Source of the DNA: an uncultured Lachnospiraceae bacterium
Lineage (GTDB): Bacteria; Bacillota; Clostridia; Lachnospirales; Lachnospiraceae
Reading direction: 5' to 3'
DNA length: 64,000 bases
Assembly (NCBI GenBank): GCA_902766735.1
Contig: CACXEU010000007.1
Span: 62,509 to 126,508 of the forward strand
Part shown: piece after piece, positions 1 through 64,000 of the stretch
Numbering within the stretch: position 1 is the first letter of the stretch
How the letters are laid out: each line of letters begins with the position of its first letter
The notes under the pieces: model-generated
The model's database searches: none
What the model was told of the DNA's origin: nothing
Seen by the model: only the letters and a program-made list of their open reading frames with translations
Translations under genes and position numbers: made by a program

Positions 1-16
1 ACGAAAGGAGAACATT

Positions 17-1528
17 ATGAATCAAAGCATGATGGATGATGGATTTCTTGATGTGTTGGCTGCATATTGGCCTCATATCGCAATCGGCATTTTGGCTATT
101 GCAGTGATTGGAATCATTGTAAGCGGTTATGTGAAGGCTTCGCCGGACACCGCTTACATCATTTCAGGTCTGAGAAAAAAGCCAAAATACTTAATTGGAA
201 AAGCCGGAATTAAAATTCCTTTCTTAGAGAAGAAGGATGAACTCAATTTACGACTGATTCCAATTGATGTGAAAACGGCGAGCAGTGTTCCAACAGCAGA
301 TTACATTAACGTCAATGTGGATGCTGCGGTCAACGTGAAAATCAGCGATAATCCGGAACGATTAAAACTTGCTTCTCAGAACTTTCTGAATAAGGACACG
401 GACTATATTGGTAGTGTCGCAAAAAGTGTTTTGGAAGGTAATACAAGGGAAATCGTTGGTAAGATGAGATTGGAGGAAATGGTTTCCGACCGACAGAAAT
501 TCGCATCTCTTGTAAAAGAAAATGCTGAGCCGGATCTGGCTGCAATGGGACTTGATATTGTAAGTTTCAATGTACAGAACTTCATTGATGAAAATCAGGT
601 CATTGAAAACTTAGGTATTGATAACATTGTTCAGATTCAGAAAACTGCTTCCATAGCAAGAGCTGAAGGGGAAAGAGATATTAAGATTGCCCAGGCAAAA
701 GCGAACAAGGAAGCAAATGATGCAAGCGTTGAATCAGAAAGGCAGATTGCTGAGAGAAACAATGAGCTGAATATTAAGAAGGCCGAATTAAAAAAGGAAG
801 CTGATATTAAACAGGCGGAAGCCGATGCAGCTTATTCCATCCAGCAGGAAGAACAAAGAAAGTCCATTGAAACAACGAAGGCACAGGCTGATATTGCCAA
901 GGAAGAACAGTATGTAATCCTGAAGCAGAAGGAGGCAGCGGTTAAGGAACAGTCTTTGGATGCTGAAATCAGAAAGCAGGCAGAAGCTGAAAAGTTTGCA
1001 AAGCAACAGGCGGCAGAAGCAGAATTATTCCAGAGGAAGAAAGATGCTGAAGCAAAGAAGTACGAATTAGAACAGGAAGCCGAAGGTATCCGCGCAAAAG
1101 GGCTTGCTGAAGCAGAAGCGATTCGTGCAAAGGCTGTGGCTGAAGCAGAAGGTATTGAAAAGAAAGCTGAAGCGATGCAGAAGTATGGGGAAGCTGCTAT
1201 CTTGGAAATGTTCTTTAAGGCATTTCCGGAAGCTGTTAAGAATGCTGCAGAACCATTGTCAGGTATCGATTCCATTACAATGTACGGTTCCGGAAACAAT
1301 GAACAGATGGTTGGTTCCGTTATGAACACAGTGAATCAGGTATCGGATGGAATTAAAGGTTCCACAGGATTAGATTTAAAAGAAATATTAGCTCAGTATA
1401 TGGGTGCACAGTCCTTTGGTAAGGACAAAAACGAAGAAAAGGTTGAGGATGAAAACAATGACATTACAGGAAATTCTGGCAAGAATGAAGAAATTGGGAC
1501 TACTTTCTTAGGAGAAGTAGAAGAGTAA
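17..1528 (+). CDS. Flotillin-like SPFH/Band-7 membrane microdomain protein (FloT/YuaG-like)
   Basis: 503-aa ORF with RBS aaaggag 6 nt upstream. N-terminal hydrophobic segment (IAIGILAIAVIGIIVSGYV), SPFH-like core, and a long A/E/K-rich coiled coil (AEAEAIRAKAVAEAEGIEKKAEAMQKY) typical of bacterial flotillins. Confidence 0.85.
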   Translation: MNQSMMDDGFLDVLAAYWPHIAIGILAIAVIGIIVSGYVKASPDTAYIISGLRKKPKYLIGKAGIKIPFLEKKDELNLRLIPIDVKTASSVPTADYINVNVDAAVNVKISDNPERLKLASQNFLNKDTDYIGSVAKSVLEGNTREIVGKMRLEEMVSDRQKFASLVKENAEPDLAAMGLDIVSFNVQNFIDENQVIENLGIDNIVQIQKTASIARAEGERDIKIAQAKANKEANDASVESERQIAERNNELNIKKAELKKEADIKQAEADAAYSIQQEEQRKSIETTKAQADIAKEEQYVILKQKEAAVKEQSLDAEIRKQAEAEKFAKQQAAEAELFQRKKDAEAKKYELEQEAEGIRAKGLAEAEAIRAKAVAEAEGIEKKAEAMQKYGEAAILEMFFKAFPEAVKNAAEPLSGIDSITMYGSGNNEQMVGSVMNTVNQVSDGIKGSTGLDLKEILAQYMGAQSFGKDKNEEKVEDENNDITGNSGKNEEIGTTFLGEVEE

Positions 1529-1589
1529 CTTCTAAGGGAAAGTAAATGGGTATTATGAAAAACTAAAAAAAACCAATAGGAGTATTTTT

Positions 1590-1625
1590 CCCCCGGTGGC
1601 TCGTGATTAGCACCGGGGGTTTTAT
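1590..1625 (+). terminator. Rho-independent terminator after the flotillin gene
   Basis: GC-rich hairpin cccccggtg (1590-1598) / caccggggg (1611-1619) followed by ttttat. Confidence 0.6.
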
Positions 1626-1758
1626 ATGTTGTTTCAAAGAGAAAAGTGGAAAAGTTGCTTGAAAAGAAAGTGGAAAAAGCATATAGTTGTTAATAGAATG
1701 CTGAGAGGCACAGGATCGGAATGGGTTTAGAGTGGAATAACAAAAAAGGAGAAAAACA

Positions 1759-3615
1759 ATGTTATACCCAATCGAAAACAAAGTCAGGGAAGTGAAAAAC
1801 TTAAGTGGAATCTGGAAGTTCAAAGTGGATGAGAAAAATGTAGGAATGGAAGAAAAGTGGTTTGAAGCACCGTTGGAAGAGTGGATTCCCATGGCGGTTC
1901 CTGCTAGTTATAATGATTTGCTGACAGATCCAAAAGTGAAAGAACATGTAGGATATGTCTGGTACGAAAAGGACTTCATCATTCCAGACAGTTGGGATGG
2001 AAAACGAATGGTATTACGTTTCGGAAGTGCTACTCATCATGCTTATGTTTACGTGGACGGAAAGCAAGTGGTATATCATAAAGGAGGATTCCTTCCTTTT
2101 GAAGCCGATATCACGGAAATGATGGAAAAAAGTAATTTGGAAAACCATCGATTAACGGTAGCGTTAAGCAATGTCCTGGATTGGACCTGCATTCCTTGTG
2201 GAGAAGTGATTTCGAAAGAAGGAGATGGTTATCCGGAAGGGTTTCATTTTCAGGAAACCTATTTTGATTTTTACAATTATTCCGGAATTCACAGACCGGT
2301 AAAAATATATACGACACCGAAAACGTATATTGAAGATATTGTCATCAAGACAATCGTGGAAGGACTAAACAGTAATTGGACGGAAGGACCATTATTGACG
2401 ATTGAAGATTATAAGAAAGTGGAACGAGCTGCATTGCCTGCAGCAGACAGTGCTGTTGTAAAGGTAAAGATTCAGTCGACGGATAGTGTGAAGGCTGTGA
2501 TGATTTTGGATGAAACAGAAGCCGTGATTGCTATGGAAACCTGTTTTCGTTGTACTGAGACAGAGGGGAAAAGAAATTATGAGGCGGAATTGAAACTGGA
2601 AAATCCGAATCTTTGGAATCCGGGAGCTGCCTACTTATATACATTGCGGGTTGAAGGGGAGAGTGATGTTTATTCAGAAACCTTCGGAATCCGTGAAATT
2701 GAAACCACAGAGAACCGCTTTCTGATTAATGGACGACCATTTTATTTCAAAGGTTTTGGTCGTCATGAAGATAGTGAAATTCATGGAAAAGGTTTGGATG
2801 ATGCATTAAACATTCGTGATTTTAATCTGTTGAAATGGCTTGGAGCCAATTCTTTTCGAACTTCTCATTATCCGTATTCAGAAGAACATATGATGTTGGC
2901 GGATCGGGAAGGTTTTGTCGTAATTGATGAAGTACCGGCAGTGGGAATGTGTTTCTGGGATGGACAACAGGTGTTTGGTGGAAATCGTGTAAATGATGAG
3001 ACGCTGAAACATCACCTGGACACATTGCAGGAAGTTTACGAAAGAGATAAGAATCATCCCAGTGTAGTGATGTGGAGTGTAGCCAATGAGGCAGCGACTC
3101 ATGAAGAAGGGGCAGTTCCGTATTTTGAAAAAGTCATTCACAGGATGAAGGAATTGGATGACACCAGACCGGTTACCATGGTTCACACCACTGGTGCAGA
3201 TGGAGACAAGGTTAGCCAGTGGCTGGATGTAATTTGTGTCAATCGCTATTATGCATGGTACACGGATCACAGTCACTTAGAGGTGATTGGACTTCAGTTG
3301 GAAAAAGAAATGAGACGATGGAATGAAAAATATCATAAGCCGATTATTCTCAGTGAGTATGGTGCGGATACCATCGCAGGATATCATAAATTACCGGCAG
3401 TTGCATTCACGGAAGAATTCCAGTGCGAATATTTGAATGAATTTCATAAGAAGTTTGACCAGTTGGATTTTATGATTGGAGAACATGTGTGGGCTTATTG
3501 TGATTTCCAGACGAAGCAGGGATTGAATCGTGTGGATGGAAACAAGAAAGGTGTGTTTACACGAAACAGACAGCCGAAGATGGCGGCATATGAATTGAGA
3601 AAACGATGGAAATAG
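1759..3615 (+). CDS. uidA: GH2 beta-glucuronidase
   Basis: 618 aa, collinear with E. coli GUS as I recall it. Acid/base region WSVANEA, nucleophile region LSEYGAD, and the glucuronide-specific N-K motif NKKGVFTRNRQPK near the C-terminus. RBS aaaaggag upstream. Confidence 0.9.
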   Translation: MLYPIENKVREVKNLSGIWKFKVDEKNVGMEEKWFEAPLEEWIPMAVPASYNDLLTDPKVKEHVGYVWYEKDFIIPDSWDGKRMVLRFGSATHHAYVYVDGKQVVYHKGGFLPFEADITEMMEKSNLENHRLTVALSNVLDWTCIPCGEVISKEGDGYPEGFHFQETYFDFYNYSGIHRPVKIYTTPKTYIEDIVIKTIVEGLNSNWTEGPLLTIEDYKKVERAALPAADSAVVKVKIQSTDSVKAVMILDETEAVIAMETCFRCTETEGKRNYEAELKLENPNLWNPGAAYLYTLRVEGESDVYSETFGIREIETTENRFLINGRPFYFKGFGRHEDSEIHGKGLDDALNIRDFNLLKWLGANSFRTSHYPYSEEHMMLADREGFVVIDEVPAVGMCFWDGQQVFGGNRVNDETLKHHLDTLQEVYERDKNHPSVVMWSVANEAATHEEGAVPYFEKVIHRMKELDDTRPVTMVHTTGADGDKVSQWLDVICVNRYYAWYTDHSHLEVIGLQLEKEMRRWNEKYHKPIILSEYGADTIAGYHKLPAVAFTEEFQCEYLNEFHKKFDQLDFMIGEHVWAYCDFQTKQGLNRVDGNKKGVFTRNRQPKMAAYELRKRWK

Positions 3616-3740
3616 CACGAGACTGTACCCCGTGCCGTATTAGCACGAGATAACATCCCGTGCCGTATTAGCACGAGACAGCATCCCGTGCTGCAATAGC
3701 ACGAGACAGCATCCCATGCCGTATTAGCACGAGACAGCTC
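3614..3740. repeat. 28-bp head-to-tail tandem repeat array, 4 full units plus a partial fifth
   Basis: Units at 3614, 3642, 3670, 3698 and a partial one at 3726. Consensus is agcacgagaNNNNNcccgtgccgtatt. Each unit holds a short internal inverted repeat (gcacg...cgtgc), and the central 5 nt vary between units. The array starts at the last base of the GUS stop codon. Confidence 0.85.
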
Positions 3741-3782
3741 GATTTCGCTTCGCTTCATCTCGCTGATCAAGCGTCGCTTGAT

Positions 3783-3843
3783 CTTTCAAAATAGAAGGCT
3801 CGAGGGATACATAAATGTTCCCTCGAGCCTTCTATTTTGAAAG
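3783..3843. repeat. Perfect 25-bp-stem inverted repeat (hairpin), 11-nt loop
   Basis: ctttcaaaatagaaggctcgaggga (3783-3807) is the exact reverse complement of tccctcgagccttctattttgaaag (3819-3843). It is preceded by a 9-bp hairpin gatcaagcg/cgcttgatc (3765-3783). It may act as a terminator, but there is no clean U-tract. Confidence 0.8.
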
Positions 3844-3944
3844 TCATTCTCGTGCTCATGACAAAAATGTTCAATAAAACTGATTAAATTTGTCACTATG
3901 ATTCTTTGAGGGCATATGTTATAGTACAGATATCCTAAAAAGAA

Positions 3945-4262
3945 TAAGGCGATGAAGAGAAGTAGTAGTTATGGATTGGCTTTCAGAGAGTTGTCGGTTG
4001 GTGCGAGACAATAAGCATGAAATAACGAACTCGTCTCGGAGCTTCCGGCTGAAACTGATTGCATCAGCAAACAGCGTGTAGGCTTGGACGGTTTTCACCG
4101 TTATATGAAGTGATGGTTAAACATCCATGAGTGCTTACCATAAATAAGAAGATCACTAAGGTGTGCATAATTCTTATGATATTATGGTTTGAATCAGAGT
4201 GGTACCGCGTAGTAAAGCTTACGTCTCTGTGTTTTTGTATGAAAACGCAGAGGCGTTTTTCG
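3945..4262 (+). promoter_or_regulatory. T-box leader (tRNA-sensing riboswitch), probable Leu specifier CUC, with terminator
   Basis: Stem I start gcgatgaagagaagta, AG bulge cagagag, distal loop ggtgcga, and a specifier-loop candidate gaa-CTC-g (CTC at 4030-4032). Conserved T-box sequence agagtggtaccgcg at 4196-4209. Terminator acgtctctgtgtttt/aaaacgcagaggcgt (4221-4256) plus T-run. A possible extended -10 tgttatagt lies at 3917-3925. Located directly upstream of leuA. Confidence 0.85.
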
Positions 4263-4310
4263 TTTACAAAGTAAAGAATTAGAGTTAAAATTATAGGTTG
4301 AAAAGGAGAA

Positions 4311-6305
4311 TTGACTATGATGAATTATAAGAAGTATCAAAGACAGTATTTTATGCCTCCTACACCTACCTACGATTGGGTAAAGAAGGAGTATATTACA
4401 GAAGCACCAATTTGGTGTAGTGTAGATTTGCGTGATGGTAATCAGGCATTAATTGAACCGATGAGTTTAGAAGAAAAATTAGAATTCTTTCAGATGTTAG
4501 TGGACATTGGCTTCAAGGAAATTGAAGTTGGATTCCCGGCAGCATCTGAGACGGAATATAAATTTATGAGAGCCTTAATTGAAAGAGATATGATTCCTGA
4601 TGATGTGACCGTTCAGGTTTTAACTCAGGCGAGAGAACATATCATTAAGAAAACATTCGAAGCAGTAAAGGGCGCAAAGCACGCGGTAATTCATCTTTAT
4701 AATTCTACATCTGTAGCACAGCGTGAACAGGTATTTAAGAAGAGTAAAGAAGAAGTTATGAAGATTGCTGTGGACGGAGCAGAATTATTAAAGAAACTTG
4801 CAGAGGAAGTAGAAGGAAACTTCTCCTTTGAATATAGTCCGGAAAGTTTCCCGGGAACAGAAGTTGATTACGCATTAGATGTTTGTAATGCAGTATTGGA
4901 TGTATGGCAGCCAAAAAAAGAAAACAAGGTAATCATTAACATTCCTGCCACTGTGGAAAATGCAATGCCACATGTATTTGCAACACAGGTAGAATATATG
5001 CATAAGAACTTAAAGTATCGTGATGCGGTAACAATTTCCGTACATCCACACAATGACAGAGGCTGTGGTGTGGCAACAGCAGAATTAAGTATTCTTGCAG
5101 GAGCAGACAGAATTGAAGGTACTTTATTTGGAAATGGGGAACGAACAGGTAACGTTGACATTATTACCTTAGCAATGAACATGTTCTCTCATGGTGTTGA
5201 TCCGAAGCTTGACTTCAGTAACATGCCTCAGATTTGTGAATTATATGAACGTGTGACAAGAATGCAGGTAAGTCCACGTCAGCCGTATGCAGGTGATTTA
5301 GTGTTTACTGCCTTCTCCGGCTCTCATCAGGATGCCATTGCAAAGGGTATGGCATGCAGAGAAAAGAATCCGGATGGAATATGGACGGTTCCATATCTTC
5401 CAATTGATCCGGTTGATGTAGGAAGAACTTACGATTCTGATGTAATCAGAATTAACAGCCAGTCCGGTAAGGGTGGCGTAAGCTATATCTTAAAGCAGAA
5501 TTTCGGTTTATCATTACCGGAAAAGATGAGAGAAAATGTCGGATATACTGTTAAGGATGTATCCGATAAAGAACATAAGGAATTATCTCCGGAATGGGTA
5601 CATCAGATTTTCGAGGATAAGTATGTCAACGACAACTCCGTATTCAGTGTTCCGGAAGCACATTTTGAGCAGAAGGATGGCATTGTTGCTGAAGTGACAA
5701 TTGCACGCAAGGATGAAGCAAGAGTCGTTAAGAGCACAGGTAATGGACGTTTAGATGCAGTGAGCAACGCATTTAAGCAGTTCTTTGACATCAGCTATGA
5801 ATTATCCGTTTATGAAGAACATTCACTTTCCAGAGGTTCTTCATCCAAGGCAGTTGCCTATGTGGGAATCAGCTGTAATGGAACCATGTTCTGGGGCGTT
5901 GGAATTGATGCGGATATTATCAAGGCATCCATTCAGGCGTTAACGGTTGCTGTGAATCAGTATTTAACATCCATTGGAAAAAATGGAGAACAGGATGAAA
6001 GGTTAACGGAAATCAAAAATTTTATTAACACCAACTACCTTACGGTGACTTTAGACGAACTTTCAGAGGAATTCCACTTATCTAAGCCGTATCTGTCAAA
6101 GTATATTAAGGCAAAGTCAGGAAAAACCTTTGGTGAGTTGGTGAAAAATGTGCGAATGAAGAAAGCCAGAACACTGCTGAAAGGAAGCAGTATGACGGTG
6201 GAGGCTATTTCTGATGCGGTAGGGTATCAGGATGTGGAACATTTTATCCGGTTATTCAAGAAGAAATACGGAATGACACCGGTTCAGTTTAGAAATCAAA
6301 GATAG
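4311..6305 (+). CDS. leuA: 2-isopropylmalate synthase (long form) fused to a C-terminal AraC/XylS-type double-HTH DNA-binding domain
   Basis: DRE-TIM motifs DLRDGNQ and [11 protein letters not shown], plus a LeuA dimer/regulatory region ending about ...[16 protein letters not shown]. Residues ~565-664 (nt ~5998-6302) read as a complete AraC HTH: [35 protein letters not shown]...[32 protein letters not shown]. The frame is continuous with no stop. Confidence 0.85.
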
Positions 6306-6319
6306 AAGGAGGAAGAACT

Positions 6320-7282
6320 ATGAAGAGAGTCAAACTATTGGCAGCGGTATTAATGGTTGTTTTGGTGTTTACAGGTTGCATGAAGGAAGATGCAAAGATT
6401 ATAGTTTCGGAAGATGGCTATGTAACTATGGGGGTAACCGTTGATATTAAGAAAGAAACCTGTGACAAAATTCTGAAAAAAATAAAAGCAAATGGAGATG
6501 AAATATCCAAATCAATTGCAGAAAGTTTTACAAAGGATATGAAGGTTGTCACAATTGATGGCGTAGAATTTTACGAAGCAAAGGAAAGTGAAAAGAAAAC
6601 CTACAAAGAATTCATGAGCACTAATAGTGATGATGGAACTGATGTGTATGTCACAAAAGATACTATCTATATTAACGGTAAGGCTAAGAAAACTTCTATG
6701 ACCGGCGATGTTAATTCTAAGGAGATGGAAGCTATGCTGAAGGCTAGTGGCGTGGATGCCAGTGTGATTAATGAAGCAAAAGATATTAAGCTAACCTATT
6801 CTGTTGAATTTGATAAAAATATTGAAAGTACGAACGGAATCATAGATAAAGATAATCCGAAGAAGGCTAATTATAGCATAACAGAAGGTATCAATGCTTC
6901 ATCTATCACGATTTTTGCGACAACAAATAAGAGCGTTACATTAAAAGACGTTCAGAATTATATTAAGAAAAATCGGACTATTGCAAAACCGATACTTAAA
7001 AAAGTTAAAGCAGATAAATTAAAGAAAAAGACCAAAAAGGCTTCAATTACTGTGAAGTTTAAAAAGGTTAATGGAGCAGAAAAGTATAAGATTGAATATG
7101 CAACAAATAAAAAATTTAAAAACTCAAGGGTAAAAATAACCTCAAAAACAACTTATAAGATTAAAAGACTGAAAAGAGGGAAACGTTATTTTGTCAGAGT
7201 GTATGCAATGAAGAAAAATGATATGGGAAAAGATGTAATCAGTAAGGCAAGCAATAAAAAATCAGTTAAAATAAAGAAATAA
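6320..7282 (+). CDS. Lipoprotein with C-terminal lysine-rich FN3-like module
   Basis: RBS aggaggaag. Signal peptide with lipobox FTGC. C-terminal ITVKFKKVNGAEKYKIEYATNKKFKNSRVKITSKTTYKIKRLKRGKRYFVRVYAMKK matches the FN3-like pattern that recurs elsewhere in the window. Confidence 0.7.
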   Translation: MKRVKLLAAVLMVVLVFTGCMKEDAKIIVSEDGYVTMGVTVDIKKETCDKILKKIKANGDEISKSIAESFTKDMKVVTIDGVEFYEAKESEKKTYKEFMSTNSDDGTDVYVTKDTIYINGKAKKTSMTGDVNSKEMEAMLKASGVDASVINEAKDIKLTYSVEFDKNIESTNGIIDKDNPKKANYSITEGINASSITIFATTNKSVTLKDVQNYIKKNRTIAKPILKKVKADKLKKKTKKASITVKFKKVNGAEKYKIEYATNKKFKNSRVKITSKTTYKIKRLKRGKRYFVRVYAMKKNDMGKDVISKASNKKSVKIKK

Positions 7283-7339
7283 TGTTTTCTCGGAATTGCT
7301 TATTGACAATTCCGGAAAACAATAGTAAGTTATTTATGA

Positions 7340-7500
7340 CTCTTATTCAGAGTGGTGGAGGTACAAGGACCAGTGAAACCACGGCAACCCCCGACAACTG
7401 TTAGGAAGGTGCCAACCTGAGCGAGAAATCGATCAATAAGAGGGCTTAATACCTTGAAACTAAGTCCGCAAGAAATTGCGGACTTTTCTATTTTTATTTT
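7340..7500 (+). promoter_or_regulatory. SAM-I (S-box) riboswitch with terminator expression platform
   Basis: ctcttattcagagtggtggaggtacaaggaccagtgaaaccacggcaacc...ggtgccaacctgagcga...aataagaggg matches the S-box consensus (P1 cttat/ataag, GGTGGAGG, GGCAACC, GGTGC-AA). Terminator agtccgcaagaaattgcggact (7463-7484) plus T-run. Immediately upstream of metK. Confidence 0.9.
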
Positions 7501-7514
7501 TAAAGGAGAAAACA

Positions 7515-8702
7515 ATGGAAAAGAGATTATTTACTTCAGAATCAGTTACCGAAGGACATCCGGATAAAATCTGTGATCAGATTTCCGATGCCATTTTAGA
7601 TGAATTAATGAGACAGGACCCAAACAGCCGTGTTGCCTGCGAGACTGCGATTACCACAGGTCTCGTATTAGTAATGGGTGAAGTTACCACAAAGGGATAT
7701 GTGGATATTCAGAAAGTTGTGAGAGATACTATCCGAGAAATTGGTTATGATAGAGCAAAGTACGGATTTGACTGTGATACCTGTGGTGTCATCACTGCAT
7801 TGGATGAACAGTCAGCAGATATTGCCATGGGTGTTGATAAGGCTTTAGAAGCAAAAGAACATACCATGAGTGAAGATGAAATTGAGGCAATTGGCGCAGG
7901 CGACCAGGGAATGATGTTCGGTTATGCAACAGATGAAACAGAAGAATTCATGCCATATCCGATTTCCTTGGCTCATAAGTTAACAAGAAAATTGACAGAA
8001 GTTCGTAAGAACGGGACGTTGGATTATTTACGTCCGGACGGGAAGAGTCAGGTGACTGTGGAATATGATGAAGACGGAAAGCCGGCTAGAGTGGATGCAG
8101 TTGTTATTTCCACACAGCATAATCCGGAAGTGACACAGGAACAGATTCATGAAGATATTAGAAAATATGTCATTGATGCGGTGATTCCACAGGAAATGGT
8201 TGATGAACATACAAAGTACTTCATTAATCCAACAGGTCGATTTGTTATTGGTGGTCCACAGGGTGACTCAGGATTGACAGGACGTAAAATCATTGTAGAT
8301 ACATACGGTGGATATGCAAGACATGGTGGTGGAGCTTTTTCAGGAAAGGACTGTACGAAGGTAGACCGTTCTGCAGCGTATGCAGCAAGATATGTAGCAA
8401 AGAATATTGTTGCAGCAGGAATTGCAAAGAAGTGTGAAATTCAGCTTTCTTATGCCATTGGTGTAGCTCAGCCAACTTCTATTATGGTGGATACTTTTGG
8501 AACCGGATTAATTTCTGATGAAAAACTGGTGGAAATTATTCGTGAAAACTTTGATCTTCGTCCGGCAGGAATTATTAAGATGCTTAACCTGAGAAGACCA
8601 ATTTATAAGCAGACTGCTGCATACGGACATTTCGGAAGAAGTGATGTTTCTCTGCCATGGGAAGCAACCGATAAAGTGGATGTATTAAAGAGTTATTTAT
8701 AA
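7515..8702 (+). CDS. metK: S-adenosylmethionine synthetase
   Basis: Start chosen at [29 protein letters not shown] (RBS aaaggag upstream). The ORF-track start at 7476 lies inside the riboswitch terminator. Conserved GHPDK and GGGAFSGKD motifs. Confidence 0.95.
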
Positions 8703-8810
8703 AGAACGAAAAACAAAAAGCAAAACTGGCAGATTGGAACACCCGAATGAATGAGCGCCTCAATACTGCCAGCGAACAATTAAAAACTGCTTTAAAAGAA
8801 AATTATAATT

Positions 8811-9659
8811 TTACTCCGAAGGAGTAATGGATAGTAATTTCAGCAGATAAGGAATTTCTGCTTCGAAATTAACTGCATAAGTAACATGTTCCGGATCCTT
8901 GTAGGTGTTTTTGATACATGCGCAGGTGAAATCTGCAGCAACCTTTAAGGCTTCCTCAATGGAAAGGCCTTTGGTTAATGCTCCGGAAAACGTACTGGAG
9001 AATACATCTCCGGTACCGTGAGAACGATAAGGAATTTTTTCAGTGCCATAATGGAAGAATTCCTTATTTTTTTTATGGTATCCTAAAAATCCTAAGGTAC
9101 CGTCTGAGAAGGAAACACCGGTAATGACCGCAGTATCACATCCTAAGGCAACCAGTTTTTTCAAAAGTTCCTGAAGGAATTCAATGGAAGCATCTTCTCC
9201 AGGATATGGTTCTCCAAGCATTAAGCATGCTTCGGAAATATTTGGAAGGATGATGTTCGCCTTGGCACAGAGTTTTTTCATTTCCTTGGCAAAGTGACTG
9301 TCGAAACCGGGATACAGGACTCCATCTTCTGCCATGGCAGGATCAACCACAATATAGTTGTCTTTGCTGCCAAAAGTGTCAAAGAAATCCGATACAATTT
9401 TAATCTGGCGTTGGGAACCCAGGTAACCGGTATAAATGGTTCCGAATTCAAATCCCTGACTCTTCCAATGATTTTTTATGGGTTCCAAGTCATCTGTTAA
9501 ATCCCGAAAAGTAAAATTTGGAAACTGGGTATGGGTGGAGAGAACCGCTGTTGGAACAATGGCGGTTTCAATGCCCATGGAAGAGATGATCGGTAACGCT
9601 ACAGTTAAAGAACATTTTCCAATGCAGGAAATATCCTGAATGGTCATTAATCGTTTCAT
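8811..9659 (-). CDS. pdxK: Pyridoxal/pyridoxamine kinase (ribokinase superfamily)
   Basis: 282 aa. N-terminus MTIQDISCIGKCSLTVALPIISSMGIE and C-terminal anion-hole motif GTGDVFSS are typical of PdxK/PdxY-type kinases. Divergent from a MocR/PdxR-type regulator. Confidence 0.8.
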   Translation of the reverse strand: MKRLMTIQDISCIGKCSLTVALPIISSMGIETAIVPTAVLSTHTQFPNFTFRDLTDDLEPIKNHWKSQGFEFGTIYTGYLGSQRQIKIVSDFFDTFGSKDNYIVVDPAMAEDGVLYPGFDSHFAKEMKKLCAKANIILPNISEACLMLGEPYPGEDASIEFLQELLKKLVALGCDTAVITGVSFSDGTLGFLGYHKKNKEFFHYGTEKIPYRSHGTGDVFSSTFSGALTKGLSIEEALKVAADFTCACIKNTYKDPEHVTYAVNFEAEIPYLLKLLSITPSE

Positions 9660-9812
9660 AAGATTGCCTCCGTTTTAAAACACCGAAAAGGATTCTATTT
9701 GCGAAAGCTATTCGGTGTGTATGTTTTGTCAATAATTGCATTATAAAAGAAATGTGGTATTATTGATATTGTCAATTTTGAAAAGAATGATAAGGTCAGA
9801 AAGGAGCGCGCT

Positions 9813-11198
9813 ATGATTTATGATTTGGAAAAGCGAGGAACTCATCCCATTTATGAATATTTATATATGTGTATCAAGAACGACATTTTAGAAGGGAAGA
9901 TTGCACCGGGAGAGAAGCTCCCATCGAAACGATCCTTTGCAAAAAGTCAGGGGATCAGTGTTATTACCGTAGAAAATGCCTATGCCCAGCTGTTAACAGA
10001 AGGTTATATTTACTCGGAAGAAAAACGCGGTTTTTTTGCAGGCGACATGGGTGGAAAATATGTTCAGGGAAAAAAGAAACGAATTCGGGTGGAGTCAAAA
10101 AAACAGGAAAACTGGCTGGTAGACTTTAAGTCCAATCATATCCGGTATGATAATTTCCCATTCTCCACCTGGTCTAAGGTGATGCGACAGACACTACTGG
10201 ATCAGGAAAACTCTTTTTTACAAAGTCCGGAGAGTCAGGGAGTGGCGCCCCTTCGCCAATACATTTCCATGCATTTGGAAAAATACCGGGGGTTGAGTGT
10301 GAACCCGAATCATATTGTTGTCGGTGCAGGAACCGAATATCTGTATGGGCTGATTGTGCAGATTCTGGGACACAGTTCCATGATTGCGGTGGAAGATCCG
10401 GGACATAAGAAAATCGGAAAAGTATATGAAAGTAATGGGGTTCGATGCATTCGAGTTCCGGTAGACCAGGATGGACTGGATTTGAGCGCGTTACGGGGAA
10501 GTAATGCTTCCGCCGTTCATATTTCGCCATCTCATCACTTCCCTACAGGTAGGGTTATGCCGGCAACCAGAAGACATAAATTGATTCAATGGGCAAGAGA
10601 ACACGACAGCTATATTATTGAAGATGATTATGACAGTGAATTCCGCTTTAGTGGAAGACCTATTCCCACATTGGCTAGTATTGATGAAGACCGGGTTATC
10701 TATATGAATACATTTTCCAAGACGTTAGCGCCTTCCATTCGAATTGCTTACATGGTGCTACCGGAGAAACTGATGAAGGTCTTTCGGATGCGACTGGATT
10801 TTTATTCCAGCACAGTCAGTGGATTCGAACAATACACCTTAGCAAACTTCATTCGCTTAGGGTATTATGAACGGCACATTAATCGTATGAGAAATTATTA
10901 CCGAGAGTACCGAAGCAGGATTTTGAAAGCAATTAAAGAATCGTCCTTGTTTGAAAAGGTTACCATTGAAGAGGAAAATGCAGGACTTCATTTTATCCTG
11001 CATATCAACCGGGAAATGGATGACGAGGCTTATGTAAGGAAATTAAAAAAGAACAAGATAAATATTTCTACTGTGGCAGAATACTGTTATAATGATAACG
11101 AAAACTTTCAGCACAAGTTTATTATTAATTATTCAGCTGTGCAGGAAGAGGATTTGAAAAAAGCCCTGGAAATCATGAATCAGGCTTTGGAGGAATAG
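9813..11198 (+). CDS. pdxR: MocR/PdxR-family regulator (GntR wHTH fused to a fold-type-I aminotransferase-like domain)
   Basis: N-terminal wHTH LPSKRSFAKSQGISVITVENAYAQLLTEGYI. C-terminal PLP-lysine region NTFSKTLAPSIRIAY. The divergent arrangement with pdxK supports a PdxR-like role. Confidence 0.8.
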   Translation: MIYDLEKRGTHPIYEYLYMCIKNDILEGKIAPGEKLPSKRSFAKSQGISVITVENAYAQLLTEGYIYSEEKRGFFAGDMGGKYVQGKKKRIRVESKKQENWLVDFKSNHIRYDNFPFSTWSKVMRQTLLDQENSFLQSPESQGVAPLRQYISMHLEKYRGLSVNPNHIVVGAGTEYLYGLIVQILGHSSMIAVEDPGHKKIGKVYESNGVRCIRVPVDQDGLDLSALRGSNASAVHISPSHHFPTGRVMPATRRHKLIQWAREHDSYIIEDDYDSEFRFSGRPIPTLASIDEDRVIYMNTFSKTLAPSIRIAYMVLPEKLMKVFRMRLDFYSSTVSGFEQYTLANFIRLGYYERHINRMRNYYREYRSRILKAIKESSLFEKVTIEEENAGLHFILHINREMDDEAYVRKLKKNKINISTVAEYCYNDNENFQHKFIINYSAVQEEDLKKALEIMNQALEE

Positions 11199-12566
11199 AT
11201 GAAACAATATAACGGAAAAAAAGATTTTAAAATAGAAGTACCGAAAAATGTGAAAAACATTCTTTCCATTCTGGAAGGAAATGGTTTTGAAGCGTTTGCG
11301 GTAGGCGGTTGTGTTCGGGACGCAATTTTGGGAAGAGTTCCGGATGACTGGGATATCACAACCTCTGCATTGCCACAGCAGGTAAAAGATATTTTTCATA
11401 AAACCTTGGATACAGGATTACAGCATGGAACAGTTACTGTCCGCATGGGTGGGGAAGGCTATGAGGTGACAACCTACCGGATTGACGGGGAGTATACAGA
11501 CGGAAGACATCCGGATTCCGTGGAGTACACTTCAAATTTGATTGAGGATTTAAAACGCAGGGATTTTACTATTAATGCCATGGCATATAATCCTTCCATT
11601 GGTTTGATTGATGCTTTTGATGGAATCGGAGATATCGAACGAAAATGCATCACCTGTGTGGGAGAGGCAGAGCAGCGGTTTCACGAAGATGCCTTAAGAA
11701 TTCTTCGTGCCATTCGTTTTTCTGCTCAGTTAGGATTTGAGGTATCAGATTGTACGAAGGATGCCATTAAAAAACTTGCACCAACCTTGGAAAAAATCAG
11801 TGCGGAACGAATTCACACAGAAATGGAAAAACTTCTTTTGTCCGGGCATCCGGAAAAATTCATTGATGCTTACGAGCTGGGAGTGACTAAGATTGTCTTT
11901 CCGGAATTTGATGCTATGATGGAATGTCCACAGAATACCCCGTATCACAAATATGACGTAGGTCGTCATACGGTAGAAGTTATGAAACATGTTCCACCGC
12001 AGAAGGTGATTCGCTGGGCAGCATTGCTTCATGATGTAGGAAAACCGAAAAGCCATCTGGTAAAAGACGGACGGGATCATTTTTATGGACATGCACATGT
12101 GGGAAGTAAAATGGCCGTTGAGGTGTTACGTCGTCTGAAGATGGATAATAAAACCATTAAGACGGTGTCTCGTCTGGTTGATTGTCATGATGACCGACCG
12201 ACACAGACAAAATACGGAATGACTCCGGAAGCTGTTCGCCGAAGTGTGCATAAGATTGGAAAAGATATTTACGAATTATATCTCCAGTTGGTTTATGCGG
12301 ATTTTCAGGGAAAAAGTGATTACGGAATGGAAAAAGGATATGACAGTTATTACTATGTAAAACAGCAATACGAGGAAATCGTAGCACAGGGGATTTGTAC
12401 CGCAATTAAGGAAATGGATTTTTCCGGAAAAGATTTAATTGAAATGGGATGTCCTTTGGGAGAAAAGATTGGAGTCGTATTGGATGAACTGATGGAAATT
12501 GTCTTAAAGCATCCGGAAAAAAATAAAAAAGAAATATTGATTGAAGAAGCAAGAAAACTGATTTAG
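11199..12566 (+). CDS. cca: CCA-adding tRNA nucleotidyltransferase with HD domain
   Basis: GGCVRDAILG and DWDITT polymerase-beta motifs, RDFTINAMA, and HD-domain LLHDVGKP. The ATG directly abuts the pdxR stop. Confidence 0.85.
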   Translation: MKQYNGKKDFKIEVPKNVKNILSILEGNGFEAFAVGGCVRDAILGRVPDDWDITTSALPQQVKDIFHKTLDTGLQHGTVTVRMGGEGYEVTTYRIDGEYTDGRHPDSVEYTSNLIEDLKRRDFTINAMAYNPSIGLIDAFDGIGDIERKCITCVGEAEQRFHEDALRILRAIRFSAQLGFEVSDCTKDAIKKLAPTLEKISAERIHTEMEKLLLSGHPEKFIDAYELGVTKIVFPEFDAMMECPQNTPYHKYDVGRHTVEVMKHVPPQKVIRWAALLHDVGKPKSHLVKDGRDHFYGHAHVGSKMAVEVLRRLKMDNKTIKTVSRLVDCHDDRPTQTKYGMTPEAVRRSVHKIGKDIYELYLQLVYADFQGKSDYGMEKGYDSYYYVKQQYEEIVAQGICTAIKEMDFSGKDLIEMGCPLGEKIGVVLDELMEIVLKHPEKNKKEILIEEARKLI

Positions 12567-12574
12567 GAGGATAC

Positions 12575-14071
12575 ATGGAAGAGAAGAGAATAAATATCAA
12601 TGAAATGCCAAAGTGGTTTCGAGTACTGCTATTATTAACACCGCTGATTGGTATAGTTCTGATCAAGACGACATTGGATAATGATTTTTACTTTTTATAT
12701 GCTACGGGAGAATACATTGTGAATCATGGATTTCCTCATCGGGATTTTCTATCTATGCATTCTTCTATGGAAATTATTGTACAGCAGTGGCTTAGCGCCG
12801 TGATCTATTATTATGTCTACAAGTTGTTTGGCAAGGTAGGAGTATTATTGTTACTTTATATTTGCTATGTTATTATCAACTATTTAAGTCTTAAACTGAG
12901 CAGGATGATTACAAACAATATGTTTGTATCCCTGATTTGCGTGCTGGTGGCTGATGTCTGGATTGCGGCAATGTTTATTGTGTCCAGACCGCAGATGTTT
13001 ACATACATCATTATGTTGTTCGAAATGTATCTTCTGGAAAAATTTGTTCAGGAAAAGAAAAACAGATATCTGTGTGTGTTACCGGTCTTATCCCTGTTAT
13101 TGATTAATTTACATGCCTCTATGTGGGCTATGTTTTTTGTGTATGCAATGCCATATTTTGTGAATGCCCTGCCGATTAAAATCGGAGCATTCAAACAAAC
13201 GCCATGTTGTGATTACAAAAAACTTCTTGCAGCAGGAATTGCCAGTGTTTTTCCGGGATTTCTGAATCCTTATGGAATTAAGGCGATGTTATACATTTTT
13301 TCATCCTTTGGGGTTCCGGAAATTAATGACATGATTAACGAAATGAAAGCAACCAGTTTTGAAAATGCCGCAGGAAAAATGCTATTTTTCCTGATCGGTG
13401 TGATGGCTGTGGTGGCTTTAATTCGAAAAAAGCAAAACCGTTATGAAACCCGTTTTGTTTTATTGTTTGGGGGAAGTCTGGTAATGGCCTTGATGAATTA
13501 CAAGTCCCATGCCTATTTTTACATTTTCGCATCGATTTGTTTCTCCTATATGATTCAGGATACCCAATTAGTATTAAATGTATCTGAGGGTGAGAGAACG
13601 CCGGCGGAAAAGAAGCGGTTGGCTCTGTTAGCAGGATTGTTTTCGATTACTGTTGTGATAGCTGCCATGGCAATTATCTCAACACCACAGAAGAAAAAGA
13701 AATCTGAGGACATAGTAAGATATGATCAATTGGATGATGTCATAAAACTGATTCCTAAGAGTGACGACGTGGTATTATATGGAAATTTTGTCTGCGGACA
13801 ATATTTGGAATTTCACGGATATCATCCATATATTGACGGGAGAGCCGAACTGTTTTTAAAAGCAAACAATAAGGAATATGACTATTATATTGAATATTAC
13901 AAATTGAAAAAGGGAGAACTGAACTGCAAGAAGTTTTTAGAACGCTATCAGTTCAATTATCTGGTGGTGGAAAAAGAAAGAGATGCATGCTTGTATAATT
14001 ATTTAATCAATGATGACTCCTACCAGCAGGTATATAAATCTAAAACAGTGAACCTCTTTACCAAACAGTAG
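12575..14071 (+). CDS. Polytopic membrane protein, possibly a GT-C-type glycosyltransferase
   Basis: 498 aa with RBS aggagga. Many hydrophobic helices, an acidic DNDFYF motif after TM1, and a soluble C-terminal ~120 aa. The family call is weak. Confidence 0.55.
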   Translation: MEEKRININEMPKWFRVLLLLTPLIGIVLIKTTLDNDFYFLYATGEYIVNHGFPHRDFLSMHSSMEIIVQQWLSAVIYYYVYKLFGKVGVLLLLYICYVIINYLSLKLSRMITNNMFVSLICVLVADVWIAAMFIVSRPQMFTYIIMLFEMYLLEKFVQEKKNRYLCVLPVLSLLLINLHASMWAMFFVYAMPYFVNALPIKIGAFKQTPCCDYKKLLAAGIASVFPGFLNPYGIKAMLYIFSSFGVPEINDMINEMKATSFENAAGKMLFFLIGVMAVVALIRKKQNRYETRFVLLFGGSLVMALMNYKSHAYFYIFASICFSYMIQDTQLVLNVSEGERTPAEKKRLALLAGLFSITVVIAAMAIISTPQKKKKSEDIVRYDQLDDVIKLIPKSDDVVLYGNFVCGQYLEFHGYHPYIDGRAELFLKANNKEYDYYIEYYKLKKGELNCKKFLERYQFNYLVVEKERDACLYNYLINDDSYQQVYKSKTVNLFTKQ

Positions 14072-14144
14072 GAAAAGGGAATGTCATATATTTTACTTTC
14101 AACTCATAGTCTAGAATAGAAATTGACGCGAAGTGGGTGAAAGT

Positions 14145-15128
14145 ATGAATGAAAAAGCAGTAAGTGTATTGGAACAATATGAATTGGAACCGCTGAAAAT
14201 TTTTAAACAGCGAGGAAACTATGGGTGCAATACAGCAGAGGGTAAATACCTCTTATTAGAATATGACTTCAGTGAGGAAAAGCTAGTCAGTTTGTTTCGG
14301 GTACAGGATTATCTGGAACAAAAAGGGATTAAAACAGAAAAACTGGTGTTTAATCGGGAAGGACATCTGATTAGCGTGGGTGAGGATGGCTTCGGGTATG
14401 TCCTGAAAAGAATTTATGATGTGGAAGAGTGCGATATTCATGACCGGGAGCATGTAAAGATCGCAGCAAAAAATCTGGCAAGGTTTCATAAGGCCACCTA
14501 CAATATGGAAGATGATTTTAATGGGAAAGTACGAATTTATCCGGAAAAAAATCTGCTTGAGGCTTTTCAAAAACACAACAGGGAACTTGTGAATATTAGG
14601 AACTTTATTGAGAAGCGAAGAAACAAGAATTTTTTTGAACGATATCTGCAACACATTATTGAAGGGTATTACCGGCAGGGACAGAAAACCGTGGCACTTT
14701 TAGAACAATCTACATATCAGGAACTGTATGAGGAATCCTGTGAAAGAAAACAATTAATTCACGGAAATTACAATCATCATGCCCTGGCCTTTGAAAAGCA
14801 ACAACCGGTTTTGGTGAATCTGACGAAAGTCTATTATGGGCCGCAAATTCATGATGTCTATGACTTTCTGCGGAAAGTTTTGGAAAAGAATGCATGGAAA
14901 CCAAATCTGGGTCATGAAGTCATTTGCTGGTATGACACAGTAAACCCACTTCAGGATGCGGATAAGGAGATTTTGAAATTGTTGCTGTCGTATCCGGAAA
15001 AATTCTGGAAAATCGTGAATTATTATTACAATTCTAATAAGGCATGGTATTCCGATAAAAACGAAGAAAAACTGAAATCTTTTCAGGAACAGGAAGAACT
15101 GAGATGGTGCTTTATCCATTCTCTTTGA
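14145..15128 (+). CDS. CotS/aminoglycoside-phosphotransferase-fold protein (spore-coat kinase-like)
   Basis: Overall CotS-like layout (VLEQYELEP...; ...DVYDFLRKVLEK). ATG at 14145 is preferred over the GTG at 14133. The catalytic-loop position reads HGNYNHHA rather than the expected H-x-D-x4-N. Confidence 0.6.
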   Translation: MNEKAVSVLEQYELEPLKIFKQRGNYGCNTAEGKYLLLEYDFSEEKLVSLFRVQDYLEQKGIKTEKLVFNREGHLISVGEDGFGYVLKRIYDVEECDIHDREHVKIAAKNLARFHKATYNMEDDFNGKVRIYPEKNLLEAFQKHNRELVNIRNFIEKRRNKNFFERYLQHIIEGYYRQGQKTVALLEQSTYQELYEESCERKQLIHGNYNHHALAFEKQQPVLVNLTKVYYGPQIHDVYDFLRKVLEKNAWKPNLGHEVICWYDTVNPLQDADKEILKLLLSYPEKFWKIVNYYYNSNKAWYSDKNEEKLKSFQEQEELRWCFIHSL

Positions 15129-15294
15129 GGAAAACACTTCAGAAAAATGAGTGCTCCATCAAATTTTCAACAAATTTCAATAAAAAAACGTTTTTTTGGG
15201 TTCCATTTCAGAATCCTTTGTATTATAATAGCACCAAATGGGCAAAAATTTTTTAGCTGATATTTGGATCAAAGGTAGTGATGGGAGGAAAAAT

Positions 15295-17028
15295 ATGAGT
15301 TATCGAGATACTTATCAGGAATGGCTGGAAAATCCGTATTTTGATGAAAAAACAAAAGCAGAATTGAAAGCTTTAGAAGGAAATGATAAGGAAATTGAAG
15401 ACAGATTCTATAAGGAATTAGAATTTGGTACTGCAGGACTCCGTGGAGTCATTGGAGCCGGAACAAATAGAATGAATTTCTACACTGTTGGAAAGGCTTC
15501 TCAGGGTTTAGCTAATTATATTATCGAAATGAATGGACAGGAAAAGGGTGTGGCAATTGCATATGATTCCAGAAGAATGTCTCCGGAATTTGCAGACGCA
15601 GCAGCGTTGTGTCTTAATGCTAATGGGATTAAAGCATATGTATTTGAATCCTTGAGACCTACACCGGAATTATCTTTCGCTGTTCGTACTTTAGGATGTA
15701 TTGCAGGAATTAATATTACTGCCAGTCATAATCCGGCAGAATATAATGGATATAAAGTATATTGGGAGGATGGTGCACAGATTACTCCTCCACATGATGA
15801 AAACATCATGGCTGCAGTAAAGAGTCTTGATATTACTGCTGCAAAAACAATGGAGAAAGAACAGGCGATTGCAGCCGGTCTTTATATTCCAATTGGAAAA
15901 GAAGTAGATGATCAGTATATTGCAGAATTAAAGAAGCAGGTGAAGAACCAGGAAGCGATTGATGCAGTTCAGAAGGACATTAAAATTGTTTATACACCGC
16001 TTCATGGAACAGGAAACATTCCTGCTCGTAGAATCCTTAAGGAATTAGGATTTGAAAACGTATATGTAGTAAAGGAACAGGAACTTCCTGATGGAGAATT
16101 CCCAACGGTGGGTTATCCGAATCCGGAATCTGACAAGGCTTTTGAATTAGCTGTGAAGTTAGGAAACGAAGTAGGGGCAGATTTATTACTTGCCACAGAT
16201 CCTGATGCAGACCGTCTTGGTGTATATGTAAAAGGAGAGGAACCGGGAACTTACCATGTCTTAACAGGAAACATGTCAGGTTCTCTTTTAGCAGATTATG
16301 AATTGAGCCAGATGAAGAAAGCCGGAACACTTCCGGAAGATGGTGCATTAATCAAGACCATTGTAACAACAAACCTTGCAGATGATATTGCAAAATATTA
16401 TAACATTGATTTAATTGAATGTTTAACAGGATTTAAATATATCGGACAGCAGATTCTCCAGATGGAACAGACCGGAAAAGGTCATTACTGCTTCGGCTTT
16501 GAAGAAAGCTATGGCTGTCTGATTGGAACACATGCCAGGGATAAGGATGCGATTGTTGCAACTATGGCATTGTGTGAAGCAGCAGCTTACTATAAGACCA
16601 AAGGAATGTCTCTTTGGGATAAGATGAAAGAAATGTACGAGAAGTACGGATACTGGCAGGATGGAATTCAGTCCATTGAACTGAAAGGTAAGGAAGGAAT
16701 TGAAAAAATTGCCGGTGTTCTGGAACAGCTTCGTGAGAATGTCCCAACAGAAATTGCCGGATACAAAGTACTTTCTGCAAGAGACTATAGAGAAGATACC
16801 ATTAAGAACATGGTGACAGGAGAAGTTACTCCGACAGGACTTCCTACATCCAATGTTTTATACTATGACTTGGAAGATGGTGCATGGGTTTGCGTTAGAC
16901 CTTCCGGTACAGAGCCAAAACTGAAATTCTATTATGGAATTAAGGGTAGCGACTTTGATGATGCAAAGCAGAAGAGAGCTGCATTGGGTCAGTATATGAT
17001 TGACTTGGTAAATGGAATGTTAAAATAA
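15295..17028 (+). CDS. pgcA: Alpha-phosphoglucomutase / phosphohexomutase
   Basis: Phosphoserine loop TASHNPAEYNGYKV and metal loop ATDPDADRLG. Start at MSYRDTYQEWL with RBS gggagga. The ORF-track start at 15238 has no RBS. Confidence 0.9.
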   Translation: MSYRDTYQEWLENPYFDEKTKAELKALEGNDKEIEDRFYKELEFGTAGLRGVIGAGTNRMNFYTVGKASQGLANYIIEMNGQEKGVAIAYDSRRMSPEFADAAALCLNANGIKAYVFESLRPTPELSFAVRTLGCIAGINITASHNPAEYNGYKVYWEDGAQITPPHDENIMAAVKSLDITAAKTMEKEQAIAAGLYIPIGKEVDDQYIAELKKQVKNQEAIDAVQKDIKIVYTPLHGTGNIPARRILKELGFENVYVVKEQELPDGEFPTVGYPNPESDKAFELAVKLGNEVGADLLLATDPDADRLGVYVKGEEPGTYHVLTGNMSGSLLADYELSQMKKAGTLPEDGALIKTIVTTNLADDIAKYYNIDLIECLTGFKYIGQQILQMEQTGKGHYCFGFEESYGCLIGTHARDKDAIVATMALCEAAAYYKTKGMSLWDKMKEMYEKYGYWQDGIQSIELKGKEGIEKIAGVLEQLRENVPTEIAGYKVLSARDYREDTIKNMVTGEVTPTGLPTSNVLYYDLEDGAWVCVRPSGTEPKLKFYYGIKGSDFDDAKQKRAALGQYMIDLVNGMLK

Positions 17029-17054
17029 TAAAAATAGAAATCATAAAAAGAATT

Positions 17055-17100
17055 AACACCATAATATATTTAAGTAATAGATATATTATGGTGTTTTTTT
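17055..17100 (+). terminator. Rho-independent terminator after the phosphoglucomutase gene
   Basis: 15-bp stem aacaccataatatat (17055-17069) / atatattatggtgtt (17081-17095) followed by a T-run. Confidence 0.7.
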
Positions 17101-17511
17101 ATGAAAAAATGTACGATGCTTTTTCTGATGCTGGTTCTGACAGGCTTTTTGAGTGGCTGCACTGTGGAAAAAATCCAAAGAGAAAAGAAGGGGCAAGTGG
17201 ATTTTACGGTGGTGCCGGAAACGGAACTTACAGAGCCGGTGAAGAAAATATTGGAGGAACGGAAAATAGCTCCTTTCCGGGTGACTTTTTCGGATCAGCA
17301 ATACACCTATATCCTTATTGGATACGGAGCGCAAAAGCATACCGGGTATCAGATTAAGGTAAAAGAACTGTATGAAAGCGAGAATGCCATCTTTGTTAAG
17401 ACGGAATTCCTAGGACCCAAGGGAGGTCACGAGTCGGAACGGGATACTTTTCCCTATCTTGTGGTGAAAATAGAATATACAGATAAAAATGTCATATTTA
17501 GTGAAGCGTAA
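17101..17511 (+). CDS. Small lipoprotein, PrcB-C-terminal-domain-like
   Basis: Signal peptide with lipobox LSGC. The segment YILIGYGAQKHTGYQIKVKELYESENAIFVKTEFLGP resembles PrcB-family lipoproteins (from memory). Confidence 0.55.
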   Translation: MKKCTMLFLMLVLTGFLSGCTVEKIQREKKGQVDFTVVPETELTEPVKKILEERKIAPFRVTFSDQQYTYILIGYGAQKHTGYQIKVKELYESENAIFVKTEFLGPKGGHESERDTFPYLVVKIEYTDKNVIFSEA

Positions 17512-17547
17512 TGCATAAGATTCAGTATAAAGACAGGAGGGGAAAGT

Positions 17548-19098
17548 ATGGAGTTAATTAAAAACAACATTCATATGAATGTGTTGAAGAAAAATATGGT
17601 AACGACATTTTATGTAAACCACGAAGGGACCGTAAATGAATCTTGTCCGGCAATGAAAAGTGTCATATGTCATAAGGAAAAGGCTTTGGTAGAACAGGTT
17701 TATGTGAGAAATAACCAGTTGGTTGTGGAAGGAAATGTGGGGTATGAAATTCTTTATTATCCTGAAGAAGGGGAGAGCGTTTATGGACTCGAAGGGGAGT
17801 CAATGTTTCGTGAAACATTGAAAATTCCCGAGGTGGAAGAAGCAGATGCCAGGGTTACATTGGAAGTAATCTCTGCTTCCGTGAAATTGATTGACGGCAG
17901 GAATTACCTCTATAAGATTAGTGTTATGGCGTACATAACCGTGGAACAATTGAATGATTTCCAGAGCACCAGGGTAGTGCCGGATGAGGAAACTATGGTG
18001 ATGGACAAAGAAATTGAATTGCTTGAAACAGTCGTAAATAAGACAGAGATGTTTCGGATTAATGAAGTAGTGGAAATTCCGGCAGGAAAACCGGCGGTAG
18101 AGACTATTGTGTGGAAAGATATTCGCATCAGCTCTCTGGAATCTAAAATTCTGAATCGTCAGATGGAATTGAATGGTGAACTGTCCGTATTCATTTTGTA
18201 CCTTCCGGATGTGGAAAGTGGGACGGAGCAGTGGTATGAAACGTCACTGCCATTTCATGGAATTGTGGAAATGGAGGAAGCAGATGAGGGACTGATTAGT
18301 TATGTGGATGGGATGCTTCACACCGTAAACCTGTCCGTGGAAATGAATCAGGACAATGAAATGAAGCAATTGAATTTATCTGCACTGATCCGTTTGGATA
18401 CGAAATTGTATGAAGAGCAGAAATGTCGTACCGTTGTGGATTTATATTCACCGAAGAAAGAGATTATTCCGGAATTTGAGGAACAGAAGTATTATCAGTT
18501 ATTGGTAAAAAATCAGGCGAGGACAAAGGAAACAATAAAAATAGATATTGATGAGACCAAGGGGCGGATTCTCCAGTTGTGTCAGGGAACGGCAAGACTT
18601 CAGATTGAAAATGTGATTGCAGGGGATAATGGAATTAAAATTATGGGGAAACTAATTGGGGAAATTATTTATGTGTCTTCGGAAGATAGAAACTCAATTT
18701 GCGGACAGACCAAAGAAGTTCCGTTTGAACATTTGATTGATGCGGAGGGAATTACAACAAAAGACCAGTACTATATTGACTGGAGAACGGAACAGATTAC
18801 TTCCAATATGATTAATGGGAAGCAGGTGGAAATTAAGTCCGTTGTTGCTATGGAAGTGATTGTCTTCCGGGAAATAAAAGAACGGATGATTCAAAAAATC
18901 AGGGAAGAAGAATTAACTGTGGAGGAGATAGGGAACCTTCCACTATTGAAAGGATATGTGGTACAGCAAGGGGACACGTTGTGGCAATTGGCAAAGAAAA
19001 ACAGAACGACTATGGAGGCAATCAAAGCAGTGAATGGATTACAGGATGAAACCTTGCGTAAAGGGGAAAAATTGCTAATTGTAAAATCCTGTCAATAG
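17548..19098 (+). CDS. DUF3794 (SPOCS)-repeat protein with C-terminal LysM domain, sporulation-associated type
   Basis: RBS aggagggg. C-terminal LysM YVVQQGDTLWQLAKKNRTTMEAIKAVNGLQDETLRKGEKLLI. Its position upstream of ispE is common in Clostridia. Confidence 0.65.
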   Translation: MELIKNNIHMNVLKKNMVTTFYVNHEGTVNESCPAMKSVICHKEKALVEQVYVRNNQLVVEGNVGYEILYYPEEGESVYGLEGESMFRETLKIPEVEEADARVTLEVISASVKLIDGRNYLYKISVMAYITVEQLNDFQSTRVVPDEETMVMDKEIELLETVVNKTEMFRINEVVEIPAGKPAVETIVWKDIRISSLESKILNRQMELNGELSVFILYLPDVESGTEQWYETSLPFHGIVEMEEADEGLISYVDGMLHTVNLSVEMNQDNEMKQLNLSALIRLDTKLYEEQKCRTVVDLYSPKKEIIPEFEEQKYYQLLVKNQARTKETIKIDIDETKGRILQLCQGTARLQIENVIAGDNGIKIMGKLIGEIIYVSSEDRNSICGQTKEVPFEHLIDAEGITTKDQYYIDWRTEQITSNMINGKQVEIKSVVAMEVIVFREIKERMIQKIREEELTVEEIGNLPLLKGYVVQQGDTLWQLAKKNRTTMEAIKAVNGLQDETLRKGEKLLIVKSCQ

Positions 19099-19124
19099 AG
19101 TATAATTAGTTTACGATAAAACAG

Positions 19125-20009
19125 ATGGAGAAAATGATGGATAAGATACAGTTAAAAGCATATGGAAAAATAAATCTGGGATTAGACGTTTTGCGAAAAC
19201 GGGAAGATGGCTATCATGATTTGGAAATGATTATGCAAACAGTCGGGGTTTACGATGATGTGATTATTACAAAAATTCCGGAAGAAAGAAAAATTACCGT
19301 GAAAACAGATACCATGGTTCTTGATAATGAAAAAGGTAATCTGGCTTATATGGCAGCGAAGCTTTTGATGGATGAGTTTGAAATCACACAAGGGGTAGAG
19401 ATTGTCCTTCATAAACGAATCCCTATTGCCGGAGGAATGGCAGGAGGAAGTTCTGATTGTGCTGCTACCCTGAAGGGGATCAATGAAATGTTTGGTCTGG
19501 GGCTCAGCCAACAGGCTTTGATGGAACGGGGGGTAACGCTTGGAGCGGATGTTCCTTATTGTGTTATGGGGGGGACGGCTTTGGCAGAAGGAATTGGAGA
19601 AAAATTGACTCCGCTTCCGGCACCACCACAGTGTCATGTGATTATTGCAAAGCCTCCGGTTTCCGTGTCCACGGCTTTTGTATATGGGAATATTCGCCCT
19701 GCAGAAATCGAAAAGCGACCGGATACTAAAGGAATCATTCGAGCAATTGAGCAGAAAAAACTTCGGGATTTATCAAAGTTGCTCTATAACGTCATGGAAG
19801 ATGTAACGATTCCGGAGTATCCTATTATTGAAGAAATCAAACAGCAATTGCTTTCGGACGGAGCGCTGGGTGCCATTATGAGCGGAAGCGGACCGACGGT
19901 GTTTGCATTGTTTGATTGCGCCCAAAAAGCGAAGGCGGCCTTCGATAATCTTAAGGAAAGAGAACTGGTAGAACAGTTATATCTTACGGAATTTGTAAAC
20001 GAGGATTAA
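19125..20009 (+). CDS. ispE: 4-diphosphocytidyl-2-C-methyl-D-erythritol kinase
   Basis: KINLGLDV N-terminus and GHMP-kinase motif PIAGGMAGGSSDCAA. The exact start is ambiguous among the ATGs at 19125, 19134 and 19137. Confidence 0.9.
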   Translation: MEKMMDKIQLKAYGKINLGLDVLRKREDGYHDLEMIMQTVGVYDDVIITKIPEERKITVKTDTMVLDNEKGNLAYMAAKLLMDEFEITQGVEIVLHKRIPIAGGMAGGSSDCAATLKGINEMFGLGLSQQALMERGVTLGADVPYCVMGGTALAEGIGEKLTPLPAPPQCHVIIAKPPVSVSTAFVYGNIRPAEIEKRPDTKGIIRAIEQKKLRDLSKLLYNVMEDVTIPEYPIIEEIKQQLLSDGALGAIMSGSGPTVFALFDCAQKAKAAFDNLKERELVEQLYLTEFVNED

Positions 20010-20200
20010 TCAGAGAAAAGTGAATTAAAAAAGGTCAGGTATTTAAAACGGAAATGCGGGGCGGGTTCCTGCATTTCCTTTTGTGTGGAAACGGCATCTT
20101 CTTGAGCGTCGGAATAAGCTTTGGAAGGGCGCCCGAAGCTGGGACAAAACAGGCTCCACCAAAAAACGAAAATAATGAGAACGAATTGATATTTTTTCAT
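20006..20200 (-). CDS. Hypothetical small signal-peptide/TM protein (64 aa)
   Basis: ATG at 20200 is preceded on the minus strand by ggaaaggag plus a 7-nt spacer. N-terminus MKKYQFVLIIFVFWWSLFCPSFG. Its stop codon overlaps the ispE stop codon. No recognisable family. Confidence 0.3.
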   Translation of the reverse strand: MKKYQFVLIIFVFWWSLFCPSFGRPSKAYSDAQEDAVSTQKEMQEPAPHFRFKYLTFFNSLFSD

Positions 20201-20326
20201 AATAATACTCCTTTCCAATGGAATCTGTATAGAGTGTTGACTGATTTTCAGAGAAATATTCAAGGGTATTGAATTATTTTCCTAAAATGTTAAAATATTG
20301 GTACTAAGTAGCAAAGGTGTAAGAAT

Positions 20327-21139
20327 ATGGATTATAGTAACGCACCCATCGGAGTGTTTGACTCCGGTGTAGGTGGATTGACAGTAGCAAGAGAAATTAT
20401 CAGACAACTTCCGAATGAAAGTGTGGTTTATTTTGGCGATACCGCCAGAGTTCCTTACGGAAGTAAATCGAAAGAAACCATTATCAGATATTCCAGACAG
20501 ATTGTGCGTTTCTTGCGCACGAAACAGGTAAAGGCTATTGTAATTGCCTGTAATACGGCTAGTGCATTTGCACTGGATACAGTGGAAAAGGAATTGGATA
20601 TTCCGGTAATCGGTGTGGTGAAGCCTGGGGCTAAAGCCGCTATTGAAACCACAAAGAACAAACGAATTGGAATTATCGGTACTGAGGGTACCATAAAAAG
20701 TGAATTATATACGAAATATATATGTGGCATCGATCCGGAAATTGAGGTTATTGGGAAGGCGTGCCCGTTGTTTTGTCCATTGGTGGAAGAAGGAATGTTG
20801 AATGATCCGGTAACGGATGAGATTGCTTCCAGATATTTAAAGGATTTAAAAGAGGAAAATATTGACAGCCTGATTTTGGGTTGTACCCATTATCCGCTTT
20901 TGAGAAATACGGTTGGAAAAATCATGGGCGAAAAGGTTAATTTAGTAAATCCTGCTTACGAAACGGCCATTAGTCTTGGAAAGTTACTAGAAGAAAAACA
21001 TATATGTGCATCAGAAGATAATCAGAGTAAATACAGTTTTTATGTAAGTGATGCAGAAGAGAAGTTTAAGAAATTTGCAAATTCTATTATGCCGTTTCAG
21101 ACAGATTTGATTGAACAGATTAACATTGAAGAGTATTAA
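20327..21139 (+). CDS. murI: Glutamate racemase
   Basis: DSGVGGLTV, catalytic Cys motifs ACNTAS and GCTHYP. Confidence 0.9.
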   Translation: MDYSNAPIGVFDSGVGGLTVAREIIRQLPNESVVYFGDTARVPYGSKSKETIIRYSRQIVRFLRTKQVKAIVIACNTASAFALDTVEKELDIPVIGVVKPGAKAAIETTKNKRIGIIGTEGTIKSELYTKYICGIDPEIEVIGKACPLFCPLVEEGMLNDPVTDEIASRYLKDLKEENIDSLILGCTHYPLLRNTVGKIMGEKVNLVNPAYETAISLGKLLEEKHICASEDNQSKYSFYVSDAEEKFKKFANSIMPFQTDLIEQINIEEY

Positions 21140-21160
21140 AAAGAAAGTATGGGGTAATAT

Positions 21161-21580
21161 ATGAATAAAGATGTTTTGGTAAAAATATCCGGACTCCAGG
21201 GTGCCACAGATAGTGGCGAATGTGTAGAACTGATGGCTCGTGGAAAATATTATCGGAAGAATGAAAAACATTATCTTCTATATGATGATATTGAAGAAGA
21301 AAGCGGGATGACAACGAAAAACACCATTAAATTCAATGAGGAAAAAGTTGAAGTGTTAAGAAATGGGATGGTTAACGGAAAATTGGTGTTTGATGAAGGA
21401 AAAAATAGTCAGTCGCTGTATGGAACACCTTATGGGGATATTTTGTTAGAAGTATTGACAAAAAAAATCTCCGTGGAAGAATTGACGGATCATATCAATC
21501 TATTGATTGAATATGAATTATATGCAGATAATACGAAAGTGACAGATAGTCGCATTGTTGTGAATATTAATGAACAATAA
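21161..21580 (+). CDS. DUF1934 (YwiB-like) beta-barrel protein
   Basis: 139 aa. The size and pattern (VKISGLQ...GKYYRKNEKHYLLYDD...VLRNGMVNGKLVFDEGK...YGTPYG) resemble the DUF1934 family. Confidence 0.55.
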   Translation: MNKDVLVKISGLQGATDSGECVELMARGKYYRKNEKHYLLYDDIEEESGMTTKNTIKFNEEKVEVLRNGMVNGKLVFDEGKNSQSLYGTPYGDILLEVLTKKISVEELTDHINLLIEYELYADNTKVTDSRIVVNINEQ

Positions 21581-21620
21581 AAAATGCTGATTGAAAAAAT
21601 CTTCAATCAGCATTTTTTTA
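21581..21620. terminator. Bidirectional rho-independent terminator between convergent genes
   Basis: 12-bp stem atgctgattgaa (21584-21595) / ttcaatcagcat (21602-21613), flanked by an A-run upstream and a T-run downstream. Confidence 0.75.
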
Positions 21621-22073
21621 TTTTCTACCAAATAACTTTTTCTTTTTTGGTGGTTCGGAAACAGGACCGCGGATTCTTTTAAAGGATGTAATGTATAGAC
21701 CACTGACCGTTGCCTTGATTTCCTGTTTTGGTAAGATTGCATCGTAAACTTTTGCATCGGCGATGAGGTTCATCACACGTGGGCCGGCTTTTACCTTGAC
21801 GATAGGGATTTTAGCGGCTTTTGCAAGCTTTGGAGCCTGCTCCATTACAATGCTAGGAAGACCAGCATCTTTCAGACGCATCTTCTTTTTATCAATAACG
21901 AACAAACTAATGGTTTGTGCATTTGCTTCTAATGCTTTCTGCTGTTCGTCCTGTTTTTTCTCAGCTTTTCTTCCAAGAAAATATAATACAGCCATCACTG
22001 CAATCATAACGACAAGAACGATTGCAATAACCCAAACATAAGTTGCCACTGCAAGAAAAGGTGTATAAATCAT
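21618..22073 (-). CDS. Hypothetical N-terminally membrane-anchored protein
   Basis: 151 aa. One N-terminal TM (VWVIAIVLVVMIAVMAVLYFL), a basic C-terminal tail, and no recognised family. Confidence 0.55.
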   Translation of the reverse strand: MIYTPFLAVATYVWVIAIVLVVMIAVMAVLYFLGRKAEKKQDEQQKALEANAQTISLFVIDKKKMRLKDAGLPSIVMEQAPKLAKAAKIPIVKVKAGPRVMNLIADAKVYDAILPKQEIKATVSGLYITSFKRIRGPVSEPPKKKKLFGRK

Positions 22074-22140
22074 CTTGTACCTCCATAATTATTAAAATTC
22101 TTGTGATATTTTATCATTGAAATAGTAAAAAAACAATGTT

Positions 22141-22887
22141 TTATTCTTCAGATGTGTTTTCGGAATGTGATTCCTGACCGGAGAGTCTGGCGACTTCTTC
22201 ACGAATCATGGATGGAAGTGCTTTCATTTCCGGACGACTCATTTCCGCAGTGGAAACAGGCTTGCCGAAATTAATGGTAACCTTTGCAGGCTTCATCCAT
22301 GGAGTGTGCTTTTCAAATACATCAGGGGTTCCAATGATTCCCATAGGAACTACCGGACATTTTGCTTTTGTGGCAATTTTAAAGGAACCTTCCTTGAATT
22401 CGCCAAGAGTACCATCTTTGGAACGGGTGCCTTCCGGGAAGATTACAATAGATATTCCGTCCTGGATATATTCTGCAGCTTTTAAAATTGTCTGTAATCC
22501 TGCACGTGGGTTTTCCCTGTCTAAGAATAGGCAACGTACAAAATGCATAACCCAAGGAAGAATCGGTATTTTTTTAATTTCTTTTTTGGCTACAAAACCG
22601 GTAGGCCGTTTCATGATGGGATAAGTAGTGATGATGTCAAAATAACTAGTGTGATTACCTATAAATAATACGGCTTCATCTTCCGGAATATTTTCCAATC
22701 CATTTACTGTGACTTTTACTCCGACGATAAAACGATATACGGTATAAAGCCCAAATTGAACAAAACGGAGCATCATAAGATCCCTGGCTTTTATGGAGAA
22801 GAGTCCCACAATCAGAGCGATTAACATAACCGGCAGGGAAAAAATCAAAAATAGAAATAAATATGTTACTGCTATAATAGAACGCAT
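22141..22887 (-). CDS. plsC: 1-acyl-sn-glycerol-3-phosphate acyltransferase
   Basis: HX4D motif (NHTSYFD) and FPEGTRS motif, with an N-terminal TM segment. Confidence 0.85.
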   Translation of the reverse strand: MRSIIAVTYLFLFLIFSLPVMLIALIVGLFSIKARDLMMLRFVQFGLYTVYRFIVGVKVTVNGLENIPEDEAVLFIGNHTSYFDIITTYPIMKRPTGFVAKKEIKKIPILPWVMHFVRCLFLDRENPRAGLQTILKAAEYIQDGISIVIFPEGTRSKDGTLGEFKEGSFKIATKAKCPVVPMGIIGTPDVFEKHTPWMKPAKVTINFGKPVSTAEMSRPEMKALPSMIREEVARLSGQESHSENTSEE

Positions 22888-23021
22888 AGTTTTATCCTCC
22901 TTTGCTGCTTCATTATATTAAATGGAAAACGAAAATGCAATTACATTAGGCAAATTGTACAGATATTTTTTGAAAAAATTGTTGATTATGTCTGAAAGAT
23001 AGAAAAAACCGATTTTATCCA

Positions 23022-23050
23022 TTGAATTAGAACAGTGTTCGTGCTATACT
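23022..23050 (+). promoter_or_regulatory. Putative sigma-A promoter
   Basis: -35 ttgaat (23022-23027), 17-bp spacer, -10 tatact (23045-23050). It lies 48 nt upstream of the ATG at 23098. Confidence 0.45.
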
Positions 23051-23097
23051 TCGTTTATAAACGCGATAGTGTCGCATATCAAGAGGAGGACAAAATA

Positions 23098-23871
23098 ATG
23101 AAGAAATTTAAAAGAGTCATGGCAGTGGTTGCAGCTCTTGCACTTACTGCAGGTATGACAGTAAACTGTATGGCTAAAGATACATGGGGAAGCTACTTCG
23201 GAAGAGAAGAAGGAGCTGGACATGGTATCTGGTATGAAGGAGCAGAAGGAACATTAAAATCTCAGTCAGCAGACGGCTGGACAGCTGAAATTAAAGAAAT
23301 CGGCTGGGGCGGTATCTGGGGCGGACAGGTTTACCAGAACACTAAAGACGGATTCGGATCTGTTGATGTTAAAAAAGGAACACAGTATAAGCTTAACTTA
23401 ACATTAAAATCATCTAAGTGTGATAAATGGGTATTTATTAAGATTGCAACAAAAGAAGATATCGCATATGGTAAGTGGATCAGACTTAAAAAAGGTCAGA
23501 ACCAGACATTAAGCGAAACATTTACAGCTGCTTGTGATGCTAATTCTGTTTACTTCGGTATCGGTGGTGAATTCGGTGACAGAGGTGATGAAACAGCAGC
23601 ATACTCTTACGCAGATGGCGGACAGAACGCTATTGCTAAAGAAACTGATGAAGATGCTTTATTAGCTACAGTAATTACATGTACAGGATTTTCTTTAGTT
23701 GAAAACTCAGGTTCTACAGCAGAAACTCCAACTGCATCAAACTCAGGTTCTACAACAACTACACCAACAACTGTTTCTACAGGAGATTTCGAACCATATG
23801 CATTCGGAATGGTTGCTATTTTAGCAGCTGCAGCAGTAGTTGTATTCTCTAAGAAGAGAGAACAGGCATAA
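23098..23871 (+). CDS. Secreted CBM-like protein with Thr/Ser-rich stalk and C-terminal hydrophobic anchor
   Basis: Start at MKKFKRVMAVVAALALTAG (RBS agaggagga). Beta-sandwich-like segment GWGGIWGGQVYQN...KGTQYKLNLTLKSS. T/S/P linker. C-terminus TGDFEPYAFGMVAILAAAAVVVFSKKREQA is a TM plus basic tail with no canonical LPXTG. Confidence 0.65.
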   Translation: MKKFKRVMAVVAALALTAGMTVNCMAKDTWGSYFGREEGAGHGIWYEGAEGTLKSQSADGWTAEIKEIGWGGIWGGQVYQNTKDGFGSVDVKKGTQYKLNLTLKSSKCDKWVFIKIATKEDIAYGKWIRLKKGQNQTLSETFTAACDANSVYFGIGGEFGDRGDETAAYSYADGGQNAIAKETDEDALLATVITCTGFSLVENSGSTAETPTASNSGSTTTTPTTVSTGDFEPYAFGMVAILAAAAVVVFSKKREQA

Positions 23872-23894
23872 GAATAAAAAATGCGACATGTTAA

Positions 23895-23928
23895 AATGGT
23901 CAGTTCGTAAGGACTGGCCATTTTTTTT
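23895..23928 (+). terminator. Rho-independent terminator
   Basis: Stem aatggtcagt (23895-23904) / actggccatt (23913-23922) followed by T8. Confidence 0.7.
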
Positions 23929-24135
23929 GCACAAAAAGGGTTCGCAGGGAGGATGAAAAAAGGAACACTAGATTTAGTTGGATAAAAATCTTTTTATTCT
24001 AGATGTGGTAATTGCAAAAAAACACGTGACAAAAAATTGGTAAAATAGTTTATTTTTGTCATAATTCCATAAATGGATAAATAAGTTATAGTAAAAAATT
24101 CACAAGAGAAATGAAGCTTAAAACGTTTTTTGTTG

Positions 24136-24164
24136 TTGATTTGTACATATCTCTGTGATAAAAT
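24136..24164 (+). promoter_or_regulatory. Putative extended -10 promoter for the SBP gene
   Basis: -35 ttgatt (24136-24141), 17-bp spacer ending in tga, -10 taaaat (24159-24164). The palindrome aaaacgtttt (24120-24129) lies just upstream. Confidence 0.4.
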
Positions 24165-24232
24165 GTTTTCAAGAATATCACTATGTGGATTCTAATGTAA
24201 GTGAAATTTTTTCGACAAGGAGGAGGATAAAA

Positions 24233-25915
24233 ATGAAAAAATTTAGTCGCAAGGCATTAGCTTTTTCTATGGCCGCAGTTGTTGGTACGTCTATGGTGAT
24301 GACAGGATGTGGCGGATCTAAAGGAGGCTCACAGGGAAGCGGTAAAAGCTCAAAATTAAGTGAAACAAAAACAAATTTAGGAGCTACAAATTTAAAAGAT
24401 AAAGAAATCAAAGGTGATGTATCAATCATGGTATGGTCTGGTGACGGAAAATATTATGAAGATATGGGACATCAGGAATTAAGACCAGAAGATATTACAG
24501 CTAGTAACGTTGCTCAAGTATATGCTGTTGCTCATAAGTTCAATGAAACTTATCCGAATATTAAAATTAACCTTTGGTCTAAGGAAGGTGATCCTGATCA
24601 GGTTGGAACACCTACTTGGGAACAGGAAATGGAAAACTTTAAGGCTACATATGGAAAGTATCCAGATATCTGGGCATCAACAGATGTACCAAACGATATC
24701 AAGAAGGGTCTTGTAGCTGATCTTTCCAAATATAAAGATGACGAAACATATAAGGCTTACAACTCAAACCTTATGGATAACTTAAACTATTATGGATTCC
24801 AGGCAGGTCTTCCATCTTACACAATTCCTGCTGGTATCTGGATTAATAAGTCATTAGCATCTAGTAAGAATATCTCTATTCCAGAACCGGATTGGGATAT
24901 TGATGATTATACAGAATTTGTTGCAAACACTGACCACTCAAGCTATTGGGGAAGTAAAGGTACTGCATCAAGTATCGTAGATATTGGAACTACTACAATT
25001 AACAAGCAGATTAAGGAATCCGGTACTGTTGATATTAACAGTGATGAAGTTAAGAGCTTACTTTCATACATGAACGAATGGTCACAGTCTACTGTTGATA
25101 CAGATAACGGTGCAGGAAATGTATCTCTTGAAATTATGAAAGAATGTACAGACTATGCATGGTATTTCTTCACAAAGAACAGAACATTAACAAACTTTGA
25201 AAATCCTTGGTATATCACAGCTGCAGCAGATGATTCTGCTTCACAGTCTGACGATTATGTGAATGCAAGTGATTGGGATATTTATCCATACCCATCTACA
25301 GATTACTGTGATAACACAATCAAGGTAGTAATGGACCCTATCTGTTTACATAACTATGCTTCAGATGATAACAACAAAGAATGGAGCGATGAAGAATCTA
25401 AAAAGCTTGATGCGACTTATGCATTCGCTACATACTGGACTGCTAGTACAGAAGCAAAGAAAGCAATCTTTGATCAGCAGTATACAGATGGATCAGAAAT
25501 CAAAGAAACAACAACTGGTGACTCGTTCCCAGTAGTAACAGATCAGGCATTTGATGAACAGATGGAAATCTGGAACAATGTTGAAGCTCACAAGGTTTAC
25601 GAAAGTAAAGAAGGATGGCAAAAAGTTCTTGAAATCTGGAAATCTGAAAAATATTGGGATTATGCAGATAAGTGTGCCCCACTTAGCATCACAGAAAACG
25701 GTGAAAAAACACCTTGCTTATATGAATGGATTAACAAGTGGGATGAAGAAGTTGCCGGATCTTGGATGACAGATAAGAACTGGGTTGATAATGTTAAGTC
25801 AAGACTTGCTGACTGGAACACTAAGATTAACGAACGTCTTGCAAAGGCTCAGGATCAGTTAAAGAGTGCTCTGAAAGACAACTATGGAATGACTGATGCA
25901 GACTTTGAGAAATAA
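24233..25915 (+). CDS. Large ABC-transporter solute-binding lipoprotein (CUT1-type, oligosaccharide)
   Basis: Start at MKKFSRKALAF (RBS aggagga). Lipobox MTGC. ~560-aa mature protein with an SBP family-1-like N-terminus (VSIMVWSGDG...INLWSKEGDP). Confidence 0.75.
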   Translation: MKKFSRKALAFSMAAVVGTSMVMTGCGGSKGGSQGSGKSSKLSETKTNLGATNLKDKEIKGDVSIMVWSGDGKYYEDMGHQELRPEDITASNVAQVYAVAHKFNETYPNIKINLWSKEGDPDQVGTPTWEQEMENFKATYGKYPDIWASTDVPNDIKKGLVADLSKYKDDETYKAYNSNLMDNLNYYGFQAGLPSYTIPAGIWINKSLASSKNISIPEPDWDIDDYTEFVANTDHSSYWGSKGTASSIVDIGTTTINKQIKESGTVDINSDEVKSLLSYMNEWSQSTVDTDNGAGNVSLEIMKECTDYAWYFFTKNRTLTNFENPWYITAAADDSASQSDDYVNASDWDIYPYPSTDYCDNTIKVVMDPICLHNYASDDNNKEWSDEESKKLDATYAFATYWTASTEAKKAIFDQQYTDGSEIKETTTGDSFPVVTDQAFDEQMEIWNNVEAHKVYESKEGWQKVLEIWKSEKYWDYADKCAPLSITENGEKTPCLYEWINKWDEEVAGSWMTDKNWVDNVKSRLADWNTKINERLAKAQDQLKSALKDNYGMTDADFEK

Positions 25916-25934
25916 GATTTTTTAGCACAGCTTT

Positions 25935-25963
25935 GCGGAACTGCCTAACGTAGTTCCGCTTTT
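25935..25963 (+). terminator. Rho-independent terminator after the SBP gene
   Basis: Stem gcggaact (25935-25942) / agttccgc (25952-25959) plus tttt. Confidence 0.6.
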
Positions 25964-26040
25964 GTGCCAAAATAATATATGTAACACACGAAGAAAAAAC
26001 GTGATTAATTTTAAGAAGATTACAAGGAAAGAGGACGGCA

Positions 26041-29000
26041 ATGAAGAAGAAAATCATTACTACATTAATAGCCATAGCGTGTATTATCGCTGTCGTCATT
26101 TGTCTTTTCCAGTTTGTGTTCAAGAAAGATTCTGTATATATTGAAGATGCCAGTGCATCAGATGTGCAGTGGGCATATGATTTGCTTGCAAATTCATATC
26201 TTGAAGAAGGTGAACAGCCAGAATCATATTATACAGATTATATTAAGGAACACACCAATCTGGGTGAAGGCGAATATACATGTGAGCTGGAAGATGGTAT
26301 TTCTCCACAGGAATATTTAACACAGAACAGCGAGCAGATTAAAAAAGAAACTACCAGCGAAGATATTATCGCGGCTATGAACGGATACGAGTCTCCGATT
26401 ACAGTGTTGGATTATAACAAGAGTGCCTACTATTATGTAGATGTGGAAAAGGCAGGCATGTATACACTGAGCATTGACTATATGTCTACGGGAAATTCGT
26501 TATCCGATTTTACTGTGTCTGCGAAAGTTAACAAGCAGCAGCCTTATTCAGAAATGAAGACCATTGCATTACCATTGCAGTGGACAGACGTAGATGATTA
26601 TAAGGATTATGTAGGAAGCGAAACAGAAAAAGCATTCGATACAGATAGTTATGGTGATGAAATTGCATTGCCACAGAATAAGATAGTAGATTGGTTTACA
26701 AATGTTCCGCTTTATAACAATACCTATGTTTCTGCAACACCGCTTCAGTTCTATTTAGAAGCAGGAAAAAACGAAATCATGATTACGAACGTTTCATCCA
26801 GTGGCCTTGCATTAGGTAATCTGCTTGTAAAAGCTCCGGAAACAGTTGAAAATTACAAAAAATATGAGGACTATGTAAAAGAACATCAAAATGCTGATTT
26901 GATTACAGATCCGGAAGATGCAATTCAGATTGACTCCGTTTCTTATTCGAAAAAAAATACAATTGATGCGATTTACGGTTCATCAGCAAAAACTTCACTT
27001 ACAAAATACGACATAGATAATAAGAAGATAAATACATTGGAATGGCAGGGAGCCGGAACAGATGTAACATATACATTTGAAGTAAAGAAACCGGGAAATT
27101 ATCATCTTGCTTTCCATTATTCAAATGAAAAGAAGGAATTCCAGACGTTTGAAACAATTGCTATTGATGGAGTAGTTCCGTTCGCAGAATTATTCAATTA
27201 TTCATTCGCACCGGTAACTTCAGGTTACGCTAACGAAGTTCTTTCTACTAAGGAAGGAGAACCATTTAAGTTCTTCTTAGACTCCGGCGTACATACCATC
27301 ACAATTAAACAGGAAAACGAACCGGTTATGGAAGCATACCGTTATGCGTCTATGCTTCAGAAACACGTTACTGATTTTGAATTGGAAATCACAAAGATTA
27401 CCGGTAGTAACGTAGATGAAAACAGAAACTGGAAAATGACAAACTACATCAAGGATACAGAAAATTATCTGAAAGCTTATAAGATTCTGTTACAGCATAT
27501 CCGATTCCTTCTTCAGGATTATTCTGAAAATGGAAGTAACGGAGCAATCCTTGCATACTTAGACGAAGCTGCACAGTATATCAATAACATCAGTAAATAT
27601 CCGGATGATATTGCACTACATAAAGTAGATTTGACAGGTGCTGATAACTCAGTTCTGGTTTCATTAAGTAAATTTACAACAGATGTAACTTCTAATAAGT
27701 TTACATTGGATAGAATTTATGTATATGGTGATGAGGATATCTTAGAAAGTCCAAATACCACATGGTACAGCTCTTTATGGACAGGAACCATGGCATTGGT
27801 TAACACCTATACATCAGAAAAGTATTCTGCTGAAATTCCGGATGATGGAGAAACAATCACCATTTGGGTAAACAGAGCGATTACTCACGTTGACTTACTT
27901 CAGAAGATGGCAGATACAGAATTCGTAAAATATTATAAAGAAAAGACAGGCAAAGATATCAAGGTTAAAGTTGCAACCATGCCGGATGTAAATAAGATTA
28001 CATTAGCAATTGCAGCGGATGAAGAACCGGATATTGCTCTAGGATTAATGTCATATGTACCATTCGACTTATCAAGCCGTGGTGCTTTATATGACCTTTC
28101 TCAGTTCGATGATTTCTGGAGCGTGGCAAACAGATTCCCATCAGGATCTTTTGTATCCTATGTATATAATGATGGAATGTATGCAATTCCGGAAACAACA
28201 GACTTTAATGCAGTAGTATATCGTACTGATATTTTTGATCAGTTAGGTGTAGAATGTCCTGAAAACTGGGATGAATTAATTGAAATCCTTCCAACTCTTC
28301 AGAGATATGGAAAGAACTTCTACCATAACATTGCACAGGGTGCAACCGGTTATAAGTGGTTCTACCAGACAGCACCAATGATCTTACAGAACGGTGGACA
28401 TCTGTATGAACAGGATCCTACAACAGGTCGTGTTACAACAGGAATTGATTCTAAGAATGCGGTTAAGGGATTACAGCTTTTAGGAGACTTATTCACAAAG
28501 TACTCTCTGGAAAAATCAATCAACTCATTCTTCAACTCATTCCGTTATGCAACAGCACCAATTGGTATTGTGGGAATGGAAGATTACACATTGATTAAGA
28601 ATGGCGCTCAGGAATTAAATGGTAACTGGGAATTAATGCCATACTTATATACACAGAATGAAAATGGCGAAAAGAACGCCAGCTTCGTAGCAAACGGAAC
28701 CGGTGGTGTTATTTTCAAAGATTCTGAAATGAAGGATGAAGCTTGGGAATTCCTGAAATGGTGGACAGGTAAGGATGCTCAGACAGAGTATACTCAGACA
28801 CTTCGTTCCACATACGGAAAGACCTTCTTCTGGTTATCTGCTAATAAGGCAGCATTGGAAAACAATCCAATGGATGAAAAAGACAAGAGAACAGTTATGA
28901 GTCAGATTGATTCGGTAACAGACGTTCCAAGAACACCGGGTCAGTACTTGTTGGAAAGAACAATTTCTAATATTTGGACAACCATGGTATTTGACGGTAC

Positions 29001-29241
29001 ATCTGCTCAGGTTGCAGTTGATGAAGCAAAGTCAGATGTAAACAAAGAAATTGTACGTAAGATGCAGGAGTTTGGATTCTATGATGCAAACGGAGATATG
29101 GCAAAGGGTCAGAACTTTGTACTTCATGCAGATGCGAAAGCATGGATTGAAGAACAGATGGCTAAGGCAACTCCGGAAGAAGATCAGATGCCTGTAAACA
29201 ACTATAAAGAAACGGAGGTGGAAGACGATGGCAGCGAGTAA
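26041..29241 (+). CDS. TM-anchored 1066-aa protein: two beta-sandwich (CBM-like) modules fused to a C-terminal family-1 solute-binding domain
   Basis: N-terminal single TM (ITTLIAIACIIAVVICLF) with no lipobox. Two related segments (GMYTLSIDYMSTGNSLSDFTVSAKVN and GNYHLAFHYSNEKKEFQTFETIAIDG). The C-terminal ~500 aa is SBP-like (ITIWVNRAITHVDLLQKMADTEF...DIALGL). Confidence 0.7.
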   Translation: MKKKIITTLIAIACIIAVVICLFQFVFKKDSVYIEDASASDVQWAYDLLANSYLEEGEQPESYYTDYIKEHTNLGEGEYTCELEDGISPQEYLTQNSEQIKKETTSEDIIAAMNGYESPITVLDYNKSAYYYVDVEKAGMYTLSIDYMSTGNSLSDFTVSAKVNKQQPYSEMKTIALPLQWTDVDDYKDYVGSETEKAFDTDSYGDEIALPQNKIVDWFTNVPLYNNTYVSATPLQFYLEAGKNEIMITNVSSSGLALGNLLVKAPETVENYKKYEDYVKEHQNADLITDPEDAIQIDSVSYSKKNTIDAIYGSSAKTSLTKYDIDNKKINTLEWQGAGTDVTYTFEVKKPGNYHLAFHYSNEKKEFQTFETIAIDGVVPFAELFNYSFAPVTSGYANEVLSTKEGEPFKFFLDSGVHTITIKQENEPVMEAYRYASMLQKHVTDFELEITKITGSNVDENRNWKMTNYIKDTENYLKAYKILLQHIRFLLQDYSENGSNGAILAYLDEAAQYINNISKYPDDIALHKVDLTGADNSVLVSLSKFTTDVTSNKFTLDRIYVYGDEDILESPNTTWYSSLWTGTMALVNTYTSEKYSAEIPDDGETITIWVNRAITHVDLLQKMADTEFVKYYKEKTGKDIKVKVATMPDVNKITLAIAADEEPDIALGLMSYVPFDLSSRGALYDLSQFDDFWSVANRFPSGSFVSYVYNDGMYAIPETTDFNAVVYRTDIFDQLGVECPENWDELIEILPTLQRYGKNFYHNIAQGATGYKWFYQTAPMILQNGGHLYEQDPTTGRVTTGIDSKNAVKGLQLLGDLFTKYSLEKSINSFFNSFRYATAPIGIVGMEDYTLIKNGAQELNGNWELMPYLYTQNENGEKNASFVANGTGGVIFKDSEMKDEAWEFLKWWTGKDAQTEYTQTLRSTYGKTFFWLSANKAALENNPMDEKDKRTVMSQIDSVTDVPRTPGQYLLERTISNIWTTMVFDGTSAQVAVDEAKSDVNKEIVRKMQEFGFYDANGDMAKGQNFVLHADAKAWIEEQMAKATPEEDQMPVNNYKETEVEDDGSE

Positions 29242-30172
29242 ATATGTTGAAGTTGCAGAGCAGGTTGGAAAGAAAAAATTCACTGACAGAAATGGCTTCC
29301 ACGTATTCGTATTATTTTTACCATACGGATTATTATTCTTTACATTTATTTTCTTACCTATCGTAATAGGTATGGGATTATCATTTACATATTTTGATGT
29401 TATTAACACTCCGACATTTGCAGGAATGAATAACTACATTACATTGCTGACAGGTGATGAAGTGTTTATGAAATATGTATTACCGAACACGATTCTTTAC
29501 GCAATCGTCGTAGGTATCGGAGGATATATTTTATCCTTCCTTATGGCATGGATTTTGGCACAGGTTACACCGCGTGCCAGAACAATCTATGCATTGTGTA
29601 TGTACATTCCGTCTATGTCAGGTCAGTTGTTTATTCAGTATGTATGGAAGTTAATCTTCTCTGGTGACCAGAGTGGTATCGCAAATGCATACTTAATGAA
29701 ACTGGGATTGATTAGTCAGCCAATACAGTGGTTGATTTCATCAGATTACTTTATGCAAATCATGATTTTCGTATCCTTGTGGTCATCAATGGGTATCGGA
29801 TTCTTGTCAATGCTTTCAGGTATCATGAATATTGATCAGGAATTATATGAAGCGGCATATGTTGACGGAATCAAGAACAGAGCGCAGGAAATTATTTATA
29901 TTACAATTCCATCCATGAAGCCGCAGATGTTATTCGGTGCGGTAATGTCCATCGTAGGTGCATTCAACATGGGTTGGCTCGGTGTTGCTTTGGCAGGTGC
30001 AAACCCAACACCGGATTATTCCGGACAGTTAATTGCAAACCATATCGACGACTATGCCTTTGTACGATATGAAATGGGTTATGCTTCAGCAGTTTCCGTT
30101 TCATTACTGGTACTTGTATGGATTTGTAGTAAAGTAGCCAATAAGTTATTTACAGAAAAAGACGAATATTAG
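29228..30172 (+). CDS. Sugar ABC transporter permease (MalF/CUT1 type)
   Basis: 6-TM pattern and EAA loop YEAAYVDGIKNRAQEIIYITIPSMKP. Overlaps the upstream gene by 14 nt. Confidence 0.85.
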   Translation: MAASKYVEVAEQVGKKKFTDRNGFHVFVLFLPYGLLFFTFIFLPIVIGMGLSFTYFDVINTPTFAGMNNYITLLTGDEVFMKYVLPNTILYAIVVGIGGYILSFLMAWILAQVTPRARTIYALCMYIPSMSGQLFIQYVWKLIFSGDQSGIANAYLMKLGLISQPIQWLISSDYFMQIMIFVSLWSSMGIGFLSMLSGIMNIDQELYEAAYVDGIKNRAQEIIYITIPSMKPQMLFGAVMSIVGAFNMGWLGVALAGANPTPDYSGQLIANHIDDYAFVRYEMGYASAVSVSLLVLVWICSKVANKLFTEKDEY

Positions 30173-30188
30173 GAAGGAGGATATAAAA

Positions 30189-31058
30189 ATGGCAAATTTT
30201 CAGGGCAATAGAATTAACCCAAGTAGATTTTCCAGGGGACAAATCAAGTTTCATGTGATTGCATTACCATTGTCAATCCTGATGCTTATTCCGGTTATAT
30301 TCCTCTTCAGTAATGCGTTTAAACCGCTGGGAGAATTATTTAGATTCCCTCCATCGATATTCGTTTATAACCCAACCTTGGATAACTTCAGAAACTTATT
30401 AAACTTAGCAGGTTCTACAGGAATTCCAATGTCAAGATATTTCTTGAATACATTGTTTGTAACTGTATTAACCGTAATCTTAAATATTATTATTTCCATT
30501 ATGGGTGCTTATGTATTCTCTAAGAAGAAATTTAGAATCAAGGGCGCTTTATGGGAAATTAACCAGGCAGCTTTGATGTTTATCGCTACAGCTGTTGCGA
30601 TTCCAAGATACTTAATCATTGTAAACATTGGAGCGTACAACACATGGTTTGCACATATCCTTCCGTTGATTGCCGCACCGGTTGTTTTATTCTTGGTAAA
30701 ACAGTTCGTTGATGGTATTCCGGATGCGTTAATTGAAGCAGCCGTTGTGGATGGGGCAGGAGATGCCATCATCTTAAGAAAAATCATTATCCCTCTTGCA
30801 AAACCGGCTCTTGCTACATCAGTCGTGTTGACATTCCAGCAGGTATGGGGAAATGTGGAAAGTTCAAACAATTACATTACTAGTGAATCATTAAGAACAT
30901 TGACATATTATGTAAACTCAGTAGGAACGAACAATGCTGTGGCAGCTGCAGGTATGATGGCAGCAGCACAGTTGGTAATGTTTATTCCAAACCTCATTAT
31001 CTTTATCTCAATGCAGTCTAAGGTAATGAACACAATGAGTCATTCAGGTATTAAGTAA
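30189..31058 (+). CDS. Sugar ABC transporter permease (MalG/CUT1 type)
   Basis: EAA loop IEAAVVDGAGDAIILRKIIIPLAKP. RBS aggaagga. Confidence 0.85.
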   Translation: MANFQGNRINPSRFSRGQIKFHVIALPLSILMLIPVIFLFSNAFKPLGELFRFPPSIFVYNPTLDNFRNLLNLAGSTGIPMSRYFLNTLFVTVLTVILNIIISIMGAYVFSKKKFRIKGALWEINQAALMFIATAVAIPRYLIIVNIGAYNTWFAHILPLIAAPVVLFLVKQFVDGIPDALIEAAVVDGAGDAIILRKIIIPLAKPALATSVVLTFQQVWGNVESSNNYITSESLRTLTYYVNSVGTNNAVAAAGMMAAAQLVMFIPNLIIFISMQSKVMNTMSHSGIK

Positions 31059-31069
31059 GGAGGCAGTCG

Positions 31070-33172
31070 ATGAAAAAAGAAATGAAAAAATCATTAGTGC
31101 TGCTTCTGGCACTAACGTTTACAATGTTATCTGTGTTGACTGTAGCTGCATCGCAGGCGACAAGTTATTCCTATACATTAGATGATGAAGGGGAATACGT
31201 AAGAACACAGGATGCGTACCTTCCTGACAGAACAATTACTTCTTTAGGATTAAGTGATCCGGAAGATATGTTAATTGAGCAGAATGCAAAGGGAGAAAAC
31301 ATCCTTATTATTGCGGACACAGGACATAAAAGAATTTTGATTTATAACTTGGATACAGAAAAAGTGATTAATACGATTGAAGTATTTTCCGTATCCGGTC
31401 AGGAAACAAGATTTTCTTCTCCAAAGGGAATTTATCTGACAGCAAAAGGAGATTTATATGTAGCGGATTCCGCTGCAAAGACGGTTTATCGTTTTAAGAA
31501 ACAGAACGATAATTATGATTTCTTCTTTACAAGACAGTATGACAGACCAACAGCTCCAATTTTTGATGAATCTGCTTCATCAAACTACGAGCCGAGTAAG
31601 GTCGCTATTGATAGTGGTGAAAACCTTTACATTGTTTCAGAAGGTAACTACAACGGTATTATTCAGTTAGCAAACTCAGGAGAATTCCTTGGTTACTTTG
31701 CAGCAAACCTTACGAAGTTAACACCACAGCAGGCATTTTTGAAATTAATCTACACAAGAGAACAGGAAGAAAAGTCAGAAGTTTTGAATACCCTTCCATC
31801 AACATTCTCAAATGTATATGTAGACCATGCCGGAACGGCTTACTCAGTAAGTATGGGTACCGGAGACAATTTGTTAAAGAAACATAGTACAGATGGTTCA
31901 AACCTTTATAAATCTGTTGTTTGTTCAGGGAATATGACAGATGTTACTGCTGATGAGGATGGTATTGTTTATACCTCTGACGTACGTGGTTATATCAATG
32001 TTTATACTCGTGATGGAGAAATGATTTTCAGCATGGGTGAAGCAGTTCAGGGAATGGATATTTCCGGATTGTTCTCAAGCTTGACAACCATTGCGGTAGA
32101 TAACAAAGGAAATATCTGGACTGCAGATGGAGAAAAGGGATATATCCAGTCATTTGTTCCAACAGAATATGCAGAAACGATTTTCAAGGCATTGAAGGAA
32201 TATGAAAATGGTGATTATGATTCGGCCATGGAAGACTGGAATACAGTACTTCGTTTGAACCAGATGTCGGTATTAGCACATAATGGTGTTGCAAAGGCTT
32301 ATTACAATGATGAAGATTACAAACCGGCTATGGAACATTTTGAAATTGCCGGAAACAGAGATGGTTATTCCAATGCATTCTGGGAAGTACGAAATGTAGT
32401 TCTGAAAAAGTATATTGGACCATTCTTACTTGCACTTGTAATCTTATTCATCTTGAAAGTCTTAATTGGAGTAATTGACAGAAATGATGTTATTCCAAGA
32501 AAGAAGAAAGCTCTGGGCGAGAAATTAAAGAACGTTCCGGTTCTTGGAGAAATTGGATATGCCTTTAAGTGTGCAAGACATCCGATTGAAAGATATTATG
32601 ATATCCGTGTTGGAAAGAACGGTTCCATGATTGCAGCAACCGTTATTTACATTGTATTCTTTGGTGTATATATGCTGTATCAGACTGGTAAAGGATTTAT
32701 TTATCAGTACACAGATGTTGAAGATATGGATATGGGAGCCGTAGTTATCGGTTTCTTTGCAATCCTGATTCTGTTTATTGTATGTAACTTCCTTGTTACA
32801 TCTATCACAGATGGTGACGGAACATTAAAACAGGTATATATGATTCCGGCTTATGGTGTAATGCCTGCAATGTTTGCAATGTTGGCAACCATCGGATTAT
32901 CTTATGTACTTACCTATAATGAAGCATTTATTTTGACAGTTATTATGATTGTTGGTGTGGGCTGGTCTATCGCAGTTATTTTTGAAGGACTGGCAACCGT
33001 ACATGATTATGATTTTAGCCATACGGTATTAAGTTTGATCATTACATTTGTATTTATGCTGATTGCCGCAATTGTAGTATTGGTAGTAATTATTATGTGG
33101 GAACAGTTATACGACTTTATTTTAACGGTAGGAAAGGAGATTGTAAGAAATGTTACAGGATCAGAAAGTTAA
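31070..33172 (+). CDS. Signal-peptide protein with NHL/beta-propeller-like repeats, a TPR-like segment and a C-terminal 5-TM Yip1-like domain
   Basis: Repeated G-x-[LI]Y[VI]-x-[DS] motifs (GDLYVADSAAKTVYRF, ENLYIVSEGNYNGIIQL, GIVYTSDVRGYINVY, GNIWTADGEKGYIQSF). TPR-like ALKEYENGDYDSAMEDWNTVLRLN. The C-terminal ~260 aa carries 5 hydrophobic helices. Confidence 0.65.
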   Translation: MKKEMKKSLVLLLALTFTMLSVLTVAASQATSYSYTLDDEGEYVRTQDAYLPDRTITSLGLSDPEDMLIEQNAKGENILIIADTGHKRILIYNLDTEKVINTIEVFSVSGQETRFSSPKGIYLTAKGDLYVADSAAKTVYRFKKQNDNYDFFFTRQYDRPTAPIFDESASSNYEPSKVAIDSGENLYIVSEGNYNGIIQLANSGEFLGYFAANLTKLTPQQAFLKLIYTREQEEKSEVLNTLPSTFSNVYVDHAGTAYSVSMGTGDNLLKKHSTDGSNLYKSVVCSGNMTDVTADEDGIVYTSDVRGYINVYTRDGEMIFSMGEAVQGMDISGLFSSLTTIAVDNKGNIWTADGEKGYIQSFVPTEYAETIFKALKEYENGDYDSAMEDWNTVLRLNQMSVLAHNGVAKAYYNDEDYKPAMEHFEIAGNRDGYSNAFWEVRNVVLKKYIGPFLLALVILFILKVLIGVIDRNDVIPRKKKALGEKLKNVPVLGEIGYAFKCARHPIERYYDIRVGKNGSMIAATVIYIVFFGVYMLYQTGKGFIYQYTDVEDMDMGAVVIGFFAILILFIVCNFLVTSITDGDGTLKQVYMIPAYGVMPAMFAMLATIGLSYVLTYNEAFILTVIMIVGVGWSIAVIFEGLATVHDYDFSHTVLSLIITFVFMLIAAIVVLVVIIMWEQLYDFILTVGKEIVRNVTGSES

Positions 33173-35849
33173 GAAAATTAAACATATCTCTGTGGCAGTA
33201 TTTGCATTTATGACTCTTTCTGTTGCCGTTGGTGTCGGTGCAGCATTTTTGAATACCAATAGAGATACAAGACCGGTACCGGAGCGGGTTGAATCCGCAA
33301 TGGAGTATACAGATGCTTACACAGAATTATGTACAGTAGGTGATTATAAATATCTTTTCTTTGAAGAGAAAGATATTATTGCAGTAGAAAACGTAAAGAC
33401 CGGTTGGGTGTGGAAAACCGGTTTGGACGTTCCTTCCATTGATACTATCAAGGATGGAAGAAAGAAATTAAAGAGATGTCAGGAAGATATCTTGGCATTA
33501 AAGGGCAAAGCGAAAGTTTCCGACAAAGGAAAAACGGAAGACGAAGTTATTAAGGCAATCATTGAAAAGATTGAAAAAGGTGACGTAAAGATTGAATCTG
33601 ACACATATACAGGCTTTACTGGATTTGCCAATAAGAACAATATGTCTCCGGTAGAACTGATGGACTTCATTGAATCAACAGATTCCTCATTCCAGTCTGA
33701 TCAGTTCGTAGACTTTGCAAACTCCCTGATTACCGTTGAGTATTATGAAGGTAGCGGTGACAACACAATGGTACAGAAGGCATCTTCCGCACCATGTGAT
33801 GATGACACTGCATCCAGCTTGACTGTAGTAGATGAAAGCACACATAAATATAAATTACAGTGTGAATTTAAACTGGGAGCAAAGGCTGAAAAATTAGGAG
33901 TTAATGTTTATCTTACATTTAATGAAGATGGAACAATCAACTTCCAAATCCCTAATAAAGAAATTTCCGGGGAGAATGCTAGGAAGAAGTTAAAAGATAT
34001 TATTGTTGCACCATTCCTTGGAGCAAGCGGTGGTATTTTAAACTATTTCGATGGAAAAGGATATAACAAGGCGGAAATTCAGGATGTTACACCGGGTTAT
34101 GTATTTGTACCGGATGGAAGTGGAGCGTTAATCCGTTTTGCAGCAAACAGTGCAACCTTTAATGAGTACAGTGGTGATGTATACGGTACTGATCCGGCAA
34201 CAACTTTACACCATTATGCTCCGAACCAGGACGAAGGTGTTTCACAGAACGTGGTACCTTTAAAGAACCCTACAATGCCTGTTTATGGTATTTCACAGGG
34301 TGATGGCACACAGGCCGCATTTTTGGCATATGCAGATTCTGGGGATGAATATATGAGTATTCATGTATTACCTGAATCTACTCAGCCAAAGCAGAATGCT
34401 TATACCTATGCTTATGCATCATTCCTGTATAATAGCGAATATTATCAGGTTACTAACCAGCAGGGTGATGCTTATAGAAAGACACAGGATAAGTTAAACG
34501 ACTTTGATGTAGACTTTACAATTCAGTTCTTATCCGGCGACGGAAGCGATGGGACTCCATCTGCTGATTATGCGGGAATGGCAAAAGCATATCGTGAGCA
34601 CTTGATTGACAAGGGTGCTCTTACAGAAGTTCAGCAAGGCTATGAGAGCATTCCACTTCGAATTGACTTCTTAATGTCAGATTCCAAGAACGGTGTATTC
34701 TCAACAAAGGAAGTTGCCGTAACAACAGCAGATGATGTTAAGAGTATTTTAGAGCAGATTAGTGACAATGGAATTTCAAACATTAACTCAGGATTAATTG
34801 GATGGCAGAGTGGTGGAGAAACATTATCAAAGCCAAACAGCACAAGCTTCTCAAGCACAATTGGTTCTGAAGGAAACTTCGCAGATGTTATGGGTGCTTT
34901 GAAAGATAAGGGAATTGACGTTTCCTTCTCCAGAGAATTTGTAACAATCAATGAAGACATGATTTCATATTATAGCAATGCTGCAAAACACTTAAGCACA
35001 CAGTATATGGAATTAGATCGTTCCGAAGTTCTTCCATCAAACTGTCCGGTAACAGAATATGGCTACGCATTGCCAGAAAAGAGTGCTGAATGGTTGAAGG
35101 ATTTATATGGTGATTTAGGTGACTTAAGCGATTCCATCACAATTGATGGTATTTCAAATAAGTTAATCAGCTCGTATACAAGTAATAAGGAAAAAAGAAC
35201 AACAGCAGTTGATACAATTAAGTTATATCAGGATGCAGTAAAGAGCATTAAGGATAACGGAACAAAGATTAATATGGTTAATCCGAACAAATATATGTGG
35301 CAGTATACAGACAGATATCTCCAGTCTCCGATTGGAACATCTCAGTATGTATACGAAACAGATACTGTTCCATTCCTTCAGATGGTTCTTCATGGAACAA
35401 TGGAAGTTTATGCTCCATATGCAAACTTCTCATTCTATTCCAACAATGATATGTTACGAATGATTGATTATAATGCGAGTCCATCCTTCGTTTTAACAAA
35501 GCAGCCATCATATCTTTTAGCTGCAACAGCATCAGCTGACTACTATTCAACAGAATATGAGCAGTATAAGGAATTGATTAACACAATTTATACAACAGTA
35601 AACAAACCATTATCAGAGGTTGTTGATTACAGCTGGGATTCCAGAACAGTATTTACCTGGGATGGAAGTAAGTTAGTTCAGAAACCGGATAATGGAGAAG
35701 AAGCAACTGGTGGTGTTATTGCAAACCAGTATTCAAAAGATGGAACTATTAAAACAATTATTATTAACTACACAGATGAAGACATCGTGGTTAATGGTGT
35801 GACAATCGCAGCAACAAGTGCTGGAGTAGTTGAAGGAGGTGTTGAATAG
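33150..35849 (+). CDS. Signal-anchored 899-aa extracytoplasmic protein, DUF5696-like (function unknown)
   Basis: N-terminal TM (ISVAVFAFMTLSVAVGVGAAF). RBS aaaggag. Overlaps the upstream gene by 23 nt. I see no catalytic motif I can assign. The DUF5696 call comes from memory of similar neighbourhoods and is unverified. Confidence 0.55.
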   Translation: MLQDQKVKKIKHISVAVFAFMTLSVAVGVGAAFLNTNRDTRPVPERVESAMEYTDAYTELCTVGDYKYLFFEEKDIIAVENVKTGWVWKTGLDVPSIDTIKDGRKKLKRCQEDILALKGKAKVSDKGKTEDEVIKAIIEKIEKGDVKIESDTYTGFTGFANKNNMSPVELMDFIESTDSSFQSDQFVDFANSLITVEYYEGSGDNTMVQKASSAPCDDDTASSLTVVDESTHKYKLQCEFKLGAKAEKLGVNVYLTFNEDGTINFQIPNKEISGENARKKLKDIIVAPFLGASGGILNYFDGKGYNKAEIQDVTPGYVFVPDGSGALIRFAANSATFNEYSGDVYGTDPATTLHHYAPNQDEGVSQNVVPLKNPTMPVYGISQGDGTQAAFLAYADSGDEYMSIHVLPESTQPKQNAYTYAYASFLYNSEYYQVTNQQGDAYRKTQDKLNDFDVDFTIQFLSGDGSDGTPSADYAGMAKAYREHLIDKGALTEVQQGYESIPLRIDFLMSDSKNGVFSTKEVAVTTADDVKSILEQISDNGISNINSGLIGWQSGGETLSKPNSTSFSSTIGSEGNFADVMGALKDKGIDVSFSREFVTINEDMISYYSNAAKHLSTQYMELDRSEVLPSNCPVTEYGYALPEKSAEWLKDLYGDLGDLSDSITIDGISNKLISSYTSNKEKRTTAVDTIKLYQDAVKSIKDNGTKINMVNPNKYMWQYTDRYLQSPIGTSQYVYETDTVPFLQMVLHGTMEVYAPYANFSFYSNNDMLRMIDYNASPSFVLTKQPSYLLAATASADYYSTEYEQYKELINTIYTTVNKPLSEVVDYSWDSRTVFTWDGSKLVQKPDNGEEATGGVIANQYSKDGTIKTIIINYTDEDIVVNGVTIAATSAGVVEGGVE

Positions 35850-37054
35850 TGGATGAAAATCAATTAACACCTAAGCAGCCAACTCAGTTAGATGATGCGG
35901 TTGAGAAGGTAGTAAGTAATTCAGAAGAAACAATTGGGGAAGCTACGAAAGTAGTGGAACCAATTGAAGAAACTGTAAAGGAAACTGTAGCGGAACCGGT
36001 AAAAGAGGAACAGACTTCAGCTTCGAAAAAAGAAAAGAAAAAGAAGATGCGTACTTATCAGCAGAGACAGGACAGAAATGGATATCTGTTTATGGCACCT
36101 TGGATTCTGGGATTCGTAATCTTCACATTGTACCCATTCATTATGACAATTATCTTAAGTTTCAGTGCGGTAAGCTCTACTGCATGGGGCTACAAGAGAG
36201 AGTTCATTGGAGTGAAAAACTACATTAATGCGTTCGTCGGAAACCAGGAATTCCTGCCGGCATTGTTAGGATATCTTAGAATGATTATTCCATACACATT
36301 TATTGTAGTAGTATTATCATTTATTATCGCGTACCTGTTAAATAAGATTAATGTAGGAAAGGGAATCTTAAGAACAATTTATTTCCTTCCGGTTATTATC
36401 ATGTCGGGTCCGGTAATGCAGCAGTTATTAACAGCCCAGGGTAAGGCTGATGCTGCATCAGCAGCTGCAACAGCAGCAAAAACAACAACAAATGCATATT
36501 CCAATATTTTCATTATGCAGATTATTGAGAGTTATTCCAGACCTTTAGCAAACGGTTTGGCAGGAATTTTCGATCAGCTTTCCGTAATTCTTTGGTTTAC
36601 TGGTATTCCAATTGTATTATTTATCAATGGTTTACAGAAGATTAACCCAAGTATTTACGAAGCAGCGAAAATCGATTCTGCAAATGCATGGCAGATTATG
36701 TGGAAAATCACAATCCCGATGTTAAAGGGTGTCGGATTAATTATCACAGTCTTCACAGTGATTCAGTTGGGTATGTTTGATTCAATTAACCCAATGTACA
36801 AGTTGATTGAAGAAAAGACCGGTGACTTAAGCGCAGGACTTGGATTCGCAGCAACTTATGCATGGATTTACAGTGTAATCGCTCTTTTGATTATCGGTAT
36901 CATCTTCCTGTTATTTAAGGATAGAACTCCGAAGGATATTAAAGCAAGAAAGAAACAGGAAAAGAAATTAAAGAAACTTGATAAGTATCAGAAGAGAAGA
37001 TTGAAAGCTCAGAAGAGACATCAGGCAAAGGAGGCAAAGTTATATGGAAAATAA
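35849..37054 (+). CDS. Sugar ABC permease (MalF type) with acidic N-terminal extension and K/R-rich C-terminal tail
   Basis: The GTG start shares 1 nt with the upstream TAG stop. EAA loop YEAAKIDSANAWQIMWKITIPMLK. ~75-aa acidic N-terminus, and the tail KARKKQEKKLKKLDKYQKRRLKAQKRHQAKEAK. Confidence 0.75.
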   Translation: MDENQLTPKQPTQLDDAVEKVVSNSEETIGEATKVVEPIEETVKETVAEPVKEEQTSASKKEKKKKMRTYQQRQDRNGYLFMAPWILGFVIFTLYPFIMTIILSFSAVSSTAWGYKREFIGVKNYINAFVGNQEFLPALLGYLRMIIPYTFIVVVLSFIIAYLLNKINVGKGILRTIYFLPVIIMSGPVMQQLLTAQGKADAASAAATAAKTTTNAYSNIFIMQIIESYSRPLANGLAGIFDQLSVILWFTGIPIVLFINGLQKINPSIYEAAKIDSANAWQIMWKITIPMLKGVGLIITVFTVIQLGMFDSINPMYKLIEEKTGDLSAGLGFAATYAWIYSVIALLIIGIIFLLFKDRTPKDIKARKKQEKKLKKLDKYQKRRLKAQKRHQAKEAKLYGK

Positions 37055-38000
37055 AAATGAAGTGGCAAAGAAGCGTAGCCTTCCTTCATTGAAGAATATC
37101 AACTTTGCCAGATTAAAGAAATTAAAAGCAGTACAGTTTGTATCAAAATTTATGATTTATTTTGTATTGATTTGTATCGGTTATGTATTTTTAAGTCCAA
37201 TCTTTGAAATGCTTGCAAAGTCAATCATGAATGAAGCAGACTTGATTGATCCATCGATTACATGGATTGCAAAAAATGCAACATTTGAGAACTTTAACAA
37301 CGCAATTAAGCAGTTAGATGTTCCATCATCATTGATTAACTCAATCTGGTTCTCCGCATTATTAGCGGTTGGACAGACTTTTGTATCAGCAACTACAGGT
37401 TTTGCATTATCAAGATACACATTTAAGGGACGTAATATCTGGTATATCATGTTAATCTTAGCGTTTATTTTACCGGTTCCATTACTTACTATCCCACGAG
37501 TTATGATGTTTACCGATTTAAATACATATACAGGTATTAACTTAATGAATTCTATCTGGCCACAGTTCTTTATGGCATTGTTAGGTCAGGGAACTTATTC
37601 AACTATGTTGATTTTGATTTTCTATAACTTCTTTAATATGATTCCGAAATCATTAGATGAAGCTGCTATGATTGACGGTGCCGGTTCATTCCGCGTATTC
37701 TATCATGTGGCAATTAGATTATCATTATCTACGATTTTAGTAGTATTCTTATTCTCATTCGTATTTAACTGGAATGAGACATATTCAACAAGTATCTTCT
37801 TAAGAGATGCGGTAGACTTACTACCTGGAAACTTAGCTTCTTTCGATAATGGAGCTGCTACAGGTGGAGCAAATGCATTGAATGAAGCACAGCGTATGTC
37901 AGCAATTTTAATTTCTATCTCACCGCTGTTAGTATTGTACTTATTTGTACAGAGACAGTTCATTCAGGGTATTGAAAATACCGGTATTACCGGTGAATAA
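37044..38000 (+). CDS. Sugar ABC permease (MalG type)
   Basis: EAA loop DEAAMIDGAGSFRVFYHVAIRLS. Overlaps the upstream gene by 11 nt. Confidence 0.8.
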   Translation: MENKNEVAKKRSLPSLKNINFARLKKLKAVQFVSKFMIYFVLICIGYVFLSPIFEMLAKSIMNEADLIDPSITWIAKNATFENFNNAIKQLDVPSSLINSIWFSALLAVGQTFVSATTGFALSRYTFKGRNIWYIMLILAFILPVPLLTIPRVMMFTDLNTYTGINLMNSIWPQFFMALLGQGTYSTMLILIFYNFFNMIPKSLDEAAMIDGAGSFRVFYHVAIRLSLSTILVVFLFSFVFNWNETYSTSIFLRDAVDLLPGNLASFDNGAATGGANALNEAQRMSAILISISPLLVLYLFVQRQFIQGIENTGITGE

Positions 38001-38047
38001 AATGTGTAGTCGGGCAAGGCACCGATGTGCCTGCCCATATGCACATT
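38001..38047 (+). other. Intercistronic GC-rich stem-loop (attenuator or RNA-stability element, no U-tract)
   Basis: Inner stem gggcaaggcac (38012-38022) / gtgcctgccc (38027-38036) with one bulged A. Outer stem aatgtg (38001-38006) / cacatt (38042-38047). Confidence 0.4.
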
Positions 38048-38087
38048 AGAGAAACTTGTAAAAAATGAACAGAATAAGGAGAGTCAA

Positions 38088-39533
38088 ATGAAAAACAAAA
38101 AAAGATTTTTAGCAATTATGATGGCAGTCGTTATGAGTGTTGCTACTTTTGCTTCAACACCGGCTGTAACAACACAGGCCAAGGTGAAGATTATCGTTGG
38201 AAAGAAACTAAATCTTTCCATTGGCGAATCTGAATATGTAGTAGCAAAAGGAAAAGGAGTAACCTATAAATCCAGCAATAAAAAAATTGCGACTGTAAAC
38301 AAAAAAGGTTTGGTCGTGGCAAAATCTGCTGGAAACTGTAAGATTACTGTAATGCAGGGCGGCAGCAAAGCTACTGCAAAGGTAAATGTTACACCGGCTA
38401 AGGTTAAGATTCAGTCTGTTGCAACAGTAGGTTCTTCTAGTGGAGAGAGCCTTGCACAGAAATTAACTTTAAAGGTGACCTGGAAGAAAGCAAAAAATGT
38501 TTCCGGTTATTATGTATACTATGCAACCTCAAAGAATGGAAAATATACAAAGAAAACTGTAAAGGGAGCAAAGAAAACGAGTACAACTCTTACAAATCTT
38601 GTATACGGAAACACATACTTTGTAAAAGTAAAGGCTTATGGTGGAAAAAAGAAAGTTGCCAGCAAGGAAGATTCCAAAGTTTTATCTGTAAAGACCTATA
38701 AAAAGGTATGGTCTGATGAATTTAACTACACAGATAAGAGCAAGTTATTGGATAACTGGAGTTACGAAGTAGGACATGGTGATCCATATGGCTGGGGAAA
38801 TAGGGAATTAGAGCACTATACTGATAATGGAGAAAATGTGTCATTAAATGGTAGCGCATTAGTTATCCAGCCTAAGAAAGAAACCATTCAGTGCGGTGGA
38901 AAATCAGTTACAGAATATACATCTGCCAGAATGATTTCCAGAGGAAACCGAGAATTTCAGTACGGAAAAATCGAATTCCGCGCACAGCTTCCATCAGCAC
39001 AGGGTACATGGGCTGCATTATGGATGTTAGGAAACTTTAAGGATGATAAAGGAAACACGGTTGGATGGCCGGATTGTGGAGAAATTGATATTATGGAAAC
39101 ATTGTCGAATACAAAAACCGGTTTATTCCAGTTAGACAAGATTCCTCAGACAATTCATTGTAGAAAATATAATGGAATGTCATCCAGTTCAGGACCAAAG
39201 CATCATGATTCCATCGTTAAGGGGTCTACCACCGGATATCATACATATGGTATTGAGTGGAACGAAAAACAGATTGATTTTTATATTGACGGAAAGAAGA
39301 CATGGACTTACTCTCCAAGTCAGTACGTGACAAAGGGAGATGGAACAGACGATCCTCAGAAGTGGCCGTATAAGCATAATTTCTACCTTCTTATGAATGT
39401 TGCCATTGGCGGAACCTTGGGTGGTGGAATTATTGAAGAGGACGGAAGTATCAAAAAACATGTTGTTTATGATAATGAAGTTACCGGCGTGAAAGGTCAG
39501 ATGAAAGTCGACTATGTCAGAGTATATCAGTAA
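38088..39533 (+). CDS. Secreted GH16 endo-beta-glucanase (laminarinase-like) with Big_2 and lysine-rich FN3-like modules
   Basis: Start at MKNKKRFLAIMMAVV (RBS aaggagag). Big_2-like YKSSNKKIATVNKKGLVVAKSAGNCKITV. FN3-like VTWKKAKNVSGYYVYYATSKNGKY...YFVKVKAYG. GH16 catalytic motif GEIDIME (ExDxxE). Confidence 0.85.
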   Translation: MKNKKRFLAIMMAVVMSVATFASTPAVTTQAKVKIIVGKKLNLSIGESEYVVAKGKGVTYKSSNKKIATVNKKGLVVAKSAGNCKITVMQGGSKATAKVNVTPAKVKIQSVATVGSSSGESLAQKLTLKVTWKKAKNVSGYYVYYATSKNGKYTKKTVKGAKKTSTTLTNLVYGNTYFVKVKAYGGKKKVASKEDSKVLSVKTYKKVWSDEFNYTDKSKLLDNWSYEVGHGDPYGWGNRELEHYTDNGENVSLNGSALVIQPKKETIQCGGKSVTEYTSARMISRGNREFQYGKIEFRAQLPSAQGTWAALWMLGNFKDDKGNTVGWPDCGEIDIMETLSNTKTGLFQLDKIPQTIHCRKYNGMSSSSGPKHHDSIVKGSTTGYHTYGIEWNEKQIDFYIDGKKTWTYSPSQYVTKGDGTDDPQKWPYKHNFYLLMNVAIGGTLGGGIIEEDGSIKKHVVYDNEVTGVKGQMKVDYVRVYQ

Positions 39534-39652
39534 AATCAACCTGCTACTTTTCATTTAAAAGAACGGACGGAATTATTGAGGCCTACCTAGATTAAATGTT
39601 CATTGATTACGTTGTAATATACGAATAAATCAAATTTTCAAAGGAGGATTCA

Positions 39653-41038
39653 ATGAAAAAAATGAAGAAAGTAATGTCTGCTGTATTAGTAGTGGCAATG
39701 GTTGTTGTTATGTTTGCTGCTACACCGGCTGTTACAGCACAGGCAAAAGTAAAAATTCTTGCCGGAAAAAAATTGACCCTTGCGGTAGGTGATTCAGATT
39801 ACGTATTAGTAAAGGGAAAAGCTACTTACAAAACAAGCAATAAGAAAATTGCGACTGTTTCTAAAAAAGGTGAAGTAAAAGCGAAAGCGGTAGGAACCTG
39901 TAAAATTACAGTAACTCAGAATGGAAGTAAAGCGACAGCTAAAATCACTGTTGTACCTGCAAAGGTTTCTCTCAAGTCTGTAGTTGTATCAGGAAAGAAC
40001 AGCGCAGAAACACTTGCATCTAAGGCAACCATTTTGGCAACATGGAAGAAGGCAAAAGGTGCTTCCGGTTACTACGTATACTATTCCACATCAAAAACAG
40101 GAAAGTATACAAAGAAGACTGTAAAGGGAGCAAAGAAAACAAGTCTTTCCATTAGTGGCCTTGCATATGGAAAAACCTATTTCGTAAAGGTAAAAGCTTT
40201 TGGCGGAAAGAAGAAAACTGCAAGTACGGCTTATTCAAAAGTTCTTTCAGCAAAGACGTATTTAATGAAGTGGAATGATGAATTTAGCGGAACCGCAATT
40301 GATTCCACAAAGTGGCATACAGAAGGAGCTACAGGTGCAGGCGGTTACGGAAATAAGGAATTACAGAATTATCAGCCAGAGTATGCAAAAGTTGAAAATG
40401 GTAGTCTTGTAATTATGCCGGAATTTAAGTGGAACAAAGCTACAGGCACTGCAGTAAAAGATTCCTATTACTCAACAAAACTTTGGACAAGAGGAAAACA
40501 TTCTTTCAAATATGGTAAGTTTGAATTCCGTGCAAAACTTCCAAAAGGACAGGGAACATGGGCTGCATGTTGGATGTTAGGTAATAACAACTCATGGCCA
40601 ACATGTGGTGAAATCGACGTATTAGAAACTACATCGCAGTTAGCAAAGACAAAGATTCCACAGACCATTCATTGTGAAAAATATAATGGAATGGGAACAA
40701 GTTCAGGTCCAAAACATTATGACACAATTGTTCCGACTGCTACATCAGCATTCCATACTTATGGTATCGAGTGGACAGAAAGCAAGATTGATTTCTACAT
40801 TGATGGAAAGAAGACCGGAACATATGATCCGAACAATTATGACTTGAATAACAAAGGAACATCAAGAAATGATATCTGGCCGTACAAACAGCCGTTCTAT
40901 TTAATTATTAACTGTGCAATCGGTGGAACATTGGGAGGAAATCCTGGAACAGCTTACTGGACAAAGATTGCTACGAACGGAAATATTGAAACATATCAGG
41001 ATTATATGTATGTTGATTATGTAAGAGTATATCAGTAA
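39653..41038 (+). CDS. Secreted GH16 endo-beta-glucanase paralogue (Big_2 + FN3-like + GH16)
   Basis: Same architecture as the upstream gene. GH16 motif GEIDVLE. RBS aaaggagga. Confidence 0.85.
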   Translation: MKKMKKVMSAVLVVAMVVVMFAATPAVTAQAKVKILAGKKLTLAVGDSDYVLVKGKATYKTSNKKIATVSKKGEVKAKAVGTCKITVTQNGSKATAKITVVPAKVSLKSVVVSGKNSAETLASKATILATWKKAKGASGYYVYYSTSKTGKYTKKTVKGAKKTSLSISGLAYGKTYFVKVKAFGGKKKTASTAYSKVLSAKTYLMKWNDEFSGTAIDSTKWHTEGATGAGGYGNKELQNYQPEYAKVENGSLVIMPEFKWNKATGTAVKDSYYSTKLWTRGKHSFKYGKFEFRAKLPKGQGTWAACWMLGNNNSWPTCGEIDVLETTSQLAKTKIPQTIHCEKYNGMGTSSGPKHYDTIVPTATSAFHTYGIEWTESKIDFYIDGKKTGTYDPNNYDLNNKGTSRNDIWPYKQPFYLIINCAIGGTLGGNPGTAYWTKIATNGNIETYQDYMYVDYVRVYQ

Positions 41039-41060
41039 AGATTATTATCAGTTGTGCTTT

Positions 41061-41082
41061 AGGCGGGGCACAGTCCCCGCCT
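41061..41082 (+). other. GC-rich stem-loop after the second GH16 gene (weak terminator, no U-tract)
   Basis: aggcgggg (41061-41068) / ccccgcct (41075-41082) with a 6-nt loop. Confidence 0.4.
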
Positions 41083-41101
41083 TAAACATAAGGAGGAAAC
41101 T

Positions 41102-42106
41102 ATGGTTACAATTAAAGACGTTGCTCGCGAAGCAGACGTGGCCATTTCTACAGTATCCAATGTATTTAACAATGCGGATATTGTTAGTGAAGAAACAAAG
41201 CAGAGAGTATTGGCTGCAGTAGAAAAACTGCATTATATTCCAAATATGAATGCCAAACTTCTCAAATCAAACAGAAAGAATACCATCGGGGTATTTCTTA
41301 CCAGTTTGCAGGGGGATTTTTATCGTGTATTGACACAGGCAATACATCTGCAGTGTAAATTAAATAATTATTTATTGAATATTTACGTGAGTAATGATAA
41401 TTCACCGGATGAGATTTATCGAATGATTATTGCATCCGGAGTTGCTGGAGCAATTATTTACCATGAAGATTTAACAGGGGATTATGTTAAGAGAATTGCA
41501 ACTGTTAATATTCCAATGGTATTCATCGATAGAGACAGCAAGGGGAAAAACGTATCCGGCGTTTTGTCCGACGACAAACTAGGAGCCTCCATGGCAGTTG
41601 ACCATCTAATTAAATTAGGACATAAAAGAATCGGATATATGCATGGAAATGAATCCGGTGATGATACCCATCGTTATCAGGGGTATGTTGAAATGATGCA
41701 GAAGAACGGACTACCAATTGATGAAGACATCATTTTAAGAGGCTATTATGAGGAATCATTAGCTTATAGTGAAATGCGTTCTATGCTTTCCAGTGGAGTG
41801 GAACTTCCTGATGCAATGTTCTGTGCCAATGATGAAATGGCTTGGGGAACAATTCAGGCGTTACAGGATGTTGGAATTAAAGTACCGGAAGACGTGAGCG
41901 TTATCGGATATGATGACAGTCTTCTTAGTAAATATTATAGTGTGCCTTTAACAACGGTGCACAGCCCAATTACAGAAATGGGTAATGCCAGTGCAACGGA
42001 ATTATTCCGTTTGCTACACGATGAAGGTGATAAATCCGGAACAGTTACGAAGTTATCACCGAAAATGGTGTATAGAAGTTCTTGTGGAAAACACAAGGAA
42101 AAATAA
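41102..42106 (+). CDS. LacI-family transcriptional regulator
   Basis: N-terminal HTH VTIKDVAREADVAISTVSNVFNN plus a periplasmic-binding-fold sugar-sensor domain. RBS aaggagga. Confidence 0.9.
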   Translation: MVTIKDVAREADVAISTVSNVFNNADIVSEETKQRVLAAVEKLHYIPNMNAKLLKSNRKNTIGVFLTSLQGDFYRVLTQAIHLQCKLNNYLLNIYVSNDNSPDEIYRMIIASGVAGAIIYHEDLTGDYVKRIATVNIPMVFIDRDSKGKNVSGVLSDDKLGASMAVDHLIKLGHKRIGYMHGNESGDDTHRYQGYVEMMQKNGLPIDEDIILRGYYEESLAYSEMRSMLSSGVELPDAMFCANDEMAWGTIQALQDVGIKVPEDVSVIGYDDSLLSKYYSVPLTTVHSPITEMGNASATELFRLLHDEGDKSGTVTKLSPKMVYRSSCGKHKEK

Positions 42107-42168
42107 GTTAAAGAATGCTTTTGCATTTAAATAAATTTAATACAAATAACATTCACAAGGAGATTATT

Positions 42169-45100
42169 ATGGAGAATTACAGACTTGAAGGAAAAACTTT
42201 TGTCATTGATGATTATGACAGAAAGCCAGCTTTTTCCAGTTTCTTACCGGGTCTTGCAGGAGTAAAGGGAATTCCAATGTGGACATTCTATACCAACAGA
42301 GGTCAGGGAATGAACAGTTTCGGTATTGACAACAAAGGCAATGCCATTATGGAATTTAATTCAGCAAATACCGCATTTGAAAATACACAGGTAAAGGGAT
42401 TCAGAACTTTCCTGAAAATTGATGGGGAATATTATGAACCATTCTTCAAATATGAAGCTGAAGCAAAACGTCAGATTCGTATGAACAAGAATAGTTTCAA
42501 GATTATTGAAACAAATGAAAAATACGGTATTGAAGTAACAGTAAACTACTTTATTTTACCAAATGAAAGCATTGGTGCTTTAGTAAGACAGGTATCTGTT
42601 AAGAATATTGGAGACGCTGCGAAGGATGTTGAAATCATTGACGGTCTTCCAAAAATCATTACATACGGAATTTCTAACGGAGAATTTAAGGAAATGTCTA
42701 ACTTGTTCAAGAGTTGGGCATACATCAAGAACATTGATAATAAGGTTCCTTATTATACACTTCGTGCTTCAACAAAGGATTCCGCAGAAGTTTCTGATGT
42801 AGAAGGTGGTTACTACTATCTTACTATTAAGGATGGAAAACTTCAGGATGTAATCTATGATGTAGATACTGTATATGGATATGATTTATCCTTAATGACA
42901 CCGGTTAACTTCATTGAAGGATCTGTTGACGGGGTTCTTGCTAAGAAGCAGTGCTTTGCAAATAAGGTTCCTTGTGGATTTACACCATTTAAGACAACAA
43001 TTGCTGCAGGAGAAGCATTCTCATTCGATTCTATGATGGGATTTGCAGGTTCTGTAGAACAGATTAATGCAAAGATCGACACATTTTGTGGTAAGGATTA
43101 TCTTGCAAACAAGTTTGTGGAAGCAGAAGAATTAGCTGACAGCTTTACATCAGATGTAAAGACTCATACATCAGCAGGAAAATTCGATCAGTATATCGAA
43201 CAGTGTTACTTAGATAACTTCCTTCGTGGTGGTTATCCATATGTATTAAATAAAGATGGCAATAAGTCAATCATTCACTTATTCAGCCGTAAGCATGGAG
43301 ATCCGGAAAGAGATTATAACTTCTTCTCTATCGCTGCTGAATATTATTCACAGGGTAACGGAAACTTCCGTGATGTTTCTCAGAATAGAAGAAACGACGT
43401 ATTCTTCAATAAAGATGTTGGGGAATTCAATGTAAAGACATTCTTTAGTTTGGTTCAGGCAGATGGTTATAATCCATTGGAAGTACGCCCAAGCCTGTTC
43501 AATGTTAAAGAAGGATTACAGGATGAAGTAAATGCATATGTTAAGGAAAGCATTGATGGCGATTCATCTGCAATCGTGAAATTAGTGGAAGGTAAATTTA
43601 CACCGGGACAGATTTCCAATACCATTGCAAAACTTCAGTTAAAGTTAAAATTAGATGATGGCGATTTCATTGCCGCAATCTTGGAAAAATGTGATCAGAA
43701 TATCGAAGCCGGATTCGGTGAAGGATACTGGAGTGATCACTGGGATTATAATATGGACTTAGTAGATAACTACTTGTCTATTTTCCCTGATAAGGTAGAA
43801 GACTTATTATTCAATGACAAGTCATACAAGTTCTATGACAGTGTTGCAACGGTTGTACCAAGAAGCGAAAAGTACGTGATCAACAAGAAGGGTGCAGTTC
43901 GTCAGTACGGTATGGAAGTTGAATCTGCAGAAAAGCTTGCAAGACCTGGATTTAATAAGTGGGCTACAAACTGGTTAAAAACACCGGATGAAAAAATCTA
44001 TGAAACAACATTAGCTGTAAAGGTGGTTACTTTAGCATTAAGTAAGTTCGCACAGCTTGACGTTGATGGAATCGGTGTTGAAATGGAAGGTGGAAAGCCG
44101 GGATGGAATGATGCCATGAATGGACTTCCTGGATTATTCGGTTCAGGAACGCCGGAAACATTCGAGTTAAAGAGATTAGTAAACTTTATCGTAGAAAACT
44201 TTGATGGAGAAGGCGACGTAGTAATGCCTGCTGAAATTGCACAGTACTTAGAAGATGTAAAGGCTGCGTTAGATGCATACAATGCAGGAAACTTAAACGA
44301 CTTCGAATACTGGGATAAGGTTGCTACTATCAGAGAAGAATACAGAGCATCTGTAGTAACATACTTCAGTGGAAAAGAAACAGCAGTATCAAGAGCACAG
44401 ATTGTAGAAGTATTCAAAGCCTTTGAAGAAAAAATATCAAAGGGTATTGCAAAGGCAATCGAGCTTGGAAACGGAATTGTACCTACATACTTAACACATG
44501 AAGTTACAGATTTCGAGCCGGTTGTTGACGCAGAAGGAAATGCAGTAATCAGTCATTACGGACTTCCAAAGGCAAAGGTTAAAGCATTCAAGACTGTTCC
44601 ATTGCCATACTTCTTAGAAGGACCTGCAAGAATGATGGGTTACGAAGATGTTGAAACAGCAAGAACTCTTTATAATAAAGTAAAGGAAACTGACCTTTAT
44701 GATCAGAAACTTGCAATGTATAAGACATCTGCATCCATTGAAGACTGCTCTATGGAAAATGGACGTTGTCGTGCATTTACACCGGGATGGCAGGAAAGAG
44801 AAAACGTATTCCTTCATATGGAATATAAGTACATCCTTGCTATGATTAAGGCAGGACTTTATGATGAATATTATGAAACAATCACAAGAGCGTTAATTCC
44901 GTTCTTGGATCCAAATATGTATGGTAGAAGTACATTAGAAAATTCATCATTCCTTGCATCCAGTGTGAATCCAAACGAAGATATTCATGGTAGAGGATTT
45001 GTTGCAAGACTTTCCGGCTCTACAACAGAAATGATTTCTATGTGGATTGAAATGTTCATGGGTGGTAAGGTGTTTACTTACGAAAATGGAGAATTAGTTC

Positions 45101-45348
45101 TGAACTTCACACCAAAGCTTGCTAACTGGCTCTTTGACGAAGGAAAGGCTACTTTCAGACTTCTTTCAAATTGTGATATTACATATGTAAATAACACAGG
45201 AAAGAACACATACGGAGATGATGCTGCAAAGGTTTCCAAGGTTGAAATCAATGGCGAAGTGGTTTCTACAGAAGCTAAGATTACAGGAAAACTTGCAGAA
45301 GACGTTCGTGATGGAAAAGTAAATGCAATCACTGTGTACTTCGAATAA
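42169..45348 (+). CDS. Large cytoplasmic GH94-clan phosphorylase-like protein, candidate beta-1,3-glucan/oligosaccharide phosphorylase (GH149/GH161-like)
   Basis: Start at MENYRLEGKTF (RBS caaggag). 1059 aa with no signal peptide. GNFRDVSQNRRND parallels the GH94 RGWRDLWQD motif, and GGKPGWNDAMNGLPG parallels the GH94 DWND catalytic region. The sub-family assignment is inference. Confidence 0.6.
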   Translation: MENYRLEGKTFVIDDYDRKPAFSSFLPGLAGVKGIPMWTFYTNRGQGMNSFGIDNKGNAIMEFNSANTAFENTQVKGFRTFLKIDGEYYEPFFKYEAEAKRQIRMNKNSFKIIETNEKYGIEVTVNYFILPNESIGALVRQVSVKNIGDAAKDVEIIDGLPKIITYGISNGEFKEMSNLFKSWAYIKNIDNKVPYYTLRASTKDSAEVSDVEGGYYYLTIKDGKLQDVIYDVDTVYGYDLSLMTPVNFIEGSVDGVLAKKQCFANKVPCGFTPFKTTIAAGEAFSFDSMMGFAGSVEQINAKIDTFCGKDYLANKFVEAEELADSFTSDVKTHTSAGKFDQYIEQCYLDNFLRGGYPYVLNKDGNKSIIHLFSRKHGDPERDYNFFSIAAEYYSQGNGNFRDVSQNRRNDVFFNKDVGEFNVKTFFSLVQADGYNPLEVRPSLFNVKEGLQDEVNAYVKESIDGDSSAIVKLVEGKFTPGQISNTIAKLQLKLKLDDGDFIAAILEKCDQNIEAGFGEGYWSDHWDYNMDLVDNYLSIFPDKVEDLLFNDKSYKFYDSVATVVPRSEKYVINKKGAVRQYGMEVESAEKLARPGFNKWATNWLKTPDEKIYETTLAVKVVTLALSKFAQLDVDGIGVEMEGGKPGWNDAMNGLPGLFGSGTPETFELKRLVNFIVENFDGEGDVVMPAEIAQYLEDVKAALDAYNAGNLNDFEYWDKVATIREEYRASVVTYFSGKETAVSRAQIVEVFKAFEEKISKGIAKAIELGNGIVPTYLTHEVTDFEPVVDAEGNAVISHYGLPKAKVKAFKTVPLPYFLEGPARMMGYEDVETARTLYNKVKETDLYDQKLAMYKTSASIEDCSMENGRCRAFTPGWQERENVFLHMEYKYILAMIKAGLYDEYYETITRALIPFLDPNMYGRSTLENSSFLASSVNPNEDIHGRGFVARLSGSTTEMISMWIEMFMGGKVFTYENGELVLNFTPKLANWLFDEGKATFRLLSNCDITYVNNTGKNTYGDDAAKVSKVEINGEVVSTEAKITGKLAEDVRDGKVNAITVYFE

Positions 45349-45373
45349 TTAAATATCGAACTTATATGCAAAT

Positions 45374-45543
45374 GGGCAGCTCACATATCTTTTGAAACAA
45401 GTTGCAATTCTACCCGAGCTGCGCCGCCTATTAACAGGCGCTCTCGCAAACTCGCTACGCTCAAACAGTGCTTCGCACCTGTAGCAATGCTCGCTCGGCT
45501 AACGAATTGCTGCCTATGTTTTCAAAAGTTATGTGAGCTGCCC
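45374..45543. repeat. ~170-bp imperfect long inverted repeat (structured intergenic element, probably also a terminator)
   Basis: Left arm gggcagctcacatatcttttgaaacaagttgcaattc (45374-45410) pairs with right arm gaattgctgcctatgttttcaaaagttatgtgagctgccc (45504-45543). The interior holds further short hairpins (cgcct...aggcg, ccgagc...gctcgg). Followed by ttttata. Confidence 0.75.
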
Positions 45544-45625
45544 TTTTATATGGTTCGATAATTATTTTTTGCAATATATAGATTGATTCATTGACATATC
45601 AATGTAAATTATTTAGGAGAAAAAA

Positions 45626-48322
45626 ATGAGCGATTTAAAATATTTAGACAATAAAGGAACGTTCACATTGGACAATCCGGATTTGACCAGTTATATGTAT
45701 TTTCCGCTTTGCAATGAAGCTGGAATGATGAGTTCCATCACACCGGATTTAGGTGGAGATATCAAACTGGATCAGAATACTTTCTTATTGGAACCGGTTA
45801 GTGCTGAAAATCTTCACAATAACAAATCCAGCAGAAATTTCTGGGTTTATGTGGAAGGAAAAGGTGCATGGTCTGCCACAGGCCGTTCTGCAAAGCAGCA
45901 GGCACAGCTTTTTGATGAAAAGAAAGAACAGGTCAAACTGACTGCAGGAATTGCATGGCATCAGGTGGAAAGAGAATCAGAAGAGTTTGGATTAAAAGCA
46001 GTGCTTACTTCTTTTGTACCAAACACAGAAGATAAAGTAGAATTAACAAAAGTAGAAATCACTAATACATCCGGGGAAACACAGAAGATTACATCGACTG
46101 TGGCGATTCCAATGTATGCACGTTCTGCAACAAATATCAGAGATCACAGACATGTAACATCTCTGCTTCACAGAACATACACTGTGAAAAACGGAATCAT
46201 GATTTTCCCGACACTGACTTTTGATGAAAGAGGACATAACAAAAATACTGTTTACTATAGTGCTTTGGCAAAAGAAGATGTAAATGGTGAAATGACTTCA
46301 CCGGTAAGCTTCTGTCCGGTTACGGAAGAATTTATCGGAGATGGTGGAAACTTCGAAAATCCATATTATGTCATGAAGAATGAACCATTGCCATATGTGG
46401 CAGGACAGCAGGTGGATGGTTATGAAACGGTTGCTGCAATTCGTTTTGCAACTGGTGACATTGCTCCGGGTGAAACGAAGACATACATCGTGGCACTGGG
46501 CTATGGAAATTCTGAAGCGGACATTACAGAAATCAGTAAGAAATACTTAATCACAAAACATTTTGATCGATTATTAGAAGAAACAAAGAATTACTGGCAG
46601 GACAAAATCAATGTGAGCTATTCTTCTGCGGACACAGATTTTGATAATTGGATGCATTGGGTAAATTATCAGCCAATGCTTCGCCGTATTTACGGATGTT
46701 CCTTCCTTCCACATCATGACTATGGAAAAGGTGGTCGTGGATGGAGAGATTTATGGCAGGATTGTTTGGCACTTCTCATTATGGAACCGGAACAGGTTCG
46801 TCAGATGTTGATCGACAACTTTGGCGGGGTTCGTTTCGACGGAACCAATGCGACAATTATCGGAGCAAAGCAGGGTGAATTTATTGCCGATAGAAACAAT
46901 ATTACCCGTGTTTGGATGGACCATGGTGCATGGCCATATCTGACTACAGAATTATACATCCAGCAGACCGGTGATATTGAATTCCTTACAGAAGAAAATA
47001 CATATTTTAAAGATATTCAGGTTTGCCGTGGAGAAGGCAAGGACTGGGAATGGAAAGATGCTCAGGGAAATCAGCAGTTAACAGCGGAAATGTCATCTTA
47101 TTCCGGAACAGTTTTGGAACATATGCTCATTCAGCATTTGACAGCCTTCTATGACGTGGGAGAACATAACCACATCAAGATTCGTGGTGCTGACTGGAAT
47201 GATGCTTTGGATATGGCAGATGAGCGAGGAGAAAGTGTAGCATTTACAGCACTTTATGGTGGAAACTTAAGAGACCTTGCAAAGGACATTCTGGCATATC
47301 AGGAAAAGACAGGAAAAGATACCGTTGTTTTAGCAAAAGAATTATTGATTCTTTTAGATGCAGATGCATCCATTTATGATAGCATTGGTGAAAAGAATGC
47401 TGTACTGAGTGAATATTGCGAAATAGTAAAACATACGATTAGCGGAGAAAAAGTGGAAGTATCCTGCGTAGACCTTGCAAAGACATTAACAGGCATGTCT
47501 GAATGGATTGCAGAACATATTCGTGCAACAGAATGGACCGGTGATAAGGCTGGAAACTTCTGGTTCAACGGATATTATGACAACAGCGGAAAGGCAGTCG
47601 AAGGAGACTTCGAAACCGGAGCAAGAATGATGCTTACCAGCCAGGTGTTTACCGTTATGGCTGGAACAGCTACCGATGCTCAGATTGAAAGCATTGTGAA
47701 GGCAGCTGATAAGTATCTTTATGATGAGGCAATTGGAGGGTACCGTCTGAATACTGATTTCAAGGAAGTGAAAGCAGACTTAGGAAGAGCCTTCGGTTTC
47801 GCTTTTGGTCATAAGGAAAACGGTGCAGTCTTCTGTCATATGGCTACGATGTACGCTAACGCATTATATAGCAGAGGATATGCAAAAGAAGGATATAAGG
47901 TAATCAATACATTATATAAGCATTGTAATGACTACCATAAGAGTAACATCTATCCGGGTGTTCCGGAATATGTCAGCCAGCGTGGACGTGGAATGTATCA
48001 CTATCTGACAGGGGCTGCCAGCTGGTTACTGCTTACCGTATTAAATCAGATGTACGGTATTCAGGGAAGTCTCGGCGCATTGACCTTTAAGCCACAGCTT
48101 TTGGCAGAACAGTTTGAAGATGGAAAGGCATCCGCACAGTGCATGTTCCGTGGCGTAAAAATCAATGTGACTTATGTCAATGACGAAGGCGTGGAAGCCG
48201 GAATCTATAAAGTGAAGGAAATCTACATTGATGGTCAGAAATATTCTGACGGAGATACCATCACAAAGGCAGACGTTGATAAGTTAGGCGATGAAGCAGA
48301 CATTCGTGTCGTACTGGGATAA
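45626..48322 (+). CDS. GH94-family disaccharide/oligosaccharide phosphorylase (cellobiose/laminaribiose phosphorylase-like)
   Basis: 898 aa, cytoplasmic. GGRGWRDLWQDCLAL and RGADWNDALDM motifs as I recall for GH94. RBS aggagaaa. Confidence 0.75.
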   Translation: MSDLKYLDNKGTFTLDNPDLTSYMYFPLCNEAGMMSSITPDLGGDIKLDQNTFLLEPVSAENLHNNKSSRNFWVYVEGKGAWSATGRSAKQQAQLFDEKKEQVKLTAGIAWHQVERESEEFGLKAVLTSFVPNTEDKVELTKVEITNTSGETQKITSTVAIPMYARSATNIRDHRHVTSLLHRTYTVKNGIMIFPTLTFDERGHNKNTVYYSALAKEDVNGEMTSPVSFCPVTEEFIGDGGNFENPYYVMKNEPLPYVAGQQVDGYETVAAIRFATGDIAPGETKTYIVALGYGNSEADITEISKKYLITKHFDRLLEETKNYWQDKINVSYSSADTDFDNWMHWVNYQPMLRRIYGCSFLPHHDYGKGGRGWRDLWQDCLALLIMEPEQVRQMLIDNFGGVRFDGTNATIIGAKQGEFIADRNNITRVWMDHGAWPYLTTELYIQQTGDIEFLTEENTYFKDIQVCRGEGKDWEWKDAQGNQQLTAEMSSYSGTVLEHMLIQHLTAFYDVGEHNHIKIRGADWNDALDMADERGESVAFTALYGGNLRDLAKDILAYQEKTGKDTVVLAKELLILLDADASIYDSIGEKNAVLSEYCEIVKHTISGEKVEVSCVDLAKTLTGMSEWIAEHIRATEWTGDKAGNFWFNGYYDNSGKAVEGDFETGARMMLTSQVFTVMAGTATDAQIESIVKAADKYLYDEAIGGYRLNTDFKEVKADLGRAFGFAFGHKENGAVFCHMATMYANALYSRGYAKEGYKVINTLYKHCNDYHKSNIYPGVPEYVSQRGRGMYHYLTGAASWLLLTVLNQMYGIQGSLGALTFKPQLLAEQFEDGKASAQCMFRGVKINVTYVNDEGVEAGIYKVKEIYIDGQKYSDGDTITKADVDKLGDEADIRVVLG

Positions 48323-48328
48323 CAATCA

Positions 48329-48356
48329 AGCCGGAGCGAAAAACTCCGGCTTTTTA
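48329..48356 (+). terminator. Rho-independent terminator after the GH94 gene
   Basis: agccggag (48329-48336) / ctccggct (48344-48351) plus ttttt. Confidence 0.7.
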
Positions 48357-48372
48357 AAAAAGGAGAATAAAG

Positions 48373-49281
48373 ATGTTTAAAATGGAATACGGCAGAGCAA
48401 TCTGCTATTCAGGGTATCGGGAAGGACAGAGTCCTGTTACAGAAACATACCCAACCTATGATCAAATTGTAGAAGATATGAAAATTCTGGAAAAGCATGG
48501 CTTTAAGTACATAAGAATGTATGATCCGGTAAGCTATGCAGAAATGACTTGCCAGGTAATTAGGGATTTAGGACTGAATATCAAACTGATGTTAGGACCT
48601 GGATTAATTTCCGAAGTAAATAATCCGGGATGCCCGTGGTTACAGACCAATTATTCGGCAGAAGAATTGGCAGAACGTGCAAAATTCAACGATAAGAGAA
48701 TTGATGACTTAATCCGTATTGCGAATGAATATTCAGATGTGGTTAATGTGGTTTCCATTGGAAATGAAAACACACCGGATTGGGGGGCAAACAATGTGCC
48801 GGTAGAGCGTTTGGTAAGTTTTGCAAAGAGATTGCATGAAGGAACCGATAAGCCGGTAACCTTTAATGAAGGTGCTTTCGAATGGCCAAGAATTCCGCAG
48901 ATTGCAGAACAGATGGATATTATCTGTGTTCATTCTTATCCGCTTTGGCATGGAGTTTCCGTAGAAGATGGATTGGCTGAAAACAAAGAGTGGTATCAGA
49001 AAATCAAGGAAGCCTATCCGGATAAACCGGTAATCTTCTCTGAAGTGGGCTGGGCAACCAAGAGTAAGCCTGGAACTGAAATGGGAGAAGGTCAGACCAA
49101 TGAAGCAAACCAGAAAAAATATTATGATGAATTCTGGGAATGGGCAGATGAGGAACAGATTATCGCCTATATGTTTGAAGCCTTCGACGAACCGTGGAAG
49201 GGTGGAAATGACCCAATCGAAGCAGAAAAAAACTGGGGAATTTACTACGTAGACAGAACACCGAAACCGGTGGTGGAATAA
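48373..49281 (+). CDS. Cytoplasmic GH17-like beta-1,3-glucanase/glucosidase
   Basis: No signal peptide. N-terminus ICYSGYREGQSP...IVEDMKILEKHGFKYIRMYD resembles the GH17 pattern. Acid/base SIGNEN and nucleophile FSEVGWATKS (compare GH17 SE-x-GW). Confidence 0.6.
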   Translation: MFKMEYGRAICYSGYREGQSPVTETYPTYDQIVEDMKILEKHGFKYIRMYDPVSYAEMTCQVIRDLGLNIKLMLGPGLISEVNNPGCPWLQTNYSAEELAERAKFNDKRIDDLIRIANEYSDVVNVVSIGNENTPDWGANNVPVERLVSFAKRLHEGTDKPVTFNEGAFEWPRIPQIAEQMDIICVHSYPLWHGVSVEDGLAENKEWYQKIKEAYPDKPVIFSEVGWATKSKPGTEMGEGQTNEANQKKYYDEFWEWADEEQIIAYMFEAFDEPWKGGNDPIEAEKNWGIYYVDRTPKPVVE

Positions 49282-49504
49282 TATAAGACAGTCTTTCAGA
49301 CAATGTGACAAAAAGGACATTGTTTGAAAGGCTTTTCTTTTTATGAAAAAAATTGTTCAAGGTTGAAAATTGTTAAAAATGTACAAAAAGACGGTGAAAG
49401 TGTGGGCTCGCAAAGATTTATTTTGTTAGATTTATCAATTATTGCGTCTTAAAGAGAATTGTGCAAGATGCATAGTTAAAAAGGTTTTTAAAGAGAGAGA
49501 TTGG

Positions 49505-49533
49505 TTGAATTGCACATAACATTGTGGTAAAAT
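49505..49533 (+). promoter_or_regulatory. Putative extended -10 promoter of the surface-protein genes
   Basis: -35 ttgaat (49505-49510), 17-bp spacer ending in tgg, -10 taaaat (49528-49533). Confidence 0.45.
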
Positions 49534-49607
49534 GTCTTTATCATTGGTTACAGGGGAAGTGCCCTGTTAATGAGTAGAAAAATTAAAAATAAGAAAGGAG
49601 ACATTTT

Positions 49608-52514
49608 ATGAAACTCAGTAAAACAATGAAGAAATTAGTAGCATATGTATGTGCGATTGCGATGGTAGTTGCCGGATTGGCATATACTCCTGCAACAGTA
49701 AATGCTGCAGACACAATCTCCCCATTGAATAAGTGGATTCACCGTCAGGCAGATGGAACATTTATTTATGAAGATGGAGCAGAATACAATGCAGTAAGTG
49801 GTATTACAGCAATGTGGGCTGGAAATGGCGCAAATGTTGAAGTGAGTAACACAACAGCGGATTTAAATTCTTTGCCAATTAACGTAATTACACCGGGACC
49901 TACAGGACAGTGGGCAGTTCAGGTACATATTAATGTTACTGGCTTGGATGCTACAAAGGTTTATGGCATTAAATTGTTATTAGGGGAAACAACAGTATTT
50001 GAAACTTCTAAGAACAATGCAACATCTCATTCTCAGACAATTGATTTGGGAGGAAAACTTCCAGCAGGAGAAGGAACATTGACTTTAGCTGTTCAGGAAC
50101 TGAAGGAAGAAGATGAAAGCGTAGAGGTTAAGGAGATTACAATTAATCCAGACAATGAAAAGATGTTGGATACTGCAAAAATCTGGGCAGATTGGAAAAA
50201 TCCGACCGGAACAGCCAAGGCATATGTATACATTGGCGAAGTATCTGATGATAAGGCAGCTGCAACAACCGGTAACGGATGGATTTTTAATTATCAGGCA
50301 GGCCAGCCGATGACATCTATCGATAATGTAGCTCAGACAAAAGATGGAACAGTTAATGTTAAAGCTGGTGAGACCTATAAAGTTATTGTTGAAGCATTTA
50401 ATGCGTTTGATAAAAAAGTTGGATACGGAGAAATTGATATTACAGTTCCGAAGCCGGATGTTATTGGTGGACCGGTTCAGTTTAAGACAGAAACATTAAA
50501 GCGTCAGGATATTACAGTAAATGGAAATACATATAGTGCTTTATATGTTGATTGGAACAAAGTTCCTGGAGCAGCAGGATACAAGTCATACATTAATGAA
50601 GAAAAAGCAGGAAATGAAGCAAAGGCTTCTAACGGATGGATTTGGAGTGATCAGCCAGCTACTACAGGCTCTGGCGACACACATGTTGATACCGTATGGT
50701 CAACAAAAGATGGAAGTATCGTTGTTGACGAAAACACTTCTTATACATTAATCGTTGTAGCATATGATAGTGATGCTAACGAGATTGGACGTGGAACTAT
50801 TGTATTCCCAGCAAAAGATGGAGAAGTTACAACTGAAGAAGCATCATCAGAAGAACAGTCTTCAGAAGAAGCATCATCAGAGGAACAGTCATCAGAGGAA
50901 CAGTCATCAGAGGAACAGTCATCAGAGGAACAGTCATCAGAGGAACAGTCATCAGAGGAACAGTCATCAGAAGAACAGTCTTCAGAAGAGGCTTCATCAG
51001 AAGTTCCAACACAGGCACCTGAGTATGACTGGGTAGCACTTGGAAATGGTATTGGAGAAGGTGGAAATAATTTCTTCTATGATAAAAATTCTGCATCTGG
51101 TGTAAACGAAATTGTTAACGTACAGGCTCCTGGATGGGCATCAGAACCAGGTGTTTATACATCATATCCGGCTGGAATTACAAAAGTTTTAGTAAATGGA
51201 ATTGAAATGAATCCAGCAGGTATTCAGGGAGCAGGAGCATTAATTTTACTTTCTGCTTTAACAAAGAATATTAATGAAGTTTCTGTTGAATATGCAGGAG
51301 GAACAGCGTCATTCTTGATTAAGAATGATAACATTGCTCCGGAAGAACAGTCTTCAGAAGAAGAATCGTCAGAAGAACAGAGTTCAGAAGAAGAATCATC
51401 AGAAGAACAGAGTTCAGAAGAAGAATCATCAGAAGAGCAGAGTTCAGAAGAAGAATCATCAGAAGAGCAGTCTTCAGAAGAAGTTACAAAGGCACCAATT
51501 GATGAACTTAATATTGATGTAGCCGCACAGGGAGAAGGAGAGCCAACACAGACAGTAGGTGGATATGATATTTATGCTGGTTCATGGAACAACTCTACAG
51601 CAAAGGCTGGTGTTGATGCAGAAGATGCAGATCATATCAAGGTTTCACCACAGTCTAGCTTATGGTATGATGCATGGGGCCTCCAGATTCAGAAAAATGT
51701 AGGAGGATTGAATGCTGGAACTGATTATAGTTATGAATTTGATGTGAAGGCAGACAATAATGATGGTAAAGTAAAAATTACAGGATCAAATGATGAAATT
51801 CTTTTGACAGGTGAAGCACAGACCCTTTCAGGTACTGTCACAACAGATGCAGACGGTGTTGCAAAAGTTTGCATTGGAATGGGTTGGGAAGGATTAAACA
51901 ATGGATTAGAAGTTTATGGCATTACTATTAAGGATGCCGACGGAAATGTTGTATATCCTAAGTCAGAAGAAGAGTCATCAGAAGAACAGAGTTCAGAAGA
52001 ACAGAGCTCAGAAGAACAGAGTTCAGAAGAACAGAGTTCAGAAGAACAGAGCTCAGAAGAACAGAGCTCAGAAGAACAGAGCTCAGAATTACCATCTGTT
52101 GAACCTTCATCAGAAGTAACAACAGCACCTGCAACAACAAAGGCACCTGCAACAACAAAGAGTGCAGCTCAGCAGATTGCAGACTTCCAGAAGAAGTGTG
52201 GTGTTGCAAAGGTAAAACTTGCTTCTAAGGCTAAAAAATCAGCTAAGAAGGTTAAAGTAACATTGAAGAAGAATGTTAAGGGTGCAGACGGATTGGTAGT
52301 TCGCTTCTATAAGAGCAGAAAACTTGCAAGAAAGAATCAGAAGTTTGTAAAAGAATTTACAGTTAAGAAGAACCCTAAGACATTTACTCTTAAGAACAAG
52401 AAACTGAAAGCGAAGAAATTATTTATCCGAGTATGTGGATACAAGATGATCAACGGAAAGAAAGTCTTTGCTAAGAAGTGGTCTGTTACAAAGAGTGTTA
52501 AAATTAAAAAATAG
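49608..52514 (+). CDS. 968-aa secreted multidomain protein: CBM-like modules, two FN3-like internal repeats, three acidic SSEEQ linkers, C-terminal lysine-rich FN3-like module
   Basis: Signal peptide MKLSKTMKKLVAYVCAIAMVVAGLAYTPATVNA. CBM-like TGQWAVQVHINVTG and WYDAWGLQIQKNVGG. Internal repeats containing GNGWIFNYQ and SNGWIWSDQ. C-terminus KKVKVTLKKNVKGADGLVVRFYKSRK...LFIRVCGYKMINGKKVFAKKWS. Confidence 0.75.
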   Translation: MKLSKTMKKLVAYVCAIAMVVAGLAYTPATVNAADTISPLNKWIHRQADGTFIYEDGAEYNAVSGITAMWAGNGANVEVSNTTADLNSLPINVITPGPTGQWAVQVHINVTGLDATKVYGIKLLLGETTVFETSKNNATSHSQTIDLGGKLPAGEGTLTLAVQELKEEDESVEVKEITINPDNEKMLDTAKIWADWKNPTGTAKAYVYIGEVSDDKAAATTGNGWIFNYQAGQPMTSIDNVAQTKDGTVNVKAGETYKVIVEAFNAFDKKVGYGEIDITVPKPDVIGGPVQFKTETLKRQDITVNGNTYSALYVDWNKVPGAAGYKSYINEEKAGNEAKASNGWIWSDQPATTGSGDTHVDTVWSTKDGSIVVDENTSYTLIVVAYDSDANEIGRGTIVFPAKDGEVTTEEASSEEQSSEEASSEEQSSEEQSSEEQSSEEQSSEEQSSEEQSSEEQSSEEASSEVPTQAPEYDWVALGNGIGEGGNNFFYDKNSASGVNEIVNVQAPGWASEPGVYTSYPAGITKVLVNGIEMNPAGIQGAGALILLSALTKNINEVSVEYAGGTASFLIKNDNIAPEEQSSEEESSEEQSSEEESSEEQSSEEESSEEQSSEEESSEEQSSEEVTKAPIDELNIDVAAQGEGEPTQTVGGYDIYAGSWNNSTAKAGVDAEDADHIKVSPQSSLWYDAWGLQIQKNVGGLNAGTDYSYEFDVKADNNDGKVKITGSNDEILLTGEAQTLSGTVTTDADGVAKVCIGMGWEGLNNGLEVYGITIKDADGNVVYPKSEEESSEEQSSEEQSSEEQSSEEQSSEEQSSEEQSSEEQSSELPSVEPSSEVTTAPATTKAPATTKSAAQQIADFQKKCGVAKVKLASKAKKSAKKVKVTLKKNVKGADGLVVRFYKSRKLARKNQKFVKEFTVKKNPKTFTLKNKKLKAKKLFIRVCGYKMINGKKVFAKKWSVTKSVKIKK
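50835..51002 (+). repeat. 15-nt in-frame tandem repeat, 11 units encoding (EE[QA]SS)n
   Basis: The core unit tcatcagaggaacag is repeated almost identically. 56 codons counted by hand. Confidence 0.9.
51342..51482 (+). repeat. 30-nt in-frame tandem repeat encoding (EEQSSEEESS)n, about 4.7 units
   Basis: gaagaacagagttcagaagaagaatcatca repeated; 47 codons. Confidence 0.9.
51966..52088 (+). repeat. 15-nt in-frame tandem repeat encoding EEESS(EEQSS)7E
   Basis: The unit gaagaacagag[tc]tca is repeated. Serine codons (agt/agc + tca) differ from those of the first array (tca + tca). Confidence 0.9.
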
Positions 52515-52534
52515 TCCATTGTAACATGGAACGG

Positions 52535-52567
52535 AGAGCGACTTTAATAAGTCGCTCTCTTTTTTAT
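52535..52567 (+). terminator. Rho-independent terminator
   Basis: agagcgactt (52535-52544) / aagtcgctct (52549-52558), 4-nt loop, then cttttttatttg. Confidence 0.75.
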
Positions 52568-52681
52568 TTGGCAAACGAAGAAAAATACGAATTAACCAGA
52601 ACAAATTTGAAAATAAAAGTTGTGCTTTGATACATATGGTGCTAGAATCAATATCAAGAAAAAAGGACGGATTGGAGAAAG

Positions 52682-53845
52682 ATGATGAAGAAAAAAATTT
52701 TTGCGTTATTTATGGCTTTAACATTACTTGGTAGTACAATTAGTATCTCAGCGGACGAAGAGGGGGTTGTGGTTGATAATCCATGGGCTGATTTTTTTGC
52801 CGGAACGAAAATAGGATTTGATGTCAATGATTCGTGTTTAAACGGATGGACAGGTTCATCTGCTACAGTAGAGTCGCAGAACAACAATGCGATAGTGAAG
52901 GTTGCCACGACAGGAACATCCAAAGGTGATGAGTCTATGTGGGCGATTCAGATTAAGAGTGTGGCTTTTGATGTGATTGTCGGAGAAAAATATAAATATA
53001 CGGCCACGTTGATGTCCACAAAGGATAAAGAAATTGTTATTAAATTGGCTTCTACCGATGGAAATAATACGGAGTACAAAGCGCTTCGAGTACAGTTGAA
53101 AGCAAATGAATCGAAAAACATTGCAATCGACAACATTGAACCGACGATGAATGGAATGCAGGTAATTTATGCGTTGGGAACAATGGGAACAGAAACTCCT
53201 GTTACGAATTTTGAAGTTATTTTGAATAACTCCTTGGTGGAAGGAACCTTGCCGAAAAATAATCCAACAACTGAAGTTACGTCTTCTGAATTAACATCAG
53301 AAGTGACATCAGAGGTAAGCACGTCGGAGGTGAGCACATCAGAAGTGACATCAGAGGTAAGCACGTCGGAAATAACAACATCAGAAGCGAGTACGACAGA
53401 ATTGACTTCGAAGGAATCTTCTACAGAGTCGGTTACTGGGTCTTCTAACCAGTCTTCGACGAAAGAATTAAAAACAACTAGCAGCGAACAGAAACAAATT
53501 CAGGAATTTCAGAAGAAATGTGGTGTTGCAAAAGTTAAACTTGCTACTAAGGCTAAGAAATCAGCTAAGAAGATTAAAGTGACTTTGAAGAAAAAAGTGA
53601 AGGGTGCAGATGGATTAGTTGTTCGTTTTTATAAGAGTCGAAAACTTGCAAAAACGAATAAGAAGTATGTGAAGGAATTTACGGTAGTAGGTAATCTAAA
53701 TAAATTTTCTCTGAAAAATAAGAAATTAAAATCAAATAAATTATTTATTAGGGTGTGTGGCTACAAGATGATTGGGGGAAAGAAAGTCTTTTCCAAGAAG
53801 TGGTCTGTAACAAAGGCGGTTAAAATTGTAAAGAAGAAGTCGTAA
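52682..53845 (+). CDS. 387-aa secreted CBM-like protein with TSEV-type acidic Thr/Ser linker and C-terminal lysine-rich FN3-like module
   Basis: Signal peptide MMKKKIFALFMALTLLGSTISISA. CBM-like ESMWAIQIKSVAFDVIVGEKYKY. Linker TSEVTSEVSTSEVSTSEVTSEVSTSE. The C-terminal ~115 aa is nearly identical to the C-terminus of the 968-aa protein. Confidence 0.7.
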   Translation: MMKKKIFALFMALTLLGSTISISADEEGVVVDNPWADFFAGTKIGFDVNDSCLNGWTGSSATVESQNNNAIVKVATTGTSKGDESMWAIQIKSVAFDVIVGEKYKYTATLMSTKDKEIVIKLASTDGNNTEYKALRVQLKANESKNIAIDNIEPTMNGMQVIYALGTMGTETPVTNFEVILNNSLVEGTLPKNNPTTEVTSSELTSEVTSEVSTSEVSTSEVTSEVSTSEITTSEASTTELTSKESSTESVTGSSNQSSTKELKTTSSEQKQIQEFQKKCGVAKVKLATKAKKSAKKIKVTLKKKVKGADGLVVRFYKSRKLAKTNKKYVKEFTVVGNLNKFSLKNKKLKSNKLFIRVCGYKMIGGKKVFSKKWSVTKAVKIVKKKS

Positions 53846-53857
53846 GGAGAAAATAGA

Positions 53858-54367
53858 ATGAAGAAGAAAATAATTGTAATTGCCACAGCAGCAATGGTGA
53901 TGGGGTCCGTTAGTCCAATCGCCGCATGGGGAGCAGAGGTGGAAACGGATCAAGGAGAAGTGGTGTCTAATCCCTGGACTGACCTGTTTGATGAAACAAC
54001 GAAGAGCGAAGGCGGCGAAGGAAATTCGGGTAATTCCGGTAAAATTAATGGAAGCGTTGGGACGGTTAAGATTGTTAAAAAAATCATTAAGAAAAAGAAC
54101 GCAAAGAAAATAAAGATTACCATTAAGAAGTTAGCTGGTGTAAATGGATATCAGGTGTATGTGTTTAAAAAGAAATCTTTTGCAAAAAAGAACAAAAAGA
54201 TTTTAGTTGAGAAACGTATTACAAAGAACAGGAAAGTACTGAAGATATCAAATAAAAAATTAAGTAAAAAGAAATCGCTCTTCGTCAAAGTTCGTGCATA
54301 TAAGAAGGTGAATGGGCGAATTGTGTATGGATCCTGGTCTAAAATTGCAAAGATTAAGGTGAAATAA
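53858..54367 (+). CDS. 169-aa secreted protein consisting mainly of the lysine-rich FN3-like module
   Basis: RBS aaggagaa. Signal peptide MKKKIIVIATAAMVMGSVSPIAAWG. Module KKIKITIKKLAGVNGYQVYVFKKKSFAKKNKK...LFVKVRAYKKVNGRIVYGSWS. Confidence 0.65.
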   Translation: MKKKIIVIATAAMVMGSVSPIAAWGAEVETDQGEVVSNPWTDLFDETTKSEGGEGNSGNSGKINGSVGTVKIVKKIIKKKNAKKIKITIKKLAGVNGYQVYVFKKKSFAKKNKKILVEKRITKNRKVLKISNKKLSKKKSLFVKVRAYKKVNGRIVYGSWSKIAKIKVK

Positions 54368-54769
54368 ATAGGCAGAAATGTCGTAAGAAAATTAATGAAA
54401 AACGTGTAAAAAAACAGAAAAAAGACTAAAAAGAAATTTCGAGAGAAAAATGAGGACTTTTACTGAAAATATGAACAAATTGTTAAAAAATAAACAATGA
54501 AAAAATGATTGAGTAAGAGTGATTTAGAGGATGATCGATAAAATGTCGATTAAATGGCGGGAAAATGGAAACGTTGAGAAAAATAGAGTGCCTATATACA
54601 TTATTTAAATATTAACAAAAAATGAACAAAAAATTAAAAAAATAATTTTGAAATAATGAACAAGGTGTGAAATTTTTTCCAAAGGTGACGAAATTTTATC
54701 AAAGTAGGTTAAAAAAGTTAAGAAAAGCAAAAAAAAGTTAAAAATAGTAAAAAAAAAGCTTGTTTGATA

Positions 54770-54797
54770 TTGATTTTTTTCTGAAATTTGGTAAAAT
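54770..54797 (+). promoter_or_regulatory. Putative extended -10 promoter of the Tad operon
   Basis: -35 ttgatt (54770-54775), 16-bp spacer, tgg then taaaat (54792-54797). It lies 56 nt upstream of the prepilin peptidase start. Confidence 0.4.
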
Positions 54798-54853
54798 GAT
54801 TTTACAGTAAAAAATGAACGAACCAAACAAATAAAGTTAGGAGATTACATCTC

Positions 54854-55522
54854 ATGATATCTTTGATAATAAGAATATTACTCGGAGTAGCCGCTGGCAC
54901 AGCTTGTAAGTTTATTGGAGATTTGATTGAAAAACAACTCCTCAAAAATCGAGAGTTGGAATTTAGGCACGTGAAACATGAGAATGTGCTTTTTATTATC
55001 GGATCAGCCTTGACTGGTGGATTGATTGCTTGGAGGATTACTTCTAAGGCAGAGATGTGCTACATATTTTTACTGTTAGTAACAGTTGTAGTGATAGTCG
55101 AAATGGACATTCATCACCGTGTGATTCCAAATGATATATTGTTAGCAGTGCTGGTTTTGAAATTGGCATTTGGCATACCGTATTTATTTGGGATGGAAAC
55201 ATTCCCGGAATTCCATGTTGCGAGTTCGATTGTTGGAATGATAGTTGGCTTTATTATCTTCGTCGCACCGGCGGCCTTAGCAAAGCAGGTCGGTATGGGA
55301 GATGTAAAACTGGCGGCAGTGATGGGATTTGTCTTAGGATTCTTTGGTTGTATGACCGCTATTATAGTTATGGGATTCTTGGTTGCCGGTTACACGGTAC
55401 TCCAAAGAGATATGCCGGTACTGACCATGGTTAAGACAATGATTCCTATGGGACCGTTTTTAGCGGTGGCGATGGTTGTAGTATTACTATTACCAGATGA
55501 ACTATTCACTATTAACATTTAA
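54854..55522 (+). CDS. tadV: A24-family prepilin peptidase (CpaA/TadV-like)
   Basis: Polytopic membrane protein with the two catalytic Asp contexts EMDIHHRVIPND and GMGDVKLAAVMG. RBS aggagatt. Confidence 0.8.
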   Translation: MISLIIRILLGVAAGTACKFIGDLIEKQLLKNRELEFRHVKHENVLFIIGSALTGGLIAWRITSKAEMCYIFLLLVTVVVIVEMDIHHRVIPNDILLAVLVLKLAFGIPYLFGMETFPEFHVASSIVGMIVGFIIFVAPAALAKQVGMGDVKLAAVMGFVLGFFGCMTAIIVMGFLVAGYTVLQRDMPVLTMVKTMIPMGPFLAVAMVVVLLLPDELFTINI

Positions 55523-55584
55523 TTAGTTTCCGACAACGAAATACGTTGTTAGAGATAAATACAAATAATAAGGAGGAACACATT

Positions 55585-55737
55585 ATGATCAAGAATTTCT
55601 TAAAGGATGAAAGCGGACAGGGAATGGTAGAATATGCACTTATTATTGCATTAATCGCAGTTGCACTTATCGCAGTTGTTGTTCTCTTAAAGAACAAGAT
55701 TTCTGATACATTCTCAAACGCAGCAAACAACTTATAA
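55585..55737 (+). CDS. flp: Flp-family type IVb pilin (50-aa prepilin)
   Basis: Start at MIKNFLKDESGQG (RBS aaggagga). Flp motif G/MVEYALIIALIAVALIAVV. Confidence 0.85.
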   Translation: MIKNFLKDESGQGMVEYALIIALIAVALIAVVVLLKNKISDTFSNAANNL

Positions 55738-55859
55738 GATTTAGTTGCCTTGCGCAATTGAAGAACAAAAAATCAAATTCTAATGGTAGTAGGGTGGGTA
55801 ATTACTCACCCTATTATTCATCCAGGGAAAAGTTAATTTAAAGAAAAAAGGACATATGT

Positions 55860-56267
55860 ATGAAACGAAGATTTTTTAAAAATGAAAAAGGACAGGCTAT
55901 GGTTGAGTTTGCTATTGTTCTGCCTCTTTTGTTATTAATCTTATGTGGTATCTTGGATTTTGGGTGGATTTACTTTAACAGGTATAAGGTTGAAGATGCG
56001 ACTTATCAGGGTGCAAGATTCGCATTTGTCGCTGTTTCAAGGTCGACAGATCCAACAGCTGATGATGCGACGATTAAGAACAACACAGAAAACTTTGTTC
56101 GACAAGGATTGCCTAATCATGGTACTGGTGCCGATGTTGATGTAACTATCACAGCAGACACAATCACGGTCGAAGTGGAAAACAGAGTAAACTGTCTTAC
56201 GATTGTTGGACAGACTTTCTTAGGCAGAACATATACCGCACGCTCGAGAAGCGTTGCGGCTAGATAA
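55860..56267 (+). CDS. tadE: TadE-like pseudopilin
   Basis: N-terminus KGQAMVEFAIVLPLLLLILCGILDFGWIY is the typical TadE N-terminal domain. Confidence 0.75.
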   Translation: MKRRFFKNEKGQAMVEFAIVLPLLLLILCGILDFGWIYFNRYKVEDATYQGARFAFVAVSRSTDPTADDATIKNNTENFVRQGLPNHGTGADVDVTITADTITVEVENRVNCLTIVGQTFLGRTYTARSRSVAAR

Positions 56268-56302
56268 AAAACAATAAAAAATAGACAAAATGGAGTGTAG
56301 AT

Positions 56303-56983
56303 ATGAAGAAAATATATATTATTGCAACGATTTCAGCTGTAGCATGTGCTATGTTGCTGTTTATCTTTTTACAAAACTATGAGAAAAAAGGTGGAAGTGG
56401 TTCTATTCAGGACAAAATCGCAAAAGAAAAAATTGTAACAGTAGTAGTTGCTCAGCAGGAAATTCCTGAAAACACACAGATTACGGCAGAGATGCTTACA
56501 AAGATTCAGGTACCTCAGAGTGCAGCAAACTATGACGCGTTTAATAGCCCGAATGCGGTAGTTGGTAAGTTTACAAATGTTAAGATTTTACCAAAAGAAC
56601 AGGTGTTGAGAGCGAAAGTTTACGATGAAAAAACAGGTAATAATGATTCATTGGCACTTGGATTAGGTAGTGATGTAAACGTTGATGAAGATTCCAGAGC
56701 AATCACATTGAATGTTGATTTGGAACAGGGAGTTGGTGGATACGTACAGAAAGGTGATTTCGTAGACGTATTAGCAGCAAAGTCTGATTCAGAAAATCCA
56801 CAGGTTTGGATTGAAGGTGCTTATATTATCCGTATTGGTGATCAGCACTATACAGCAGAAGCTGGTGTATACACTAGTGTGACTATTGCATGTTCCATGG
56901 AAGACTGTCAGAAACTTTATCGTTTACAGTCAAATAAGGGTGCGGGATGGAGCTTCAGCTTTGTATTGAGACCTAAAAAATAA
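56303..56983 (+). CDS. cpaB: Flp pilus assembly protein CpaB/RcpC-like
   Basis: N-terminal TM followed by a SAF-like segment (IVTVVVAQQEIPENTQITAEMLTKIQVP). Position after tadE. Confidence 0.7.
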   Translation: MKKIYIIATISAVACAMLLFIFLQNYEKKGGSGSIQDKIAKEKIVTVVVAQQEIPENTQITAEMLTKIQVPQSAANYDAFNSPNAVVGKFTNVKILPKEQVLRAKVYDEKTGNNDSLALGLGSDVNVDEDSRAITLNVDLEQGVGGYVQKGDFVDVLAAKSDSENPQVWIEGAYIIRIGDQHYTAEAGVYTSVTIACSMEDCQKLYRLQSNKGAGWSFSFVLRPKK

Positions 56984-57014
56984 AAAACTAAGTTAGAGAA
57001 AGTGGTGAATTAAT

Positions 57015-57767
57015 ATGAGAAATAAGGAAGACAGAAATGAAGATGTAATGCGTGATGCCACTGTAGTTGCCGTTTTTGGAACAAAGGGTGGAACAGGAAA
57101 AACTACTTTTGCCGTAAACTATGCAATGTCATTGCAGGATATTGGAAAAAAAGTATTATTGATAGACCTGGATCTCCAGTTTGGAGATGTTGGAGTATTC
57201 TTAGATATTCCAAAATTTGAGACGATTTCAGATTTGGTAACGGATGGCGATTTTTCTCTTGAAAATGTTAACACATATTTGTTTAAACATAAGAGTGGAA
57301 TGCAGGTTATGTGTGCACCGAATTCACCAGAATTTGCAGAATTGGTAAAACCGGATCACATTAGCATGATTGTAGATGTATTAAGAAATGAGTTCGACTA
57401 TATCATTTTTGATTTAGGACCAACCATTGACGAAACATCCCTTCAGGCAGTTGATATTTGCAATGATATTTGCTTCATTATTACGCCGGATATTTCAAGT
57501 TTGAAAAATGCCAAGGTATGTTTAAAAGTATTAGATACTTTGGGATTGACAGGAAAAGTTAAGTTAATCTTGAATAAGGATGGTAGTTCAGATATTAAGG
57601 CAAAGGATATGGAAGCTGCTTTGGGCGTGGGAATGAATTTGACAATTCCTTTCGATGCAAAGAGTGCAATTGCTTCTGTTAATAGAGGTATTCCGATTGT
57701 TACAGCTGCTCCAAAGTCAAAGGTAAGTAAAGTTATTAAGGATTTTGCAGAACAGGGAAGTAAATAA
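57015..57767 (+). CDS. tadZ: TadZ/CpaE-like ParA/MinD-family ATPase, no receiver-like N-domain
   Basis: Deviant Walker A VFGTKGGTGKTTFAVN. 250 aa. Confidence 0.75.
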   Translation: MRNKEDRNEDVMRDATVVAVFGTKGGTGKTTFAVNYAMSLQDIGKKVLLIDLDLQFGDVGVFLDIPKFETISDLVTDGDFSLENVNTYLFKHKSGMQVMCAPNSPEFAELVKPDHISMIVDVLRNEFDYIIFDLGPTIDETSLQAVDICNDICFIITPDISSLKNAKVCLKVLDTLGLTGKVKLILNKDGSSDIKAKDMEAALGVGMNLTIPFDAKSAIASVNRGIPIVTAAPKSKVSKVIKDFAEQGSK

Positions 57768-57790
57768 GGAAATCATTAAGGAGGAAGAAT

Positions 57791-59308
57791 ATGTCATTAC
57801 TTGAAAGAATGGGGAAAATTAGTACTCCAGAAGTGAAAGCACCGGAACCTGAAGAAAAGCCAGTTGCAAAAGAAGAGCCGGTTGTTGAGGAGAAAAAAGA
57901 GGATGTTAGTGAAGCGGCTGATGCTGCTGAAGCGACAGCAACAGATGTTGTAGAAGCTCCGGAGAAAGTGAGCGTTTCAAGTCTTTGGAAGACAAATACC
58001 TCTCAGAAAACTGCTCCTCCGAAAAAAGAAGAAAAAACCAACGAAGTGGACGAAAAAATGCTACAGATTATTGAAAACACTCATAAAGAAGTAGCGACAA
58101 TTTTATCCAGAACAGATAAAATTGAAAGTCCGGAAGAAATTGAAAAATTAATTGAAGAGATTGTTGAAGAAAACAACTCTGATATGAAACGTAATGATAA
58201 ATCGAAAGTTATCAAGACGGTTTACGATGAAATCACTGGTTTAGGACCGTTAGAAGAACTTTTGAATGATAAAGATATCAGCGAAGTTATGGTTAACGGA
58301 CCGAAACAGATTTACGTGGAAAAAAGAGGTAAGTTAACGAAATCGAATGTAACTTTTAATGACGAAGAACATGTTCGAAGAATTATTGATCGAATCGTAA
58401 CTCCGTTAGGAAGACGAATTGATGATTCTAACCCGATGGTTGATGCGAGACTTGCAGATGGATCCCGTGTTAACGCTATCGTTCCACCGTTAGCACTAAA
58501 CGGATCAACAATTACAATTCGAAAGTTCTCTGACACTCCATTAGGAATAAATGATTTGATTGGATTCGGTTCTCTGTCAAAGGAAATGGCTGAGTTTTTG
58601 GAAGAAGCAGTATTAGGTAAGTTAAATATTCTCGTATCCGGTGGTACTGGTTCCGGTAAAACAACATTGTTGAACGTTTTGTCGGCTTTTATCCCGGCAG
58701 ACGAACGTATTATTACCATCGAGGATGCGGCCGAATTAAAACTGTTACAGGATCATGTAGTATCACTTGAAAGCCGTCCGGCTAACTTGGAAGGGAATGG
58801 AGCGATTACCATTCGAGATTTGGTAAAGAACTCTCTTCGTATGAGACCTGACCGAATTGTTGTAGGTGAGTGTCGAGGCGGTGAAACAGTAGATATGCTC
58901 CAGGCCATGAATACAGGTCATGATGGATCTCTGACAACAGCCCATGCAAACTCACCAAGAGATGCATTGCTCCGTATCGAGACCATGTTCATGATGTCTG
59001 GTATGGAAATTCCGGTTACTGCGATTAGACAGCAGATTGCCGGAGCGTTGGATGTTATTGTACAGCAGGCTAGACTTCGTGATGGTTCCAGAAAGGTTAT
59101 TAGTATCTCAGAAGTAACCGGAATGGAAGGAGATATCATTACTACTCAGGAAATTTTCAAATATCATATTGAAGGATATGATTCAAATAATAAAGTCGTT
59201 GGTAGATTTATGAGCACAGGTGTTAAACCGATTTGTTGTGATAAGATGACAGCAAATGGTGCAAAGGTTAAAGACACTTGGTTCTTTGAAGACCGAATGA
59301 GAATGTAA
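57791..59308 (+). CDS. tadA: CpaF/TadA secretion ATPase with ~100-aa acidic disordered N-terminus
   Basis: Walker A SGGTGSGKTT, Asp/His boxes (IITIEDAAEL, MNTGHDGSLTTAHAN). RBS aaggagga. Confidence 0.9.
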   Translation: MSLLERMGKISTPEVKAPEPEEKPVAKEEPVVEEKKEDVSEAADAAEATATDVVEAPEKVSVSSLWKTNTSQKTAPPKKEEKTNEVDEKMLQIIENTHKEVATILSRTDKIESPEEIEKLIEEIVEENNSDMKRNDKSKVIKTVYDEITGLGPLEELLNDKDISEVMVNGPKQIYVEKRGKLTKSNVTFNDEEHVRRIIDRIVTPLGRRIDDSNPMVDARLADGSRVNAIVPPLALNGSTITIRKFSDTPLGINDLIGFGSLSKEMAEFLEEAVLGKLNILVSGGTGSGKTTLLNVLSAFIPADERIITIEDAAELKLLQDHVVSLESRPANLEGNGAITIRDLVKNSLRMRPDRIVVGECRGGETVDMLQAMNTGHDGSLTTAHANSPRDALLRIETMFMMSGMEIPVTAIRQQIAGALDVIVQQARLRDGSRKVISISEVTGMEGDIITTQEIFKYHIEGYDSNNKVVGRFMSTGVKPICCDKMTANGAKVKDTWFFEDRMRM

Positions 59309-59357
59309 AATTAACAATTAACGATAGCTTGAATGCAAGCAGAAAGTTGGAAAATAT

Positions 59358-60335
59358 ATGTATATGATAGGTATCCCTTTCGTTGCGATGATATTTGTAT
59401 TTTCTATAATGACTCTATTTTTGACCAGTCTTGAAAAAGATAAGATGGAAATTGAAAAGAGAGTACAAGGCCTCGTTACTGTGGAAACAGAACCAGAGCC
59501 GGAAAAAGAAAGTCGAAGATTACGCAGAAAGAAAGAAAAAGAAAAAGATAAAGAAAAAAATAAGATTCAGTTATCTGACGACATGAAAAAGAGGGTACAG
59601 GGGATTGAAGAAGAGTTATATAACTTGGGATTCAAGATTTCCACAAAGAACTTTTTCATCATGTGGTTTGGAGCTGCAGTATTAATCCCTCTTGTTTTCA
59701 CAATGTTAGGGTTTAATCAGATTATCGCATTGGCCGGTTTAGCTGTTGCAGTGGTTTTCCCGATTTTCTATCTTAGAAGAAAGAAGAAAAAAAGAAGGGA
59801 AGCGTTAGAAGAACAGTTGGTTGATGCCATTGGTGTGTTGATTAATGCGTTGCGCGCTGGTTATACATTCCAGTCAGCAATTTCAACAATTGCAGATGAT
59901 ATGGATGATCCGATTGCTGAAGAATTTGGACGTGTATTCAGAGAAACACAGAGAGGTATTACTTTGGAAGAAAGCTTGGATGCTCTTTCTGAAAGAATTG
60001 GCAGTGATGACTTGTCAATCATGTGTACTGCTATTAATATTCAGAGACAGGTTGGTGGTAACCTTTCTGAAATTCTTGAAAATATCTCAGGAACTATTAG
60101 ACAGCGTATCTCGTTAAAGGGTGAAATTAAGTCGAAGACTTCCAGTGGACGTATTTCGGGTTACATTGTAGGTGCGCTTCCGGTATTTATTTTGTTGGGT
60201 GTTTCGTTAATCAATCCGATGTATTCTGATACATTGCTTCATACTGGAACAGGACATATTCTGTTGATTGCCAGTGCGTGTTTAGAAGGAATTGGATTTG
60301 CGGTAATACAGAAAATTGTAACGGTAAAATATTAA
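59358..60335 (+). CDS. tadB: TadB-like type II secretion system F-family membrane protein
   Basis: T2SSF-like core (LVDAIGVLINALRAGYTFQSAI...IQRQVGGNLSEILENI) flanked by TM segments. Confidence 0.8.
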   Translation: MYMIGIPFVAMIFVFSIMTLFLTSLEKDKMEIEKRVQGLVTVETEPEPEKESRRLRRKKEKEKDKEKNKIQLSDDMKKRVQGIEEELYNLGFKISTKNFFIMWFGAAVLIPLVFTMLGFNQIIALAGLAVAVVFPIFYLRRKKKKRREALEEQLVDAIGVLINALRAGYTFQSAISTIADDMDDPIAEEFGRVFRETQRGITLEESLDALSERIGSDDLSIMCTAINIQRQVGGNLSEILENISGTIRQRISLKGEIKSKTSSGRISGYIVGALPVFILLGVSLINPMYSDTLLHTGTGHILLIASACLEGIGFAVIQKIVTVKY

Positions 60336-60368
60336 TTAGTAAGAAATTAAGGATATGGAGGAATACAT

Positions 60369-61295
60369 ATGAATGCAATGACTATATTAGTGACTTTAGT
60401 ATTTATGGTGTCCGTGTTTTTCGTGTACGTTGCAATTTTCCAATTCTTTGAAACTCGAACGAAGATGAATAAACGTCTTGAAGGGGTACGAGAAGAACAG
60501 GAATTTCTTGGCGAAGAAGAAAATGAAAAGAGCGGCTTAAAAGATAGAATTCGTCAGCAGCAGTCAGAAAGACGAATGAGAATTACTCGTGAAAAAGCAA
60601 AGAAAGAGGTTAACAACGAAGCTGAATCAAATGTTGAAGCATTACTAGATAAAGCGGATGTGGATTTCACAGCAAACCAGTTTACTGCAATCAAGGTAAT
60701 TTTAATGATTACTGCAGTAATGTTAGGGTTCTTCCTGACAGGAGCATTGTCGTTGACCATGATACAGAGAGTAGCAGCAATTCTTGTTTTAGCAATAATT
60801 GCCATGATTTTGCCAACGCGTGTTTTGGTAATGAAGATTGATGCAAAGAAAAAGCACATCAGACAGCATCTTCCGGATGTAATGGACTTGCTGGTAGTAA
60901 GTGTTGAAGCAGGTTTAGGTTTTGATGCAGCATTAGCAAAACTTTATGAAAAAGATAAATCGCCATTAATGCAGGAATTTATGCAGGCGTCTCGAGATAT
61001 TAAGCGAGGCGTTTCCAAGAAGGAAGCGTATGATGCTCTTGCAAAACGATGTGACGTAAAAGAAATGACTTCGTTTGTAATGGCTATTATTCAGGCAGAT
61101 CAGATGGGTATTTCTGTTCGATCTATTTTAAGAACACAGTCAGAGTCATTAAGAGAAAAGAGAAGACAACGTGCAGAAGAAAAAGCTTTAAAGGCACCGG
61201 TATTGATGCTTCTCCCTCTGGTTATTTTTATCTTCCCGGTTATCTTCATTGTGTTACTAGGACCAGCAGCTATTACAGCGATGAGTAGTTTTTAG
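60369..61295 (+). CDS. tadC: TadC-like type II secretion system F-family membrane protein
   Basis: T2SSF-like core (LPDVMDLLVVSVEAGLGFDAAL...ADQMGISVRSILRTQSE). RBS atggagga. Confidence 0.8.
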   Translation: MNAMTILVTLVFMVSVFFVYVAIFQFFETRTKMNKRLEGVREEQEFLGEEENEKSGLKDRIRQQQSERRMRITREKAKKEVNNEAESNVEALLDKADVDFTANQFTAIKVILMITAVMLGFFLTGALSLTMIQRVAAILVLAIIAMILPTRVLVMKIDAKKKHIRQHLPDVMDLLVVSVEAGLGFDAALAKLYEKDKSPLMQEFMQASRDIKRGVSKKEAYDALAKRCDVKEMTSFVMAIIQADQMGISVRSILRTQSESLREKRRQRAEEKALKAPVLMLLPLVIFIFPVIFIVLLGPAAITAMSSF

Positions 61296-61312
61296 AATAG
61301 TGAGAAATTTTT

Positions 61313-61657
61313 ATGAAATGCAAAAAAGTATTTGTAAATCAGACAGAAATTGGTAATATATATATAGCGGATAATTTCTTTTTGAGATTAAGAGGCTTAA
61401 TTGGAAGGAATCCATCGGAAGTGGGAGCACTGTTTATTAAACCGTGCTCTCAAATCCATACCTTTATGATGTCAGCGCCCATTGATGTGGTTTACGTTGA
61501 TGTGAATGGAGTGGTTCTTAAGATTGATGAGAATGTCCCGAAAAATAAGTGCAAGCCGATTGTGAGAAAAAGCAAGGCGGTGGTAGAGTTCCCGGCATTT
61601 AAGGCGAAGGAACTAAACATCAACATTGGTGATGTGATAACAATTTCCGAAAATTAA
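61313..61657 (+). CDS. DUF192-domain protein
   Basis: ADNFFLRLRGLIGR...LFIKPCSQIHTFMMSAPIDVVYVDVNGVVLKI matches the DUF192 pattern. Confidence 0.65.
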   Translation: MKCKKVFVNQTEIGNIYIADNFFLRLRGLIGRNPSEVGALFIKPCSQIHTFMMSAPIDVVYVDVNGVVLKIDENVPKNKCKPIVRKSKAVVEFPAFKAKELNINIGDVITISEN

Positions 61658-61682
61658 AGAAGGGTTATATGGTGATTGAAAA

Positions 61683-62228
61683 ATGAGTGAAGAAAATGTA
61701 TCGATTGAGGACTTACGTAGCGCGGTAGAAAATGAACACCGATTTGCCACAGTGCTTCGAGGCTACGACAAAAAAGCTGTTAATACATATCTGAAAGAAA
61801 TGGAAGAAAATTATCAGCAGTCTTTAGCAGAATATGACGAGAAAAGAGTAGATATCATTAAAGAAAATGAACTTCTGAATGAAAAAGTGGAAATCTTAAA
61901 TGCCAGAATTAAGGATTTGAATGCTCGTTTGGATGCGAAAAGAGATAATGACGAAAAGATTCGTCAGACTGTAATGGCAGAGATGAGTGTAAAAACAAAT
62001 CAGATTAAAAGTGAAAAACGTGAAGTTGAGTTGAAGTTAACAGAGACAGAAAAAGAATTAGAAAACTTTAAGGCAGATGTTAAGGAAGCAACTGGTGAAT
62101 TAAACGGAATGAGCGAGAAACTTGAAAAACTACTTAGAGAAAAGTTTGATGAATGTGCTGAAATCATTAAAACTTGGGATACACAGCATAGTGTTGTTGT
62201 GGAAAATATTGAAAATCAGGTTAAATAA
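61683..62228 (+). CDS. DivIVA-domain coiled-coil protein
   Basis: N-terminal FATVLRGYDKKAVNTYLKEMEE (DivIVA F-x4-RGY motif) followed by a coiled coil. Weak RBS. Confidence 0.65.
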   Translation: MSEENVSIEDLRSAVENEHRFATVLRGYDKKAVNTYLKEMEENYQQSLAEYDEKRVDIIKENELLNEKVEILNARIKDLNARLDAKRDNDEKIRQTVMAEMSVKTNQIKSEKREVELKLTETEKELENFKADVKEATGELNGMSEKLEKLLREKFDECAEIIKTWDTQHSVVVENIENQVK

Positions 62229-62273
62229 TGATTTAAAAATATTCTTTTGGAATAAGGGTTAGGAGAAATGCTT

Positions 62274-63716
62274 ATGAATCTAAAGAAAATCTTAAAAAAT
62301 GAAAATGGTGCTACAGCCGTAATTGTTGCGCTGCTTATGGTTGTTCTCTTGGGAATTGTGGCCATTGTAGTTGATTTAGGCCGTGGCTATAATGAAAAAG
62401 CTCAGATGCAGTCGGCATGTGACCTTGCGGCATTGGCTGGCGCGAAAAAACTTCCAGATTCTTCTGCTGCGGATGTAGCTGCAAGACAAATTGCTATTTC
62501 AAATGGATACGATCCTTCTGAAATAAACGTGGAAGTATTTGACGGTAATTCAAGAGTTCGAGTTACAATTAATCAGAGAAAAAATACGTTATTTGCGGGT
62601 GTAATCGGTGTTAACAATATGAATATCGGATGTACAGCCGTTGGTTCAAAAGATCTGACGCCATCTTCGAATGTGAAACGAGTGAATCCATTTTTTGACT
62701 ATTTGTTATTCCATTCTGGTGAGACAGGAACGTTGACTCTTGGAACATCTGGATTAAAGGTATATGGTGGAATTCATTCTAATGCGAACATCATGATTAA
62801 CCAATTAGATACTATTGGTGGATTTTCAAGTGTAGGTAACTTTGATGGCTCTGTGTCTTGCAAGGTTGTTCGTGCAACGGATGTTGAAAAAGATGAATAT
62901 GAAGAAATTGGAACTGCTGAAAGGCAGTGGTGGCCATATAATGGTTATGTCCTGAGAAAGAAGGACGGTTCGACGGCACCTTTGAATGAAACGGTGTTTT
63001 ATAAGAAGACGGATGACATAATTGAGGTACCTTCTTCAATTATGGATGCAGCAATGGATATTATTCCAACAGATTCCAGCGGAAATCCGAAAATGCCGGA
63101 ATCACACAATGTTGCAGTAGAAGGAAGCGTTGTAGAAAACAATAACCGAGTGATTAATGGTGATATTGTAATCTATGGTGATGGTAAGGTATGGTGTCAT
63201 ACCGGTCATATTACGGTAAATGGAAATATTTATTGTACTGGAAATCTTCAGTTGCAGAGAGTAACCATTAATGGTGATGTATATTGCTGTAAAAAAATCA
63301 CAACTTCAGGTGAAAATATTAGTTTCAATGGAAATTATGTATATGCTGATAGTTGCGAACCTGGAAATGGAATTAATGTAAAAGGTGTTATCGTAGTAAA
63401 CCATAATTTTAGAACTACTGGTAATGTGAACCAGTTAGATGGTGGTGTGGCAGTTCTTTCCTTGCACGGTAATATTGCATTAACTGCAGGAAATCAGACT
63501 CTTAATGGAATTGTATATGCTCCAGAAGGAAGTGTAGAGTTTGGTGGTGGAACTGTTATTCATGGGAATGTAATTGCAAAGGACTTACCAGTAAGATCTG
63601 CGCTTACGATTTATCCGATGAAGCAGGCAACCATTGATGATTTAGATGATATGGTAACAATTACACAGCCAGGTGGACCGACTGGTTCAAATGGTGAAGT
63701 TAAACTGGTTGAGTAA
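62274..63716 (+). CDS. tadG: TadG-like pilus-associated protein with C-terminal beta-helix-type repeats
   Basis: Second ATG chosen for RBS spacing. N-terminus ENGATAVIVALLMVVLLGIVAIVVDLGRGY is the TadE/G-like N-domain. C-terminal iterative motifs (INGDIVIYGDG, VNGNIYCTGN, INGDVYCCKK, FNGNYVYADS, LNGIVYAPEG). Confidence 0.7.
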   Translation: MNLKKILKNENGATAVIVALLMVVLLGIVAIVVDLGRGYNEKAQMQSACDLAALAGAKKLPDSSAADVAARQIAISNGYDPSEINVEVFDGNSRVRVTINQRKNTLFAGVIGVNNMNIGCTAVGSKDLTPSSNVKRVNPFFDYLLFHSGETGTLTLGTSGLKVYGGIHSNANIMINQLDTIGGFSSVGNFDGSVSCKVVRATDVEKDEYEEIGTAERQWWPYNGYVLRKKDGSTAPLNETVFYKKTDDIIEVPSSIMDAAMDIIPTDSSGNPKMPESHNVAVEGSVVENNNRVINGDIVIYGDGKVWCHTGHITVNGNIYCTGNLQLQRVTINGDVYCCKKITTSGENISFNGNYVYADSCEPGNGINVKGVIVVNHNFRTTGNVNQLDGGVAVLSLHGNIALTAGNQTLNGIVYAPEGSVEFGGGTVIHGNVIAKDLPVRSALTIYPMKQATIDDLDDMVTITQPGGPTGSNGEVKLVE

Positions 63717-63730
63717 AAAAAGATTTGACA

Positions 63731-63769
63731 AACATCTGTATATCAGAGATGATATACAGATGTTTTTTT
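63731..63769 (+). terminator. Rho-independent terminator ending the Tad operon
   Basis: 15-bp perfect stem aacatctgtatatca (63731-63745) / tgatatacagatgtt (63750-63764), 4-nt loop, then a T-run. Confidence 0.8.
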
Positions 63770-64000
63770 GTGCGTGTTACGAGAAGCAATGTGAAAAAAT
63801 ATTACATATTTGAAGGAAGTAATATAATATCAAAACAAATTCAAATTTGTGTAAAAAAAAGAAATTGAAATGTTTTTACCACTAAGAGTAGAAATTGTGA
63901 AAAATGTACATATCTTACACAAAAATAGTGTGCTTGGAAGCGTTTCTTTGGTGTAGTTTTCACAAAACATTGGACATACTGCCGAAAAGTTGACAAAACT

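Follow-up and report, generated by a model that had tools for sequence, protein, structure and literature searches.

An AraC-type DNA-binding domain joined to 2-isopropylmalate synthase, with a candidate operator upstream of the gene

Enzymes and regulators joined in one polypeptide

Class II activators of the AraC/XylS family, such as AraC at araI1-I2, XylS at Pm, RhaS and MelR, consist of an N-terminal dimerising, ligand-binding module, a flexible linker and a C-terminal double helix-turn-helix (HTH) domain of about 100 amino acids, and they act at direct repeats about 21–22 bp apart, the proximal of which lies at a weak -35 element. The LeuA-AraC protein considered here, a 2-isopropylmalate synthase (LeuA) continued by an AraC-type domain, has the same order of parts, and a candidate site of the same layout precedes its gene. 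The sensor of the known activators is a cupin or periplasmic-binding-protein-like domain, whereas LeuA-AraC has in its place a whole 550-amino-acid enzyme with its own allosteric domain; its apparent regulon is its own gene, and it would respond to the end product of its pathway and not to a substrate of catabolism.

Trigger enzymes form the second group of relevant systems. PutA combines an RHH domain with proline dehydrogenase and BirA a wHTH domain with biotin ligase; in these proteins, as in NadR and RbkR, binding to DNA depends on the metabolic state of the enzyme, and the genes controlled belong to the same pathway and include their own. The archaeal RbkR is a riboflavin kinase with a wHTH domain (PMC5397151). 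LeuA-AraC likewise carries enzyme and DNA-binding domain in one polypeptide, but the domain has the AraC fold and is C-terminal, the enzyme performs a committed, feedback-inhibited step of amino-acid synthesis, and in about 40% of species the arrangement is stacked on a T-box riboswitch. PutA, BirA, NadR and RbkR are mainly repressors, whereas the layout found here suggests activation.

The MocR/GabR/PdxR regulators, widespread in Firmicutes, join a GntR-type wHTH domain to an aminotransferase fold and thus also use an enzyme fold for effector binding and dimerisation; a gene for one such regulator lies in the window itself, at 9813–11198. Their enzyme-like domains are generally not pathway enzymes and have lost or altered catalysis, unlike LeuA-AraC, with its invariant catalytic motifs and a Leu T-box typical of leuA. 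In Ada/AdaA, a methyltransferase is joined to an AraC domain, so that an active enzyme and an AraC-type domain share one protein, and the chemical state of Ada switches activation; Ada is, however, a suicide DNA-repair protein that methylates itself irreversibly, while LeuA-AraC would be a metabolic enzyme with a reversible allosteric ligand. Yeast couples the output of the LeuA step to leucine-pathway transcription through alpha-isopropylmalate and Leu3p, a separate Zn-cluster factor sensing the LeuA product, whereas LeuA-AraC would sense and bind DNA itself.

With Mycobacterium tuberculosis Rv3710 (1sr9/3fig) and the unfused LeuA of Lachnospiraceae, the protein shares the barrel, the subdomains and the leucine-binding domain, and many fusion genes, like the unfused leuA of this family, stand under a Leu T-box. 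Canonical LeuA, however, stops at ...AVN(R/K), and the promoters of unfused genes have a consensus -35 element and lack the candidate operator; the fusion adds about 110 amino acids, and its regulatory domain is of a distinct type. Full-text literature searching gave no description of a LeuA-AraC fusion, in line with the first-pass annotation of this DNA, which was aware of none; an apparent match (PMC8027347) proved irrelevant.

Architecture and distribution of the fusion protein

The window, that is, the whole 64,000-nt stretch analysed, from an uncultured Lachnospiraceae bacterium, contains on its forward strand an open reading frame (4311–6305) with no internal stops. The first-pass annotation had started it at TTG 4311; the start was moved to ATG 4317 on the basis of a public 662-amino-acid match, the alignment of homologues from this methionine and the spacing of the ribosome-binding site GGAGA (4305–4309), located 7 nt 5' of the ATG. 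The coding sequence thus extends over 4317–6305 (+) and specifies 662 amino acids plus a stop. Four Pfam domains follow one another in its product: HMGL-like (residues 31–308), IPMS_D2 (327–393), LeuA_dimer (423–550) and HTH_18 (582–661), the last scoring 75.3 bits (cut-off 33.6), and HTH_AraC is also found (53.8 bits, cut-off 26.6). The proposed joining of LeuA to an AraC domain of about 100 amino acids without an intervening stop is therefore borne out. The end of canonical LeuA, as seen in M. tuberculosis 1sr9 and in unfused relatives of 560–570 amino acids, corresponds to residues 547–551 (...AVNQ), so that the last 110 or so residues are extra.

The catalytic part (4407–5495, +) comprises the HMGL-like TIM barrel (PF00682, 245 bits) and the post-catalytic subdomain IPMS_D2. 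Residues 4–548 match the 2-isopropylmalate synthase family NF002991 of NCBIfam with 817.4 bits (cut-off 455), and the score for the stricter equivalog TIGR00970, 677.5, is slightly under its cut-off of 697.4. Identity to M. tuberculosis LeuA (MtLeuA, 1sr9) is about 50% over residues 26–519, and the metal- and substrate-binding motifs align with MtLeuA R80/D81, H285/H287 and H379. Across 79 homologues there is no variation in the catalytic motifs, which include the R-D of VDLRDGNQ, an H-x-H and SGSHQDAI. The allosteric and dimerisation domain, which binds leucine in LeuA proteins, occupies residues 423–550 (5583–5966, +; PF08502, 83 bits), and its leucine-binding loop is 95–100% conserved among homologues. 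In an AF2 model, which covered residues 345–662, this domain forms two beta-beta-beta-alpha units, and Foldseek matches it to MtLeuA, including the leucine-bound structure 3fig. The catalytic and regulatory regions thus appear complete, as first annotated, with the catalytic and allosteric-loop motifs kept. These motifs and the Leu T-box point to a long-form 2-isopropylmalate synthase that presumably makes 2-isopropylmalate from acetyl-CoA and 2-oxoisovalerate and is subject to feedback inhibition by leucine.

The linker between the enzyme and the DNA-binding domain (5967–5996, +; residues ~551–560) has the sequence first reported for it. It is marked by a fall of pLDDT to about 65 and is variable in sequence and nearly constant in length. 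The AraC/XylS-type domain (5997–6302, +; residues ~561–662) folds in the model from about residue 561, close to the start at ~5998 initially given; its seven helices (residues 561–660) follow the regulatory domain and contain two HTH motifs in the canonical arrangement. Foldseek TM-scores, normalised to the target, are 0.7–0.9 for the C-terminal domains of AraT (6swi) and YesN (3lsg), GadX (3mkl), AraC (2k9s), DNA-bound AdpA (3w6v), SoxS (7w5w) and MarA (1bl0). Mean pairwise identity is 0.74 in the DNA-binding domain, versus 0.67 in the regulatory domain and 0.41 in the linker (residues 551–566), and the two predicted recognition helices rank with the most strongly conserved stretches. This pattern of conservation indicates strong purifying selection on the AraC domain. 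The LeuA regulatory domain, or the whole enzyme, would serve as its dimerisation and effector module, which is atypical for the AraC/XylS family.

Relatives of the C-terminal domain were found by genome scanning in at least 561 species genomes, and the fusion is conserved in hundreds of species of gut Firmicutes; the architecture is common and so no peculiarity of the present genome. The fusion is uninterrupted in 78 of the 80 best loci, with a single in-frame alignment over all 662 residues at 67–99% identity, and LeuA_dimer and HTH_18 occur together in all of the best 120 protein matches to the C-terminus. Carriers belong to at least three families, with Lachnospiraceae, Sporomusa/Pelosinus and Clostridium represented, and include isolate and complete genomes. 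A lost stop, a frameshift or a chimeric assembly joining leuA to an araC-type neighbour could have produced such a gene, and short "LeuA_dimer+HTH" entries of 184–193 amino acids on long contigs at first resembled separate genes. These entries are, however, explained by scaffold N-runs that split the gene, the identical 662-amino-acid protein occurs in several independent assemblies and samples, and the fusion recurs across species, so the chance of such an artefact is negligible. The fusion is real and fixed in evolution, and its product is probably bifunctional. Public annotation calls it plainly "2-isopropylmalate synthase," and none of the database names seen for the protein or its fragments, such as "helix-turn-helix domain-containing protein," tells of the fusion.

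The genes adjoining the fusion gene differ between lineages (ScpA/B-DacB, SSF symporter-mgsA, guaA, metK and others), with no conserved neighbour, and no leu or ilv genes were found near it in the 64-kb window. This leaves its own promoter as the one constant companion of the DNA-binding domain. The regulatory domain of the fusion type is about 50% identical to that of the unfused type, within proteins otherwise 75–84% identical.

Promoter region and candidate operators

Upstream of the fusion gene lies a 40-bp element, newly recognised here and designated candidate operator O1 (3858–3897, +). Located by a position weight matrix (PWM), it comprises two direct repeats about 22 bp apart, the distal repeat ACAAAAATGTTCAA (3861–3874, +) and the proximal repeat ATTAAATTTGTCAC (3883–3896, +), the latter contained in TGATTAAATTTGTCACT. 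It scores 40.6 bits and is the sole match of at least 12 bits on either strand of the window, shuffled windows giving 0.05 matches. Self-similarity is best at a direct-repeat offset of 22, and an ATCA-N7-TGAT inverted symmetry is present as well. O1 occupies about -70 to -35 relative to the predicted transcription start, with the repeats ending at -36.

The element precedes the gene in 74 of the 76 fusion loci, where it occurs once, points the same way each time and keeps an invariant distance to the -10 element. A scan of the window and the loci (914 kb in total, about 12 kb per genome) gave no further sites of at least 12 bits apart from the O2 copies described below. Exact matches to the O1 pattern in metagenomes numbered 120, of which 102 precede a fusion gene, 13 are truncated where a contig ends and 5 seem to be chance matches, so that 102 of the 107 evaluable matches belong to the fusion. 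In neither scan was there a sign of a wider O1 regulon, and none of ten leuA promoters of the unfused sister clade contains O1. In the sequences compared, O1 is essentially exclusive to the fusion gene.

The core promoter predicted from an alignment of 74 loci (columns 26–54; 3897–3925, +) consists of a poor -35 element, TATGAT (3897–3902), a TG extension (3917–3918) and a -10 element, TATAGT (3920–3925), with transcription predicted to start at about 3932. Among the fused promoters, 71 of 74 have the TG and equally many match the -10 consensus at four or more of six positions, while the best -35 matches reach at most four of six in 73. Unfused leuA genes of the sister clade have Leu T-boxes at 10 loci and the consensus -35 element TTGACA in all six promoters read. 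A strict sigma-70 consensus scan did not call the proposed promoter because it has no -35 element; this fits the model presented below and is not evidence for it. Since a TG-extended -10 element can function without a -35 element, the promoter does not demand activation.

Downstream of the promoter lies a T-box leader (3943–4231, +; Rfam RF00230, 125.4 bits, gathering score 93, E 2e-27) with the Leu specifier CUC at 4030–4032 and the T-box sequence at ~4196–4209, followed by an intrinsic terminator predicted by a terminator scan (4221–4266, +), a 16-pair stem and a T-run. The specifier stands in the context GAA-CUC-G; in all relatives with a T-box, this position is taken by CTC or CTG. The first-pass identification of an upstream Leu T-box is thereby supported, although only about 40% of fusion loci have one, versus the near-universal O1. 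About 30 of the 46 T-box-less loci carry instead a second operator-like copy, O2, located 73–75 bp downstream of O1 at about +1 to +40.

A lineage-specific 247-bp insertion (3624–3870) lies directly upstream of O1, and its end has replaced the 5' part of the distal repeat in the window; loci such as those of Coprococcus comes and Dorea have the distal repeat intact. It is missing in a 93%-identical relative (L001) and present in the independent samples L205 and L207. Tandem Repeats Finder detected in it a 28-nt tandem array of 4.5 copies (3613–3738), and an inverted-repeat search a perfect 25-bp hairpin (3783–3807/3819–3843).

Two other readings of this A/T-rich region were discarded. No CodY box with up to three mismatches occurs near the promoter. 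Nor is part of O1 merely the terminator of the upstream gene: a GGAAAGTGAT/ATCACTTTCC hairpin with a T-run behind it does arise from the N6...TGAT/ATCAC stretch in one clade, but the conserved bases persist where no hairpin is possible and where the upstream genes differ.

Two mosaic leuA genes, L118 and L156, in which the regulatory and DNA-binding domains have been replaced jointly, are unfused and yet keep O1 (50 and 39 bits, respectively) and O2 without a cis-encoded DNA-binding domain, which speaks against the autoregulation proposed below. The sites there are relics, or else they are bound by a paralogue or some other factor. The joint replacement, on the other hand, shows the two domains behaving as one module, in keeping with that proposal. 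No covariation beyond general phylogeny emerged between operator score and the divergence of the DNA-binding domain (partial r = 0.12, p = 0.32), an uninformative comparison.

Proposed autoregulation and its alternatives

Sequence comparisons make it most likely that the enzyme regulates its own synthesis through the fused domain and a matching DNA site. The notion of a trigger enzyme, already put forward in the first-pass annotation, gains substance from a candidate operator that is conserved before the gene itself and missing in unfused relatives. The real fusion, the intact motifs, the AraC domain and the Leu T-box of that interpretation stand; the T-box layer applies to only about 40% of loci. 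Two direct repeats 22 bp apart and ending at -36 match the classic class II layout of AraC/XylS activators. The reading that fits best is an autoregulating trigger enzyme, probably a class II activator that leucine antagonises and that works in series with the T-box; binding to O1, the ligand and the sign of regulation are inferred.

In the proposed mechanism, the enzyme dimer would present two AraC-type domains, which would occupy the direct repeats of O1 immediately upstream of the -35 position of its own promoter. Leucine-free enzyme would recruit RNA polymerase to a TG-extended -10 promoter that has no usable -35 element, class II activation being favoured. Occupation of the allosteric domain by leucine, which also brings about feedback inhibition of catalysis, would weaken or re-orient the DNA-binding domains, and activation would cease. 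The Leu T-box of the present gene would then act as a second, independent checkpoint on transcript elongation, responding to uncharged tRNA-Leu; in T-box-less relatives, the weaker O2 site over +1 to +40 probably represses instead. The reading in which a complete feedback-inhibited enzyme serves an AraC-family activator for sensing and dimerisation, with its own gene as the entire regulon and one leucine site setting both catalysis and initiation, seems to us as likely as not. The complete explanation, in which LeuA-AraC autoregulates through O1 by class II activation relieved by leucine, with the T-box second, is our preferred one and is offered tentatively, at a little under even confidence.

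The same circuit might operate with the opposite sign, the leucine-bound enzyme being a repressor at O1 (and O2) with leucine as co-repressor. Most known DNA-binding trigger enzymes are repressors, BirA and PutA among them on their own operons; the proximal repeat of O1 reaches the -35 position and could block sigma region 4, the TG extension in 71 of 74 promoters could make them constitutive, and O2 lies where repressors typically bind, seven helical turns away from O1. The fixed spacing of O1 and the -10 element and the loss of the -35 element where O1 is present are nevertheless hallmarks of activator-dependent promoters, unfused relatives have the consensus -35 element, and most members of the AraC/XylS family whose tandem direct repeats abut -35 are activators. 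Repression is accordingly a serious possibility, although an unlikely one. Less likely still, but not to be dismissed lightly, is that the fused domain is functional and regulates distant genes (e.g., ilv/leu or transport genes), while a separate factor reads O1. Retention of well-conserved O1 and O2 in the mosaics L118 and L156, which lack the HTH domain, would be expected in that case, and the partial inverted symmetry of O1 would suit a palindrome-binding factor; the missing specific covariation between DNA-binding domain and operator and the span of the O1 scan, only about 12 kb per genome, also leave room for it. Such a factor would, however, have to be unlinked, have a single target and yet track the fused domain, which is less parsimonious, given that O1 occurs essentially only at the fusion gene, is missing from unfused relatives and has no second site in 914 kb.

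A purely structural or allosteric role of a non-DNA-binding AraC-like domain, in oligomerisation, solubility or modulation of feedback, is very improbable. The L118 and L156 mosaics suggest that enzyme function survives loss of the domain, but the conservation of the predicted recognition helices, a canonical DNA-binding model closest to DNA-bound family members and the co-occurrence of the domain with a gene-specific, operator-like O1 all speak against it.

If autoregulation by LeuA-AraC is real, this would be the first case known to us of a committed, allosteric amino-acid-pathway enzyme doubling as an AraC-type transcription factor. It would offer a one-protein, one-operator system for allosteric signalling from an enzyme to a DNA-binding domain, and the protein, its 40-bp operator and the promoter make up a compact candidate module for leucine-responsive expression in anaerobes. 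At least 561 species genomes encode the C-terminal domain, and the fusion is unnamed in the database labels seen, which marks a gap in annotation. A new and very widespread class of AraC-type one-component regulators, or trigger enzymes, would exist in gut Lachnospiraceae and some Negativicutes. Its presence would explain how leuA is controlled without a T-box in many abundant Lachnospiraceae of the gut, among them Dorea, Coprococcus, Merdimonas and Butyrivibrio; where the T-box is present, sensing of free leucine by the protein and of tRNA-Leu charging by the RNA would be stacked on one gene.

The fused enzyme and its distribution

An uninterrupted open reading frame on the + strand (4311 to 6305) encodes 2-isopropylmalate synthase, LeuA, followed without a stop by an AraC-type DNA-binding domain. 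The likely start codon is ATG 4317, giving a protein of 662 aa, because public collections contain this exact sequence and the homologues all align from that position. Pfam assigns the domains HMGL-like (residues 31–308), IPMS_D2 (327–393), LeuA_dimer (423–550) and HTH_18 (582–661, 75 bits; HTH_AraC is also matched), and the NCBIfam 2-isopropylmalate synthase model NF002991 covers residues 4–548 at 817 bits (cut-off 455). M. tuberculosis LeuA, the structure of which has been solved, aligns to residues 26–519 and again 523–548, ending at ...AVNR, and the closest unfused relatives in a library of 1.8 billion proteins, 560–570 aa long, end at query positions 547–551. Since known LeuA proteins end there, the last ~110 residues are additional, and the in-frame fusion proposed in the first-pass annotation is borne out. 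The NCBI name of the full-length protein is plain "2-isopropylmalate synthase."

The AlphaFold2 model of residues 345–662 (121 sequences in the alignment, mean pLDDT 78.7) comprises two beta-beta-beta-alpha units of the LeuA regulatory domain with a long terminal helix (534–552), a short linker of low confidence (553–560) and seven C-terminal helices (561–660). Foldseek matched the regulatory part to M. tuberculosis LeuA, including its leucine-bound form, and the C-terminal part to the AraC-type DNA-binding domains of AraT, YesN, GadX, AraC, AdpA-DNA, SoxS, and MarA. By both sequence and fold, the protein combines a long-form LeuA with an AraC/XylS DNA-binding domain.

Searching with the C-terminal 194 residues gave 466 proteins, and the top 120 all have the LeuA_dimer plus HTH_18 architecture at 60–82% identity; when each species was represented by a single genome, at least 561 genomes were positive with the C-terminal 118 residues. 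At 78 of the 80 best loci a single in-frame tblastn alignment (67–99% identity) runs across the 662 residues, and the other two are interrupted by contig ends. An assembly artefact or a lost stop is thereby ruled out, and these relatives carry one fused gene, not two separate ones. Database entries of 184–193 aa with LeuA_dimer and HTH domains were rejected as separate genes, being products of scaffold gaps. The hosts include Eubacterium, Dorea, Coprococcus comes, Butyrivibrio, Roseburia, Agathobacter, Merdimonas, and Schaedlerella among Lachnospiraceae and, beyond this family, Sporomusa and Pelosinus (complete genomes), Clostridium chromiireducens and an Acutalibacteraceae MAG.

The 79 full-length fusion proteins are 658–670 aa long, with invariant catalytic motifs and an allosteric-domain loop conserved at 95–100%. 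Mean pairwise identity is 0.82 in the catalytic domain, 0.74 in the DNA-binding domain, 0.67 in the regulatory domain and 0.41 in the linker; the DNA-binding domain is therefore more constrained than the allosteric domain.

Several loci are exceptional. One fusion locus (L017, CAVFAT010000035.1) lies in a bin labelled Bacteroidaceae, its protein being 77% identical to Lachnospiraceae proteins, and this contig is probably mis-binned. On two metagenome contigs the fusion reading frame runs into unrelated sequence, directly after ...AVNKIEEIQKYKK in L154 and partway through the first HTH, following ...LSKYIKEK, in L186; either the assemblies are chimeric or the DNA-binding domain has been disrupted naturally. 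One metagenome-assembled genome contains two fusion loci (L023 and L031; CANOFO010000108 and CANOFO010000131), which could reflect paralogy or a strain mixture, a point relevant to whether one fused copy might regulate a second promoter in trans.

A candidate operator upstream of the fused gene

A 40-bp element, designated O1, with the consensus A.ATTAAAATAAATCAA-tAAAAa-TGATTAAAtttaTCACT, is present as a single copy in constant orientation in 74 of the 76 fusion loci with enough upstream sequence. Its internal direct repeat (TTAAAAtaaATCAA / ATTAAAtttATCAC) has a period of 22 bp, the best among the direct offsets tested, and ATCA-N7-TGAT inverted symmetry is also present. Its distance to a TG-extended −10 (TnTGnTAnnAT) is invariant, so that, counted from this predicted −10, O1 spans about −70 to −35. 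The TG is found in 71/74 loci, and the −35 hexamer matches TTGACA at no more than four of six positions in 73/74. The window copy (3858–3897, + strand; matrix score 40.6 bits) is the sole match in 64 kb; apart from weak second copies, no further site of at least 12 bits was detected on either strand of 914 kb comprising the window and 80 loci (0.05 hits in shuffled sequence). In metagenomes, 120 stretches matched an exact 18-base pattern; a fusion gene begins 112–1039 nt downstream on the same strand in 102, contig ends truncate 13, and the remaining five look coincidental. The neighbours of the fusion vary by lineage, with no conserved partner gene.

The Leu T-box that the first-pass annotation placed ahead of the gene is confirmed by an Rfam match of 125 bits (3943–4231), a GAA-CUC-G specifier (4030–4032) and a downstream terminator (4221–4256). 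Leaders of this kind are limited to about 29 of 75 fusion loci. A weaker O1-like copy, O2 (TTAAAAAaaGACAAtaAAATTGATgAtTATT), is located 73–75 bp, or seven helical turns, downstream of O1 in about 30 of the 46 T-box-less loci (for example, L056 3734–3773, L066 2944–2983, and L036 4184–4223) and is absent from all 29 T-box loci; at approximately +1 to +40 it covers the predicted transcription start and 5′UTR. Four Negativicutes loci of Sporomusa and Pelosinus (L025, L026, L030, and L034) carry extra leader sequence, the gap between the O1 promoter and the T-box being ~90–100 nt longer than in Lachnospiraceae.

A populous sister clade of unfused LeuA provided the negative control. All ten loci analyzed have a Leu T-box and none has O1 even at a lenient threshold, while the six promoters inspected by eye all have a consensus TTGACA −35. 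O1 and the missing −35 therefore track the fused DNA-binding domain, not leuA or the T-box as such.

At two metagenomic loci LeuA is unfused: L118 encodes a protein of 554 aa (5255–6919) and L156 one of 553 aa (5393–7054), with the motif oriented on the + strand, each gene having a real stop and a terminator. Both retain O1 (50 and 39 bits, respectively), O2 and the synteny of fused orthologues. Their first 400 residues are 83–84% identical to the syntenic fused proteins, but the regulatory domains are only ~50% identical to the fused type, and that of L118 is 86–92% identical to the unfused type. The promoter and 5′ 1.2 kb are thus of fused type and the 3′ end, without HTH, of unfused type, so the regulatory and DNA-binding domains were swapped out as one block, twice independently because the synteny groups differ. 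Such joint replacement suggests co-adaptation of the two domains as one module. These loci also count against control of O1 by the fused domain: O1 has outlasted the cis-encoded domain here, and would be either a relic or the target of a trans-acting factor. Whether operator and DNA-binding domain covary was examined, with no informative signal.

Genomic surroundings of the fusion in the window

The neighbours in the window are unrelated, comprising flotillin, GH2 glycosidase, fn3 lipoprotein and metK genes. Relative to the 93%-identical locus L001, a 247-bp insertion (3624–3870) between the GH2 gene and the leuA operator abuts O1 and replaces the 5′ part of its distal repeat; the proximal repeat, −10 and T-box are intact. 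Associated with it are 4.5 tandem copies of 28-nt units TAGCACGAGACAGCATCCCGTGCCGTAT (3613–3738) and a perfect hairpin with a 25-bp stem (3783–3807/3819–3843). The same insertion occurs in independent samples (L205 and L207), with no second copy in the window or ~200 loci compared; it may be a terminator cassette or small mobile element.

The 320-aa lipoprotein-like gene with a weak fn3 domain (6320–7282) starts 14 nt past the fusion stop, with its own RBS and no intervening terminator, and is probably co-transcribed. It is wholly absent from L001, where metK directly follows the fusion. In the window metK (S-adenosylmethionine synthetase, 7476–8702) stands behind a SAM (S-box) riboswitch (7340–7442, 75.7 bits), an ordinary arrangement. 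A pyridoxal/phosphomethylpyrimidine-kinase-family gene (8811–9659, − strand) and a MocR-type regulator with a GntR wHTH and a class I/II aminotransferase fold (9813–11198, + strand) are divergently transcribed in what looks like a PdxR-like arrangement; with this regulator the window holds a second fusion of an enzyme fold to a transcription factor, of a type already known. Open reading frames 12575–14071 (498 aa) and 14133–15128 (331 aa) had no Pfam match at E ≤ 1e-5.

Proposed regulation and relation to known systems

The dimeric regulatory domain would carry two AraC-type DNA-binding domains, and the two O1 repeats, about two helical turns apart, could each receive one of the pair. The paired repeats, the proximal end at −36, the degenerate −35 and the rigid spacing favour class II AraC/XylS activation, in which the fusion would activate its own promoter through O1. 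The main rival is that the fusion represses its own gene with leucine as co-repressor, as the O2 copy and the self-sufficient extended −10 would suggest. Under the favoured positive autoregulation, activation would be turned off by leucine binding to the allosteric domain, which directly precedes the linker, and in the window the Leu T-box would serve as a second checkpoint.

Enzyme-fold sensors are already known in MocR regulators and Ada. Full-text literature searches found no description of a LeuA-AraC fusion. Its putative action resembles that of class II AraC activators and of the DNA-binding trigger enzymes PutA, BirA, and RbkR (PMC5397151). The novelty lies in joining a complete committed-step enzyme under allosteric regulation to an AraC DNA-binding domain, together with a candidate single-gene operator.

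Follow-up and report, generated by a model that had tools for sequence, protein, structure and literature searches.

A Conserved Seven-Gene Core within a Laminarin Locus

The window, the whole 64-kb stretch of DNA that was analyzed, carries on its forward strand a core of seven ORFs encoding, in order, a large anchored CBM-SBP, a first permease pair (A1 and A2), an NHL/TPR/Yip1 protein, an anchored DUF5696 protein, and a second permease pair (B1 and B2). An ORF check placed all seven exactly where a first-pass annotation of the sequence had put them and reproduced every junction (overlaps of 14, 23, 1, and 11 nt; gaps of 16 and 11 nt). Each core ORF start is preceded by a GGAGG-like ribosome-binding site, and the overlapping ORFs are translationally coupled. 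The domain calls of that annotation for the seven ORFs were all confirmed, including its description of two permease pairs accompanied by two large nontransporter membrane proteins.

Downstream, also on the forward strand, are genes for a secreted GH16 laminarinase with Big_2 and fn3 domains (38025..39533; Pfam; PDB laminarinase 3iln, 2e-42), a second GH16 enzyme with Big_2 and fn3 (39653..41038; Pfam), and a LacI-family regulator (41102..42106; Pfam LacI and Peripla_BP_3) that is found in most related loci. These are followed by a GH161 β-1,3-glucan phosphorylase (42115..45348; PDB 9qqk "GH161A," E 1.5e-242), in which a hydropathy scan detected no transmembrane (TM) segment, and a GH94 laminaribiose phosphorylase (45626..48322; PDB 6ggy, E = 0, 1049 bits); both phosphorylases are expected to be cytoplasmic. 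A GH17-like gene (48373..49281; Pfam Glyco_hydro_17, E 3e-7), which co-occurs in several related loci, is probably the last of the locus. The module thus lies here within a laminarin locus containing GH16, LacI, GH161, and GH94 genes.

The same seven genes are colinear in 61 of 61 related Lachnospiraceae loci with enough flanking sequence, and an identical core order was found, at 24 to 30% identity, in all 10 distant loci sampled from Paenibacillus, Cohnella, Neobacillus, Butyrivibrio, and MAGs. Such retention of order in every close and distant locus makes this a module far beyond chance, and all seven parts are one-to-one orthologous and strictly syntenic across Clostridia and Bacilli. The earlier proposal of one operon is supported by synteny and coupling, which show that the genes form one module, closely coupled and coherent in evolution, and the large-SBP/Yip1/DUF5696 neighborhoods that the first-pass annotation had mentioned for Firmicutes proved to be real and very widespread. 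The core is a real, strictly conserved gene module of Gram-positive bacteria. It is apparently unstudied and without a described function; neither "DUF5696" nor "PF18952" occurs in the literature searched, which comprised only open-access papers and bioRxiv.

The neighbors of the core change from locus to locus. Elsewhere, they include GH43; GH26, GH113, and GH9; GH2 and GH38; GH30 and GH35; GH95 and GH10; and LLM oxidoreductases, and one MAG contains two paralogous modules with different partners. Paenibacillus-type modules adjoin monooxygenases rather than GHs, so the term glycan may not fit the whole family. The suggested link of the genes to β-glucan applies to the present clade but not to the core, whose CAZyme partners vary elsewhere: the core is not intrinsically a β-glucan machine.

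Two Solute-Binding Proteins

The large SBP (26041..29241, forward strand; 1066 aa) was characterized by Pfam, hydropathy, PDB matches, and orthology. Two CBM6/35-like modules lie in a conserved N-terminal region of ~550 aa, and a CUT1 SBP domain follows, Pfam SBP_bac_1 matching residues 618 to 914 (E 3.5e-26). The PDB matches are SBPs of β-gluco-oligosaccharides, CbpB (7e-13) and Lin1841 (1e-12), and homology to the Paenibacillus and Butyrivibrio orthologs covers residues 115 to 1022. The TM anchor proposed previously corresponds to a single hydrophobic helix at residues 5 to 23. A duplicated β-sandwich had also been described; the two halves of the N terminus do not match each other significantly by BLASTP (E 0.16), but sub-threshold matches to CBM35, CBM6, or Golvesin_C recur at two equivalent N-terminal positions in seven of eight orthologs, with a sub-threshold GH115_C match at the first position only.

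A single SBP had been reported, but two are present: a gene for a divergent lipoprotein SBP (24233..25915, forward strand), directly upstream of the core, had been overlooked. Its translation contains a lipobox (...VMTGC), and a profile of 15 orthologs matches four solved family-1 sugar SBPs, among them 22hh (2e-11) and Lmo0181 (6e-8). The gene lies upstream of the core in all 57 related loci whose sequence leaves space for it and is the eighth gene of this clade's module; a small separate SBP is encoded in or beside most, not all, sampled modules. Just 3′ of the lipoprotein SBP gene is a GC-rich hairpin with a T-run (25935..25959, forward strand; 10-bp stem, −15.6 kcal/mol, tail TTTTGTG), and this GCGGAAC...GTTCCGC-TTTT hairpin recurs throughout the Eubacterium clade. 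It is probably an intra-operon attenuator or mRNA stabilizer and could also signify separate transcription of the lipoprotein SBP gene.

Two Diverged Permease Pairs and a Presumably Remote ATPase

Pair A consists of the MalF/UgpA-like A1 (29228..30172) and the MalG/UgpE-like A2 (30189..31058; UgpE/GlcU NCBIfam matches), and pair B of the divergent MalF-like B1 (35849..37054; weak UgpA/GlcT/MalF NCBIfam matches) and the MalG-like B2 (37044..38000; UgpE/MalG NCBIfam matches), all on the forward strand. Pfam BPD_transp_1 was found in three of the four (A1, A2, and B2), B1 having no Pfam match at E ≤ 0.01, and an EAA coupling loop is clear in all four, at residues 208, 183, 271, and 206, respectively. 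Orthology is position specific, with A1 matching A1 at 307 bits and B1 at about 30 bits. A1 is the best conserved part of the module (40 to 50% identity to A1 of distant modules), and B1 is one-to-one orthologous with its distant counterparts. The acidic N terminus and K/R-rich tail noted earlier in B1, the second MalF-like permease, were confirmed, but they occur only within the Eubacterium clade and are missing outside it.

As had been claimed, no ATPase is encoded in the window: a phmmer search with an MsmK/UgpC-type query gave no match at E ≤ 10 within the 64 kb, which also contains no LSGGQ motif. What had been presented as a peculiarity is, however, ordinary, because MsmK-type ATPases are frequently shared. 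An ATPase gene is commonly missing from CUT1 loci adjoining GH161 genes (PMC6484121), and in the orthologous modules of Paenibacillus and Neobacillus an MsmK/UgpC-type ATPase gene is found within the operon, immediately upstream of the large SBP.

Proteins Encoded between the Permease Pairs

The 700-aa protein (31070..33172, forward strand) consists, by Pfam and hydropathy, of a signal peptide, an NHL-type β-propeller, TPR, one TM helix, and a five-helix Yip1 membrane domain; the Pfam matches are NHL, SGL, TPR_11, and Yip1, the last at 53.5 bits against a cutoff of 28.6. In Butyrivibrio, Cohnella, and several MAGs, two overlapping genes encode the NHL and Yip1 parts individually, the split falling after the first TM helix in the sequence examined (Butyrivibrio), and the overlap of the Yip1 and DUF5696 genes is kept in other loci. 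The Yip1 protein may act as a scaffold.

The 899-aa N-terminally anchored ectoprotein (33150..35849, forward strand) belongs to DUF5696 (PF18952, E 1.8e-135). Its AF2 model (pLDDT 78.5, pTM 0.83) has a β-sandwich, a (β/α)8 barrel, and a second β-sandwich, and Foldseek matched it to GH129/GH101 folds at E 1e-22 to 1e-15, including PDB entries 5opq (4.6e-22) and 5wzn (1.3e-18) with target TM 0.69 to 0.70. Sequence and profile searches gave neither a PDB match nor a link to any GH, one family member alone matching GH101 at E 0.04. The protein had been thought to have no catalytic feature that could be named, but the model predicts a recognizable glycosidase fold of GH129/GH101 type without sequence membership of either family. 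An ordinary enzyme of a known GH family, unassociated with the permeases, had been considered as the contrary case: the fold partly agrees with this, but the missing family membership and the fact that DUF5696 was never found outside the module context in the loci sampled do not.

D322 is the sole strictly invariant carboxylate across the DUF5696 family; secondary-structure prediction places it outside the barrel. At the other conserved acids D and E interchange, and the conserved acidic positions of the barrel are D/E at 506, 511, 738, and 773. Many polar barrel residues are invariant inside the β-glucan clade yet variable between clades, which fits a substrate-tuned pocket. Several family-wide invariants are located in the C-terminal β-sandwich, where they would fit an interaction surface and catalysis equally well, and, on an alignment that is not significant, the GH31 nucleophile has no conserved counterpart. 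DUF5696 may be catalytically active.

Proposed Function and Alternatives

We think it rather likely that this region specifies an accessory-expanded importer of glycans, an ABC system of the CUT1 family whose ancient, substrate-independent seven-gene core is here used for β-1,3-glucan and extended by the lipoprotein SBP. Laminarin-type glucan would be cut by the secreted GH16 laminarinases, and the fragments captured at the membrane by the anchored CBM-SBP and the lipoprotein SBP. DUF5696 would bind or trim the fragments, held beside the translocators, perhaps via the Yip1 protein. The products would enter through two distinct translocators, A1A2 and B1B2, each energized by a shared ATPase of MsmK type whose gene lies elsewhere, and phosphorolysis by GH161 and then GH94 would release glucose-1-phosphate and glucose inside the cell. 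The parts are envisaged as physically associated, each SBP presumably serving a permease pair. Threading of long chains, which the first-pass annotation had suggested, might occur as well. In favor of the proposal are the conserved order, the position-specific orthology, and the translational coupling of the core; the EAA loops, the in-operon MsmK-type ATPases, and the likeness of the large SBP to β-gluco-oligosaccharide SBPs; the fold of DUF5696 and the clade-wise pattern of its polar barrel residues; the flanking GH16, GH161, and GH94 enzymes; and the Yip1-family fourth component of YknWXYZ. Points against it are the sole invariant carboxylate of DUF5696, its lack of a sequence or profile link to GHs, its C-terminal invariants, the monooxygenases beside Paenibacillus-type modules, and the hairpin after the lipoprotein SBP gene.

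The strongest alternative, in our judgment unlikely, is clustering by related function with no complex: DUF5696 would be an anchored glycosidase of a new GH family, the permeases two ordinary importers with an SBP each, and the NHL/Yip1 protein separate. The glycosidase fold, the presence of two SBPs for two permease pairs, the name "glycoside hydrolase" already given to DUF5696 homologs by some sources, and the routine grouping of enzymes with transporters in Gram-positive PULs (PMC6484121, PMC10318527) are consistent with it. Clustering does not readily explain an order unchanged in 71 of 71 loci from two bacterial classes, at 24 to 30% identity and with changing substrates, since such strictness is usual for subunits of one assembly; nor does it explain nontransporter genes that always lie between the permease pairs, with translational coupling to them, or the confinement of DUF5696 to the module.

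Because its gene occupies an SBP-like place (X-permease-permease) before B1B2, with a 1-nt overlap with B1, DUF5696 might instead be a noncatalytic pseudoglycosidase, a glycan receptor or dock that fills the SBP role for pair B and is anchored by the Yip1 protein. The single invariant carboxylate, the family-wide C-terminal invariants, and the unconserved GH31-nucleophile equivalent, on its nonsignificant alignment, point the same way. We regard this as improbable: the small SBP in or beside most sampled modules could serve pair B, the acidic barrel positions are compatible with catalysis, and we know of no type I ABC importer with a docking partner other than an SBP. That the module is mainly a sensor, with the large SBP and the NHL/TPR/Yip1 protein detecting extracellular glycan and signaling to a regulator while transport is secondary, is very improbable, for although SBP-like sensor proteins are known from Clostridia, NHL and TPR are interaction domains, and a histidine kinase with a response regulator, or an AraC-type regulator, flanks some modules, none of the seven proteins has a signaling output domain in Pfam or NCBIfam, the regulator varies (LacI, two-component system, or none) around a constant core, ATPase-coupling loops are kept in all four permeases, and some taxa have the ATPase in the operon.

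Comparison with Known Systems

In the SusCD "utilisome" of Bacteroidota, surface proteins that bind glycans and a glycosidase are added to a conserved transporter core. The proposed accessory-expanded importer resembles it in concept only, as a core reused with different enzyme sets and in several paralogous copies per genome; the SusCD proteins are unrelated, outer membrane, and TonB dependent, whereas the module is ABC powered and in the cytoplasmic membrane, and its physical assembly is at this point inferred.

The structures most like DUF5696 are GH129 enzymes, the NagBb α-N-acetylgalactosaminidase (5wzn) and a Zobellia 3,6-anhydro-D-galactosidase (5opq). The model shares with these and with GH101 endo-α-N-acetylgalactosaminidases a three-domain architecture at a target TM of about 0.7 and ~10% identity, with no link by Pfam, phmmer, or profile apart from the single GH101 match, and no mapping of their catalytic Asp/Glu pair onto DUF5696 was obtained. 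Unlike them, DUF5696 is membrane anchored and always inside an ABC operon, and its substrates, judged by association, would be β-linked glycans rather than the α-linked ones attacked by GH129 and GH101.

In Bacillus YknWXYZ, the Yip1-family protein YknW is a known fourth component of an ABC system (PMC4887032), and a Yip1-family membrane protein is likewise encoded with the ABC system of the module. YknXYZ, however, is an exporter of MacB type that includes a membrane-fusion protein and guards against SDP toxin; it is no importer relying on an SBP. YknW lacks an NHL/TPR ectodomain, and the system has no glycosidase-like partner.

Close relatives, too, are the CUT1 (TC 3.A.1.1) importers of Gram-positive PULs, including MalEFG-MsmK, the Listeria innocua β-1,2-glucan system (SBP Lin1841), and GH161/GH94-associated transporters (PMC6484121). 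Common to both are a family-1 SBP, MalF/MalG-type permeases with EAA loops, an ATPase often encoded elsewhere, and co-located extracellular endo-glycanases, cytoplasmic phosphorylases, and a LacI regulator. The module differs in having a second permease pair that diverged anciently from the first, an SBP of ~1000 aa with its conserved N-terminal extension and hydrophobic anchor, and NHL/TPR/Yip1 and DUF5696 proteins invariably encoded between the permease pairs.

Organization of the Glucan Locus

The seven ORFs reported by the first-pass annotation were reproduced at exactly the same positions, all on the forward strand: a large solute-binding protein (SBP; 26041-29241, 1066 aa), the MalF/MalG-like permease pair A1 (29228-30172) and A2 (30189-31058), an NHL/TPR/Yip1 protein (31070-33172, 700 aa), a DUF5696 protein (33150-35849, 899 aa), and a second MalF/MalG-like pair, B1 (35849-37054) and B2 (37044-38000). 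Neighboring genes overlap by 14, 23, 1, and 11 nt at four junctions and are 16 and 11 nt apart at the remaining two, every start is preceded by a GGAGG-type ribosome-binding site, and Pfam confirmed all of the domains that had been named from the raw sequence. The genes that follow on the same strand encode two secreted GH16 enzymes recognized by Pfam (38025-39533 and 39653-41038), the first of which was searched against the Protein Data Bank (PDB) and matched laminarinase 3iln (2e-42), a LacI regulator (41102-42106), a GH161 beta-1,3-glucan phosphorylase (42115-45348; PDB 9qqk, E 1.5e-242), a GH94 laminaribiose phosphorylase (45626-48322; PDB 6ggy, E = 0), and a GH17-like protein (48373-49281). 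Two GH16 enzymes, an ABC system, a LacI regulator, GH161, and GH94 are encoded on one strand within 25 kb, which is the composition of a Gram-positive polysaccharide utilization locus, and the window locus is a beta-1,3-glucan utilization locus of a spore-forming Lachnospiraceae bacterium; SipL is also encoded in the window. The closest relative is Eubacterium sp. MAG RUI373, with 98% identity in the DUF5696 protein (tblastn).

A shared LacI-type operator palindrome was sought in the intergenic regions with no convincing result, and an Rfam scan detected no structured RNA within the module or close to it. Two forward-strand elements well over the Rfam gathering score, a T-box leader (3943-4231, 125 bits) and an S-adenosylmethionine (SAM) riboswitch (7340-7442, 76 bits), are unrelated to it. 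A 28-nt inverted repeat (45370-45397 and 45520-45547) lies in the 277 nt that separate the GH161 gene from the GH94 gene; its arms are 93% complementary and 122 nt apart, and it could form a large stem-loop or represent a small element that was inserted. Immediately past the glucan locus are ORFs of 968 aa (49608-52514) and 387 aa (52682-53845), neither of which matched a Pfam family over its curated cutoff. A Tad/Flp-type pilus gene set (54854-61295) encodes an A24 prepilin peptidase, an RcpC/CpaB-like protein, a ParA/TadZ-like ATPase, and a T2SSE/CpaF-type ATPase, with two more ORFs after the last of these genes.

Conservation of the Seven-Gene Core with Different Neighbors

A scan with a DUF5696 alignment, taking one genome per species, identified 228 relatives; the loci of the best 79 of the 228 were fetched, and their ORFs were searched with the window proteins. 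The complete colinear seven-gene core was present in all 61 loci with enough flank, and a lipoprotein SBP gene was found in all 57 with room upstream. Where 8 kb or more of downstream sequence was available (66 loci), GH16 is encoded in 57 and GH161 in 52. The order of the core is also kept in 10 of 10 distant loci, at 24-30% identity, where the neighbors differ, and this synteny among distant members is the decisive conservation result. Neighboring genes encode GH43 and a two-component system in Butyrivibrio fibrisolvens, GH26, GH113, and GH9 in Cohnella, GH2 and GH38 in Neobacillus, GH30 and GH35 in two MAGs, and GH95, GH10, and an esterase in one metagenome contig; in a second metagenome contig the genes downstream encode an ordinary SBP and a protein weakly similar to CBM65, two Paenibacillus loci have LLM-type monooxygenases and ABC exporters nearby, and a further MAG (L088) shows no CAZyme within the DNA available.

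Orthology is one-to-one at each of the seven positions. The presence of two permease pairs by recent tandem duplication of one importer was rejected, as A1 and B1 match at ~30 bits and each pair is orthologous across classes; sequence comparison identifies the pairs as old paralogs. Between modules that differ in their partners, conservation is highest for A1 and A2 (37-50% identity, compared with 24-35% for the remaining parts).

Whole modules also occur more than once in a genome. MAG CANQPH... carries one copy with GH16/GH161 (L070) and another with GH30/GH35 (L089), and MAG CAJTVB... carries two paralogous whole-module copies (L074 and L078). In the Paenibacillus cellulosilyticus plasmid locus L084 and the Paenibacillus locus L093, an MsmK-type ATPase is encoded in the operon, and the downstream genes encode several LLM/luciferase-like monooxygenases and further SBPs rather than glycoside hydrolases, with ABC exporter genes also present downstream in L093. 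The substrate of the Paenibacillus-type module may not be an ordinary glycan. The homologs come from human-gut Eubacterium genomes, rumen Lachnospiraceae MAGs, and Paenibacillus and related Bacilli (from soil where the source is recorded), and cultured carriers include Eubacterium segne BX4, Eubacterium album LFL-14, Anaerotaenia torta DSM 100431, and Paenibacillus cellulosilyticus KACC 14175.

Two SBPs and Two Permease Pairs

The module had been read as having a single SBP, a reading that overlooked the gene directly upstream of the core. This gene, with its true start at 24233 and its end at 25915 on the forward strand, encodes a lipoprotein SBP with the lipoprotein signal ...VMTGC, and a profile built from 15 orthologs matches four solved family-1 sugar SBPs (best 2e-11). 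The local module therefore consists of two SBPs and two permease pairs. The lipoprotein SBP gene is followed by a GC-rich hairpin and T-run (25935-25959, -15.6 kcal/mol), and related genomes carry the same hairpin. Such hairpins commonly separate an SBP gene from permease genes for differential expression, and we infer that this one separates SBP and permease expression here. A 278-aa ORF farther upstream (23035-23871) has no Pfam or NCBIfam match; among the sampled loci it precedes the lipoprotein SBP gene only in closer relatives (L001, L005-L032, and L068) and was not found in the more distant ones. Just 3' of it, the 23872-24232 intergenic region contains a strong hairpin with a T-run that is missing from the terminator-scan list.

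The large SBP has a single N-terminal helix by hydropathy and a family-1 SBP domain of the kind found in CUT1 importers (SBP_bac_1 in Pfam, residues 618-914 of 1066, E 3.5e-26), which is closest to the beta-gluco-oligosaccharide binders CbpB and Lin1841. Because homology to distant orthologs covers residues 115-1022, the N-terminal ~550 aa are part of the family. Duplicated halves had been proposed for this N terminus, a proposal that BLASTP of one half against the other did not support (E 0.16). Sub-threshold matches to CBM35, CBM6, and Golvesin_C recur at two equivalent positions in seven of eight large-SBP orthologs, and a sub-threshold GH115_C match is found at the first of the two positions only.

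Pfam detected BPD_transp_1 in three of the four permeases; B1 had no Pfam match at E <= 0.01 and matched the UgpA, GlcT, and MalF NCBIfam models weakly. An EAA coupling loop (EAAxxD/G) is present in all four, that of B1 being canonical, and the CUT1 complement of two permeases with EAA loops is thus present twice over. An exporter or biosynthetic role was rejected because permeases of the BPD_transp_1 type that work with SBPs are importers and because the surrounding genes are catabolic. B1 has an acidic head and a basic tail that are confined to the Eubacterium clade. Among close relatives (the window and L025, L027, L028, L030, and L031) the cytoplasmic N-terminal extension of B1 ranges from ~12 to ~260 residues, and the K/R-rich tail (~40 aa) occurs in most, not all, closer Eubacterium-type relatives and is absent in more distant loci.

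No ABC ATPase is encoded within the 64-kb window, which had been regarded as a peculiarity of the module. It is an ordinary feature of such loci, for which an ATPase encoded elsewhere and shared is common (PMC6484121), and the Paenibacillus and Neobacillus modules have an ATPase in the operon: in three Bacilli loci an MsmK/UgpC-type ATPase is encoded immediately upstream of the large SBP.

The NHL/TPR/Yip1 Protein

Pfam matches to NHL, SGL, TPR, and Yip1 were found in the 700-aa protein. The NHL match scores 43.5 bits against a cutoff of 20, and the Yip1 match (PF04893, residues 505-668) scores 53.5 bits against 28.6. Hydropathy predicts a signal peptide, one transmembrane helix, and then five Yip1 helices, seen as five hydrophobic segments between residues 518 and 675. 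An AlphaFold2 model made from an alignment of 23 sequences, with homologs 72-100% identical, was too poor (pLDDT 48, pTM 0.43) for a count of propeller blades or a fold search. Several lineages encode the NHL part and the Yip1 domain in separate, overlapping genes, and in Butyrivibrio, where it was examined, the split NHL/TPR part has its own transmembrane helix. This pattern indicates that NHL and Yip1 are two parts working together. A precedent for a Yip1-family protein as an added component of an ABC system is YknW in the bacterial YknWXYZ system (PMC4887032).

A Glycosidase-Like Fold for the DUF5696 Protein

The 899-aa protein belongs to DUF5696 (PF18952), with 453 bits against a cutoff of 25.6, E 1.8e-135, and coverage of model positions 10-611 of 612; the family comprises 4,104 representatives of 50%-identity clusters at E <= 1e-3. 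Hydropathy gives one N-terminal helix. The AlphaFold2 model, made from an alignment of 41 sequences, is confident (pLDDT 78.5, pTM 0.83) and consists of an N-terminal membrane helix, a beta-sandwich with a helical insert, a (beta/alpha)8 barrel at ~474-821, and a C-terminal beta-sandwich, i.e., the three-domain arrangement around a central (beta/alpha)8 barrel of GH129 and GH101. In a Foldseek search of the PDB, GH129 was closest (5opq, 4.6e-22, and 5wzn, 1.3e-18; target TM ~0.7), followed by GH101 (~1e-15) and then GH36, GH31, and GH97. Sequence identity to these fold matches is ~10%, phmmer and profile searches of PDB sequences found nothing, and Pfam finds DUF5696 alone in the protein; a Glyco_hydro_101 match (E 0.041) was seen in 1 of 32 divergent members. 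Mapping catalytic residues through the GH31 enzyme YicI of E. coli failed, the hhalign comparison with the DUF5696 family being nonsignificant (probability 0.6%).

Within the beta-glucan clade, the invariant polar residues of the barrel are R504, D506, K513, W552, Q553, R595, N708, N713, and R722, together with Q732, D738, Q744, E752, N759, D773, N775, and E802. Across the whole family the only invariant carboxylate is D322, in the motif PDGSG; positions 511, 738, and 773 are occupied by D or E in all or almost all members, and family-wide invariants in the C-terminal domain include Y861, N873, and Y874. This conservation pattern, which differs with evolutionary depth, fits a pocket that would be retuned for each substrate together with a conserved core or interface, and it is compatible with a true glycosidase and a binding pseudoenzyme alike.

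Proposed Mechanism and Comparison with Known Systems

The best-supported reading takes the module as a CUT1 ABC importer expanded by accessory proteins and equipped with two translocators. The glucan would be fragmented outside the cell by the GH16 enzymes and the fragments captured by both SBPs, the lipoprotein and the anchored CBM-SBP; they would then be bound or trimmed by the DUF5696 protein, probably positioned by the Yip1 protein, and imported by the A and B translocators, powered by a shared MsmK-type ATPase, before cytoplasmic phosphorolysis by GH161 and then GH94. Strict synteny, translational coupling, and the split-and-fusion pattern of NHL and Yip1 argue that the parts may form a physical assembly. 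A bolder proposal, which we regard as possible and rather improbable, is that the core is one membrane supercomplex in which a Yip1-type scaffold bearing an NHL/TPR ectodomain holds the GH129/GH101-fold ectoprotein and the tethered CBM-SBP over two different ABC translocators, so that long glycan fragments are bound, processed, and imported without release; the ectoprotein would either found a new glycosidase family or serve as a pseudoenzyme receptor, and the chassis would be retuned for many glycans across the Bacillota.

We found no mention of DUF5696 or PF18952, and no description of a Yip1/NHL protein partnering a sugar ABC importer, in open-access PMC papers and bioRxiv. The building blocks are all of known kinds, and it is the conserved seven-gene architecture that is undescribed in those two sources. 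Gram-positive glycan uptake is usually drawn as one SBP and two permeases, and the chassis found here is much larger, invariant, widespread, and reused with many enzyme sets. If its parts act together, it would represent a new transporter architecture and assign a function for the first time to DUF5696 and to bacterial Yip1/NHL proteins, probably with a new CAZy family as well. It is directly testable in the cultured carrier strains and of clear interest for glycan-uptake specialists; its plausible, unproven upside would be a "utilisome" in Gram-positive bacteria together with a new family of glycosidases. The proposed supercomplex would be a Gram-positive counterpart of the Bacteroidota utilisome.
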